Assembly (NCBI GenBank): GCA_964247055.1
Contig: OZ176054.1
Location: forward strand, 9,300,001-9,364,000
Reading direction: 5' to 3'
Source of the DNA: Paragordius varius
Lineage: Eukaryota; Animalia; Nematomorpha
Length of the DNA: 64,000 nt
Part shown: one piece after another, positions 1-64,000 of the stretch
Layout of the letters: the number at the start of each line of letters is the position of its first letter
Position numbering within the stretch: the first letter of the stretch is position 1
Program-made: the position numbers and the translations under genes
The notes under the pieces: model-generated
Told to the model about the DNA's origin: nothing
Seen by the model: only the letters and a program-made list of their open reading frames with translations
Database searches by the model: none

Positions 1-601
1 AAAAAACTTTTCGGGGTTTCTTTTTTATAACTTTTTCTAAAAAAAAATTCAGTTTCGATATTAGCGTTCATTTAACTTAGACCTTTAAAAATTTGCATGT
101 AAGCATATCGCTAGGTTATTTGCTCTTTTATAACAAAATTGATGAGAAATTAAAAGATTAATCTCTAAAAATTGTTTTGCTAAAAATTACGTTTTTTTAT
201 TAACAAAATTTTATTTGGTTCTAAAACTCTCTAAGAGGTTATGATTAGTTTGACCGATTTTAACTATACCATTACCTCATCATTTTTCCATATATTTAAA
301 ATGTTGGGGCCCGAATCCAAATTATTTCATTGCATTTTATAATAAATTAATCATCATATATTTAACACAATTTCTCACGCACGATTTGTCCACAAAAGTT
401 ATAAGTTGTTTGCGGGACTGATCCGTTTTTATTTTTAAATTTTTTAAAATATAATCCTACGAACAAGCATAATATCCTTTTTTTGATTTTTTTGTTTGTA
501 TTGCTGATAATAAATTAATTGCTATTGTCTCTGTTTAAATTTAACAAAAAAATGTTGTGTTATCAGTTGGTAAAATTAAAATAATTAATTAATATTTTTA
601 G

Positions 602-705
602 CCATGAAAATACATGTGTCTGAAGCAACTAAAAATTTGTTATTACCTTACGAAGGCTACGTTTTCGAAGAAAACATACTAGAAAATGATTTGGCCTATG
701 ATGAG
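602..705 (+). CDS. Probable internal exon of a class III nucleotide (guanylyl/adenylyl) cyclase, C-terminal part of the catalytic domain; gene probably extends off the left edge
   Basis: Acceptor ttttag at 600-601, then xMKIHVSEATKNLLLPYEGYVFEE..., resembling the 'KIHVSExT' segment of cyclase catalytic domains. Donor GAG|GTAGT at 706. A possible next exon starts at 790 (cacag|KNKYYWV), similar to the terminal 'TYW' motif. No upstream catalytic motifs are visible in the window. Confidence 0.5.
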
Positions 706-1272
706 GTAGTAAATATTCTTAACTATTATTCAAATATCTATATGGCCATTCGCTTAAAACTGTTAATTAATTGGCATGGATTTTCACAGAAAAATAAGTA
801 TTATTGGGTTATAATAATTGAAATTATACTGATAAAACGTAAAAATTTAAAGACAAATATTTTTTCAAAAGACAACCAATCATATTTTGTCAAACTTTTA
901 TATTTCCCATATAAATTATTTGATTACAATTGTTAAATATTTTATTGATGGTGCAAATTATGAATTTAAAAGTGTGGTTGATTTTATCTTTTTCGTGGGT
1001 CATGAAAATACATGTATTCTTATAAACCTCTGTTGATGGCATGTTCCGAATTACTTTAATAAATAATACATATAAATTAGTTGATAGTGTCTCGTTCTTA
1101 CCCTCTAATTTTGATCAATTTGCTTTAAATAAATAAAATTTAATAGCTTATCCATAATTTTTTTGCTTTTCAAGTCAAATAGTCGAATAAGCTAGGTGTA
1201 TAAACACGGAAAAATAAGATCATCATGAATAAGACAAGTCTGTTTTAACCGCAAATTAGAGTTTTTTTGATT

Positions 1273-1537
1273 CACAGTAAAAATTGAAATTATACGGACA
1301 AAATGTAAAAATATAAAGACAACTATTTTTTTCTAAAAGACAACCATACTTTAATTTAATTCATTGTTTTTTACTTCCAAAGTATAAAATAGAGGATACA
1401 TTACTAAATATTTTACAATTGAAACTAAATAGCTTATATGAGAAAAAATAAAGTTCAAAAAAGTATAGTTTTTTACAAAAAAATATTTGTCTTATTTTAC
1501 GTTTTGTCCGTATAATATTATATCAATTATACTGTAA
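1273..1537. mobile_element. Tc1/mariner-like MITE (about 260 bp); related copies at about 3065-3332, 17672-17910, 33380-33630 and 37449-37690
   Basis: Long imperfect terminal inverted repeats (tatacggacaaaatgtaaaa ... ttttacgttttgtccgtata). The internal motif aaaagacaaccatacttt recurs at the other listed loci. Confidence 0.6.
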
Positions 1538-1695
1538 CTATCCACAAAAACACTATATAGCCTTTTCCACAATATATATATTACATAATATTTAGCTATA
1601 AAATAAAGCATTGCAATTTATTCATTTAATGCGTTACCACAAGTATATACATATATATTTTTAATTTTGGCTAACTAAACTCAAATATATATTAA

Positions 1696-2649
1696 TTAAT
1701 GGGGTAACAAGCGAGCAACAATATCCGATTCTGAATCATAATGATAAAGATATTGATGCAGATGATAAGTTAATGAAATGGGTGTCTTCAAAAATAAATA
1801 TGCTATATAAAATTTTTCCCATGCATCAGAAAAATAATTTCGGAAAACATACATGTAAAATTCCAATAAATCCTCGTAAAATGTGATGATAAAAAAGCAA
1901 GTCCCAATCAGCAATGTTAAATATATAAACTTTGTTGCCCAATCAAAAAAGACATGTTTCATATTGGCAGACAAATTGTAAGTCTTATCAAGTAGTGCTG
2001 GATAACATAAATTGATGTTACTTAGTTTACATGGCTTTACGACTTCATTTTTTGTGGGCTTAAATAGCTCATTAATTTTTGGATGTTTTCTTTTATCTTG
2101 TTTTTCTTTTGAAACTTTTTTGACTACACATTTTTTGGGTTTAGTTAGTGCTATTGATTGACTATTAGATTTTACTGTACTCACTGGAGACTTTGAATGT
2201 TCAATCAAGGAAGATGGGATTATTTTTGAGTGCTTGGTCGCGTTTGAATTATTGCTGGTTTTTTGACGATCCCTATAAAGCATTTTGGCTATTTCATGGT
2301 CAATAGATTTATCATCAAGTTTGATTGGCTTAACATTTTCTCGATATTTGGCCAATAGGGTAGGAGCTGATTCACAAAAATTTTCTGCCCGTAAATTCTG
2401 TAAGAAATACAAAAACCGAACTGAATTTATCGATATGTTTATCGTATTCAGTAATTCTTGCATTAGGGGTAATCGAGTTTGGTTTGTTTTCAAGAGCTTG
2501 ATTTCATATTTCTTATCGCCATCGGTTATGATATGAGCCAACATTTGAACGCTCAATAAAACTAATTTGACAATGTCATCATAGGTCTTTTCAATTTCTT
2601 TTGTCAAAGTATTAGGGTCCGTTGTTATTTCTTCTGCGTTCAAATACAT
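1696..2649 (-). CDS. Intronless 317-aa orphan protein with a Lys/Ser-rich linker and a C-terminal hydrophobic (transmembrane) segment
   Basis: A 954-bp open frame in about 25% GC DNA. ATG at 2649 has an in-frame stop 3 codons upstream. TM-like segment FIYLTLLIGTCFFIITFY. No family recognised. Confidence 0.7.
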   Translation of the reverse strand: MYLNAEEITTDPNTLTKEIEKTYDDIVKLVLLSVQMLAHIITDGDKKYEIKLLKTNQTRLPLMQELLNTINISINSVRFLYFLQNLRAENFCESAPTLLAKYRENVKPIKLDDKSIDHEIAKMLYRDRQKTSNNSNATKHSKIIPSSLIEHSKSPVSTVKSNSQSIALTKPKKCVVKKVSKEKQDKRKHPKINELFKPTKNEVVKPCKLSNINLCYPALLDKTYNLSANMKHVFFDWATKFIYLTLLIGTCFFIITFYEDLLEFYMYVFRNYFSDAWEKFYIAYLFLKTPISLTYHLHQYLYHYDSESDIVARLLPH

Positions 2650-3729
2650 AATATATTATTTTATCTGTAATATTATGTCTGATAACCAAAAAGTTAATTA
2701 TTATTTATATTTAAGTTAACCTTCTAACCATTTTAATATCATTGGTTTAAAATTTTATAGGTATTTAATTATTATTGAATATTGCAATTCAGGGTTATTA
2801 TTAGTAGTTTACCAATTTTACCTGTATTTCTCTCATACCAATTTAATCAAAAATTACCTAATAGCAAATTCTAGCAAAATAAAAATATCAAAAATTTATT
2901 TAGCCCAAGAAACACATATATTTTAGCATAATAAAATGGTAAAGAATCAAATTATTTAAACGGAAATTTCAAATACAAAAAATTTGACATGTGCATAAAT
3001 AGAATTAAAAGATATAAGGATATCAAAATTGATTAACATATAACAATTCTAAAAATTTTACAAATGGAAATTATACGGACAAAATGTGAAAATATAAAAA
3101 CAAATATTTTCTAAAAAAACAACCATACTTTTTTAATCTTAATTTTTTTAAATACTCATTGTTTTAAACTACAAAGCATAATATAGATATAATTGATAAT
3201 ACAATCAATTATATATTTACAATATTAAATAGTTTATATAGGATAAATTAAGGTTAAAAAGTATGGTAGTCTTTTGAAAAAAAAATTGTCTTTATATTTT
3301 AGATGTTGCCGTATAATCATAATTTTTACTGTATATGCCAATTGAAAAAATTATATAATATTATTCATTTTGATAATATTCGAAAACCTTAAAAATATAT
3401 TACAAAAGACAGGTACTAAAAAGTTTGTATGCTCTTTTTAGCCATATATAATTGTAAAAAATATACTCAGTGAAAATTCCAAGGTATCGATGAATTTTTC
3501 ATATAGCGGTACTATTTGGGTTAAGCTTATTTCAGTCATTTTTACTTTATAAAAGGATGATTAATATGCACAACATTTGCTTAACAATCAAAAATATGAT
3601 ATGAATGTTTTGATTATAAATGGAGGTAAAATAGCAAAAACTATCGTATATTTTGTGACCGTATTTAAGGGCTAATATATGGGCATTAATAAGTATTTAT
3701 TATATTTTAAACATAAGACTATCAAAAAA

Positions 3730-4200
3730 TGTGTGTCGGTGTGTGTATATTGATACAGTCGATTAACAATAGTATATGAAAACTTCTCCATAAATTGTGG
3801 TTTTTTGTTTTAATGTTGAGTTCTGCCAAGGTTACATGAGTTTCTTGTTGAATATTGTCCATACACCTTATCTTTATTCGGCCTTTTACGTGTACCACTA
3901 ACATTTCCCAACCCAGTGAATTAAATGTCATAAGGTGGCCACAAAGTAGGATAGTTTGGTGCGGATGGACATTCCAAGCATGTACAAACGCATTATTCTA
4001 CTATATATTTTATCAATGTTTGCTAGTTTGTTGCCAAAATTAGTAAAGCCTTAATCAGAAAATTTGTTTGATAAATTATGATTTCGAAAATAGCATATTT
4101 TTTAAATTATAAAATATTCTATTTATTATCAATTATTCGGAGGGCCGCATATTTAACGTGCCGGTTTATAGTATTTTTATACCTTATCCAACACACTTCA
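3730..4200 (-). mobile_element. Decayed 3' fragment of an RTE-clade non-LTR retrotransposon
   Basis: Minus-strand sequence (tccatccgcaccaaactatcc...gttgggaaatgttagtggtacacg...atggacaatattcaacaagaa) aligns by eye with the RTE fragment at 42480-42650. Contains frameshifts and stops. Boundaries approximate. Confidence 0.6.
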
Positions 4201-4769
4201 TGCCTAAAAATTATTGTTCAATCTCGACATTGCGTTTATTTTGAGAAAACTAACCCAGTTTAGTGAAGAATCCGAAACATTGAGGCTTTAAAAGCACACA
4301 TCTAAAATTTTAAAATTAATATATCTGAAGCATAAAGTACGCTATTTTCGATATGAAAGTAGCTATTAGCACAAGTTCAAAATATTTTAAAAATTATCTC
4401 GATGTAAAAAACCAATATATTGATATATTTATCAAACAGAATGTGATTCATCAGGATATTTTTTACCCGATTTTGTTAGCACGGTGTATATTAAATGGAT
4501 AAATTTATTTAAAAAATTGTTAATATTTATTATTATTGTTATTATACAATTTTATACATATTTAGATTGATAACATGCGATCATATTTTGTCGAATATAT
4601 TGGCGAAACGGGCGAGAACATCCACGCAAAATTAGCCGAACATAATCTACCTTTTTAAAAATTATTCCCAAGGAAATTATTTTAACCAGCACCTTTTAAG
4701 TTGTGTTTTTTTGTACCGATAAATATTCTAATAATATTATTTTCCAGAATATAAATCCACATATTAAAC

Positions 4770-5058
4770 CAGGGGTTTCCAACACAAATGGCTTCGCTGG
4801 CCGCATTTTTAACCCAAACAAACTGGCGAGCCGCATTTGTAATATATATGTGGGTATTCATAAATATTTTATTAAATCTAAAAAATAAAAACTGTACAAA
4901 GCAACAAGAAAACAATGTTTTCATGTTTGTTTCCTATTGAAATGAATAATTTATCAAAGATATATCAATTGTTCTAAGTTTTTAATGCAATGCGCAAAAT
5001 TGCAATAGTAGATATCCAAGTCTTTTTTGCGAACCGCCCAGCGTGTTAAACACTCCTG
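4770..5058. mobile_element. hAT-type MITE (CAGGGG...CCTG family); related copies at 8344-8583, 26810-27086 and 38157-38414
   Basis: Termini caggggtttccaacac / gtgttaaacactcctg. Flanks tattaaac / taatgaac match 6/8 (eroded 8-bp TSD). The subterminal motif aatggcttcgc...gccgcatttt recurs at 5495, 8357 and (reverse complement) about 38370-38400. Confidence 0.6.
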
Positions 5059-8000
5059 TAATGAACGATGAAGCGTTACGAAAGGTAGGGGTAACATATT
5101 CATGCAAATGTAAACATAAATGTAATTGTAATTAGCAAATCAAATGACCACACATTACCTTAAATTTTATGTGTGATTTGTAAGCGACTGACATACAACA
5201 AATACCAAAAATACTGATATTTGTAATTGATTATCCAAAACCAAGATTTTGAACTTGTTTTACTATAAATTTAGCATAAATTTTTTGGGAAACATTCTCG
5301 TATAAAGCATTTCAAATTCTGTTAAAAGAGTTTTAGTTCTGTCAGAGTTAGTTGAGGTATAGTATTAGTTTTGGATTCTTACTTTTAATATACATTTTTA
5401 TAAAAAATTACCACTAATAAATATAGCGAAAATAAGAAATGATTAATATACATTAAATATTTGAATTAAAATTTAAGGCAGGGTGACCTATACAAATGGC
5501 TTCGCGGGCCGCATTTTGGAATAGAAAAATCCGACGTGCCGCATTCGCGAAATATATGGGAATTTACAAAAATTTTATTAGTTTCGAACATAAAACACCA
5601 AAACTACTATTTAATTTAACAAGTTTTGCTAGTTCATTCCCAAAATTCAGAAAGATTTATTCAGTTGTTTAAGAAAATTGATTTTACAAAGATATTGCAA
5701 AATTTTATCATGGCTGAAAAATATTTTAAAAGGCGATTAAGGTAATATAAAATTAATTATGATACCTGTAACGGCAAAAAATATTTTTATGGGCTTAACT
5801 TTTAAATCTGTTTTGATTCAGGAAATATAAAAAATTTAAATTTCGAATGGCGTTCCCTCGACTGCTGATGTTTTGGAGTGGGGGTAACTGACAGTATTTT
5901 ATAAACGCATTAATATTTTATTTATTCTAGAGTATCGATTATTTTTTGTTGAACGAAATTTTTTCACTTTCGATTTCTGATTAAATAAAAATATATAATG
6001 TTGTATTTTTCAGGTTTGGCCTATTATCTGTCTATTAGTAAATATTATTAACTTTGCTAAATTTCAGCCGCGCCTTTTCGACCGACAAGTCGCAGATTAG
6101 TGGTCTATATAATCGTGTACATAAAGATATTGATTTGATTAACCACTTTGATAATTTTTCAGCATTTTATATAATTTTAGTAATACTTATTATAATGTTC
6201 AAATCACATTAAAAAATTTACTCATAGAAAAGATATAAAATGGAAAACAAAAGTTAGACTACAACTATTGGTTTCATTAGATATTGTTACCATTTAGTTT
6301 ACTCCGTTTAAATATTATAATATGGCTGATTTTAAGGGCATAAAGTAATTTTACGCTAAAAAATCTTTCTAATTACTAAATACCCGGGAAGGACATACAT
6401 TATTAGCGATTGTGGAATAAAAAAATTAAACGGTAGATATTAAAGAAATAAGGTTAAATTTGTCATATATTTTTTGAAAGAGTATTATTATACGATATCA
6501 AACGGAAAATCTATACGCCTAAGGATCCCATTTTATCATAGTAAAAATTCATGATATTTCCCTAAAAGTATACCAATTGATAATAACCTTAAACAAAATA
6601 TTTACTAATAATATTGTCCCTTTTGGAGCATGCTAGGAAAGTGTATGGGATCGAAAAAATATTATAATTAGCACTATGGAAGTAAAACCACCAAAAGATT
6701 CCCTTAAAGAAAAGTTGGATGAAAGTTTTTAAAATGATATTTAACCATAAATTAAAAGCACTGAAAGAAATAACCTATCGCCACAGTGAAAGAGATTATG
6801 CAATAAATAGTCCCATGCGTCAAATTAAATTAATGTAGTAAATTATATTTTATAACGGTATATATAATTTTTCTAATTCGGTGCAGAACGCATTAATCTT
6901 TGAGAATAACAAAAACTTTTCTTTCAGAACATTGACCCTTATAGTCAAAGTTAGACAGAACAAATAATTTAAATTGGTACATAAGAATTGTTTTCACACA
7001 TTGGTAGATTTTGTTCAAGGGGAGTTAATTTCTAATAAACCTATTTTAATAAAATATATATTTTTTTGTATAATCAAACACAATATTAAAAATTAACAGA
7101 AAATTATATTGTATCTGTTTTACCAGCTCTTCTGAAATCTAAACTTATCAGCTGATATCGGATAATATATAAAAAATATTTTGTTATCAAACTGTCAAAG
7201 TTAATTTGATGAATTTATATTGCTTTTTATTTAAGCGAATTTATAAAAAACCTAAATAATTTCGCGGCTTGCACCGAGGATTTTATCTTATTATAAAATA
7301 GTTTTACTAAATGCAGCACTTAATCTTCTGGGGTACTTTTGTACCCCAAGGCCTTTAAATATTTCTTCAAAAATATTATTAGCATTGGGCAAATAAAAAT
7401 ATGCTTTCTTTAGCTTTTGATGCATTTTCCAAAAAAAGTTCTTAAAAAATAAAAAAATTTAAAATATCATCATCTCAAACTTTTTGGCGCCATTTTTTTC
7501 TTATTTTTTATAAAATCGCCAGGCAAATAATGTATGTATAATATGATTAAATATAACGTTATAAAACTTTCAGGTTAATTTCAGTAAACACTTGTGTTAA
7601 TTGGTTTTAACCTTAAGTTAAATTATTATTTATATTTTATATGACATTGTATTAAATAAGTAATCTAATTATTATTATATATATGGATATTTTATATGAC
7701 ATTGTATTTGATACAAATAGTATTCTAATTTATTATTGTTAATGATCCTTGCTAAAATAATAAATACACCTGTACCAACACAAAGCAATCAGTTAATAAA
7801 TGAACAATTAAATTTGAGATAATAAATTATATGTTGTTTCTATTTTAAACACCTTCAACTTGATCTGGTTAAAATCAGCTGTTTAATTTAATCAAATTTG
7901 GAAGCTGTCCCAAGTTTAAGTTCTAGAATAAAAATGTAAAAAATCTAAGTTTTTAATCTAATACAGGAGAAGAGGGTTTTATATATCTCCAAAACGCTAA

Positions 8001-8949
8001 AACTAAAATCAACCCCTAAACATATATTGTAATGAGTAATTAAATATATTAACATGTATCAAAGATTTTCATAGGTAGAAGAATTATTGGTTTTTAATGT
8101 TATTTAATGTTACCTTCCAGCACATCGTTTTTCCAATATAATTATTCTTTCTTTAATGCATTTACAAATAAATGTCCTGTTAAATATAAATATATTCCCT
8201 TATATTTCCATAACAAACAATACATAACAAAAGATTTAATTTTTACTTTATATAAAATATGTAACATATTTGGTAACTAACGTATAATTTCTATCAATTT
8301 TATCTATCTATATGTATCAGTTTAAATGTTTTAACGCATAAAACAGGGGCCAACACAATTGGCTTCGTGTGCTGCATTTCGGGCTCCATAAATCTATCGG
8401 GCCGCAATAGTATATACATTTTTTGATTCAGTGGCAAAATTTAGAAAGGCTTCTTAAGAAAAAAACCATATTTTGCAAACAATGGAATTTCGTATTTATT
8501 TGGAATTTTTGAGTTTTTCACGGGCTGAGCAAAATATGTCGGAAGACTACATGTGACCCGCGATAAAATGCTAGACACCCCTGATATAATACGATGCGCT
8601 TTTAGCTATTAATGTAGAAAGCTGGGATTTTAGAGCGTTCATTTCCGAAGAAAAGCTAATGTATGAAACATTATGGATTATTTATCTGGATTATAGATTA
8701 GGTATAAAAATGATATAATTAAAATACCAATAAATCAAAACTGATCCAGTTATAAAGTTTTATTTTTAGCATACTATTGTATCGGTTATGAATTTTTAAA
8801 AACAGTGCAAAGATACATTATTTTATTATGTTTTATATTAAGTATTAATGGGTAATTACAATAATGTATCCTTTATTTTATCAAATATTTATTTTTTTTA
8901 TTAAATGGGTATAAATATTTGGTAAAGAATGGAAACAAGAGCTTTATGG

Positions 8950-11319
8950 CAGGGCTTCTTAAACTATGGGTCGCGATTCATTTGGGGTCGTGTAGCAAAG
9001 TTATGGGGTCGCGAGTGATAAAATTTAAGTTTAACAAAAAATGTTTTTTAACTTTTAAAGTCTATATATTTATAAAAATGTAAAATGTGGCTTTGTGATT
9101 TATTTCCGGAAAACCAGTAGACCCATTGAAATCCAAATGTCAAAACCCGACAATAGCTTCGCCCTTTTTTTTGAATTAGACCCCCCGTTCAGTCCCACCC
9201 CCTGTAAAAAACGGGTTTTTTTGAAATCACAAGTCCACAAAAATCGTGTCTTTGAGACAATTTACCCGAAAACGTGTTGGACCATACGATTTCAAATATG
9301 ATTTTTTTATTTATTTTCGATTGCGCTGAACATAGTCGGCTCGCTTTTTTAATTTAGGCCCTCTTTTTACCCGCTTTCCCCGTAAAATGCCATTTTTTGT
9401 CCATAAAAATTATTTTTTGTATCTATTTTTAGCCCAAGGTATGAGACCGTAAAAATTCAATAAGGATTCCAGGTATTTCCTGTTAAAAGGCAAATATTTT
9501 AGTTGAGCGTTTTTTTATATTGGCTGCTGGGTAAGGAGATACCCGATAAAAACTGCCCCGTCATATGGAAATAGCGTGCCTTTGGGGCTAAATTTTTGAA
9601 AACCTATCAGGTCATATGAGTTCAATAGGTGCTTAAAATATTACCCAAAACAAGGCAAAAATTTAAGTCGTACGATTTTTCAAAATTAGCCGTTAATTAT
9701 ACCCTTAACGCCTTGAAAAATACGCACTAGGGAATGATTTTTTAGTTTAAAGGCATTTTTCCCAAAAACTAATAAGAGCATATGGATTCAATAATGACGG
9801 GTATTCTCCGTAAAAAGGCAAAAATTTAAATCAAGCGCTTCTTTTGTATCAGCCATTGGGTAAGGAGCTACCCGCCTAAAACTGCGCCATCATATGTGGA
9901 AATTGCGTTGTTTAGGAGTTAATTTTCACAATTATCAGGCCATATAAGTTTAATAAGGGCCTAAAATATTACCCCTAAAAGGCAAAAATTTAAGTCTAGC
10001 GGTTTTTTAAAAATTAGCCGTTTAGGCCCCCCTAAAAATGCGCTATCATTGAACTATTATTTAGTTATGAAGCCATTCTTCCAAAAACTATTAGGAACAT
10101 GTGCAATTATGATTCCAGGTATTTCCCTATAAAAGCAAATTTTTATGGAACGTCTTTTATATTGGTCTCTGGGTAAGGGGTTACCCGCCTACAACTGCAC
10201 CACCATATCGATACAGCGTGACTTTGTAGGCAAATTTTAGAAAACTTATCAGGCCATATGAGTTCAATAAGGGCTTGAAATATTCCCGTAAAAAGGCAAA
10301 ATTTTGAGTATAGCGGTTTTATAAATTACCCCTTAATTAGACCCTTGCCCTCCACCATAGAATGACTTTTTGATTTTGGGGCACCACGAGAGCGTATCGA
10401 ACCAATCATGATTCCAGGTATTACCCGAATTAAGGCAAAATATTTAATCAAGCGTTTTGTTGTTTCGCCCCTGGTTAGAGGCTACCCGTGTAAAACTGCG
10501 TCACCATCTCAATAGCATGCCTTTGATGCCAAATTCCAGAAAACCTATGAGTCTAATAGGAACATATTGATTCCATGAAAATTCCAGACCCCATATGAGG
10601 GCAAAATTTTAACCAGCGCTTTTTTATACGTGCCCGGGGTTAGGAGCTACCCGCCAAAAACTGCGCCACTATATAGAAATTGCTTTGTTATGGAGCTAAT
10701 TTACAGAAAATTTATGAAGCCATATGAGCTCATTTAAAGCTTGAAATATTTTCCGTAAGTAGGTAAAAAATCAGAAATATTTTATTAGCTGTCAATTTGG
10801 GGACTTTATGCCCTAAAAATACGCCATCATATAACGAAAATTTAGTATTGAGGTATTTTTTCGAAAAACCTATGAGAGGATGGTATCAAAGATGATTCCA
10901 AATATCTGCCCTATAAAAGCAAAGAATTTAACTCACGCTTTTTCCAATGTCTATGGGTAGGGGTCTACCGGTTTAAAACTGAGCCATGCAAAAATGGCGT
11001 GGTTTTGGAGCTAATTTTTAAAAAAGTAAAAAGCCATACGAGTTCAGTTAAACACATTTCTGGAAAATTTGTATATTATCATTCTTTCCTTTAAAAAATG
11101 ACCACGATCATTATACTTGTATAAATTAACTATGAATCAAAACATGTTATAAAAATTTATAAAAAATGTAGATTATTTTTGTCAATCTCTTAAAACCGAA
11201 ATAATCCTAATAAATATTACCAATAAAATTACAAAATTTCTATTTTCAAATTGTTGGGGTCGTTAAGAAACTCGCTCTCATAAATGGGGTCGGAAATCAC
11301 AAAAGTTTAAGAAGCCCTG
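8950..11319. mobile_element. Non-autonomous hAT DNA transposon, 2370 bp
   Basis: Perfect 16-bp TIRs CAGGGCTTCTTAAACT / AGTTTAAGAAGCCCTG. 8-bp TSD ctttatgg / ctctatgg (7/8). No transposase ORF. Confidence 0.85.
9440..11050. repeat. Diverged tandem array of about 315-bp units (each made of two about 160-bp subunits) inside the hAT element
   Basis: The motif ctgggtaaggagctacccg..aaaactgcgcca recurs at about 9527, 9856, 10170, 10471, 10636 and 10952 (spacings about 329, 314, 301, 165, 316). gattccaggtatt-like motifs recur at about 9465, 9793, 10111, 10410, 10580 and 10894. Confidence 0.8.
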
Positions 11320-14300
11320 CTCTATGGTATTAACAATGTCATATTCAACAAAAAAGTAAAAAAATTACTATAGAGCTCTTTTTTTTCCATTTTTTACCAA
11401 ATATTTATACCCATTTAACGAAAAAAAAATAAATTTTTGATAAAATAAAGGATACATGACTGTACATTTTGAAATATTTCGTAGATGAATAGTAACAAAT
11501 GATGAGGTTGACATTTTATAACTTTTAGGAAAATAAATGTTTTTAGAAATAGTTTAAATCCAATTTTATTACAAAAACGAAACTTACCGATTACCCAAAA
11601 ATTATTTTCGGCTCTTTTTTTAAATTTAACCATAAACAATTTAACCCTTTTTGTGTTACTTCTTACCATTATACAGGTGTATTCATAAATTACCAGTTTA
11701 ACTGAGAGAAGTGGTAATAGAAAAGTAGGCAGACGATTAGCATTACGCACAACCTATTTCGCTGATCTGACATTAAACGACAAACACATACAAGCTGATT
11801 TAAACGACTTATTATCATCATTCAGTATTCATGTCGATATCATCTGAAAGAGAACATTTGCAACACACATTGCCATCAGAAAAAGGTTGAAAGTTATCTA
11901 ATGCGACCAGAGTAACATGGTTTTGATATATTAAAAGTTGGGACTCTTGTAAAAAGTGGGCCTCTTGCAAGCCATACAACTGCGAAGATGCTAATGTGCA
12001 AGAGTTAGTGAATTGACCCCATTCAAACTTAAAAAATAGCAGCTTTATTAACCCGCATAAATCAGTAGCTAACTCAATGGAATGTTAAATCGAATATTGG
12101 AAGGTGATTTATGAGATCACGCTTCTGAAAAATGTTCTAATGACTGCCCAATTTTTGTAAAATTTATTAAACCATTATTGGATATATTTGAGATTCTTAT
12201 GATTGCATTGAAACAACATAGTTTTAATTAATAAAATCACGTTTTAGCTATAAGCGCTTTCACAACCCGAAGCGATGGTGTCCATCCCGCTGTAATATAA
12301 TACCAAATCTTGGTATTAATATTGTTAACATATTTCAGAATCTCTCCAAATTTCGTTGACTAAGCTAGCGATAATAACTGAAATATTAATGCAAAATCTT
12401 GTATTTTTTTTACCGACTGGATTTATATCTAATAAATGATGGTCTGTTGGTTTTTAAATCAAAAACGGCTCAAGTCATATTTCTTTGGTCCTCCACTATT
12501 AAATTGTCAAAATTTGATTTAATATGATATATATTAATAAGTGTAATGTTTAATTATGATATTTTAGCTCTACTAGATTAATATAAAAGAATTTAAAACA
12601 AAAGTACCACAAATTATGAATGTTTACAATATATTTGTTAAATCTAGCCCTATTTTTCAGTTTTAATTTATATACTAATTGATAGTGAAAAAAAATGGGG
12701 TTAACATAATGAATTCATTTGCCGATGTATTGGTTGTTATGTAAATCCTTGAAATAATCGATTCGATTGCATCCAATAATACATAACAGAAATTATACGC
12801 AAAATTCCACAATCCTACCAGATTCAACGATGAAAACAAAAAATATTAAATCATAAATATATGAGAAATATGCACAAAAGTTTTGTAGAAAAAAAATTAT
12901 TGTTTAATAACATATGCCATTTTGTTTTTTAGGAATCTCTTTTTCTCTCGCTCGCTCAATCGCATATATTGAAAAATATTAATTACAAATATTATAATTC
13001 GAATTAAAATTTTGTTGGATTTAACCTTCATTCGATATTTTGACAAAAGAAATGTTTTAAAAATAAATTTATTAACGTTTTTTTTGAAAAAACAAATCGA
13101 TACATCAGTTTGGATTAAAAAGTACACCAGATAAGTTTTATCATTGGATTTTTGTTCTTAAATTCTAAAGTAACTATATATATTTCTTTGACTCAAAAAG
13201 CAAAATTAATTTTACAATGGCGTTCCTGATAAACCATAAAATGAAGCCATATTTTTGAAAAATTAAACTAAAAATCGTTCATTAACCATCAATTATTAAA
13301 AGTTTTATTTTCAAATTTTCTTTGACGTAGTAACATAAGTTATTTAAGCGAACACGAAGATAAAAATTAAAAAATCAATCAATCCGATATATATAGTTAT
13401 TTTTATGTTAAATATAAAATAAAATAATATAAGAATAGGAAATGATTCGTTTGAAAATGAGCAAAAAAATTAAATATTTATATTTTACAATACATCATAA
13501 AAAACTATATAATCCTTCAGCTGTTATCTCATTCTTTACTAAATAGCAGCTAGCTTAGATCAATTGAAATATATATTTGATAAAAATATTTGTATATTAT
13601 ATTTTTTATTTTGATTTTTAGTGGCCAGTAGCGTAAAACTACATATAAACTACTGTAAAGATTCATTAATCAACCCAGAGATTATATATTGTTAACCCAA
13701 TCATACAGAATCAATCGATAATAAGGGAAAACTGAACGCAAAAAATAAGAAAATAATAAAAAAATCTATTATATATTAATAAAAAAATAAAAATAATATT
13801 GGAATATGCCAATGTTTTTTCCACCGATTATTGTGTTATAAAACATTAAATTCAGACAATATAATATATTTTTTCTATATTTTTGTATACTAGCAAAATA
13901 AATCTGCAAAACAAAATATACTTATATTATATATATTTTTCCGAATACTTTACAATATAAAATATTTTTGATTATAAATTAATATTTTTGTTAATATCGA
14001 TAAATTGAATTCTTCTTATCCAATTGACCTCTGTTATAATATTTAAAGGTAATAATTAATCTTTATTAATTTTTTTATTAGATACCTGCTACGCACACAC
14101 ATACATTTCAATATTTATCAATAAATACTTTCGCCATTTGATAATTAAATTAATAAAAATAAAATTTAATTTTTGAATATCCAAAACCAAATAATACAAA
14201 TTTGTTAATTTTTTCGAATAAATTATTTGAATTTCATTCAAATCAAGGATTTGACCTTGTTCTTTGTTTAAGATAGTCCGTCAATAAAGATATTAAAGTA

Positions 14301-14637
14301 CGTCACACAATTTTCGTTATAACTAACATTTTGGTAAAAAATATTAATTTTGATTTTTACAAATAACTATTTAATATTTTAAATTATATTCTTATAATTT
14401 CCATTTTTTGGATAAAACAAAAAAAACTTCACAAAAATTCTTTTTTGGGGTGGCTAATTTGGCATTAGTAACCAACAACTCTAATTATTTAGATTTAGTT
14501 TTCAATTTTAGATATTTCGACCCAAATATTCACATTTCCAAAAAAATTAATAACGAACCCAACCAACAAATTAATCCATCCTTTATCGTTCTGTATATCA
14601 TTTATTCTGTTTTAGTTGATTTTGAGACAAATCTGTC

Positions 14638-17600
14638 ATGGCAGCTAATAAGTATGATTGGCCATTGGATGATCATGGCTATTTGAAGCATGCAATAACC
14701 CTACCGGCAAACCCGCTAAAAGATGACCCTGTCAAATATTTAATCGTTAGCAATGAATGGAAGCTACATCATACGACACTTGTGTTAGATAATAAAAAGA
14801 TCTGTTGGGTCCCTCGCAAAGGCAAAGGTTTTGCTATTGCGGACATTGTTAGCACCAAGGGTGATCAGATCACAGTTAAAGTTGATGGAGAGGTAAAAAT
14901 TTACACATTATAACATATTTTATTACACACTATTTGGTTGAATGATTTTATTTTTCAATAATATTGCTTACATTTACTTAATTCTTATTTGTTTTTCGGC
15001 CCATAAGATTGGTGTAAAAGCGCATTATTGTAAGCCATATCTGTATTTTGAATGGTTAAAGGGGTATTTATTTCACATGTTAGTAGCCATGTATGATATT
15101 TTTTGTTTTTATTTGCATCATTTTTGACAAGAGTGTTAGATATTAAACCAATAAAAATTGCAAAAAACATGTAAATTTAATACCCTTATAGCTATTTTAA
15201 AATCTATTGTAGTAAAAATATACCGAAAACAAGGGCCAGTGTTTTGAAAACAGTCTTATGTTGTTACATGAAAAATATTTTTAATATTTCTTATTGAAAA
15301 TTATTGGTTTGTTATGGGTAGTAAATTAATTCTGAAAAATTGATAAATTGATTACGTTTCAAAGCTCTCAAAGAAACAGCTTTGCTCATAAATATTTCGC
15401 AAAAAAGTTTGGGATTAAAAAAAGTTGTCACTTTGATAGGTCTTTGCCTAAATACTGAAACATTTATTTTTCGAAACAGTAGCTAGCAATGATTAATTAT
15501 AAAGAGACCTAAAAACGTTTACGATTTAAAATTGACACCATAGTTTATAAATTTTTAATTTTATCATTGTACGATTCAATCATAATTAACTCATGTATAA
15601 ATAAAATTTATTTTAAAACCAAGGTTATGTCCTTTTAAAAAATTTTAATTAATTACGGTTTCAATCTTGCATAAAATAGCTTAAAAATGCGTAAGTTACA
15701 AAAAGTTGCAAAGTTTTGTTTTTACTATTTTTATGTTTTTCTTTCAAAAATGATTTATATCATTAGATACTAGGCCCACTATTAATCGAAATGCGCTATA
15801 CATTTAAAGAACACCGTACCCGTTATTATAAAACATTATATCATAAATACTAACCTAAAATTAATTCTCAACAGTTTTATAATGCCCAATATACAATAGT
15901 TTCGGCCCTAATGTAAATTAATAAAAACTATTTAACCAAAAACGTTACTTTTAATTATATATATACAACAGCCAATTAACCCTTATTTTTAATTATATAA
16001 CTAATTTGTAATTTGCATTAGGAAATGACGATTAACAAAGATCAAGCCCAACAAGTCAATCCGGGAAAGTTTGAGAAATGCGATGATATGTCCTCCCTGA
16101 CGTTTTTGAATGATGCCAGTGTGTTGCACAATTTGCAACAAAGATACTATATTTGGATTATTTATGTAATACGTGATACAAACTCTAAATTACTTTAATA
16201 TAGATATAGATATAAATTGGCTATAAAATTTTAGTTGAATTGGATTTTTTGAACAATAAAAGTTTAATTGAGATTTTGAATATTGACTGCCACGTTAGCG
16301 ATCCAATCTGTTATCTGTAGGGAAAAAACATCACTTGATTTCCTGTCAAATACCTATATTCTATAATGCCGAATGTAAAATTTGCACAGATAAATCAAAA
16401 ATTTTATTTTTATTCCCATTACCCAATTAAAAGACAATTTTAACCTATTAATATTGATGCTTCAAATTATAGACTTATTCCGGGCTTTTTTGTGTGGCCA
16501 TCAATCCGTATCGTAGATTGCCCATTTATTCTCAAGAGGTTGTTGAAATGTTTAAAGGAAAACGTAAGACTGAAGTACCGCCTCACGTTTTCTCGATTTC
16601 TGATGAAGCATACACCAACATGTTATCAAGTAAACATTCTCAAATATTTTTAATTGCATGGCTACGAAAAATATATTGCAAATAAACATAATTTATATTT
16701 TTTATTTCCAAAGCATATATATATTATATGATTTTACAGATCGGGAAAATCAATCTATATTGATCACGTAAGTTTTTGGATTGCAAGTTATTTTTCCAAA
16801 GAGTTAAGTGGTATCAAAATATTAGTTAGTTTAAAATGAAACAAAATTTACTAAAATGCCATTTGTCTAGTTTTGTTAATGTGCCATGTATTGTCTATGT
16901 TATAATTTTATTGTCTGTCTATCCCTTTTGAATTTAAGCGGAGAAAGTGGTGCTGGGAAAACGGAAAATACCAAAAAAGTTATTCAATACTTTGCCATAA
17001 TAGCTGCTAATAAGGGCCAAATGTCAGATCCTAACAGGGCCCATTTTAGTGCTGTAAGTTGTTGTTGTGTCTTTTATACGTGTTTTATCCATCGTCTTAA
17101 AAAAAATTTGTTATATATGTTATACAGTACCCACACTTTTATGTTGGTCAATTATCAACACAGTAGTCTATATATGGATAAAAAACAACGATCGTATAAA
17201 AATAAAAACTTTTTTCCTATCATTTACAAAACGACAAATTCGTTTATTTAATTTTGGACGAAATTTGTTTAATATCATACACTACAGTTGTATTGCTAAT
17301 TGACCAACAATAAAGAATGCACTGTAATTTGTCTATGTGTGTTTTGATGCCTCATGTCTCAACGCGTTTAAGTTAGGACGTAACCAAATGTCTTATTGTA
17401 TATATATAAACTATAGTTTAATATAAAAAATGCTAAAATATATTAGAAAATTAAAGAATAAAAATGAATTATTTTTATTACGTAAATTTACGAAAATTTG
17501 TAAATATGCACACAAGGTTTTTTTGACCATAAGGCATTTGATTATAAAAAAATATAAAAAATAAAAATAGTTAAAACATTACGATTTTTATAGATTGATT

Positions 17601-20600
17601 TGTCTATATGCTTTTGCTGTTTTTGAAAGTAATATTATACGATAGGTAAAAAGATAAATTAAATTTAAAACTGCAGTAAAAATTAAATCTATACAGACAA
17701 AATATAAAAAGTAGACAAATATTTTAAAAAAAGACAACCATATTATTACTTGATTCCTACATACCCTAAAAATTTTAGATATATTTATTTGAGTGTATTA
17801 CCAATTTACATTTTTATTCTCTATTTTAAACCCAAAACGATGACTTGTTTTAAAGATTTTTTGAAAATATTTACCTTTAGTTTTTATGTTTTGTCTGTCT
17901 ATGTGTACTTTAAAACATGATTTTAATTTTGATTCACCAAGTAACACAATATAATATTATAAATTTTTTACCCTTAATTTTTGATAAACAATATTTTTTA
18001 TTCAATTGCATTTTGTAAAACATATTTTTTATGTAATCCTTAATAAAGTGGTGAATCGGGTGCTGGTAAAACTGAAAATACGAAAAAGGTCATAGCCTAC
18101 TTTGCTATCATTGGTATGAACGAAGTTAAAAAAACCGACGAGAAAGTGAATATTCCGATTATAAAGTTAAACTTATATGAATGATTCACTGAACACTTCT
18201 TTCCAAATCAAGAACCTAAAAATGATATTTTAGAGCAGCTATTACATAAAATAAATATACATATGCATGTAAAACTCATGAGGCATCAAAATACGCGTTG
18301 AAGTAGTAAGTAGCCTTTTAAATGTAAGTTAAAATTTAAAATTTTGCAAAAATCATGTGTTTAGGGAACCTTAGAAGATCAAATTATTCAAGCGAATCCA
18401 GTGCTTGAAGCCTTTGGAAATGCTAAAACTATAAGGAATGACAATTCATCACGTTTTGTAAGTTTTTATACCATAGGGGTAGGCCCTTATATTTTTATTA
18501 ATTGGAAATACGAAAAATATTTTAAATTACCGGGCTATTCCATAATATTTATACGAATTAATACCAAAATTAGAAGAATATTTTGGCCCATTTAATAACT
18601 TAAAACCAAACTGAAAAAGGAATGCATATTCCATAAATTTTCATTTATAATGTTAAAAGACCAAAAATTATTTGATGATAAATATGCCTCTTGAGTATGT
18701 CTAACCCCTATCCAATGCCAATTTGTCTTGTCTTTAATGTTTCCTCGAAACAAAACTGTTGTATGTGTCGTGTTCAGTGAATTGTTTCCATGATAATTGA
18801 TTTGATTATTGATTCTACTTTTGCTTTTTTGTTGTGTTTCCCCCTGTCTTTGAAACTAATGTGCTTAGAAAGCATCGTTAGAAGATCAAATTATTCAAGC
18901 AAATCCTGTACTAGAGGCATTTGGTAATGCCAAAACCATTCGTAATGATAACTCCTCACGTTTTGTAAGTCTTTTTTATCTTCCTCAACTTCAAACATAT
19001 CAAATTTATATGGATAATTTTCACACAAATTATAACTAAACAATATAGATACTAGTTTTTAGTAGAAATATAATGATTTTTATCCTACAATCGTAAAATT
19101 TAGGGTAAATTTATCCGTATTCATTTTGGATCATCGGGGAAATTGGCTGGAGCAGATATCGAATCTTGTAAGTTTTAAACATAAAATACCACTTTTTATC
19201 AAAATCTATTGGTGAAAATGGTCAATTTTTAATTTTTTTGCAATCAAAGATTTATTGGAGAAAAGTCGTGTCATCTCTCAACAGCCACTTGAAAGATCCT
19301 ATCATATTTTTTATCAAATGATGTCTGGAGGTGTACCAGGATTGAAAGGTCTGTACCGACATACAAAATATTATAATATTGATTCTTATTAACGTATCCA
19401 TTTTTTGGTTACTTATTTCACACTATAGTAGGGCAATTGCAACACAGTAGTATATGGAAAAAAACAACAAAATGTTAAATAAACAATTATTTCCTTTCTT
19501 TTCCATACACTTCTGTGTTGCAAATTGCCCTACTATAGTGTGAAATAGCATCCATCAAAATTACTGTAATGGGTATACGAAATAAATGAAAGGGTATATG
19601 AATGATGGTTTTCATAAAATATATTTTGAATTTCGTTTTTGATTGTAAAAACAATTTGTTAAAATACCTAACCATATATTTTGGTTCCGTGCATTTTTGG
19701 ATTTATTAACTATATCCAATGTATTATTTAAGTTTGCATTCAATTGAGTTTTCCTTTTTAGAAATGTGCTTTTTGTCAAACAATGCAGCCGATTACCACT
19801 TTGTGGCACAAGGTAAAACCGCTATCGATGGCGTTGATGACGCTGAAGAAATGAGATTAACTGATGTATAAAATATTTACTATAGTAATTTATTAACTAT
19901 TTTTTTACCGAAACCTAATTAATTATTTGAATTTTAAATGCAGGAAGCTTTCAACATTTTGGGTTTTGAACAAAGCGAAAAAAATAACATTTTTAAAATT
20001 ACGGCAGCTATCATGCACATGGGTAATATGAAGTTTAAACAAAGACCCCGCGAAGAACAAGCTGAAACTGACGGAACAGATCGTATGAATATTATAAAAA
20101 TATAAAATTGATTATTAAAATCATGCAAATGTCAAAACTGAATCGATATTTTTCAGTCTAAATTATTAGCTCTATTTTTAAGAAAAAAGCCCGCTAATAT
20201 ATTACTTTTTATGAACCATCCTCGTATAAAACCATAAAATACTTTAAGAAAGCCAAATTAAATTTTTATCGGTTTAATTTGTATTTTTATAGCTGGAGAA
20301 AAAGCTGCACAGCTTATGGGCATCAATGATGGGGAAATGTTTAAAAACATATTGAAACCAAGAATTAAAGTTGGTACAGAATATGTGGCTAAGGGTCAAA
20401 ATTTGCAACAAGTAACATTTTATTGTTATCTATCTTTGAATAATCCATTTTGAATCTTGATATGATATATTATTTTATTAAAAAAATATTATTTAATAGG
20501 TTCAATATGCTATTGGATCTTTATCTAAAGCAACGTACGATCGTATGTTCAAATGGTTAGTCGCGCGTGTCAATAAAACTTTGGACACAAAACAGAAGAG

Positions 20601-23600
20601 ACAGTTTTTCATTGGTGTATTGGATATTGCAGGATTCGAAATTTTTGAGGTAAGTTTTTCACTGAATCTGCTTGAAATAATATGATAATCTGTAACCGGA
20701 TTAAAACATACCATAAGTCAATTGATATTTGAACTAACACTCTGAATAAGACTGAATTGTTTTAAATTTTGGCTTTAGTATCTTTCATGTTATATGGGAC
20801 CGTTTTGAACCGCTTTTAAATACTGCGGTTTACTTAATATAATTTTATATGGTACAATATTATCCTATATAGTTTAACAGTTTTGAACAATTGTGTATCA
20901 ATTTCACCAATGAAAAATTGCAACAATTTTTCAATCATCACATGTTTATTTTGGAACAAGAGGAATATAAACGAGAAGGTATTGATTGGGAATTTATTGA
21001 TTTCGGTTTGGATTTACAAGCGTGTATCGATTTAATTGAAAAGGTATTTGGGCTGTTTATTAATAATTATTCACTTTAAATTTGAAAAATAAATTTTCAT
21101 TCAAACTATTGGTCATGTTAGCCTTTGGGAGTATTCTCGATCCTTGAAGAAGAGTGCATCGTACCAAAAGCAACGGATAAAACATTTTTGCAAAAGGTAA
21201 TGGATACCCATTTGGGTAAATCTCCCTGTTTAGGAAAACCCAAAGTTGGAAAACATGGTACGCATGAAGTGCATATGGAAATTAAACATTATGCTGGAAC
21301 GGTATAAAAATATTTGCTTATATGATAAAAAAAATCATATCAATATGCGATATATTTTTATTTCATTTCATTAGTTTTGACATTTCAAATTATTTTTGCT
21401 TTGTGAAATTAGGTCCCCTACAACGTAGACAATTGGCTTGACAAGAACAAAGATCCATTGAACGAATCCGTGTTGCAAGTTTATGCTAAATCTCAAAATC
21501 ATTTATTGGCTGATTTGTGGAAGGATCGAGCCGGAGGCGGGGATGGTAATTTTACTTAAATTAAATTTTTTACAAAATTAAATTTCTGATTATGTATTAA
21601 TGAATCATTATATCATTAGATGAGAAGTCATCGGGTAAGAAAGGAAAAGGATCCAGTTTCCAAACAATTTCAGCCCTATACCGAGTAATTTTTTTATCTA
21701 AATTATATATCAACGGCATAAAAATAATTTTTTAACTCTAGGAACAATTAAATAAATTGATGACAACTTTGAAAAATACGCATCCTCATTTCATTCGTTG
21801 TATTATCCCCAACGAGCACAAAGCCGGAGGTAATTTATTATTTGATTCAGTAAAAATATGTTGATATTTGTATGGAACGACTGTTTATATTGTATATACG
21901 GATTATTATTATCATAGGTGAACTCGATGCGGATTTGGTTTTGAATCAATTGACTTGTAACGGTGTGTTGGAGGGTATAAGAATTTGTCGTAAAGGTTTC
22001 CCCAATCGTTTAATGTATGCCGATTTCAAACAACGGTAAAATATTAATGTTCTTTATCAAAACCATCAATTATATATAGATAAGTGTTAGCTAACTTTCG
22101 TACTTTGATAAATAGTTATACAATTTTGGCCCCACAAGTGGTTCCTAAAGAGGGATTTGCCGATGCTAAAGAAATAACGGCAAAGATTTTGAATGAGTGC
22201 CAATTGGAAACTAATGAATACAAACTTGGACACACTAAAGTTTTCTTCAAAGCTGGTATCCTTGGTCAACTTGAGGACATGAGGGATGAAAGAATTGGCA
22301 AAATTATTACTTATTTACAAGTAATATTATTACCCAATTAATTTGTCTTACAAATTTTGATAAAAGCAACAATATATATTATATGGGTGATAAAAATACA
22401 TAATTAGGCTTGGATTAGAGCGAATTTAATGAAGAAACGTTTCAAGAAATTGAAGGAACAACGTACAGCGCTGATCATTATTCAACGCAATATCCGTAAA
22501 TGGTTATTAATGAGAAATTGGTTATGGTGGAAACTTTATACTAAGGTAGGTTAGATTCGTTTACAAATGATATTTATTAAAATTAATAATTTTATATAAT
22601 AAATTTTTTTGATAATATTTTTTTAGGTCAAACCTATGTTGACAGCTGCTAAATCAGAGGAAGAAATGAAAAAACTCCAAGACGAATATGATAAATTAAA
22701 GGACGATTTTGAAAAAGAAAGTAATAGAGTGTGAATAATAAGATATATTTTTTTTAAATAAGGATTCAAAACCGTGACAATATTTTATTATTTTAAAATT
22801 CATACATTGAATATCAGGCAAATTACGCAAGGATCTTGAAAATAAAGCGGCAACCTTGACCCAAGAAAAAAATGATTTAAGGCTTCAATTAGAATCTGAG
22901 CGGGAATCTACCGGAGATTTAGAAGATAAGGCCGAATCCTTAATTAAGCAAAAAGCTGAATTAGAATCACAATTGGCTGATCTTAATGACCGTTTGAGCG
23001 AGGAAGAAGAAAATAATGCCAATTTATCTTCCACCCGTAGGAAATTGGAAACTGAAATGGTTGAACTCAAAAAGGTGTGTATGTATGTTAAATTTATTGT
23101 AATGTATGGCAGTGGTGCTCAATAAAAAAATTTAAAGGCCGCATAAAACAATATTTTTCTCAAGGGCACTGTACCATAAAATACAAAACAATATTATATA
23201 GCCTTTTGACATATAAGCAATTATTTGCATTCTAAATAATTAAATAAAAATTAAATGAATAAATTAGGGCGGTGGTTTGAGTTTCGCTGATGTATGGTAT
23301 TTATTTATTTCATTACATATAATAAATGATATGTTCTCATGCCATAATTTAGGATATTCAAGACTTAGAACTTTCCCTCCAAAAAACCGAGCAAGAAAAG
23401 CAAGCTCGTGAAAATCAAATCCGTCAAATGCAAGATGAAATGGCTAAACAGGATGAACTAATCAACAAAGTCAATAAGGAGAAAAAGAATTTGGATGAAA
23501 CTCTGCATAAAACCCAAGACGATCTGAATGCCACCGAGGATAAGGTCAACCATTTGAACAAAGTGAAAGCCAAATTGGAACAAACATTGGATGAATTGGA

Positions 23601-26600
23601 AGACAGTTTGGAACGTGAAAAGAAAGTCCGTTCTGACTTGGAAAAAGCCAAGAAAAAATTAGAACAAGACCTTAAAATCGCACAAGTATTTTAAATAAAT
23701 TAATTTAATTTTTCCATTGAGTAAAACTTCAATCTATTATTTAATGCGATGCAGGAACAAGGCACCGATTTGGATGTGGCTAAGCGAGATCTTGAAGAAA
23801 ATGTAAAAAGAAAAGACAAAGATTTAGCCAATCTTAATTCCCGATTGGAAGACGAACAAAATATGGCTGGTCAGCTGCAACGAAAGATTAAAGAATTGCA
23901 GGTTTATAATTATTTTTTATACCAAAAAATATGCGATTATATATGAAAAAAATTAATAAAAAATCTTTAAAATTGATAACAACTGGGATAAAATAAAAAA
24001 TCATACATAAATAATTGGATAGTGCAATAGCCAAATGTTTATTGTGTTAGATAGGTCTGAAATAACCTCGATATTTCATTAATCCAAGCTTGAAAGCGCA
24101 AATGTTATCGATTCAGCACAGCATTTTACAAAATATTTGCACATAAAATCTAAAGCTGTTGGTTATTTTTTTAAAAATTATCTATTAGTGTTTTTGTAAA
24201 ATGCACATATATATAGAAGCATTTATTTTTTGTGGGGAAAAATTACCTTCAAAAAAATGTTTTGTGATTTCTTACAATTACATTAAAACCACAACATAAT
24301 TTTTTGTGACGTATATGCAAGGCTAAATTATAACATATTCTTTTTTATAAAGATCTTTTGATTTTTTATTGATATACATACTATACTATTTGTATCCAAT
24401 CTTTTGTTTTAAATTTTTCGGCTAATTATTGCATTTATACCCGTTTTGCCGTCCAAGTTTGTTGGTTTTGTTATTGAGTCGCCATCAATACATATATATC
24501 CCAGATCAGCCGCCCTATTCTTAATATTCACTGCCATATTTAACTATTGTCTATTTATTCGTTTAAGTTGAATTTATCTACGAAACGTATCTATTTTGTG
24601 CCTTGTATACACCCCTAATAGTCAATAAAATTTAAGTTAAAACTAAAATATGGACCAATCCCCCGAAACCTATGCACATCATTCAACAAACAATGGAAAC
24701 GGCGATAGAAATACGCAACGTATTAGCGATAATCCTGAATCCAAACCCCAAATAACGGCTGCCATTACGGCTAACACTGGACCTGGTATAAAGGTAGCTT
24801 CTGATGTCATCGGTGTCGCACAACAACCCATTCTTAAACCTATTATTTCACATCAAGTCCACAAGGATGGAGATGGTAGACCAGTTACCGTTGTAAGTTT
24901 TGGGGACGTGAATGAAATTAAACAACAAACATATCAGGGTAATGACAAAAATGGGGAGCATAATAAAACGACAAATGGAAACCATAATGGTCATCATAAA
25001 TTTAGCGCAACAACTAATGGAACATCGAGCACGTCAACTCACAAGAATGGAAATGGAAAAGGAAGTACAACTTATTCACACATTAGTAGCAATGGCAATA
25101 CTGCTGGTGCCAGCACTTATTCATCATATTATAGCGGAGGAGGTCATCTAGGATCCTATGGTTTCGGTTACGCAGATTATTACCCAAGATTCGAGCATTT
25201 ACGAATCCCCGGGAGGGAATATCTCGTTTCATCACCGTCTGCTCGACTTTCTACGCGGAGTCGAAGGATTATCCGTGAAAGTGCAGAGATTGAGATGGGT
25301 GAAATATTGCCAAGGACTGAACGTTCCATGCTGGAAGTTTGTCATTTGTAATATTTACGTGTTTGGTGGTCGCATAAAGCGATACATTCGGAAAATTTTC
25401 ATGAATACGGAAGATATTTGGATGACAAAAAAATCTTAGCTAAAACATAACTATATTATATTATATAAACTATGTGTTGTAAAATTTATAGTATATATTT
25501 TTATGAATATCTTGTATAAAATATATCCGTTTCTTAGTAAGCAGGTATTAAATTTTTATTATATGACAATTCTAACCCACATCCCCTATCTTTTTTTAGA
25601 GTCGCATAGAAGAATTGGAAGAGGAATTAGAAACTGAACGTCAATCTAGATCCAAGGTACGATCATTGATATGTTTTTTACGCATTTATGATATTAATTA
25701 CTGGATTAGTATGCTACGAATATATTATGTTTGAATGATAGATTGATAAACAACGCGCCGAACTTTCCCGTGAATTAGATGATTTATCAGAAAGATTAGA
25801 GGAACAGGGTGGTGCCAGCGCCGCTCAGATGGAGCTTAACAAAAAACGGGAGGTTGAAATCCAAAAACTTCGACGGGACCTTGAGGAAGCTCACATGCAA
25901 CACGAATCCACCACCAATGCCCTACGCAAAAAGCACAATGATGCCGTTGCCCAAATGGGTGAACAAATTGACCAGTTGCAAAAACTTAAGGCAAAGTAGG
26001 CTATTATATATATACATTATATTATATTGATATGTTTCATGAGCATATCTATTACAAATATTTTCAATGTGTTACAACACATATCTATATAGATTAGAGA
26101 AAGAGAAATCGCAAATGAAAGCCGAGTTAGATGATCTTTCTACCGGTGGTGAACACGTAGTTAAAGCCAAAGTAACTTATTATGAATTGTCCATGCATCC
26201 CTTACTAAATAATTATGATTCGAAATTTTATTAAACTCTCTACTTTAAAATAGGCCACGGCTGAAAAAGCCATTAAAGCTATTGAAGTGCAATTAGCCGA
26301 AAGTCAAATGAAATTGGATGAAAGCATTCGCAATGTAAATGAATTGGCTTCCAGCAAAAATCGTTTACAAAATGAAAATGCCGAACTCCAACGCCAACTT
26401 GAGGAAGCTGAATCCCAGGTCAATCAACTGACTAAAGTTAAAACTCAACTTAACAATCAATTAAACGAACTCCGAAACGCTCTTGATGAAGAATCCCGGG
26501 TTAGAATTTATAAATTATTAAATTTTAATCGATATAACAAAATAACTTATCGTATGAATGCTACCCAATCATATAGGAAAAATCTCAATTAAGCTCTCAA

Positions 26601-29600
26601 CTCCGAAATGCCCAACATGAAGCAGATACCTTGAGAGATCAATTGGATGAAGAGAGTGAATCCAAGGCTGAAATCCAAAGACAATTAACCAAAATAAATA
26701 GCGAATACGCTTCCCTTCGTTCCCGTGTTGATGGTGAATCTTCGACCCGTACTGAAGATTACGAAGATACCAGGTAGTTTATTTTTTTTGTTTAATGGCT
26801 GACATAAAACAGGAGAGTCCAACACGTGGCTTTGCTGTGTGTCCAACGAAAGATAAATACCCAATATATGCTCACAAAATTTTGATAAAATTGATGCTTT
26901 TTAATCAATTTGCTAAATTAGTTCTATCTAATTGGCCACGAGCTAACAGAATTCATATATGGTTGCATTTTACAACAGTCTTATTTTTGTAATAAAATAT
27001 TTATTAATATCCATATATACAAATGCGGCCCTTTGGGTTTTCGAGTCAAAAATGTGCTGTGAATCTATTTTTGTTTGACGCCTCTGGCTTTAAATAACCT
27101 ATAATCATTGGTTTTATCCGTTTGTAAAATAAAATAAATTAGGTAAAATGTGGAATACACCCCGGGAATAATCTAAATAACTTCTTTTACAGTTATATTG
27201 CCAATCTTTTTTAACAATTTAATTATTTTTTATTTGTTTTTTTTTATAATTTAGGAAAAAACTGCAACAACGATTACAACAAGCAGAGGAAGCATTAGAA
27301 GCCGCCCAAGTTAAAATCACCTCGCTCGAAAAAACGAAGCACCGTTTAAGTGCCGAGCTTGAAGATGCGCAAGTTGATGTTGAACGTGTAAAAATTAATT
27401 AAAATTATATTGTCAAAGATATTACCGTGTTTTCAATTTTTGGAGATTAAGTTTCAGCCTTACTAAAGCAAACAAAAAATACTTATCTTAATTATACATA
27501 TATTGCCCAACTTTTTTCATTATATAACATATTCATAGGCTAATAACATGGCATCCTCGTTTGAAAAGAAACAAAAAGGATTTGATAAAACCATATCTGA
27601 ATGGAAACAAAAGGTATCCGATATTAAACGTGAACTTGATGAATCTCAAAAAGAGAATAGAAACTTGTCCACCGAAATATTCCGTTATAAGTCCCACGCA
27701 GAAGAATATGATGATACTATTGATTCTCTTAAACGGGAAAACAAAAATCTTCAAGGTGTGTAATAACATATTGTTAAATATGGTTTCGTTTATAATTTTA
27801 GGGTACACCATAATAGTTTAATCTTTTGGCAGGCATTTTTATGTATGTCGCATTACCTAATAAGGGGTTTCGCTAAGAGTTTTTAAAACTATGCGCTTTT
27901 TACAGATGAAATCAAAGATTTAGTCGATCAGATGTCAGAAGAGGGCAAATCTGTCCATGAACTCGACAAAACCCGTAAACGCCTTGAAATCGAAAAGGAA
28001 GAACTCCAAACTGCGTTGGAAGAGGCCGAAAACGCTTTGGAACAAGAAGAAGGAAAACTAATGCGTGCACAACTTGAAATTGCCCAAGTTCGCCAAGAAA
28101 TTGATCGACGTTTACAAGAAAAGGATGAGGAGTTTGACAATACCCGGTAATTATATGCCTACCCAATATTTGTATACATATATTTTGGTGGTTTTGATCC
28201 ATTGACTTAATATATACATCATTTACACGTTAAATTGTCCATAAACGATTCAGATTCATCCCCTAAACACTTCAAATTAACCCTAAAAATTTCTTATATG
28301 TTAATATAAATTATTGTTATACGAACGAAATATTTCTTTATAGCATGTATTATTCCTGTATTATGTTAATTTTAAACGAAATTTTAATTTTTAATATAAA
28401 AAAGTATGGGTAATTTTGATACTCAAAAACAATTTATTTTAGGGTGAATTTGTATAGTTCCAGTGTTTTAAATTGTTTAAAAGTCAATTTGAATTTTGAA
28501 TGGTTTATAACATTAATATATAGCAAAAACCATGCCCGTATTGTTGAAAGTATGCAAGCAAGCTTGGAAGCCGAAGTTAGAGGCAAGGCTGAAGCCCTTA
28601 AAATGAAGAAAAAACTCGAATCCGACATAAATGAACTGGAAATTGCCGTGGATCAGGCCAACAGATCTAGTGCTGAGGCAATGAAAAATATTAAGAAGTA
28701 TCAAGATCAAATTAAACAACTCCAAAGCCAAATCGAAGATGAACAACGTAATAGAGATGATGCCCGTGAACAATACAGTATGGCTGAACGACGAGCCAAT
28801 ATTCTTCAAGTTTTTTTTATCTTTTTTACACCATTAATTAAATTTTGGAAAAATATATATACACGAAACCTGTATTTATTAATTTAGGGTGAAATCGAAG
28901 AAATTCGATCAGCCTTAGAAAATTCAGAACGTCTTCGTCGTAGCCTTGAGCTCGAGCTTAGTGATGCAAATGATCGCGCAAATGACACCTCAACCCAAGT
29001 TACGGCTCTCAATGGCCAAAAACGGAAGATGGAAAGCGAATTGGCTTCGCTCAAAACTGATTTGGATGAAAGCATAACGATACAAAAGGATTTGGAAGAT
29101 AAATTCAAAAAGGTATGTATATAATAATATATTTGACACAATAATCATAAAATTTTTTTGCAATATTATGGTACATATTCATACTGTATTAATTTTAATA
29201 TTTAGAGCTTAATGGATGTTCAACGATTGGCTGAAGAATTAAAACAAGAGCAAGATCACTCATTGCAAGTTGAGAAGAATAGAAAACAAATGGAAGTTCA
29301 AATAAAGGAAATGCAAGGCCGCCTGGATGAGGCTGAAGGCAACGTTCTTAAAGGAGGCAAAAAACTTATTGCCAAATTGGAAACGAGAGTATATTTTACA
29401 AAAATATTGTTTTATTCAACCCATGCGATACAAATAATTCCAAAATTAATTTGAAAACGTTTAGATTCGTGAGCTAACTAACGAAGCTGAAGCCGCTAAT
29501 AGACGCTATGCTGAAGCTGATAAATCGGCCAAAGCTAAGGAACGCAGAATGCGTGAAATGCAATTCGAAATTGACGAGGCAAAGAAAAATCAAGCCCACT

Positions 29601-30069
29601 TCCAAGACTTAGTTGACAAAATGCAACAGAAATTGAAGATTTACAAACGTCAAGTTGAAGAAGCGGTAAAAATACATAACTTTAATATTTATAGAAATTG
29701 ATAAATGGAAATGCTCACTCAATAATTCTGTTATAATTGTAGGAAGAGGTTGCTAGCATGAACTTGGCCAAATACCGCAAACTCCAACACGAACTTGAAG
29801 AAGCTGAAGAACGAGCCGAAAATTCCGAACAAGCCCTCACCAAAATGCGGGCTAAGAATAGAAGCTCCGCTTCTGTTGGGCCACCGCCTGCTCGATTGCC
29901 TCCGGGTGTGACAGTTGTTGGAATCGGATCTGCTGTAAATTTTAATATAATAAAATTGATAGATTTACAATGTTCTTAATTATGTCCTATATATGTCAAT
30001 ATATTATGTATTTAGAGACCAAGTCCGATACCGAAATCACCACGAAGAATTATTGAAGATTTGGAATAA
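14638..30069 (+). CDS. Mhc: Muscle myosin II heavy chain, 38 coding exon positions (40 with alternatives), about 1980-1987 aa
   Basis: Exons, all GT-AG and phase-consistent: 14638-14892, 16022-16165, 16473-16629, 16740-16767, [16939-17053 or 18049-18145], [18365-18457 or 18869-18964], 19104-19167, 19250-19348, 19762-19865, 19944-20082, 20293-20411, 20500-20649, 20873-21043, 21122-21301, 21413-21545, 21620-21684, 21742-21829, 21918-22035, 22116-22320, 22408-22545, 22627-22720, 22818-23074, 23353-23685, 23755-23901, 25600-25656, 25742-25995, 26093-26171, 26254-26499, 26577-26773, 27255-27387, 27539-27755, 27906-28146, 28524-28809, 28888-29112, 29206-29388, 29465-29665, 29743-29934, 30016-30069. 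Motifs: P-loop GESGAGKT, switch I NDNSSRF, switch II DIAGFE, relay FFNHHMF, SH1 [18 protein letters not shown]/neck [12 protein letters not shown], heptad rod. Confidence 0.97.
16939..17053 (+). CDS. Mhc: Mhc alternative exon 5a (P-loop + long loop 1)
   Basis: tttaag|C GGA GAA AGT GGT GCT GGG AAA ... AGT GCT|gtaagt; encodes [38 protein letters not shown]; 115 nt. Confidence 0.92.
17123..17325. mobile_element. TA-flanked MITE in the intron between Mhc exons 5a and 5b
   Basis: Imperfect TIRs cagtacccacacttttatgttggtcaatt / aattgaccaacaataaagaatgcactg with TA on both sides. Internal sequence is related to 19414-19547 and about 32035-32215. Confidence 0.55.
18049..18145 (+). CDS. Mhc: Mhc alternative exon 5b (P-loop + short loop 1)
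   Basis: ataaag|T GGT GAA TCG GGT GCT GGT AAA ... GAG AAA|gtgaat; encodes [32 protein letters not shown]; 97 nt; same phases as 5a. Confidence 0.92.
18365..18457 (+). CDS. Mhc: Mhc alternative exon 6a (end of loop 1 + switch I)
   Basis: gtttag|GGA ACC TTA ... CGT TTT|gtaagt; [31 protein letters not shown]; 93 nt. Confidence 0.92.
18869..18964 (+). CDS. Mhc: Mhc alternative exon 6b (end of loop 1 + switch I)
   Basis: gcttag|AAA GCA TCG TTA ... CGT TTT|gtaagt; [32 protein letters not shown]; 96 nt. Identical protein to 6a after the first residues, with many synonymous differences. Confidence 0.92.
19414..19547. mobile_element. 134-bp near-palindromic MITE in Mhc intron 8
   Basis: Arms tatttcacactatagtagggcaattgcaacacag / ctgtgttgcaaattgccctactatagtgtgaaata; about 50-bp inverted repeat with TA at both ends. 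Confidence 0.75.
24650..25336 (+). CDS. Alternative first coding exon of a headless myosin-rod isoform (catchin/myorod-like), predicted to splice to the exon at 25600; about 1083 aa in total
   Basis: 229 open codons from ATG inside a 1698-nt Mhc intron. In-frame TAA 2 codons upstream of the ATG. Phase-0 donor GAA|GTTTGT matches the phase-0 acceptor at 25600 ([14 protein letters not shown]). Confidence 0.8.
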
Positions 30070-30624
30070 ATAATTTTTATTTACCTAAAATCATCCCCCT
30101 TATTTTTATCTATGCTGTATAATTTTTGCATCGTTATTTTCCTATATTTTTTTCTATCTTTTACCCATATTTAGCGGATAGTTTGTTTTTAATCATTTAT
30201 TAATTTTACAATCATCTTGCATATAGAATTGTGTTATATATATGTACACAGTGCAATAAAAGTAGCTAATTGTTTCACGAAAGTTTCTTTCTCTACCTTA
30301 CCAGCTAGCTCGATAATTTTTATTATATTATTTTAAATATCCAAAAATAATTCATTTAATTTTTTTACAATCTGTGTAATACATTTGATTTAATAAATTA
30401 ACCCCTGATTATACATTTCTATTAGAAAGTACCTTAAATTAATACAAAACAAGTTTTCAATCTTATATAGTTGGGATTGAGAGTTATCTTCCAACAAATA
30501 TTGTTAATATCTATTGAAAACATGATCACCTAAATTAATCCAGTTTCAAAACGGTGTGTATATAACAGCTGTTTTTAAACCAAGGTTACCATGTGTTATA
30601 AATAACCATGTGAGTATTTTTCAC

Positions 30625-33600
30625 ATGTCCCTACCCTCAACACATCTTCTGTTAATATATTCGGCCAAACAAGTTATTCAGATCTGCACTAACCATGAAT
30701 TGTATCTATCTGGAAAAAATAGTAATATGTCCCAACTCTCAGAAAAATTGATCTTGGGAAAGAGGACGGGAATATCTATTGTGATTGATTTGTTAGTCAC
30801 TTTGATTATAATATATTAAGGAACGGAATCATTGAAGAAATAGATTATGATAACGTTATATTTGAACGATATGGATATGCTATTTTTGAAAATTACATTG
30901 ATGCTCGGGAAATGATAATACTACCGGGATTTATTGATGCCCATACTCATCCAGTATGGGCAGGTGACAGAATTAATGAATTTAATATGAAAGTAATTTA
31001 TAAAATACAAACTTTACAAAAAACATATATATAAGTGTGCTCAGAAATTATAAAAAATTTTGAAGATTATATCGCATATTTTAAGGTATTGGCATGCTTT
31101 AAGCAGCGATACTCAAATCGCGACCCTAAAGTGCTTGTCTATTCCCTAATTTAAAAGAGTGATTTTTATTTTGAGTGCTATTGTATTTTTTTTCAGTATT
31201 TAAAAAATACCGTTTAATTCAGTAATTTCTCAATTATAGGATTTTAATTTATAAGGAGAATTCCTGCTTTTTATATTGAAAATTATGCTTTCGATTTTGA
31301 TCATACGCATCTGAATTATCTTCATAATGATTCCAATTTAGAAGAATTATTTGACAGAAATCGCAAGCGTATTTTGAGTTTTGGCAGGATGTGCCAAATA
31401 AACATAAAATTTAAAATTATCTTTATTGTTTTGTTTCAAATCACTTTGAGGCGGCATATTAATAAATAAAATATGTTAAAAGATACATGTTGCCTATAAA
31501 AACCAGATTTGTTAAAAAACATTGATTGGTAATATTTCCATTTTGTAGAATTTTTATACAATATATTTAGTTTATAAATACCCGTATATAAAGTCATACA
31601 ATTTGTCGGTAGTGTGTTGTGGCCCTCGCGGAAAAAAACATTTTATGCGGTCAGTCAAATATTTTGGTGAATTTCACTGCTTTTAGATGTGGAATGCTAA
31701 CGTTAAGTTTGATTTATATTTAAAAACTAAAGTATATGAGTTTTTGTCTGCAAGTAATAGAATAATGTGTAGGTCATTCTAATGAATTTTACATTATATT
31801 ATTTTTTGTGTTTATAATAATGCATATTCGACCGTATTCACATAGAAAAGCTGCCATTTGTTATATATTATTTTATTAAGTAGAATCACCGTATTTGCAA
31901 ATCGTTACATCTAAATTTATTCCGTATATTTCTTATTTCAAATTGGCCTTTTTATCCCTTATCCATAAAATATATTTTTGACATTCTTAATAACATTGTT
32001 CATGTATCTTACTTATAGTTCCCACTTTTATATGAGCCATTTCACATTATTTTTGGCCGATTAGTTAAACAATAGGGTATGGATAAAAAACGAAAAATGT
32101 ATAAAATTATACAATTTTTCCCAATCTTACAACATTAAATTTTTCCTATTTAATTGCGGACAAAATTTGTTTTATATCATACGATCTGTATTATCAATTT
32201 GCCATCATAAATTTGTTATATATATATATATATATATCAGATTAAAGGTATGACATATCAAGAAATAGCAAAAGCAGGTGGTGGTATATTTTCTACAGTT
32301 TTGGCCACACAAATGGCGGATGAGGAAAGTTTATACACTACCCTAATTGAACGATTATTACTGATGGCTAGGAATGGAACAACAACCATAGAATGTAAAA
32401 CGTAAAAAATTTTCAATTATAAAGTTATGAGAAAAATAAACTATTATAACCAAAATGTAATATTTTGTTCTCGATACAAATAAGAAACAATAACACGTTG
32501 ACGGTTTAGATTTTTGACAATTATGGTCTTAATCGGGCTTTTATTACTGAAAAAAACATATATGTATATTGTTTAAAACAAAACGAGATTAACCATTTAA
32601 TTTTATTGTTATCCAGGTAATAATTGAACTGTTAGTGAATTATTAGGAATGGAACAATCAGTATTAGAAGGTAAAACGTAACAATTTTTTTACCAATTAT
32701 AAATTTGTGAGAAAAGAAGACCCATTATAACTGAATGTAGATTACATTGTGGGCAACTTTTAACCAGGCTTTTATTACAAAAACGGAAAATAACCATTTA
32801 ATTTGAATTATCATAATTGCGATTAAATTTAATTTAAATTTACTGCAAAATTTATCTTTCATGACTTATATCTCTTTAAGCGGTCACCGACATAATCATT
32901 AATATACCAGTCGAATAAAGCGAATGTAAAAAAATTGATTTATCAAAAGTTAGAAAATATAGTATTCATTTTTCAATAAGATATAAATGCATAAATACAT
33001 CTAAAATTAAATTTTATATATATATATATATATATATATTTAGGGGGTATGGCTTACAATGGGAAACAGAGGAAAAACTTTTGCGTGTTTTGAAGCTCGC
33101 TTCAGAAAACTTGCCCATTGATTTATCCATAACATATTTAGCCGCACATGCTATACCAAAGTATATTACCAACCAGCTAATCTATGCACTAATATTGATC
33201 GTCAAAATTGATTTGTTAATGATTAGTTATCAATGGAGTAAAAGAATTTATCAAATAATTCGCCAAATTTAAACAAAAATATTTGATAAATAATATAAAA
33301 TTTTAAATTATATAGTTTATGAATACGATCAAAGTAAAATTTAAGGAAGGAACCCAACACAGTTAACAAATATGACATATATATAGAAATATGGACGAAA
33401 CGTAAAAATATAAAGACATTTTTTTCCTAAGATACAACCATACTTTTTAAATTTGATTTTTTAAAATATAACTTATTGTTTTAAACATCAAAGTATAAAC
33501 AAGATGTTTATTGTTAACACGATCAATTAATTATTTTAAATTCATTATTGAATGATTTCAATAAGATAAATTAAGGTTTGAAAAGTATGGTTGTCTTTTA

Positions 33601-36132
33601 AAAAATATTTTGTCTTCATATTTTTACAATAATATAATAAAGAAATATGGATGTTAACACATTTACCAAAAACATAACGGATGTACATATACCAAACCTT
33701 GCAAAGCTTCAAAAAAATCATGGGATTATAGTTCACAATATTGATGCTTTCTGTGATACAGGCTATTTTGACATCCAATCAACATTTCAAATTCTAAAAG
33801 CTGGACACACGCAATTGGGTTTGAATGTTAACTTTCATGGGGAAGAATTAACGCAATTAAATAGTTTTAAGGTTATTTTTTGGTTTTTGTACCATATGTA
33901 AATTACAAAATTTGAAAAATTTATATTATTCAATAAATTATAGATTATTGAACAATTACGTCAATTATCCCCACATAAATCTGTTTCATTTGCTAAGCTA
34001 AACAAAAGAGAAGCGTTGAATGGAAACTCCGAAAATTTAATCAGTTAGTGTTTGTTTTTGGTTTAAAAAACGTTATATAGCAATTGAATTATATAATTTT
34101 AATTTATAATGATCTATTTTTTATAAAATAAGTAAGTATCTTCGTTTTATTAGTGGTTGTAACCAAAATAGTTTTGTACTAAAAACTATCGATATAGTTT
34201 TAAAAGGGTGTTCTGATTTAATCATTACCATTTATTAAATTTTCCTCTTCCTTTTTTTCCAGATAGTAAGGAATTACCTATGTATGCCATATCCCATTTG
34301 GAGGAATTGAGTGAGGATGGGATTGAAGCTTTGAAAGATGATGCGCACACCGTAGCCATTTTATTACCCATGACAAAATTTAATCTCAAAATAAGTGATA
34401 TCAATAGGCCGCCAGCTCGAAAACTCATAGATTCCAATGTGCCTGTAGCATTAGGCACAGATTTTAATCCTGGAGTTTGGTGTACTTCTATGGTTTGTTT
34501 TTAACCAAAAAAATCTTTTTTTATTGTTTATATAATGAATACTAAATAAAAATATAATGAGCAATTTTTTAGTAATATTTTAGTAACATGTATATGTTTA
34601 AAAACCAAAAAACACCCTTAATGATAATATTTCAAAACTACACTGGTATTAATATTAATACAGAAACCGATATACAGTAAACGTCCCTATATTTACTACT
34701 TCCTTCATAATATTCGGTAACAGTTCCTTAAAACTAATTGGCGATTTTATGCTTTTTTCTGATTTTTGAATAAAGCCCTAATTTTAAAGATGTAATCATT
34801 CAAAGTTGGTCACATCTATAATAGGGTAAAACGCTTTAAGTGAGTCAAAGAAAAATGAATAAAATTAAATCATTTATTAATATTTTTATTCAAATATCTG
34901 TAATAATATTTATTTTAATCAAAAAAATTATATAATTTATTTTTAATAAACGGCCACCATGATGCGGATATTATTTTTTCTATAGGTCATTATAGCGAAG
35001 TAGGGAAGGGAGTCCACCTTATATTAACAAAAATGAAATTATAGAGACAAAAAATTTAAAAAAAATAATCATATTGTTTTTCAACCTTAATTTTCCCACA
35101 TAAACCATTCAATAAAACTTAAATTTAAAATAATTAGTGGTTAACAATTTTCTTCTCATTCCCCATTATGCAACTGTAAAACCATAGATTATAATTATTA
35201 TTTAAATATTCAAGGCTGTAAGAAAGTATGACTAATTTTACCCAAAAAAATTATTGTCTTTTAGTTGTTTACGTTTGGTCTGGATATAATTTATCTAACT
35301 CAATAGCCTATTGTTATGTATATGGCGGCACTGACCATGGGTATGACTTTGGAAGAATGTTTAATATCATCAACGTTAAATGCGGCCGCTTCGCTTAACC
35401 TTTCACGAGATCGGGGCTCTATTGAACGCGGAAAGTTGGGGGATCTTATTATAATCCAATGTGACGAGTATGAGAACTAAATCAATTTTATAAATCATTT
35501 TTTTTTCTAAAAAATATCTTTTTCCGATGAATGTATACATTATTAATATGTATTTTTTGTAAGGATGGGGGGGGGGGGTGGTTAATTTTGGATTACCATA
35601 ACCCCCTAAAAGGAATGTTTTTGAAAATATAGGGCGTTAAAAATGACATCAAAAGTAGCTTTTTTAACGGAAACCAGGCTAACCCTAGAACTATATAATA
35701 TATTAAAATTTAAAGAATTACCACTACCAAGTGTGGAATTTTATACAGTAAAATTATAAATTTTACAATAATTCAAATTCTCATTATTCTATAAAATATG
35801 AAATCACATAACACGTTAGTATTTAAAAAAATTTACCATTACCATGTGGCAAAACTTTGAAAATAGTTTAAATTAATAAGTTTTACGATAATTCAAATTA
35901 TTACATAAATAATTATTTTCAACACATTTTAAGTTGGAGACATTTGATCCATCGATTTGGCGATTCTGAATCCATGATCAGAGCTGTGATAAAACGCGGT
36001 CAAATAATACACAGTTCGGCTTTGGAGGAAGAAAAATTGAATGCTTTCATAAATCCATTGAAAGCTAGCGGGAGACATGGTCCTTGGAGTGGTCAAATGA
36101 TTTTTGCATCATTAATGTCAAATTGTTTTTGA
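30625..36132 (+). CDS. AMDHD1: Imidazolonepropionase (amidohydrolase domain-containing 1), 9 exons, about 511 aa
   Basis: Exons 30625-30791, 30821-30992, 32241-32401, 33044-33160, 33643-33871, 33944-34043, 34263-34492, 35307-35467, 35934-36132 (sum 1536 nt, in frame). Motifs [53 protein letters not shown]. Confidence 0.9.
32620..32810 (+). repeat. Decayed tandem duplicate of the 3' half of AMDHD1 exon 3 plus adjacent intron
   Basis: aattgaactgttagtgaattattaggaatggaacaatcagtattagaaggtaaaacgtaac parallels 32349-32406 aattgaacgattattactgatggctaggaatggaacaacaaccatagaatgtaaaacgtaaa. Similarity continues into the intron (caattataaa, ggcttttattac, taaccatttaattt). Confidence 0.7.
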
Positions 36133-37300
36133 TTTTATTTTCTTAATTTTCTCTCAAAAATATGCATCTTGGAAACAGTAAAATTATATAAACAAACCGA
36201 AACTAACGACAAAAAATATTTCAATAACGACATCCAGACCTTGTACATGATTTTTTGCGTAAACTATATATTACATTATTAAAACTAATTGAGTATGATT
36301 TACCAATTTATATATTAATTGCTAAATTTTCAACCCAAAACAATATGTTTATTTATAAAAATAAGGTTTAAAAATATAATGTACTTTTAAAAAAAAATTG
36401 TCTTATAGTTTTATTTTGTTCTTATAATTTTATTTTTTACTGTTTGGGCTTACAATTTACAAAGACATTGGAAAGTCTTGCAAATATAGACTGCTGTTAT
36501 TTGTCCTATTATTTATGTATATCATTAATATACTACGGTTTGGAAACATGTCAGAGTTATTTAATGATACATACTGATTTTCATGGGTATAATATGTTAA
36601 ATTTTAAAAAACTAAAAACGCGAATATTTTATATTATGCGCAAAGCTAAATTATTTAATTATACAAGTTATATAAAAAATTAAAAACCAAGATATATATT
36701 ATTTCTTTAAAAAAATTAAATTAAGTGCAAATATACAATTTATAATCATGTGCATTTACGATGATGGCAATATATTATTTATAAATTTTTCCTTATTATT
36801 TATTTTATAATGATAAGTGTTATGGTCAAATATTGCTCATATCATATGATATTTTTTTAATATCTCATATTTTTCACTAAAAATTTAAAAATAAATTTAA
36901 TATATATTTTAATATTTATTGTTAAGTTAATATATTTAAGAAAAAAATTAAAAGATTTTTGGACTATAATTTGATTTATTAACCTTATTTAATATAAAAT
37001 AATCGGACAGTGGTAAATTAATCTTTTTAAAAAAACGAACTACTAGCGATAAATAATTTAATTTTCTTATTTTATAATTATTACATATTATTAAATGAAA
37101 TGAAGGAACCATTAAAATGACATCATTAATTTTATCTTCTAGAAATTTGACAATGTTTCGGCACAATTACATTTTATACTTAAAAGCACCTTGTGTGATT
37201 AGACTTTGAGATATAAATTAATCAATAAAACTTAATGAATAGCCTAATCCAACATAGATGAATATATCAAAAACATTTTTATTAAATTATAAAGAAATAA

Positions 37301-39296
37301 TCATCCAAATATAGCATTTTTTATTGCATCTGTATATTGAGCAGGGACCCAGTAAATCCAATATCGAGATGCTTCAGTAGGACCCAATTGAATTCCCTTG
37401 CAGAAATAACACATCATAAAATATTTTAATAAATTTTACAGGTTAAATTAATGAATTTTATACAGTAAAGATGGAAATTAAAAAACGCAATAGTAAAAGA
37501 CAAACAATCATACTTTTTAAACCTTAATATTTTCTCCATAAACTATATATTACAATAAATATATTACAATTAAATGTAGCATAGAATTTACATTTCTATT
37601 TCTTATTTTGCAACCCAAAGATCATTTATATAAAAATTAAAAAGATGGTTATCTTTTCAAAATACTATTTGTAAAATAAAATATAACATTATTTTTGCTC
37701 TAATAAATTTCTTCAAAACAAGGAAATTAAATATTTATTACCATTATGTGATATTCCTCATGGCCTTCAATCGGTTCGCTAACAACCGTGACAATTGAAT
37801 TTAAGGGAAGTTTTTGTGTTCTATCTAAAATACATTGATTTCAATTAATTTATATTTTACAACATTACACTTAAAATTATGAAGCCTTGGATAGATTTTC
37901 GTATTTTTTGCCATTTTATAAAGTTAAAAAGAATGAAAAGAAAAAAGAATGGTAATGCAATTAAAATTATTTTAAATCCATAATACGACCTTTCGTTCCA
38001 ATCCATAATTGATCCAATTCTAGTTTAAAGGTTAGCCTAAGCTTGCCACCACCCCTTTCAAGCATACCCGTTAAAGGTTCAAAAGGTAATGGTTCCTATA
38101 TATGTGTATATTTGAAAAAACAAAATTTTATGCAAGCCAAATGTTTGTTACTAAGACAGGGTTGCCAATACACGGCCCTTCGAGACTTTTCTCGGCATAG
38201 TAAAATTAATATTTTTAACATATTTTTAAAATAAGTATATCTAATTGACAACAAACTATAAAAAAATTGTTATATTGTGTTTGCTTTTAACATTTTTTAG
38301 TTTGAGATCTATTAAAATATTTATTAATGCTCTTGTGTGATTCAAAGATGCGGCCGGTTGGAATGTTTGAGCTTAAAATGCGGCTCGCGAAGCCATTCGT
38401 GTTGGACATCTCTGATTTGAGTTTAATAATGATTACAATTCCATTATAACAATTTATAAATAAAAAATCTCAATATACTGACCAATTTTAGTGCTAAAAA
38501 TTTTGCAATTTAGATGTCCATATATTCATTAGAATAAAATAAGTTATAATTTTATATATAAATATACAATTTCGCTTTTTATCGAACTTAACGCTTTTTC
38601 TATCAAATTTAACCCTTTCTAAATAATTACATCAACTTTTACAATTAAACACAACATCCAATTAAACTCACATTATCACTCACATTTAAAACAAATTAAA
38701 TAAAAATATTTTTGCACCATTTAATTGTTTAAGGTAAAAAACATTGCTATTAATTGCGATACTCAAATAAATTAATTAAGGTTATTATACAAGACTATTA
38801 AACTTTAAAATGCTTAGAAATATTTTTAATATGTAATAAATTAAAAATAAGCATTGAGTGTGAATATAAAAGTGTTGTTTGATTGGAATTAATGTTGGGT
38901 TTTATCAAAAAATAAGTTTGGTTGGCAAAATATTTAATTTTAAGATTATAAAGGTGTTGAGTTAAGTATGAATAGTGGAACTATAATAAAAAAGGTATTA
39001 GTCTAAAAGAATATCGCTAGACAAATTTCTAATTTTCGCATTTCATTCTAAGACTACACCAAAAATAGGGCCGTCCTCTAACTATACATTATTTTATAAT
39101 CCCATCATTCAGACAAGATTCTTTAATATGTATGCAAATATGTGGATATTTATATGAATAGATATATTAACGAAAGGCAACTTTTAGATAATAAAAATTG
39201 TAAATCTGTTGAATGTTAATATAACATTCGACAAAAGTTAAACCCCAATTTATTCATTGTCCATAACCGTAATTTTAATTTATCAAAAACTACGAC

Positions 39297-39339
<43 letters not shown>

Positions 39340-41570
39340 TATATAGAAAATACCAAACCAATAAATGCATATGATTATGTATTTTGAATCGTTCAGGAAG
39401 ACTGTATCAATGTTAAGACTAACCTCAAATATTTTGCTAAAAAGGAGTCTATTTATTTAAATTAATAAATAGAGCAAAATTTCTTTTACATAGTATCCTT
39501 ACCATATATTTTACTTGTTTAATTATCAATATACATCGAGAAAAAAAATTTATATTACTTTTTAGAGTCATGTACCTTTTAAATTGGTATTTTTTAATCC
39601 AACATTTAATTACAAATTGTTTGAGTATTTTAGTCGTTTGCGTTTTAAAAAATATTATAGGATTGATTAATTTATAATAACTGAGTATAAAAAAGGCTTT
39701 TATGTAATATTAGAGTAATTATTATTAAAAATTGTAAAATAAACCTGTATATTTTTAATTCCAATCATAGCATCTTCGGGAACGCCCTTTTCAATAATTT
39801 TTTGATGAATCTAAAAACATGTGATATTCGATTATTTTTAATAGTTAATGTATCAATTATAATATTATATATCTCATAAATTTTTTGGGATTGGCCGACA
39901 AATTTAACGATTGATACAAAATTTAAAAATGTATGTTGTATTCGAAAAAACATTTTTTATATGTAAATAACCAATTTATTTTTATATATTTAATAATATT
40001 TTTTAATTTTTTATACATACAAACTTACACAGGTAGAACGGGCTTACTTTGCAATTTTAAAACACCAATTTAGGATAATTAGCGCTGACCAAGTCATGAC
40101 CCGGGCAATTGACCGGGTCATGACTTGGTCAGTGACTATATATTTTTTGACCATGGTCATTTGCTGGTAAATTATCTTTTTTGGAGGAGATAGTAGGATT
40201 TTATTTTTTAATATATCTTTTAAAAAATATAATTAAATATTAATTATATAATATAATTGATATTTAAAAATGCATATTTAAGAATATATTAATTGTGAAT
40301 ATATATCCTTTAAAACAAACAGCAAAATATCCAATTAATCCATACATGTAAACCAAAATTAAATGACAGAACATATAATTACGATATTAATTTAATGTTG
40401 AAAGAAAGTGTAAAACAATCTAGGTAAATTTTATAAAATATAATGTATATGAAAAGCCATGTATTTGAGGATATAGAAAGCCATAAACATGTGGCAAAAT
40501 TTATTTATATTACATTGACATTTAATATTATTGAAAACAAAATCTTGATTAAATTTGATAGAATATATTTGTAAATAATAATTATCAAAAAAATCTTAAT
40601 CTAACTTATTAAGCAATATGACATTATTAGTGAAACGCAAGTGTCGTTCGGGCTATTTACATAATCACCAATATCTTACTGTAAGATATTTTTGTGCATA
40701 TAATTTTTTTATAGTTTTGATAAAAAAATTTAAAAAGTGGTCATGACCATAGTCATGACTGGGTCTGACCGGACTTTTTCGAAAAAGCAGTCAAATGCAC
40801 AACCCTAAAAATAGCAAATAAGCAAAGATGGCTAATATTGTGGTAAAAAATTTTTAAAAAAAGAAACCAGTTAGATTTTATCAGTAATTTCATTAAACAA
40901 CATCTGTTTAATGCGAGCCAATATAAAAACGGTACACAGACAGCATGGTGTATGTGAAAACTATCTAATTCAGTTTAACTTAAAGGATTAATCTAACACA
41001 CAATAAACCACACAAGGTAAACCGTGATGTAGGTTTTTCAAAAATACTTTTAAATCTAAGATATTTTTGAGAAACAATATCACAAGATGGCTAATATAAA
41101 GATATAAAACATAAACTTTGTTTTTTGATAAAGAATGAACTTCAGGTTGAGGAGTTTCATCTTCAATTGCAGTTTTTGTGGGAGCTCTAACAGAGAGGAT
41201 GTCGTTAAATGTGGATCCTATAACCATAAATTTGGAACCATTAGTGGCATTTAGATCTTTAAGTGTTTGTTCATCTTTGGTGGGTCCCTTAAAACTTATT
41301 TTTTGTAGAGTAGAATGTAAACCAGTAAGTTGACTCACCTCTTCTTTAAGGTCTTTTATGGTCATAAATGGATTAACTTTAAGGTCGTATTTATCTTTCT
41401 TATACAAAATTTTTATGTCTATTTCAGGTACATCTTGAAACTGATTAAATGATGTTTTACTTAAGTTATTGGATATATTTTGGATATCAGTGGATATTTT
41501 AAAATTAGTATTTGCTATTTTTAATGAATAATTTACCTATGCTGGGAGTAGATTCAATATCGCTTTCCAT
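37301..41570 (-). CDS. UBFD1: Ubiquitin family domain-containing protein 1, 6 exons, about 260 aa
   Basis: Exons (minus strand) 41570-41537, 41514-41117, 39810-39745, 38095-37990, 37824-37742, 37396-37301 (sum 783 nt). Ubl domain (LQKISFKGPTKDEQTLKDL...KFMVIGST) and C-terminal motifs GGKLRLTFKLELDQLWIGTK, VVSEPIEGHEEYHIM, QLGPTEASRYWIYWVPAQY. Confidence 0.92.
39298..39345. repeat. (TA)n microsatellite; others at about 32218-32237, 33016-33038, 51860-51880 and 60797-60842
   Basis: Directly visible dinucleotide runs. Confidence 0.9.
40071..40807. mobile_element. Older copy of the TAGGGTTGTG hAT MITE family in UBFD1 intron 2
   Basis: Shares tgaccaagtcatgacc, ggtcagtgactat and the 3' end gcagtcaaatgcacaacccta with 52612-53196. 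Its 5' TIR is degenerate. Confidence 0.7.
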
Positions 41571-42394
41571 TAAGCGCTAACAATATGATATAAAAATTTA
41601 CAATATGATAGTACGTCAATAAGCAACATTGTTGGTGCATAAAAAAAATGTTAAATTTATCCTTAATTCTATTACTTTTATTTAATTATGAACAAATTTT
41701 GTTTATATCGCACGCCACTATGCTACGATTAACACTAATAATATGAGGCTGGCATAAATGTGGATACTGTACTCTTGCGAGAACCATTAAAGTCATATCT
41801 GTATTTAAAATGCTTAAAATGGCATTTAATTTACAAGTTGGTTAATAGATTTTATTTTTATCGCATATATATTTAGATAATGTATAAAAAGTTCAGAGGC
41901 AAACGAAATCGTTCGCAATCAAATATAAGGTTAATATGTGGTAAAATACATAAATATTCTGATTAATGGGAGTTCAAGTGTTTTGGATTTCGGTACTTAC
42001 GTGATTTAAAAAAGTATGTTTAACTTTCGCTATAATTCGATACTGTCAAAGGACAAATTTTGCCAACTTACGCTAAATAAACTTTTTCAAAAACTAATGG
42101 CATTGAAAAAAACAATAAATAAAATAATATTCTTTTAAAAGATATTAAAAAATTTAATTTCATGATTTGGAATCAAGTGTCTTAATTTATTTCCTCCTAA
42201 ATAGGGAGTTCTAATAAAAGTCAAAAATTTTATTATTTGGCAATAAAAGATGGCATTATTTTTAAGAAATTAGGGTGCTTTATGCTTGCACGTAACAAGG
42301 AAAAACGGTATATACACGCATCAAGATACTGTAACATCAATTGGGGTTAGTGTCTAAAATATCTTGATCAGATATATATTTTTTCATAATAAAA

Positions 42395-42660
42395 TCTTTG
42401 GAACTCTGGATGTGGAGAAAACTCTTGCAAATATGGAGGGAAAACTAAAAACACTTTATAAAATCAATCCCAATCATTGCTTAGAATATCCATCCACACC
42501 AAACTATCTAACTTCGGCCATATTATGAGATCTAACTCAGAGGAAAAATCCTTGATGTTGGGAAATATTAGTTGTACACGTGAAAGGGTCCGAAGAAGAA
42601 TAAGATGGATGGACAATATTTTACAAGAACCAATGCAACCTTGGCACAACTCGTCATTAA
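42395..42660 (+). mobile_element. 3' fragment of an RTE/BovB-like non-LTR retrotransposon
   Basis: Translation ELWMWRKLLQI... and KLSNFGHIMRSNSEEKSLMLGNISCTRERVRRRIRWMDNI matches the characteristic RTE C-terminal pattern 'LxYFGHxMRxxSLEKxxMLGxxxGxRxRGRxRxRWxDxI'. Confidence 0.75.
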
Positions 42661-44180
42661 AATTTAAAATAGCAGCTTAGGGCGAAGTTTTTATTTACAA
42701 TATTGCAAAACGACATCGACTGTAAAAATACGCACACAAATAAATATATCAGGATTTTCATGCTGCTTTTGGTTTTGAGGCATACAAATAAAATAAATGA
42801 ATTTGCTTTGTAATTTCTTGATATCATAAAAATAGCTAATTTGCGCACATATATTTGAGAAAAAAATTGATTAACACTTGGATACAACAAATCTTGCACT
42901 TATATAACATTAATAAACCGAAATATATAAATAATTTTATTTAAAAATATTTGATATTACTTATTTTAAGCTAAAACCGAAAGGTATGGTAAAATTGAAA
43001 AAAAATACAAAATAAACCGCTTTTTCTATTTCTATCTATGTTAGATGGGAATTAAATAAAAAATTAGCTTTAATTTTACCCTTAATATTAAATGAAGACT
43101 TTTGCAAAATAAAAATGGCGTCGAAATAGTTTGACATGGAACTTTTTTTTCAAAACAAAATTTTAAATATTTTGGCATATTTATATAATTTTTATTAGGA
43201 TAGAAGCATAAATTTAAATTGGGACCGTTTCCATCAGAAGTTTTTCAAAAATCCCAACTCAAATTTAGTCTGGTGTATTTAGATACCCCAATTTGAATCG
43301 AAGTGTTAATATACCATAAAATAAATGACATAATATTTTAAGAAGGAAACAATATTTTTACAACAAATTAGAACTGAAATCCTTAAGTCTTAAATTTTTT
43401 AACCATTTCGAAATTGGCTGGTTCTCGTTAAATAAAAAAATAGCTTGAGCGATAAAAACTTTTTAATTCTATATGACATCAAAAAACATAAATAATAAAT
43501 GCATACTTGCTCAAATATTTTTTAGAAAATATTTTTTGAAGCATACATCAAAATATTTCGAGGAATTATGGAAACGGTATAAACACGGTGCACTATATTA
43601 GACATTTTTTCTATATAATTTGATGATGCTGAACATTTTTATCCACCCCATTTTATAATTAATATTAATTTAAAGACAAACGCGTATATAATCTAAATTG
43701 TGAGGTTATAAAAATGTTCAGCATCATTGAAATATATAGAAATAGGGTTTTAATATTATTATATGGAGCGCTTTTCCGTTTCCATCACGCCTTAAAAAGT
43801 ATGAAGCCTTCCAGAAAAATTTGTTAAATTAAATTTTTGAAAAAAGCAGGCTTTTATTAAAATAAATACTTGGTATCAAATTTTGCATATATTTATGATT
43901 ATATTCCGATCTCAGCATTTTTGCGTTTATTTTATTAAAAACAGACTATTTTAAAAGAGCAAAAAATTTTTAGACTTCTGGAGCGCACATTTAAAAATAA
44001 AAATTTTTAGAATTTTTTTCGCTTATCAACATTTGGCAAATTGGGTATGCAAATACCCCAGACAATATTTGAGTCAATGTTTTAAAAAAAACTACTGAAA
44101 GAAACGGTTTCAATAAAAAATTTAATTATTTTATATTTTTAAAATATTTAATTTTAAACAAGCCTGGGAATATAACTAAC

Positions 44181-44681
44181 TGTTAGAGGCTAATTTGAAT
44201 AGACTTGTTAAACACACTACATTCGTTATATATCAGTGCATTAACCTATTAACTTATCTGTATACTATTATTATATTGTTATAACCTCCCATTCCCATGC
44301 CGCCCATCATGGGATATCCTCCACCACCCCATCCCATACCCATGCCATAACCGCCAAACGGACGCGTTAAACTACTCAAGCCGTAGCCAAGCAAGGCTCC
44401 ACCCAGTAAACCCGTTCCAAGGCCCGGACCACCTCCTCTGCCACTGTATTAACTTATCTGTATACTATTATTATATTGTTATAACCTTCCCACCACTTGT
44501 GATCATTATTATACTTTGAGATAATTGTATATAAGCCAACATCCCTTGATATATGTGAATACATTAAACCTAATTATCGTAAATATATATATATAGAGAT
44601 CATGATATAACGCGCAGTTGTTTTTGTGATATACAATATTTTGTGATATACAATAAATACCTTACCATCCCCAAATATTAT
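44181..44681 (+). repeat. 5' LTR (about 500 bp) with an internal 41-bp direct repeat and AATAAA at 44652
   Basis: Begins with TG and matches the 3' LTR over 99 bp. The right edge is inferred from the PBS position, and the expected terminal CA is absent. Confidence 0.7.
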
Positions 44682-44696
44682 TGGTGGCCAAGAGAT

Positions 44697-47600
44697 ATGA
44701 CAGACGAACCAATGAATATCACAGCTCAAAAATACAATAATAATAGCAATCGATACAGTAACAACAATAATATCAATCGGTTACAACATAATAAATCCAA
44801 TCGACAAACAATAATAAAATCATCTATTACATGCAAACATTGCGGTTTCACACACCCACCCAACAAGTGTCCAGCCTGGAGACGATCCTGCAACAAATGC
44901 GGAAAGCTAAACCATTTTGCGAGAATGTGTGTAGCCAAAAAACAAAGACCGCACTTCAATAGGCAATTGTCGAAGGAAGTTAACGTGGGTCATAAGGCGC
45001 TAACTCCCTTACTGATAACACTAGTAATAAACGGGTTAAAAAAAGATTTTATATATGATACCGGTTTGGACATCAGTGTAATAAACTTTGACACATGGGA
45101 GCAAATCGGTAAACCCAAGCTGCATCCGACACCCCCAGTAAAATCGTACAACAATACCACAGTGCCAATGATGGGGACGGCAAGTGTCAAAGTCCAAGTA
45201 AATGGTAAACAAATGGTCGGGGACATATGTGTCCTATGCAAAACGATGGGAATGGCCCCGCTAATCTGTGGACTGGACTGGATGGCGAAATTCCAGATTG
45301 AGATGCCACAGGTTAAAGTTAATTATCTTAAATTGAATGAGATTTGTGAAATTTTTAAAAATTTATTCGAAAATAAGTAAGGGTGTTATAAGGACCCTGT
45401 AAAAATTCGCATTGCAGCTAATGCGATCCCGAAAGTATGGCCATGTCGCAGGGTGCCTTTTCGATTAAGAGAAAAGGTGGAGAAAGAGCTGACGAGGCTA
45501 GAAAAGTTAGGCATTTTAGAACCGGTTGATCCTAACACCACACCTGTGACATGGGCCACGCCTACGGTTAATGTACTTAAACCGAATGGCGAATTAAGAA
45601 TATGTAGTGATTTTCGGGTAACGATTAATAAGTGGTTGCAAGAAGACTCCCACATAATTCCCACGTTTGATGAGTTGGTGTCGAAAATAGGTGAAGGTAT
45701 CACATTCACGAAAATTGATTTAAAAGATGCTTACCTCCAGATGCCAGTGGCAGAGGAGTGTCAACAATTGTTAACTATCTCAACACATAAGGGTTTTTTT
45801 AGATACAAACGCATGCCGTTTGGACTGGCCACGGCACCTATCATCTTCCAAAGAGTGATGGAAAAAGTGCTGGCTGAAAGTCCGGGAACTTGCGTATATT
45901 TAGATGACGTCCTAGTGACTGGTAGGACGGAAAATGAGCACATTAACAATTTAAATAACGTATTAAGTCGTCTCGATAAGGCCGGATTTAAATTAAGACA
46001 AGATAAAATAATGATAGGCGCAGAATCAGTAAACTATTTAGGATTTGAAATATCGAAAAAGGGTATAAGTCCCTGTGAAAGCAAAATTAAAGCAATCAAG
46101 GAACTAAAAAGGCCGGTAGATAAAAAGTCGTTACGTAGCTTTTTAGGTTTTTTGACATTTCATGAACGCTTTATACCAAAATTACAAATGATAGTCGGTC
46201 CCTTACATGAATTAACTAGTAAAAATACGAGATGGTATTGGACTGAGAAACATGAGAAAAGCTGGTTAGCAGCTAAGAATTTGTTAAGCGAAAAAGTGTT
46301 TTTAACACCATATAATTCGAATAGGAAATTGATAATAGAAACTGATGCGTCAGATTTAGGATTCGGATGTATTCTAAGTCATGAAATTAATAGTGAAAGG
46401 TTACCGATAGCGTATGCCTCACAAAAATGTAGCAACGCTGAAAGGAATTATTCCACGATAGAGAAGGAATTAAAAGCAATATTATTTGCGTTAAGAAAGT
46501 TTCATAGTTTCATATATGGTAGAAAATTTACAATATTAACTGACCATTTACCCTTAGTAAAGTTAATAAATAGAGATCGAAATTTAAAAGAGATTCATAA
46601 TGCTAAAATACTAAGGTGGATTAATATGATAAATGAATACGACTTTGAAATAAGTCATCAAAAAGGGGCTCAAAATAGAGCTGATTATTTATCGAGATGG
46701 CCGATTGACGAGATCGTTGCCTATGATGAAGATTATGCGGTTACCAGATATTTGAGATTTTTGAATTGTCATAACGTGCGGTTAAGCCGAGATGAAATTC
46801 GAAAAGAAACTGCATTAGATGCAGTATTACAAAAAGTAATTAAAGCGTTAAACAACCATGACTGGAGTTCTCCAGAATTAAAAAAGTTTGTAAACCGTAA
46901 AGACGAGTTGGCATATCAATATGGCTTATTAAGTTTAAATGATCGGATTGTAATTCCGAAGCCCCTCCAAAAAGAGGTGGTGAGATACCTACACAGCGGG
47001 CATAACAACGTAGAGACCATGAAAGCGATGGCCAGATTTACGTGTTATTGGCCAGAATTAGAAAATGACCTGGTAAAAGCCAGTAGTCAATGCGAATCGT
47101 GCCAACGTAGTAGGCCGAATGTCACTCAGAATTCCACGTATCAGTGGGATCATAATGTTGCTGTGTGGGAGCGTTTGCATATTGATATAGCCGGACCGGT
47201 AGACGGTTTGTATTGGTTGTTGATAATTGATAGTGCCTCGAAATGCGCAGAAGGATTTATGTTGAAAAAGGTAACCGCAGCGAATATAATCCACAAATTA
47301 GAAGAAACGTTTGCAAGGTTTGGCTTTGCAAGAGAGATTGTGAGCGATAACGCTTCATATTTCAGTAACGAGTACTTTACGTCAACATTAAGTACGTTAG
47401 GGGCGAAACATATTAAGGTTACCCCAGAGTAATGGGATGGTAGAAAGGTTAGTAGGTACAATAAAAAATAAATACAAAAGAATAAAAAACAATGGGTTAT
47501 CCACCCACGAAGCGTTTAACACTAGCTTATGGGCGTATAGAAATTCTATACACTCAACAACGAAAGAAACCCCGGCCCAGTTAATGTTTAAGCGTACCCC

Positions 47601-48072
47601 CCATACGCCCTTAACCTGGTTAAATAGTAGGGAGAGATTGTTAGATGCACCGGCCCCCCGACGGCAGTTTGCCATTAATGACCAGGTAATGATTAAAAAT
47701 GAATTAAGTCCAGGGTGGCCCGCCGGAGAGATTACGGACCGTACAGGGTTATTTTCATACAAGGTATGGGACAAGGACCGAGACAAAGTTGTGAGGAAAC
47801 ACGCTGACCAAATAGTACAACAACCACAACCACAGCCGACCACTTCCAGCAACACAAATGAGGAGGAGGTAACCACTGCCACGGATGATGGAACAATCGC
47901 TGAAACGCAACCAAACACGATCAATGCATACGAAATCGAACCAATTACTCCGACAGCCGAAAGTCCAAATAATGATAATACCCAGAAACCTGAGGCTATC
48001 TACTCCCCCGCTAAAACACAAGAACGGAGATACCCGACGAGAAGTCGGCAGAAACCTGCCCGCTTTCGTTAA
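44697..48072 (+). pseudogene. Disrupted gag-pol of the gypsy element
   Basis: CKHCGFTHPPNKC and CNKCGKLNHFARMC knuckles, protease YDTG, in-frame TAA at 45378-45380, RT KIDLKDAYLQ and YLDD, RNase H ETDAS, integrase HHCC and D,D motifs, and a frameshift at about 47432 just before SNGMVER. Confidence 0.9.
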
Positions 48073-49851
48073 GGGGGGGGGAAGTGATGTTAGAGGCTAA
48101 TTTGAATAGACTTGTTAAACACACTACATTCGTTATATATCAGTGCATTAACCTATTAACTTATCTGTATACTATTATTATATTGTATTTGAATCGAACT
48201 GAAATGAATATGTTGTATCCAAATGTTAAATGTTTTGTGTATTTTAGTGATGTTTCTTAAAATGAAGCCTCTAGCTTTGAAAAATTTTAAATAAATCTGC
48301 GCAAAATTTTCCATTATTGACACCACCAAAAGTGTGAATAACTTTCTTAACTCATTCGTAATAGGGGAAACCAAAAGGATTATAATAATAATCCTAAATC
48401 AGAATATATGTGTATATATCTTCATTAGCTTATTTTTTGTGTAATGTAACAGGCATAGGAATTAAATTAAGGTTAGTAAATGTAAATAATTAATTTAAGA
48501 AGCTTTCAGGATATATTTTTCCAGCAAAAATTTGATATATCAGGATTTTAATATTACTGTTCGTTTTATTTTTAGAACTGTCCCAATTTAAGACACTAAA
48601 GGTCGCAAAACTGTAAAATAAATAAGCTTTATTATCTAATGGATTCAGTATGCGATAAAAATAGAATTCTAAAATTGAGCTCTGGGATAAAACTACCCCA
48701 AACAGTAAATGACTTGCAAGTTTTTCAAGTCATGGCTTGCTTTCTTGTGATAAAAAAAATTTAACATTACACGACTTAAGTCAAGCAAGAAACTTGATAA
48801 GGAGGTGATAAAAAATCACATGATCAAGTAAAACTTAAAGATTTTGCAAGTGTGCTGTAGGGCACACTTGACAGATTTAAAAATATGGATAAAATTATTT
48901 TGGAAACTATTTATGTATAAAATTTAGGTTTTATATGTAAATCAAACCTTTGTTAATGCTATAAGTTGTTAATTATATATATGGCTAATTAATTTATTCA
49001 TTGGGTGGATACAAAAGAGGATAAATTTATAGAAAACGGCTAATATTTAATAACATGGCATATAAAAATATGCTAAATATATCAATTCCGTGACCGTAAA
49101 AAAATTGGATTCTGGAAAATTTCTTAAAATTAATAATTAAATATTAATCTCGTAAAATTTCAAATCTTTGTTTATAAACAAAACTTCACTATTAACCAAT
49201 GTAAAGAATTTATTTCATCATAAATTTATTTTGAAGTTTATAATCAATTAAAAATAATTATGTTATATTGTTAAACATCTTCCCATTATATTTGCAACTG
49301 GACTCCAAACAAAATAAGTAGTGTGGTAAAATAATGGAAAGTGTTTTAAGGGCGAATGGTTTCATCAATCTAAAAATTATTACCAGGCTCACAATTTAAA
49401 AAACTCTATATATTAAATAAGATACGTGCCAGTGAGTTTGAAAAACTTCAAGTAATGTATATTGTATTTATTGTTTTTAGCTGAAAATGATCAAAGTTTC
49501 CATAAAATTCGAATTGGGTGGCAAAAAACAGTTACATTCATACGCAAAAGACTTGACTTAAGTGTTTTTTTATCACCAATCTTCAAGTGTACACTTGCTG
49601 GCTTAAGTAATCTTGCTCAACTAGCCACGCTTGGCTTACAAGTCAAGTGCGACTTTTTTATCACCCCACCCTAAGAGTTAGAACTGAAAGCATATGATAC
49701 TGATGAATTCTCCTATCAAAATCTTAATATTTAATCCAGATATTTTTATACCACTGTTTAAGTGTAAACTTAATCTATGGTTTTAATTTGCTCCATATTT
49801 TAAAATATTTGAAACAGTTCTGGGGTCGCAGAGCCCTTAACTTATAATTAA

Positions 49852-50504
49852 ATGAATATTTATATCCAAGAGCTCTGGGGTAAAAACTACCCTAAAATGT
49901 CGCACACATATAAATGTAAATTAATGTCAAGAGTTGAACATCTGGAAGTGGAACGCTGCAAAAATGAAATCAAGTTCAAAAATTTAAATTTGCAAATCCC
50001 TTTCGGAATCGCTTATTGTCGAAATGGATTACATCAAATAAATGTAAACAAATTATATCAGACAACAGATGATGATAAAGATGATAGAGAGAAAATTATA
50101 TATGTTATTAATTGGCTCAAGGATTATTTTAACATTAACCAGCCTTATAGATTTTTTGATCCAGAATTTATTTGTTGGAGCAACTTTAAACAAAGCATGC
50201 ATAATTTTTTATTTAGATTTCTTTGTAAAAACATGGAAAACTCTAATGAAAACTAGTTTGGGACAAACAATATCTTATAAGGAATTGGCTCGAATGAGCG
50301 AAAATCCACAAGCAATTAGAGCCATTGGGAATGCAATGAGCCGAAATATGATTCCCATAATAATACCATGTCATCGAATTATCAAAACAAACGGTGCAAT
50401 AGGTTAATTTGCTTATAAAATTTATAGGAAAATTTTCTTCCGGAATCAAAATAAAAAAATTATTAATTGATCATGAAAAACAAAAATTACATATGCAAAC
50501 ATAA
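49852..50504 (+). CDS. MGMT: O6-methylguanine-DNA methyltransferase, 3 exons, up to 201 aa (true start may be a downstream ATG)
   Basis: Exons 49852-50194, 50217-50402, 50428-50504 (sum 606 nt). TISYKELA, RAIGNAM, active-site PCHR and GAIGKFSSGIKIKKLLIDHE. The model requires 22-nt and 25-nt introns. Confidence 0.85.
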
Positions 50505-50543
50505 ATAAACATTGTGCGTTTATAATTATTTAATCAAAACTCA

Positions 50544-51309
50544 TTAAATTCGCCATCGTAACCAAGCGACTTTCATTCGCAACCAAAGAGATTCAAAGGA
50601 ATCTAAGGCAGGACGAACATCTATGACTGTAAATTTTCCTGTCTCCTTTTCAACTTGCCCACTATCATAGTAGTCGATTATATAACGAACCTCTTTACCA
50701 TTTCGATCGACAACCCAATCATGGCGATCAAAAGGAAGATCATAGCCAAGCAAATTTCTTATACGGGCCCTAAAGATAAATGAAAATATACCTGACTGTG
50801 TAATCTGTTGATTTACCAGCAAAACTTTTTAACTTAGGCATGGGTGTGCCTTCTTCTGCACTCAGAGCCTCCCATTTTAATACCTCGTTCCAGGCTAACT
50901 CATTGTTGTAGTTGTGTATTTTAATAATATTATGCATATCTTTTTGTGAAATATCGCCATCCTTCCACGTCCATCCTTTTTTAATCATAGCGTTCCAAAA
51001 CATTTGTGCTGAAGGATATTCCCATTTTTCATCCGTTCCATATTTGGGGATTGAAGAAATTTCCCGAGATTTTGATAAAGGAAACGGTTGACCAGGAGAT
51101 GGGAGTTGATTAAGAATTGGCATCAAGTTCCGCGGATCTAGACCTGGGTCATTCGATTTAATATTAGGAATACTAGTGTGCATAATAGGACACTCTCTAC
51201 TAGTATATTCTTTTTTTGGAATAATATATGAATGTTTCGAAACAGCATTAGGATAAAATAAAATTGACCGTACAAAATCGTCTTTTTCAAGCCAACTAAT
51301 GTTAAACAT
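50544..51309 (-). CDS. HCCS: Holocytochrome c-type synthase, 2 exons, about 247 aa
   Basis: Exons 51309-50792 and 50769-50544 (sum 744 nt). CP heme motif (ECPIMH), [43 protein letters not shown] and VRYIIDYY. The model requires a 22-nt intron. Confidence 0.92.
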
Positions 51310-52611
51310 TATAGAGGGCTCATATGTTCATAAAAAATACCAAAAATCAAATGTCGGTATCGCTTGAAAAAATCATTCCATATTAGGGTGTAGTTTTTAC
51401 CGATTCGAGAGCTAATATCATAAAATACCATGAAATTATTGAAATGGTAAATTCTGGAATCTAGATCAAAATTTTATAATGTTTTTGGTTAGGGCTTGAG
51501 TGAAATTATTCATATTCACAGCTAATTTTTTTATGTGTTTACAAAAAAATGGCTTAACTGAATTAATAATATGAATATGCAAAATGTCCCTTGCGTGAAA
51601 AAATTATAATAAAAAAAGATGCATGATTTGCTTTTAAATTAATTTAAATATGTAAGGCCTATAAAAAGTAGATGAAATATTAATAACACTACATCCTAAA
51701 CGTATTAAAATATCCGGTTGAAATATATACAGATTCGGATAATTCTAATTATTTGATAAAGCTCCCTCCGAAATAGGCTATTATTAAAATGTAAAAAAGA
51801 TGGATTTTTTTTTATAATAGGATAGAGTACATAGTGACCACAAATAAATATCCTGATGATATATATATATATATATATATTGGATAGGAAATGTATTAGG
51901 ATTATCCTTTGGTCCTTACCATGACTTTGGAAGGTTAATACCCTTTTGTGGTACTAATTTATAGAATTAAATACTGTAATTTTTTTTACTATGTGTGACA
52001 TTTTTGTTTCAGTTATATCGGTGGTATATCAATAATTACATGCTATATTTATTTACAGCTACGGTTTCATTAATTACATCTTTACAATATGTCCTCTCTC
52101 GTACATATATATCTTTTCTATGCAATAAAAGCCATGTAAATTAAAAATTATATAATTCTAAATATTGTTTTGATTTTTCTTACTTTTTTATGAAAACATT
52201 ATATTTCACCATTGACATCCAATAAAATTTGTTCTATAATTTATTTGTACGTTGAAATTAATTACACAAATTAGTTTTTAACTTTTTAACGGTTCTAAAA
52301 TTAGTTTAACAGAAATATTATAAAAAATGGTATTCTAATATCATTTATTTATTTATAATTATTTTGTTTCTATGACTCTTTTTCAAACATATATTTTTAC
52401 GATTTTTTTGGTGTGCTCTAAATAAAAAATGAATGTTCTGAATATTTTCTTGAGTTAAGTTTTCAATCAATTCTTTTACATTGTTATGGCATCTTCATGT
52501 CTTTATTTTAGTTTTGGCAAAGAAATTTTTAATTCGATTTAATTTGGGACTATAAGGCATAAATAATAAATTTCTCTTGTTTTGAAAAGATTTCGCATGG
52601 TGTATTGGGGC

Positions 52612-53196
52612 TAGGGTTGTGTTGACCAAGTCATGACCAGGTCAGTGACTATTTATTTTTTGACCACGATCATTTTAAAAAACAGCTGTTTTTTCAAAAA
52701 ATGTTGCTAAATTTTTTTTGGAAGAGAATAGTATGATTTTATTGTTTATGTTAAAATATAAATATTTAAATATGCTTATGTAACAATATAAAATCGTAAA
52801 GTATGCATCGATTTAATATTAGCATTTAAGCATATCCAGATATTTCGAAAAACATAACAATCCACTTTGCAAAATATGCAATTAATCCATATATGTGAAC
52901 TAATAAAATGAAAAAACATTTTGTTATTGGATATTACAATGATGAAAGAAAGTGTAAAACAAACCATGTAAGATTTTATTTGAAATATCCAGTATTAAAA
53001 GCAATGTATTTGAAAATTTTGAAGGCCACAAACATGTGGCAAAATTAAACAAAATTCATGATTAAATTTGATATAAAATATTTGTAAATAATTAATACCA
53101 AAAAAATGTATAAAATAAACTTAAAAAAACGTGATGGTCATAACCACGGTCATGGACCGGACTTTTTTTGTAAAAGCAGTCAAATGCACAACCCTA
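52612..53196. mobile_element. hAT MITE, 585 bp
   Basis: 10-bp TIR TAGGGTTGTG / CACAACCCTA and a perfect 8-bp TSD ATTGGGGC at 52604-52611 and 53197-53204. Confidence 0.9.
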
Positions 53197-53506
53197 ATTG
53201 GGGCGTTATCTAACACAATATAATCATAAGGTAAAATTACTTTCATGGCATCTTCAAGAAAAATGCCAATGAGCAGCATCATAACTTCCTATTTTTCAAA
53301 ATAGCTACACATATTGTAAATGTCTACATTCTTAAATAGATGCCTCATATTGATTAAAACCTAATTATACATTTTATTAAAAAATAAATTCTATATTAAA
53401 CTTAAAATTTATTTAAGTATGCACAACAAATATGCAATGTTAGCAGTTCTCTAATAAGATATGCAGAGAGAAGGGACATATCGCAATGTCATTATTTCTC
53501 TCATAT

Positions 53507-56500
53507 CAGTGGCGAAACTACAGGGAGCTAGGGGGAACAGTGCGGGGGGCCCAAGGCAAAACAGGGGCCGTTTTTTATTAGTATAATTAATTTGGGCCCC
53601 GTTTCTATTTTGTACCTTTTTTTATTTACAGATATGTATGATCTGGTTGTATGTAAACTGGGCAAAAAAGAGAATTATTACACTAGTCGACAAATTTGAA
53701 CATTTTTGAGCACCACCACTCAAACTTTTAAATTATGACTAATTTCAGTGTTTTAAAACCGAATGTGAAAAAATTTTTGATTCCGCCAATCAGAATTTTG
53801 AAATACTATAGGTTTTTCAATTTTTCAAAAACAAGAGAAAATCGAGAGAAATTAAATATAACTTTATAATAAAATGTTATTATATTATAAACTTAATATC
53901 ATTTATTAAAGCGTTTTAAACTCTATCTTTTGAATATAAATATGTCATTAAATCAGAGAGAAAAAAATAGTACGGACTTAAACGTCAAAATTTAGTCTTT
54001 TTCTTTCAAGTGAATTTTTAATACGTAAAAAAAAATTTAAAAAAATACAAAAAAAGGCATTCTATGGTTTAAACCTTCGGCTTTCAGATAGGCTATGTTT
54101 TTTTTGTTAGTTTTCGTTCTTTCGAGTAATTATTAGGCTTTTTTTCTTGAGGTTCTTACAAAAAATCCTTTTACCTAGTGGATATACTTTATTTTTTAAA
54201 ATTATTGGTTGTTTTGTATTTTTAATTTCAGATGGATGTTGTGTAGCCACTTTTAGTAGAATTTACTATTATGGGATTGGACCATTTGTATTTACCTAAT
54301 CTTTTTATTCAATTTAGTTGTAGAATTTATCTAACTTTATTCTGTGAATTGGTTAATTTGACATGTCAATTTGCCTGGAGTCTGCTTGCAAGTCTCTCTT
54401 ATCGGGCTTTACGATTACTTATTGTTATCTTTGCCATATCTGGCATAATTGGATCGCTTGGGGTATATGCAGAGCTTGTGCAGCCGCCCGGATCCACACT
54501 ATACATAAGCCCCTTTTAGATTTTTAATACTTTGGCTCTTAGCTTGTTTAATATCTTATTTAATGCCTAGAACTTTGTTATTCATGCATGGAATATTACT
54601 TGTATCGACTTGTTCGTTTGAATATTCATATGTACACGAGGAATGATTGTTATTTTTAAATTAAATACAAATTTAAAAATTAAATTTCGGAAAAATCCTA
54701 TTGGTGGCCTCAATTTTCTTTTTTGTTTTGGCCTTTCCATGCCATTAGGTATCAGAAATGCAAAAATAATGGGGTGGTGCAAAACCTTGTTGAGCAGTGT
54801 TATTGATTGGAAGGAAAAAGCGAAATGCAATTTTTTATCTCAATAAGCGGTTTTATTATAAATTGATAATTAAAAACTTTAAATTCTCTCAGTTAACACC
54901 TTACAATGAAATAGTTAAAAAATAAATAAATGAATATAAATATTTACGCGAAAAATTAAGTCAAGCTTAAAAATTTTAAGTCCTAAATAATTTTGTTATT
55001 AAAATTATAATATGATAGTTTTAGAATTCACAAAATTTTGACAGATGTAATTTTGTCTCTATTAAATTAAAATAATTATAAATAAAATCTCATTTGTAAT
55101 AATAAATTCATATTAATGAGGAGATGGGTTTATGTAAATTTTAATATTATTGAATTAAAGGAAGAAAGAGCGAAAAATGCATTTTTTCACTATCCATTAA
55201 ATTTTAGCCATAATGATATTGTTTGTTCCTTTATTAATTTCTGGCAGTTTTAATAGTTAACAATAAAGAACGGAAAAAATAAAAACATTCATCGTAACAA
55301 TATTCTCTAACAAATAATCTCAATTTATTTATATTGATTATACAGTACGCAATTTAATGCAGGCCAACTCACATTAATGTTGGCAAATTTATATTACAGT
55401 TAAGTATGAAAAATAACATAATTTTGCAAAAAATGTTTTTCCATGCATACATGGTGAATCAAATTCATTAGATTTTACAGAATTATTGTTATTTCACATA
55501 CTTTACTCGAAAGTGAATTGAACATTTGTTAGCTGGTATATATTAATGCGCATAATTTTTCTAATGTTTTTAACTTAGATGCATGTAATAAATTTATTTT
55601 TAGTTCTAAAAACCTCCATATCGCAGCTAATATTGATACTGATGATACTTCCCATGGATCAAGCAACACTTGCTAAAGTTGATGAAATTCTTGGACGAAG
55701 ATGATAGGTTTAAAGGAATTTCAAGATACTTGGTAAAATTATCGGTATATAGATTTGACTTATATTATTTTGTCTCCTTCAAAGTCTATATGGTCCTTAA
55801 GCAGCTTCTCACCTATCTCAATATGACAACAACACAATAAAAAATTGAATTGCAAAAATTGACACCATCATAAAACTTCTATGAACCTAGATATTTTATA
55901 TAAAATATGCATTTTATTCAATTATCCTGTGTCACCTCTCAACAAATGGAATGATTCAGATATGTTTAATTTAAACATGAGTTTTTAAAATAAGCCAGGC
56001 AATGGATAATTCCCAAAAAATGACATTTGATTGTTATCCACAAATGGTTTATATAATATTACTCAATATGCCAAGACAAATCCGAACTTCACATCTCAGG
56101 ACCTACTTAGATCGATAATATATTCCTTATTTCATATGATATTTTTAAATATTTCCCTACCTAAATATACACTAATGCGGCATCCGCTCACGAACAGGTT
56201 AAGCAAATAGGAGAACAATTTGTACGTTGTTACTACACCAATGGTGAAGTTAGGAATTGTCTTCTTCGCCTGGATATTTTATTCGGTTACTTTTGGATTT
56301 ATGAATCACAACCAGACTATATACTTTTATTCGCTGAAAATTGGAAAACGAGTTTTTGGCTTCTATACTTAAAACTTCATGCACTATTTATAAAATATGA
56401 TAATCCTAATTGCACCTTATCTACAAGAACGCTTATTGAATGAAAATTATGTTTTTATTGGGACTTACGAACATTGTCATTGTAATTCTTTGCCTAAAAT

Positions 56501-59484
56501 GAGAACTTTATAATAATGGTAATATTATGACTAAAAATAAATATTCTCAACAAACACGCAAGGGAATGTATTGCATGCCAGTATTGGTTGGACGACCGCA
56601 TGACGTTGATTGTAACGATCTTTCCCGGATAGTCTATAGCTTAGCGGGATGTGTACCGCTTCGTCTAAGGTGTCACTCTATATGCACTCACTTAGGCTCC
56701 CCATTTGTATGCCTTTGCTTTTTAGCATAATAATAGGAGCGCTGTGGGGCGTGCCGCTGTAGTCGCATAGGAGGAAAGACTGACACAGGCACGGGAAAGT
56801 TTACGTTTCGTTGCTACGACCAAGCTGAACGTAGTCCCTTTGGAACTTCCATGCGTAACTTAGAGATAAGCATTTTTATATTTTACTTTATTTTAAATGT
56901 CCTTTAGATTTTACATATTTATTATTTTTAAAATAGTCACTAAAAAGTTTGTTACATTTTAACCATTTGCTACTGTTAGATTTTACACATTTATTATTTA
57001 TATAAAAAAAGTCATTAAAAAATATGTTAAATCTTAACCATTTGCTACTGTTAATTTGCTTGTAAAAATTAAAAAGATTTATAATGCGGTATTTTAAATG
57101 TATTATAAAGGCAAATAACAACTGGAATTTATAGATTAAAGATAACGAATGCGGTATCTTAAGAGGACTTTACAAAGGGAAAAAATTGTTTTAATTAAGA
57201 TATTGATTAAAGAAAATTTAATTTATTGATCTATAAATGTTAGATTTACATATAAAAGGAGAAAAATTGATTTAAATATCAGACACTTTATGAATACCAA
57301 CTGGAATTTATAGACTATAAAAAAACATGGACTAAAAACGGAAATACACACTAGCAAAAGTTAAATATTGGTTTATAAAAATCGTATCAAACAAGATAAA
57401 TACTGTTACAGTATGAAAATATGCATTCGATTGAATTAAGCTTAAAGAATATTAGAACTATTAAACATTAGCATAAATATATAGGACATAGTCGATTGGA
57501 TTTATTTTACCAGTAAATGTCAAATATATCTTCATTTTATTTCATACATATCTTTATATAAACTTATCATTATATCCCTAGAAGTCAACTCGACCCCTGA
57601 CGCAACTAGACGGCTGTCACTGAACCACCATTGACTGGTGTTTGGAAGGGCAGCAAGGGACGTCTTTTGTGGACAGTGGCGACGTGGGTCTGCTACACCC
57701 TTTTCTTGATACACCTTGATACATAAAATTTTTGATAAACTTTCACCACACTCTAAAACAGGGGTCGACAATTTCTTTCAGCGGGCCATTCTCAAAACTT
57801 AAAAATCTTGGAGGTCCACACATTCAGATTCCATTTAATTAAACATTTATACTATTTATCAGACCTTCGAACCGGAACCTGGTTCCTGTTTTAGGAACCT
57901 ATTCCTGTTCTATTTTTAAATTAGAGCCCGGTTCTAGTTCCACTTTTTTGGGACCGGTTGGAAGCCCTGGTACTTTAATATTAAAAGGCCATATTACCAT
58001 GAAAAAAAATATTATTAGTCTGACTAAACAGCTGTCAAAATTTTATTTATCCGAATTCCGAAAATATGACTTTTATCTAGTTTATATTTAAGAAGTTTCC
58101 CCGCTGCTATTCTTGTAGAGAAGCATCCGATTTTTTTGCAACTCTAGAAGCAATATATACATTTTTTGGCTAAAAGGTGGGACCTTTTGAGAAGTTCTAC
58201 TCAGTGAAATAAGTTTGAAAAAATTAAATCCCACTCGTTGGCCTCTCTTTTAAAAATAAAATATTTATTTTGATATTATTAAGGTTTTAACAAACAATAA
58301 CGATTACAAGAAAAATGAGCGTGAAGAAAGATTCTATGTTAATTAAAAAAATAAGTAAATTTGAATTTGTATTTTTATGCATTATCTTATATATATTAGA
58401 TAAAGTACATAAAGTCTTTACATCATTACGATCAAATTATAAAGACCTTATAAAAGCAAAAACAGAGCTCGAAAATTTAACTACAAGCTTATTAAAATAT
58501 AGAAAGGACTATATGACCGCAAAAATAATGTTAGGAAATGGTAATAAAATGGGGCATTAAACCTGTTTTTAGTGATAAGAGACTTAAAATTTTTAAAAGA
58601 CATATTGATGAACCTGCCGATGACCATAGATTTTCTAATTTGATTGATAAATTAAGAGTGAATGTTTTCAAAAAAATTTTAGACATTTAATTTTTCAGTT
58701 AATAAACATCGGCATTTTTATAGAGGAGTGGATATGTTTTCATTTGCTTCCATCAAAGTTAACTAAAAAGAGTGAAGTAGAAATGATCAATTCTGCTAAT
58801 TTAATAATTAGTTATGCAATCGATTTGAGTGAATATTTTCCGATTCAAATAGTGTTTCTAATTTGCTTAAAGATGAGTTTGCATATATTAGGAATGCCAG
58901 GCAATTTGCAGACCTATTAATTATCAAGTAAACGACAGATAGCCAGTTGTGATGAAGTTTTGACAGCATTATTATTGTTTTTGACTTTACCAGTTACGGT
59001 TTCTACAGCGGAACGTTCATTCTCAAAGTTAAAAATAAATAAAAACTATATTAGAAGCACGATGGCTAAAAAAGGTTGAGCAATTTATTACCAACTATTG
59101 AAGCGAAGATGGCGGATTAAATGGATAAAAAAGATATAATTAGAAAATTTGCTCACGCTAAATCGAGAAAACAAAATCTTAACGATTTTTTTATTAATAC
59201 ATGCTCTTATTATTTAATTGTAACTTTGAAACGTTAATAAGAAATTGGCGGTCGTTAGGATGGGTAAGAAATGACCATTATTTATAAATAAACCAGGAAC
59301 ACCAAACATTTAGACTCAGGATGCCAAGTCATGTAGATAATATAATTTTTTATATAATATTTCTCAATGAACCTAAGTGATGCGCCAGGTGGAAAGATAA
59401 ATGAAACGATATTTTTGGAAGGGGGGGGAGGGGGGCAGTATATAACTCTTGCGGGTGGGCCCACTATTTATAGTTTCGTCAGTG
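53507..59484 (+). mobile_element. Decayed hAT DNA transposon, 5978 bp, with nested or unexplained internal segments
   Basis: TIRs CAGTGGCGAAACTA / TAGTTTCGTCAGTG (2 mismatches in 14). Perfect 8-bp TSD TCTCATAT at 53499-53506 and 59485-59492. Transposase remnant near the 3' end. Confidence 0.85.
58315..59170 (+). pseudogene. hAT transposase C-terminal remnant (dimerisation domain)
   Basis: FLTLPVTVSTAERSFSKLKINKNYIRSTM at about 58978-59064 is the hAT dimerisation-domain signature. The upstream fragment EFVFLCIILYILDKVH is broken by stops and frameshifts. Confidence 0.8.
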
Positions 59485-60786
59485 TCTCATATATGTGTAC
59501 CGAAAAAGGGCATTTATATACATATAAATATATATGTACATGTAATTAATGTGATACCACCGAGGCAACTTTTAAACAAAAATATCATACATAGTAATAA
59601 AAAATATACAGTATCCAATTTCATAAATTACTGTAAGTTCATAACAGAAATACAAATGCGCACATTCTGTTTAATTACTTTTTTGGTAACTAATTGTAAC
59701 AAATCACTAGAATATATCATAAACCACATATAAGCAAAACAATATTTTTATTAAATTCTAAATAGAGTTGGCCCCAAAAATCCTAAATTTTGATCTCATA
59801 AAATGGGTTTTTAGAACAAAGACTAAGGTGCCGATATTGCTCGGTAAAAGATTTAAAAATGCTAAATTTCAAAAAAAGTTTTTTACGAAAAAATAAATTT
59901 TTCGCTCAAATCTTTACATGAGCAAAATTAAGCGATAGTTTTATGTATATTATAGCATGGCGGAAACGGTAAAAACAGTAAAATATTATAAAAACATCTT
60001 TTCTATACGATTCCATAATGCTGTACATTTTCATCACTTATTTAATGAAAGGTATGTATGCTTTTAAATTAAAAAAAAATGGTATTTATCAAGCTGAAGA
60101 CGATGAATATTATAATTAAAATTATGAGGTGATAGTTCAACATCGGATTATAAAAAAGTTTTATTCTGTATTATTCATGCCTCAATAGGTAGGCAACAAA
60201 ATTTTATTAAAAATTAAATTTATAACAAAAAAATATGTTTTTTCCCATAATCTTACATATGTTAAAATAATTTAAGCAAAATCTCGGCATTTTTGCTTAG
60301 CTAATTTCAGAAGGGAAAAAAATTGGGACTTTCTGAGCCCATATCATTTTAGATATTACAAAAATATTTGCTTTTATATATTTATTATACATTTTAAAAA
60401 TGTTGCATAAGGCATTTTGTTTTTAACAAATTTTATCAATATTGCAAGTAATTTTGAGATTTTAAATTATTGAACAATTACCACAAAAGGGAAAATATAT
60501 ATCATATATTACTAGTAGGCCCCAAAAGCAAAAGGCACCAAATTAATCCAGTTACATTATTCAATCAAAATAGATATATTTCATTGAGATATTTTATAAC
60601 CCCCTGATTTTGGATGTAGTGTTGTATTGTCGAAAAAAATTTACGTATTTTATGGTTTTTCAGAGGATGGTAAACACGTTATAAAATCAGTTTTAGATCT
60701 TATAACAAATTCTATATATTTTAATGATGTTTGACATTTATCACTTCAAAATTTTAAATAAGGCATTTATTATTCAATAGGTTAAA

Positions 60787-60845
<59 letters not shown>

Positions 60846-61707
60846 GTTTTCCCTAAAATATTTAGGTAAATTTCAAGACGAACACATGGTCCAAAATACC
60901 CCAAAAAATGTAGGTAATCAAAATTCAGCTAGCACATATATTTTTAAACGGAATATGAATTCCTTTAAAAAAAGATTTATTATCATAATTGTCCATGGCG
61001 TTTATGCGTTCATTTAAAAAAAACAAGCCCGTTTTGGAGAAAAAAAATTGAATGCTTTTGATCATATTTTGACCGAAAATCTTTATTAAGATATTTTAAG
61101 AATTAAATGCAATTATAAATTTTTGCCCGGGATTACCCTACATAAATAGCTGGCTGGATTAATATAAATCAAAATAACCAATAATACTCTATGAGCTCCA
61201 ATATATGAATGGGTTAAAAATGTATTATAGCTCTTACCAAATGACCAATGTAATTAAATATAGATATGCTGAATAGTTAGGACATGAACACTTAAAAAAT
61301 CTAAAGGCAAAAAAATATTAATTTAGTATCTAAAACCAAAGTTTGTAAATAATTTTTTCCAAATATATATTTTATAATTTTTCCAGGGCCTCACAGAGTG
61401 TCGTGGAAAACCGACTTTTAAACATGCTTGCGCGATTTAATTCTATAACTCAAAAACTGTTAAACAAAACATTTATAATGATTATATTTCAGTTAAAGTA
61501 ATAACAAATTTTAGGCAAGAGATATATACACCTCTATTTAATATAATTAATTCAATGGTATTTTATTTTTAAATGGAATTGTAAGAAATAGAGCTTTTGT
61601 TTAATGTACCTTTAAATAGTCATTATCATTTCAAATTCTCATGCAAAATATCACAAAAAAGGATAACATTTATTGTGTATACAAAATGATCCTAACATAC
61701 TTTGACA

Positions 61708-63045
61708 TTATGATGATACAGGTCTAGACCAACCCCTCATTTTACTCCTAATATTTACATTCGAAAATATGATAATGTAAGGCGTCATAAAATATTTAAA
61801 TGTCAATAAAAAATATGAAATTCTTTCTAGTCTTGATTCACAATTCAGGCCAGCTACCCAAAATTTACTTTTCCACACACTAATAAAAAGCCAAGGGATA
61901 GAAATTACCAGCGTAAAAATGTTCAAAATTGTTAAAATTATGAGGAAATTTTTTATTTTGTCCGATTTTATGCGCCTGACATGATGTTCTCTTGTGCATG
62001 ATGGATCTGTGGTTGAACGATTATAAGTGGTGGGTACAACCGATTCCATCGGTAAATTTGAAGTTTGTTGAGATGATACGTTTGGTTGAGGTGATACGCT
62101 TTTAGAAACGTTTCTAAATCTTATGGACGCTTCATTAGTTATATTACAATTTTTTATCATAAAACTTGTTGTGGGCACTTGGACCTTATTTTGTTCCATA
62201 ATAATGGGAATTTCGTTTTTAATACGATTAAATTTTTTGCTTAAAGTTAATTTCGCTATAGTGTATCCGTTGGATACAATTATAAGAATATATGGTAAAA
62301 CAAATATGAGTGTTATAACAAACGCATGATATATTTGGAAATAATGTTGTAATTTTGGGTTTAAAGGTATTACTGAAAATTTCGTTGATAATTCCACATA
62401 AGTTTCTTTATCTATATAATCTTTGATGGGTTCTAGGTTATTGTAAAACGCATAAGGAATAATAAGGATGAACGATATTAACACAATAAATCCAATAGTG
62501 ATTTTGACCAATCCTAAACTATGTTTACTTTGAAAATGATGGTATTGTACGGGATAATTAATAGCAGTAAAAATATCAATGTTTGCCAAAACTATTATGT
62601 AATTGGAGGCAGAAAAGCCCACGTAGGAGACTTTAATTTTTCCAATAATAATTGCTATATAAATATGTTCGGTGTTCCTAAAGCAATCACTCCTATACAT
62701 AACACGAATTACGAAATGGGGAATAACCGTTAGACAGACCAGTAAACCCATAATACACAATGATGTAAGATAAAATCGATTGATTTTTTTATAGGAATGT
62801 CGGATTTTAAATATATCACATCGTTTAACATTTAGGGATAAAATTAGAATAATGTATCCAACAAACCCTAAAGAGAGGGCCGATGCATAAAGTACAGGGT
62901 ATATCCATTTTCCTTCTAAATCCGCGGGTGTATTAATTATGTTTATAATCGTTTCATTGGTCGGTATATGCAAAATGGTTTTATTATCATCGTATTGGCT
63001 AATGTTACTGACATTTAGGTGAACAACATTTAACGTCAAATTCAT
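61708..63045 (-). CDS. Intronless rhodopsin-class (class A) GPCR, peptide-receptor-like, 445 aa
   Basis: N-terminal N-glycosylation sequons (NLT, NVS, NIS, NKT, NET) and seven hydrophobic segments. TM3 end ANIDIFTAINYP, TM5 FVLPYILIIVSN, long ICL3, TM6 ISIPW, TM7 FMTPYIII. Confidence 0.85.
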   Translation of the reverse strand: MNLTLNVVHLNVSNISQYDDNKTILHIPTNETIINIINTPADLEGKWIYPVLYASALSLGFVGYIILILSLNVKRCDIFKIRHSYKKINRFYLTSLCIMGLLVCLTVIPHFVIRVMYRSDCFRNTEHIYIAIIIGKIKVSYVGFSASNYIIVLANIDIFTAINYPVQYHHFQSKHSLGLVKITIGFIVLISFILIIPYAFYNNLEPIKDYIDKETYVELSTKFSVIPLNPKLQHYFQIYHAFVITLIFVLPYILIIVSNGYTIAKLTLSKKFNRIKNEIPIIMEQNKVQVPTTSFMIKNCNITNEASIRFRNVSKSVSPQPNVSSQQTSNLPMESVVPTTYNRSTTDPSCTREHHVRRIKSDKIKNFLIILTILNIFTLVISIPWLFISVWKSKFWVAGLNCESRLERISYFLLTFKYFMTPYIIIFSNVNIRSKMRGWSRPVSS

Positions 63046-63702
63046 TAGGTTAGTTAATCCTAGATATATTTTTGTATTGATATTTAATTACGCAAATAAT
63101 TATCCAAATATCTTACTAAGCTAATATAATGCTTGTATGTTAATTAATAACCAATATCTTATATCACATAATTGATATGTCGTATTTATATAAAAATTTC
63201 ATATTTCTTATATGGTTTATACTCTATTATATTAACCTGGATTTTTAGTAAAACGATCATAGAGCATAAATTTAATATTAAAACTTCAAGACCTTTTGGG
63301 GTAGTTTTTCATCCTAAAGTGATTTAATATTTGAATATCATAAAAAGTATTTAAGGTAGGCCGAATTTAATTTAGCCTTTTGTGAGCATAATACAAATTT
63401 TTTAAAAATAAGCCTTTTGCGCGCATAATACAAAAATTTAAATTGTAGAGATATCCTCATCTCAAACTTTTTTGCCGCCATTTTTTATATAATTTTTAAA
63501 TTGCTAATACAACAGGTGAATATATCTATATTATGGTTAGAGAATGTAATTAACTTTAGTAATTCAGGTAGTAGTTTCTTTGCAAGCTAATGTCATCGCC
63601 GAAAAAGTCGAGTTTGATAAAAATTAGTTAATTATTTCACATTTTGTTAAAATATGGATATTTTTTACAATTTTTGGAGGAAATATTCAAGAGTATGCTT
63701 AA

Positions 63703-63808
63703 ACACTTCAAGATGGTCCTTGACACTTGAAGTTAGTCCTCTTGTACATCTCAAGTTGGTTTTTAAACTTCAAGTTGGTCCCTGAACACTTCAAGATGGT
63801 CCTTAAAG
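63703..63808. repeat. Short degenerate tandem repeat of about 20-22-bp units (acacttcaagatggtcct)
   Basis: acacttcaagatggtcct occurs at about 63703 and about 63786, with variants (cttgaagttagtcct, ctcaagttggtt, cttcaagttggtcc) between them. Confidence 0.6.
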
Positions 63809-64000
63809 TTTTTAAATTTGGATTTAACCATAATTTTTGCATGTATTTTTTTATTTTATTTTTTTAACCTATTTTCTTTATTTATATATTTATTCAATAA
63901 AAATAAATTTTTTTATTCACAAAATTTTTTTTTCTTTCAAACTTAACAAAATTATTAAATTATAAATGTTATGTTAAATTAAAAAAAACAGAATACTTAT

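Follow-up and report, generated by a model that had tools for sequence, protein, structure and literature searches.

The question raised by this locus is whether the largest intron in the gene for muscle myosin heavy chain (Mhc) of the hairworm Paragordius varius contains the first exon of a second product of that gene, one carrying a unique N-terminal domain (here called the unique head) in place of the motor. A protein of this kind has reportedly been described in molluscs under the names catchin and myorod, and the first-pass annotation of the DNA analysed here (a stretch of 64,000 nucleotides, referred to as the window) had proposed by analogy that an open reading frame (ORF) within the intron encodes the equivalent hairworm protein. 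The window as a whole is AT-rich animal DNA with a GC content of about 27%, and the muscle Mhc gene lies on its + strand, running from ~14638 to 30069. Our preferred reading, to which we assign a probability of about 0.78, is that the ORF represents a functional alternative first exon of the catchin/myorod type belonging to the hairworm muscle Mhc gene. From its sequence we infer that the headless product would be transcribed, spliced, incorporated into filaments and phosphorylated.

The host intron (23902-25599, 1698 nt) opens at CAG^GTTTAT (carets mark exon boundaries) and is indeed the largest in the gene, since the remaining Mhc rod introns measure 69-481 nt and the widest gap between coding pieces in the myosin head region is ~1.1 kb. 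The ORF (24650..25351, + strand, 233 aa) is on the same strand as Mhc and begins with an ATG in the context aaaatATGG. It was first said to fill most of the intron; its share is only 40%. After exactly 229 codons there is a phase-0 donor, GAA^GTTTGT, at 25336/25337, whose phase agrees with that of the constitutive acceptor at 25600 (ctttttttag^AGT CGC ATA GAA, also phase 0), so that the predicted junction is compatible as originally stated. GTTTGT is not a donor of the strongest type. Other Mhc donors are also of the GTTT type (23902 GTTTAT, 28810 GTTTTT), and the first of these is the donor of the full-length transcript at 23901/23902. From 25600 the rod exons supply 773 codons up to 29665 and then 64 + 17, giving 854 aa and a predicted product of 229 + 854 = 1083 aa, in agreement with the lengths first proposed; the count of 854 assumes a last splice at 29934/30016 and was made by summing exon lengths with each exon read separately. 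The shared rod begins with a micro-exon that corresponds to residue 1112 (of 1949) of Drosophila Mhc and residue 1113 (of 1935) of human MYH7. Upstream of the ATG, the in-frame stop reported two codons away is present together with two others (Table 1), and since these close the frame, no acceptor upstream of 24647 can make a longer exon. The anatomy fits the needs of a catchin-type first exon: the same strand, its own ATG after stops, and a matched phase-0 donor.

Table 1. Coordinates in the window of the host intron, the exons around it and the elements of the proposed first exon
Feature	Position	Strand	Remarks
Constitutive Mhc rod exon	23755..23901	+	Ends ...QRKIKELQ; donor CAG^GTTTAT opens the host intron; from splice enumeration
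Host intron, 5' part	23902..24649	+	GC 0.26; putative site of the promoter and 5' UTR of the headless transcript
Three in-frame TAA stops	24626, 24638, 24644 (span 24626..24646)	+	2 to 8 codons before the ATG; the nearest is 24644-46
Alternative first exon, coding part	24650..25336	+	229 codons; predicted disordered
Conserved C-terminal module	25178..25336	+	Worm residues 177-229; from MAFFT, hhalign and hmmsearch
Worm basic motif	25244..25291	+	Residues 199-214; mollusc counterpart RLSAKSKKIIRETSDL
Donor GTTTGT, read-through VCHL and TAA stop	25337..25351	+	Stop TAA at 25349-25351
Host intron, 3' part	25337..25599	+	Ends at constitutive acceptor ctttttttag; GC 0.25 in flank
First rod exon common to both products	25600..25656	+	19-aa micro-exon, begins SRIEELEEE
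Other 13 rod exons to the stop, common with full-length myosin	25742..30069	+	From the exon table

The upstream stop had been taken to rule out an internal cassette exon altogether. This conclusion stands for acceptors upstream of 24647, and an acceptor inside the ORF remains to be weighed, as it would create an insert between ...KELQ and SRIEELEEE of the full-length myosin. Because both flanking junctions are in phase 0, any in-frame acceptor within the ORF would preserve the frame. We nevertheless regard such a cassette as very unlikely, since a disordered, proline-containing insert would break the coiled coil, a well-placed ATG follows the stops after only 2 to 8 codons, and the homologous exons of molluscs and of two of the arthropod-like loci described below (L010 and L011) start with an ATG of their own and serve, or in the arthropod-like loci would serve, as first exons.

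The 229-codon ORF was confirmed. The observed open frame extends over 234 codons, and at the stop-triplet frequency of 0.072 only ~2.5e-4 frames of such length are expected in the window; the longest open frame in 2000 shuffles of the local sequence was 168 codons. The ORF also forms a GC island (0.425, vs 0.26 and 0.25 in the flanking intron) with codon-position periodicity and a GC3 of 0.31, near the 0.34 of the rod exons. By these measures the ORF is coding-like and far beyond chance, and the reading as a chance ORF is excluded. Taken together with the thought that it might be a fragment of a mobile element, an origin of this sort has a negligible probability. The whole unique head is without relatives in Pfam, the ESM Atlas or the protein databases, as such a fragment could be, but its length and composition are far from chance, no mobile-element domains were found in it, its only repeat is a minimal 19-nt hexamer array, and it is specifically homologous to the catchin exons found in the orthologous place of the gene. 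An Rfam search of the 5' part of the intron returned no matches, and the only two tandem arrays detected by TRF in the host intron are minimal and lie outside 23902..24649.

Variation within the species was examined in DNA contigs from four runs, representing at most three samples and two studies. Among the differences listed, seven substitutions fall within the ORF and 5/7 of these affect third codon positions; in four the residue is unchanged, and the remaining three together give two amino-acid replacements (Asn to Leu, Phe to Leu). None of the six listed indels of the host intron is in the ORF: four are in its flanks and the other two are farther up and farther down the intron. Among the same listed differences, the flanking intron carries more substitutions per base than the ORF, and in the 5' part of the intron the differences are clustered at 24406-24425 and 24570-24643. 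With seven listed sites the sample is small, and this pattern is supporting evidence for constraint and nothing beyond that. The runs covering the stretch have introns evenly covered and no splice joints, and hence are DNA.

These data bear on the suggestion that the exon is a relic, a catchin exon that is still open but is no longer transcribed or spliced in the hairworm lineage. In keeping with a relic, five small runs that bear the same species label and are guessed to be RNA contained next to none of the sampled words of the stretch, which is a weak negative, and most of the unique head is of low complexity and has no relatives. However, a frame of 229 codons would not stay open where 7% of triplets are stops, the polymorphisms that are listed lean towards third positions and synonymous changes and include no ORF indels, and the basic motif, the phospho-acceptor position and the exon end (see below) have all been kept. 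We therefore judge a relic to be unlikely.

The composition of the unique head is as it was first described: a region rich in Ser, Gly, Thr, Asn and His is followed by a Tyr-rich aromatic patch and then by an Arg/Ser segment. AlphaFold applied to the single head sequence predicts disorder (mean pLDDT 42) with one short helix at residues 202-212. Searches with the head returned little. Pfam gave only Menin at E 6.5, a feature search of the ESM Atlas gave no usable match, a word-index protein search scored 0/390 candidates, a full phmmer search of 1.84 billion representatives found 0 matches, and an exact look-up of the 233-aa ORF retrieved no record. Since the closest protein in the same collection to the worm Mhc exon is only 75% identical, these nulls weigh little, and that of phmmer is also weak because a head-plus-rod protein could sit hidden in a myosin cluster. 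The head had been called unrecognisable and was thought to be the animal's own invention. The former holds for most of its length, which aligns to nothing; the part that can be aligned is the last ~52 of the 229 residues, and as set out below this part belongs to a conserved module, so that the head is not wholly an invention of the hairworm.

The catchin exons of six molluscs, namely Argopecten, Mytilus, Crassostrea, Aplysia, Biomphalaria and Lottia (Mhc6), have been aligned (Kollmar and Hatje 2014, Figure S3). All six contain the sequence [K/R]LSA[R/K]SKK[I/V][I/L]R[D/E]TSDL, followed by ~12 residues including PGLK and then by LLE (MLE in Aplysia), and are joined to ARIEELEEE of the rod (Kollmar and Hatje 2014, Figure S3). 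The worm exon ends in the same manner, with the basic motif, 15 residues including PR (...PRTERSMLE), and MLE immediately before SRIEELEEE. When the worm motif was compared with the residue sets of the molluscs, 12/16 positions fitted and the four misses were all conservative; the sets consist of 16 alignment columns taken from the six mollusc catchins alone, as machine-read text of the figure. By chance, 1.6e-7 matches with a score of 12/16 are expected in the head, or 1e-6 if the composition of the Arg/Ser-rich end is assumed. Among 127,906 six-frame positions in the window the runner-up scores 8, and the top score among 20,000 shuffled heads was 10. On the alignment the junction E^[A/S]RIEELEEE is an identical boundary in worm and molluscs. 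Catchin retains the MHC's C-terminal 830 residues and the worm junction, at the DNA level, leaves 854. From these comparisons, the last ~52 residues of the worm head are homologous to the C-terminal module of the mollusc catchin/myorod exon.

In mussel myorod, Thr141 is the site phosphorylated by smooth-muscle myosin light chain kinase (MLCK). The published unique domain of the mollusc protein has 156 residues, and the Mytilus row of the alignment counts 157 including the initiator Met, which fits and places Thr141 at the T of LRDTSDL. Worm Ser211 (25280-25282) aligns with this threonine (RSRRIIRES vs RSKKILRDT) and, with basic residues upstream, is the predicted phospho-acceptor at the Thr141 position. 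A second conserved block of the mollusc exons, RGxSPAVLExIAxHPxLY, was also sought and was not detectable in the worm head: the best score, at residues 46-63, was 7/18, for which the chance expectation is 0.29. Since the arthropod-like exons described below are without this block as well, it may be specific to molluscs.

The resemblance between the worm exon and that of catchin/myorod is therefore one of several features. In both, a unique first exon is situated in an Mhc intron on the same strand and enters the rod at the identical residue, so that ~830-854 C-terminal rod residues would follow; both have the basic motif, a proline and an [L/M]LE end, with Ser or Thr at the Thr141 position; and in both the motif is preceded by low-complexity sequence rich in Ser and Thr and by a patch rich in Tyr. 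They differ in that the worm is an ecdysozoan and its exon is known here from DNA, whereas the mollusc protein is known from cDNA, protein and physiology. The worm head is also longer (229 aa vs ~157) and rich in Asn, Gly and His where the mollusc heads are rich in Pro, Ala and Ser, and 15 aa separate its motif from the junction, compared to 12 in molluscs.

It had been suggested that an ORF be sought in the orthologous intron of other Mhc genes, and one was found. Mhc loci of other animals were fetched via matches to the neighbouring worm rod exon. In seven of them (L001-L004 and L006-L008, representing two kinds of animal) this rod position lacks an intron, and an insect-like locus (L005) has an intron of ~145 nt that holds no exon. 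The remaining three (L009, L010 and L011), whose Mhc rod resembles that of tarantula most closely among solved chains, have an intron of ~1-1.3 kb between ...KQIKEQQ^ and ^SRIEELEEE, the same position as in the worm, and within it an ATG-initiated ORF ending ...SPSPFLSIESKRIIRQAQDPLYASAPRVSHFLYE with GT directly after. A search with this arthropod-like ORF recovered eight relatives, making a set of nine sequences at 48-97% identity. Their alignment is most strongly conserved over the final 45 residues up to ...SHFLYE^GT, where conservation breaks off exactly at the E; the read-through tails after the GT differ. Conservation that halts at a GT is, as judged from such an alignment, the signature of a coding exon with its donor there.

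The arthropod-like sequences allowed a profile test that is independent of the mollusc pattern. In MAFFT their last 52 residues are collinear with the last 60 of the worm at 33-35% identity, and the shared columns are YP, Y, SPS, LS, S, R, IR, PR and the terminal E. An hhalign comparison of the arthropod-like profile with the worm head gave a P of 3.3e-4 over 21 columns at 52% identity, and hmmsearch with the arthropod-like HMM ranked the worm ORF first (E 0.014) among the 1002 six-frame segments of the window. Like the worm exon, the arthropod-like exons are ATG-initiated, are located in the same Mhc intron, end (...PRVSHFLYE^GT) at a GT and contain SSPS..LS..S.RIIR. Unlike it, they are much shorter (~90-100 aa) and are without the long low-complexity region; their splicing is likewise predicted. 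As far as the searched literature shows, these arthropod-like Mhc exons are undescribed. The analogy with catchin/myorod made in the first-pass annotation has thus been strengthened, with an exon end that is homologous, a rod joined at the identical residue, and a further lineage with the same arrangement.

The exact end of the conserved module also bears on whether the ORF is an independent single-exon gene of 233 aa, nested in the Mhc intron, ending at 25349-25351 and not joined to the rod. Four codons past the proposed donor the ORF comes to a stop of its own, there is an ATTAAA at 25547, and spliced RNA was not seen in the runs examined (the DNA runs and the small guessed-RNA runs), all of which would be in accord with such a gene. 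Against this, the module ends exactly at the donor in the worm (..MLE^GT) and in the nine arthropod-like sequences, and the homologous mollusc exon is known to join the rod. In the 3' part of the intron the ATTAAA is the single one and there is no AATAAA, the frequency of polyA-like hexamers is not above background, and an internal polyA site would cut short a very highly expressed host gene. With conservation reaching no further than the donor in either ecdysozoan lineage, and with the ORF not followed by an AATAAA, a nested gene is disfavoured and we consider it quite unlikely.

In the searchable literature, every paper on catchin/myorod as a muscle protein concerns molluscs, and two comparative studies of Mhc genes report no such exon outside that phylum. 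As far as these sources show, the worm exon would be the first of the catchin type in Ecdysozoa. Sequence comparison across the three lineages suggests that the catchin-type exon was probably inherited from early protostomes, and if this is true the origin of catchin/myorod moves back to that time, beyond molluscan catch muscle. We tentatively extend this to a scenario that may well prove wrong in part or whole, in which an ancestral protostome exon was kept in hairworms and chelicerate-like arthropods and was lost where the intron was lost, and in which a kinase-switched headless myosin would aid cheap tension-holding in a paramyosin-rich body wall, as in catch muscle. The conserved core of the module surrounds the known kinase site, which suggests that this part is functional, and the short module YP..Y..SPS..LS..S[K/R]R[I/V]IR....PR....[L/Y]E may be of use in finding further cases.

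We propose that the catchin-type first exon would operate as follows. A promoter within the 1698-nt intron would start the headless transcript, and the first exon, encoding 229 residues, would be joined by splicing at 25336 to the exon behind the constitutive acceptor (25600). The resulting product of ~1083 aa would lack ~270 residues at the start of the rod as well as the motor and the light-chain-binding region, and would retain the 854 C-terminal rod residues, including their filament-assembly properties and the whole light-meromyosin part. Since the whole light-meromyosin part is kept, the product is expected to co-assemble into thick filaments. Paramyosin has reportedly been found in Nematomorpha, and hairworm thick filaments are said to be rich in it. 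In molluscs, myorod occurs at the surface of thick filaments with a paramyosin core, together with myosin and twitchin and at an abundance similar to that of myosin, and myorod that carries phosphate in the N-terminal domain raises the actin-activated ATPase upon co-polymerisation with myosin. By analogy, the hairworm product may co-assemble with myosin on the surface of the paramyosin-rich filaments, with its mostly disordered N-terminal domain projecting outward. The basic motif around Ser211 could then be a switch controlled by a kinase, either MLCK or one of the twitchin type, that modulates neighbouring myosin. It is predicted from this model that hairworm muscle contains a headless myosin of ~125 kDa with a phosphorylatable head.

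Two other headless myosins invite comparison. Drosophila reportedly has a myosin rod protein (Mrp), which was offered as a parallel at the outset and which resembles the proposed worm protein in being a headless product of the Mhc gene from an alternative start. Mrp is incorporated into thick filaments. It is, however, ~260 residues longer and starts elsewhere in the rod, and at the N-terminus it has a 5' extension whose sequence lacks conservation even within flies (Kollmar and Hatje 2014). The Mrp start extends the first rod exon right after the motor and IQ region, and the worm junction, at residue 1112, is ~260 residues downstream of this. Because Mrp begins that far up the rod, it is the wrong comparison for the worm exon. 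Lottia Mhc8 comes nearer in one respect, as it is a rod-only protein that begins at the rod position of catchin; it is nevertheless a separate gene without a long unique exon, whereas the worm exon is nested within the myosin gene.

Unannotated putative first exons like those of mollusc catchin were located at three Mhc loci of arthropod-like animals (ENA ERZ25067493 and ERZ26858887; Logan ERR10899947), each in the same intron as the predicted hairworm alternative first exon, and none of the three matched a Pfam family. In these three loci the sequence of the first shared rod exon is fused with that of the next exon, whereas in the hairworm it forms a separate exon, and two other animals lack the intron before it.

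Features of the window and of the compared Mhc loci
Feature	Coordinates	Strand	Remarks
Near-duplicate motor-domain exon pair 1	16886-17040 vs 18047-18150		Mhc
Near-duplicate motor-domain exon pair 2	18365-18460 vs 18869-18965		Mhc; shared sequence includes [G/A][T/S]
First shared rod exon	25600-25656	+	micro-exon, 19 codons
Last Mhc exon	30016-30069	+	encodes non-helical tailpiece
Retrotransposon-like stretch	44583-48072	+	ORFs with reverse transcriptase, RNase H and integrase domains
Single-exon ORF, 445 aa	61708-63045	-	rhodopsin-family 7TM domain, PF00001, E 1.5e-8
Catchin-like first exon, unannotated	L009:9612-10001		Mhc gene of arthropod-like animal
Catchin-like first exon, unannotated	L010:2449-2790		Mhc gene of arthropod-like animal
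Catchin-like first exon, unannotated	L011:10001-10300		Mhc gene of arthropod-like animal

Within the hairworm head, the product of the alternative first exon, residues 52-69 (window 24800-24860) bear a weak, non-significant likeness both to the conserved block of mollusc catchin/myorod heads, VLEGIAHHPALF, and to the arthropod-like exon sequences, IIRQAQDPLYASAPRVSH. Possibly this segment is a degenerate repeat, within the head, of the module formed by the last ~52 head residues. In the tailpiece, a 10-residue segment is similar to a 10-residue segment of the basic head motif (residues 199-214), so a basic site of similar kinase type may be present at each end of the predicted headless protein. 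Further upstream in the hairworm Mhc gene, each of the two near-duplicate pairs encoding motor-domain sequence has the look of a mutually exclusive exon cluster.

In one DNA sample (run X4), a haplotype differed by 55 substitutions and 11 gap letters across 2.1 kb (window 23325-25437), showing that heterozygosity is high or that populations have diverged in P. varius. Elsewhere in the window, the domains of the retrotransposon-like ORFs were RVT_1, RT_RNaseH, Integrase_H2C2 and rve, and the GC content of that stretch was raised (0.38).

Follow-up and report, generated by a model that had tools for sequence, protein, structure and literature searches.

Among 51 animal genomes surveyed in September 2026, introns shorter than 30 bp were found only in myxobolid myxozoans and in one dicyemid (PMC13644364). 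Median intron lengths are 27 bp in Henneguya salminicola and 22 bp in both Thelohanellus kitauei and Myxobolus rasmusseni, and the tiny introns of myxozoans have been validated by conserved intron positions together with long-read RNA; Nematomorpha are not mentioned in this study (PMC13644364). The dicyemid Dicyema japonicum is likewise an animal with introns well below 40 nt, but its introns reflect genome-wide shrinkage, with a mean length of 38 bp in a 67.5-Mb genome (PMC6736024). It is also a spiralian rather than an ecdysozoan. In 2010, Ogino et al. reportedly observed that dicyemid intron positions are conserved.

Beyond animals, AT-rich introns of similar length with GT-AG ends are described from nucleomorphs and from ciliates such as Stentor and Paramecium (about 25 nt), but in these protists almost every intron is tiny. 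In Paramecium, stop-free introns whose length is a multiple of three are depleted. A very short minority within a long-intron genome is also known from humans, where ultra-short introns of 43-65 nt depend on SPF45/RBM17 (PMC4463651, 10.1101/784868). A search of the available literature returned no paper pairing Nematomorpha with 'short introns', and the word 'intron' is absent from two hairworm genome preprints.

A sequence-only reading of a 64,000-nt stretch of Paragordius varius DNA (the window) had proposed five introns of 22-29 nt in the conserved genes AMDHD1, UBFD1, MGMT (twice) and HCCS. All five strings occur exactly once, at the positions and on the strands listed in Table 1, and the reading frame is restored on removal of each. 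The proposal stands in part: the HCCS, AMDHD1 and second MGMT segments are upheld as putative introns, while the 22-nt GC-AG segment of the first MGMT intron and the UBFD1 segment are not. U2-type GT...AG ends are present in the AMDHD1, UBFD1, second MGMT and HCCS segments, as well as in the first MGMT intron if this is taken to be 43 nt long. A gap-free junction colinear with orthologues is obtained for HCCS, AMDHD1 and the second MGMT intron; for the first MGMT intron (by homologue HMM) and for UBFD1, this comparison does not discriminate.

Table 1. Features of the AMDHD1, UBFD1, MGMT and HCCS genes, in window coordinates
Feature	Position	Strand	Remarks
AMDHD1 / imidazolonepropionase intron, 29-nt GT-AG, phase 2	30792..30820	+	donor GTTAGT, acceptor TTAAG
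AMDHD1 exons flanking the 29-nt intron	exon 1 30625-30791; exon 2 30821-30992	+	spliced frame
UBFD1 candidate intron, 22-nt GT-AG, after codon 11	41515..41536	-	ATG at 41570; unproven
MGMT gene	49924..50506	+	three exons, two short introns; Pfam PF01035, NCBIfam ogt and PDB MGMT match the middle exon
MGMT first short intron, favoured 43-nt GT-AG (40 nt in deletion allele)	50174..50216	+	contains the 22-nt GC-AG segment 50195-50216
AAG deletion polymorphism	50193..50195	+	takes away G of the proposed GC donor
MGMT second intron, 25-nt GT-AG, phase 1	50403..50427	+	donor GTTAAT, acceptor TATAG
HCCS only intron, 22-nt GT-AG, phase 2	50770..50791	-	donor GTATAT, acceptor TTTAG
HCCS CDS	51309-50792 and 50769-50544	-	two exons

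The HCCS segment is a strongly supported candidate intron. Its spliced product is gapless against eight homologues across DYTVR|ARIRNLLGY, and among 24 frame-restoring GT/GC..AG options only 50770-50791 reproduces this conserved block. The best match, at 65% identity, is the protein of the hairworm Gordionus sp., whose gene has a 48-nt intron at the identical codon and in the same phase (window GTC AG|GTATAT..TTTAG|G; Gordionus ATT AA|GTTTTT..TTTAG|A); the Gordionus locus was read through P0186, a cluster mate of isoform P0001. The position is not shared by the two other animals compared, the beetle Aethina and Strongyloides. Similarly, the 29-nt intron of AMDHD1, a gene assigned to the hutI family, is strongly supported as a prediction. 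No option other than 30792-30820 preserves GISIVIDL| together with the next 10 residues, a block that matches the Gordionus orthologue, and the N-terminus with its frame restored is colinear with Gordionus P0040. The Gordionus gene is interrupted at the identical codon by an intron of 1,544 nt, in phase 2 and with the same donor hexamer (window GAT TT|GTTAGT; Gordionus GAT AT|GTTAGT). An acceptor at this place is also seen in L003, an unrelated metagenome contig of eukaryotic origin. The AMDHD1 and HCCS introns are thus positionally homologous to those of Gordionus, the chance of both sites matching being, as a rough estimate, about (1/771) x (9/1479).

The second MGMT intron, which separates the exon with the PCHR active site from the last exon, is a well-supported candidate of 25 nt. 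The second to fourth bases of the segment form a stop in the upstream frame, and the splice joins NGAIG|KFSSG in agreement with homologues (P0029: NGKIGKYSLG); a homologue HMM favours the 25-nt option over a 34-nt alternative by 10 bits. The Pfam DNA_binding_1 match (positions 2-62 of 81) ends at the exon edge, and PDB MGMT chains align as far as the same edge. The homologue search with MGMT gave only seven distant matches, none from hairworms, and the gene was not found in either of the two Gordionus loci examined.

Each of the five segments has one open frame, and a single indel of 1-2 nt could in principle make each of them coding and yield an uninterrupted ORF (5/5). The segments might then be coding sequence in which miscalls of the assembly, for instance in homopolymers, mimic frameshifts, and no introns would exist. 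The four sequencing runs that contain the most sampled words (X1, X2, X3 and X5) are DNA-like, with flat intergenic depth and contigs that retain the segments, whereas five RNA-labelled runs with the same species label (X6-X10) hold 0.00 of the sampled words from both stretches searched. Contigs from X1, X3 and X5 cross the HCCS segment gap-free, with one SNP inside it (50778 A>G), and contigs from X1, X2 and X3 cross the 25-nt MGMT segment gap-free. Since these independent DNA contigs, from three samples and two studies, leave both segments unchanged, the segments are not assembly indels. Around the first MGMT intron, the contigs show a single indel, of 3 nt. The reads clear the HCCS site and both MGMT sites of such errors, but not AMDHD1 or UBFD1. 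Sampled words that are missing from the runs can be explained without error because the species is polymorphic, with about one SNP per 80 nt in DNA contigs of the HCCS/MGMT region. Read-through would moreover put 7-14 extra residues into stretches that align without gaps in every homologue, and the true introns of Gordionus at the AMDHD1 and HCCS sites also argue against miscalls, which we therefore regard as a very improbable source of the five frame breaks.

When the spliced frames are translated, six of the seven exonic SNPs in HCCS prove synonymous, among them all three downstream of the intron, as do three of the four in the middle exon of MGMT; purifying selection acts on both flanking exons. 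Decaying pseudogenes, or a translational frameshift or hop that bypasses the segments instead of splicing, would also account for broken frames. The mostly synonymous SNPs in both HCCS exons argue against a pseudogene, these genes carry no further disruptions, and their catalytic motifs are whole (PCHR in MGMT, HTHP in AMDHD1). Recoding does not predict exact GT..AG boundaries at orthologous intron sites, and both forms of this explanation appear extremely unlikely.

The first MGMT intron is most likely real and short, but as a GT-AG intron of 43 nt, or of 40 nt in a common allele, and not as the 22-nt GC-AG intron first proposed. In the reference allele, six options restore the frame, including 50195-50216, and the homologue HMM cannot separate them (109-114 bits). 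The 22-nt option lies in the AT-rich part of the 43-nt span, the 3' half with its T-runs, while 50174-50194 has an exon-like G+C content. With the shorter intron, the linker from WLKDYF to W-K-T-L would be nearer to what we take to be the human length, a lead only, which counts for GC-AG. However, GCATGC is a poor donor, and its G is lost with the 3-nt deletion at 50193 (deletion positions are left-aligned and named by the first deleted base, as checked on homopolymers). This deletion is the sole allele in X5 and accounts for about half of the depth in each of X2 and X3. It leaves 50174-50216 (GT), 50180-50216 (GC) and a 28-nt GC option at 50115 that destroys a motif, with no donor equivalent to that of the 22-nt segment; the only canonical solution working in both alleles is the 43/40-nt GT-AG intron. 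The 22-nt GC-AG intron could be retained if the deletion haplotype were null or differently spliced, and MGMT does not adjoin HCCS in Gordionus, such that the gene may be dispensable. The amino acid replacements of that haplotype are nevertheless conservative, as in a working gene (R>K, from 50020 and 50021 together, V>I, D>N and D>E), and we consider the GC-AG alternative unlikely.

In UBFD1, whose gene spans about 4.3 kb, removal of the 22-nt segment restores the frame; as an intron, the segment is unproven. The downstream frame with the ubiquitin domain has no ATG and opens only past a TAG at 41539-41537, and the options within the window are a 22-nt GT, a 28-nt GC and a 49-nt GC intron. 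The N-terminus is unconserved, and a homologue search with the ORF (window:40991-41512:-) gave no match; in Gordionus, the 5' end of UBFD1 falls beyond the locus examined. By an estimate from base frequencies, chance alone would place about 1.5 GT..AG pairs compatible with the frame in the span where an intron is permissible, and more AG acceptors lie downstream. Alternatively, there may be no intron here at all: the true sequence could be one base shorter, as the segment's A5 run with one base fewer also gives an open frame, or the start could lie in a distant upstream exon joined to this or another acceptor. Within 41470-41585, the best DNA runs contain five of eight sampled words and all lack the same share (3/8), so that they must differ from the window at one or more places in this interval. 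On the other side, the donor GTAAAT is good and recurs unchanged at AMDHD1 intron 5, the ATAG|GT context before the segment is the same as at the 25-nt MGMT intron, and the length equals that of the solid HCCS case. We rate the absence of an intron at slightly below even chances. UBFD1 may thus contain a fourth tiny intron, but a one-base difference in assembly length explains the data equally well.

Taken together, it is quite probable that the AMDHD1 (29 nt), second MGMT (25 nt) and HCCS (22 nt) introns are genuine and shrunk by deletion, that the first MGMT intron is likely 43 nt, and that UBFD1 possibly adds another. They would be ordinary U2-type GT-AG spliceosomal introns, reduced in this lineage to near the smallest spliceable size; deletion is suggested by the hairworm Gordionus, whose introns at these positions measure 1,544 nt in AMDHD1 and 48 nt in HCCS. 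Their loose AT-rich splice signals, GT followed by A/T and a T/A-rich run before AG, are those of the long introns in the same genes. The lengths of the tiny introns are not multiples of three, and retention would thus shift the frame into a stop. By eye, candidate branch points (TTCAT, CTTAT and TTGAT) lie 10-15 nt before AG and are followed by T-rich 3' ends, although such words are not distinguishable from chance in sequence of 80% A+T. A window-wide scan for ORF-bridging GT(18-35)AG segments found them no commoner than control dinucleotides, so that the window alone carries no statistical signal. Additional AT-rich matches from the scan (several in a myosin gene, and 41091-41116 in UBFD1) join no coding sequence. 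That the tiny segments are excised from RNA is inferred, as is the way in which the spliceosome would handle an intron of 22 nt.

The coexistence of sub-30-nt GT-AG introns with normal-sized ones in conserved genes, a central point of the sequence-only reading, is borne out by AMDHD1, where the introns measure, in order, 29, 1248, 642, 482, about 369-384, 814 and 466 nt. The further suggestion of a discrete second size class, set apart by a gap between 29 and 57 nt, is weakened because the first MGMT intron has solutions of 43 and 37 nt, and of three introns said to be exactly 22 nt only HCCS is solid. Short introns do not form the bulk of the population here, unlike in the compact genomes of the Myxobolidae and Dicyemida type with a median of 22-38 nt: the other AMDHD1 introns run from 369 to 1,248 nt, and the flanks are very high-copy repeats in the DNA runs.

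Like the myxobolids, this AT-rich hairworm combines a parasitic lifestyle with GT-AG introns of 22-29 nt at conserved positions in conserved genes (PMC13644364). In contrast, the whole intron population of myxobolids is tiny, their genomes of 20-200 Mb have few transposable elements, and their introns are RNA-backed (PMC13644364). In the hairworm, where the evidence comes from DNA, tiny introns stand beside introns of 0.4-1.2 kb in one gene, with highly repeated DNA adjacent. The 43-nt MGMT and 48-nt Gordionus HCCS introns fall within the human range of 43-65 nt, while the human floor is about twice the hairworm 22-29 nt. We lean, with some reserve, towards the view that spliceosomal introns below 30 nt arose independently in hairworms, as in only two other animal lineages and in no other ecdysozoan so far. 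In contrast to myxobolids and dicyemids, individual introns would have collapsed to a floor near 22 nt beside kilobase neighbours in the same gene, both served by one spliceosome. If true, intron miniaturisation would be separated from genome compaction, as neighbouring introns of 29 and 1,248 nt in a repeat-rich genome would attest, and the orthologous pairs (22 and 48 nt; 29 and 1,544 nt) would offer material for studying the limit of shrinkage. Introns of this kind are passed over by aligners and gene predictors in their default form, and hairworm annotations and estimates of gene loss may thus need to be re-checked. Where gene finders and completeness tools ignore them, hairworm genes may be broken or missed, and the gene loss reported for the phylum could be inflated as a result.

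A string search of the window (28.6% G+C) recovered all five segments proposed as ultra-short introns, one copy each, at the positions and on the strands claimed for them, and deletion of each one regains a reading frame. Three of the five (HCCS, AMDHD1 and the second MGMT segment) are well supported as introns, while the first MGMT segment is re-sized and the UBFD1 segment is unproven. The gene identities are borne out by matches of the HCCS exons to Pfam Cyto_heme_lyase, of the AMDHD1 exons and their orthologue in the related hairworm Gordionus to NCBIfam hutI (imidazolonepropionase), and of the middle MGMT exon to Pfam DNA_binding_1 (positions 2-62 of 81), NCBIfam ogt and residues 99-155 of human MGMT in the PDB. 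A ubiquitin domain was found in the UBFD1 exon; at 90% identity, the last UBFD1 exon (37399-37304 on the minus strand) matches the closing part of a Gordionus gene with ubiquitin and PH_UBFD1_C domains.

Predicted ultra-short introns and one further candidate in the window
Feature	Position	Strand	Length and context
AMDHD1 intron	30792-30820	plus	29 nt, GAT TT/GTTAGT donor context
UBFD1 candidate intron	41515-41536	minus	22 nt
MGMT second intron	50403-50427	plus	25 nt
HCCS intron	50770-50791	minus	22 nt, GT-AG, GTC AG/GTATAT...TTTAG/G GCC

Four sequencing runs (X1, X2, X3 and X5) show flat depth over intergenic DNA, 100-1000-fold more on flanking repeats, and retention of the segments, and are thus DNA. 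RNA-labelled runs under the same species label contain 0.00 of the sampled words. Very high-copy repeats on both sides of the gene pair (48800-49737 and 52552-52800) have words at 100-1000 times the depth of the unique MGMT/HCCS region in the four DNA runs, and show many internal joints. DNA near-identical to 41470-41585 and 49920-51310 also occurs in runs from several studies under four coded organism labels (A-D), reflecting either worm DNA within samples of other organisms, such as hosts, or differing labels for one taxon.

The predicted HCCS intron is supported from several directions. Spliced HCCS aligns without gaps to eight homologues across DYTVR|ARIRNLLGY, and among 24 frame-restoring GT/GC..AG options only the 22-nt one rebuilds this conserved block. 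The closest match, from Gordionus sp. m RMFG-2023 (65% identity), is encoded by a gene (GCA_954871325.2) with a single intron of 48 nt that interrupts the corresponding codon at the same phase (ATT AA|GTTTTT...TTTAG|A GCT). This match and the colinearity of AMDHD1 with its Gordionus counterpart place the window in a hairworm distinct from Gordionus. In three DNA samples, contigs run through the segment gap-free, and it contains one SNP (50778 A>G). Of seven exonic SNPs, six leave the protein unchanged when read in the spliced frames, among them all three in the exon downstream of the intron, which indicates purifying selection on both exons, each in its own genomic frame. For the set as a whole, pseudogenes or translational recoding are unlikely given the intact motifs, the synonymous SNPs and the GT..AG ends lying exactly at orthologous intron sites. 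One Gordionus HCCS isoform (CAK9290471.1) is without 24 conserved residues (ending in TLD) that are present in the 257-aa isoform and all homologues, and this looks like a spurious extra annotated intron. In Strongyloides ratti, the HCCS gene takes up 737 nt (1001-1737 of the retrieved locus) for a 232-aa product, implying a single intron of ~38 nt that lies close to the N-terminus and thus elsewhere than the hairworm intron. UBFD1 and HCCS adjoin in both hairworms in different order (OX940783.2 8699331-8720152 vs window 37300-51309), with Gordionus AMDHD1 ~100 kb away on the same chromosome. The window MGMT lies tail-to-tail with HCCS, 40 nt apart; MGMT was not found within 10 kb on either side of Gordionus HCCS.

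The predicted AMDHD1 intron likewise has a counterpart in Gordionus. The gene starts at 30625, as in Gordionus, and its N-terminus is colinear with the Gordionus protein; only the 29-nt option keeps the block that begins GISIVIDL| and continues for ten residues past the junction. At the same codon and phase, Gordionus has a 1,544-nt intron with an identical donor hexamer (GAT AT|GTTAGT vs GAT TT|GTTAGT), and an unrelated eukaryotic metagenome contig also places an acceptor here. This positional homology makes a consensus indel in the assembly unlikely at AMDHD1. The remaining introns (1248, 642, 482, about 369-384, 814 and 466 nt) occupy positions common with Gordionus, and their donors (in order, GTAATT, GTAAAA, GTATAT, GTAAAT, GTTTGT and GTATGA) resemble that of the 29-nt intron, suggesting that tiny and long introns use similar signals. 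An additional ~728-nt intron in Gordionus (9832-10561 of its AMDHD1 locus) falls inside an exon uninterrupted in the window (30821-30992) and would represent an intron gain or loss between the hairworms. The top match to AMDHD1 exon 2 in the representative library was a 2393-aa protein in which 14 separate segments matched query residues 1-22; it is probably no relative but a low-complexity repeat protein rich in N, I, E, D and Y.

In MGMT, the upstream frame hits a stop at bases 2-4 of the 25-nt segment. The spliced junction, KTNGAIG|KFSSGIKIKKLLIDHE, matches the homologue NSNGKIGKYSLG...LLDFE, and the 25-nt option outscores a 34-nt alternative by 10 bits in a homologue HMM. DNA contigs of three runs span the segment unchanged, in support of the predicted second MGMT intron. 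At HCCS and in MGMT, DNA reads exclude consensus indels as the origin of such segments.

A short first MGMT intron is also required, since the frame coming from upstream ends at about 50254 and the one continuing downstream begins at about 50056. The frame can be restored by six GT/GC..AG options, among which the homologue HMM gives no choice (109-114 bits). In DNA contigs, 3 nt are deleted at 50193; this deletion accounts for about half of the depth in X2 and X3, and X5 has no other allele. Deletion calls are left-aligned and named by the first deleted base, as seen in homopolymer rows, so the deleted bases are AAG (50193-50195). Their loss takes away the donor G of the 22-nt GC-AG intron of the sequence-only reading and the AG of another 22-nt GT-AG option. 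Only three options remain valid in either allele: 50174-50216 (GT-AG, 43/40 nt), 50180-50216 (GC-AG, 37/34 nt) and a 28-nt GC option that destroys the WLKDYF motif. A common haplotype joins the AAG deletion to five changes linked to one another within the N-terminal domain (50020-50082), namely R33>K on reading two adjacent changes together, V41I, D50N and D53E; these replacements are conservative, as in a working gene. Because it works in both alleles and the deletion haplotype looks functional, the 43-nt GT-AG intron is favoured, and we give it about an even chance. The 22-nt GC-AG intron is rather unlikely given the common loss of its donor G, although the composition of 50174-50194 is exon-like and the linker it would leave is of a presumably more animal-like length, both in its favour.

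At UBFD1, the ubiquitin-domain frame opens only past the stop TAG at 41539-41537 and contains no ATG upstream of the domain, so some joining to the ATG at 41570 is required. The proposed 22-nt intron restores the frame and is the sole GT option. Chance alone, however, predicts about 1.5 compatible GT..AG pairs in that stretch, and losing one base, in the A5 run for instance, would open the frame too. The region is unconserved, a UBFD1 homologue search gave no match, and the Gordionus interval compared stops before the 5' end of UBFD1. Each of the five best DNA runs contains five of eight sampled words of 41470-41585, indicating that the runs differ from the window at one or more sites in that stretch; this fits with SNP density elsewhere, and a length difference is also possible. 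The UBFD1 intron is thus an unproven candidate.

The tiny introns are probably ordinary introns that deletions have cut down almost to the shortest length that can be spliced. None is a multiple of three in length, and retention would truncate the protein, with the caveat that tiny introns of 3n length and free of stops would have escaped the sequence-only reading. Its clean size gap between 29 and 57 nt is opposed by the 43- and 37-nt solutions for MGMT, as well as by the Gordionus HCCS intron of 48 nt, and its proposed floor near 22 nt has HCCS as the one well-supported case here. Animal introns under 30 bp have been reported only for myxobolids and Dicyema, in an account that leaves Nematomorpha unmentioned (PMC13644364, September 2026); mean intron size in Dicyema is 38 bp (PMC6736024). 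In contrast to these animals, the tiny introns of the hairworm are a minority next to kilobase introns. Taken together, three well-supported predicted introns would add hairworms to the animal lineages that carry this already known type of intron.
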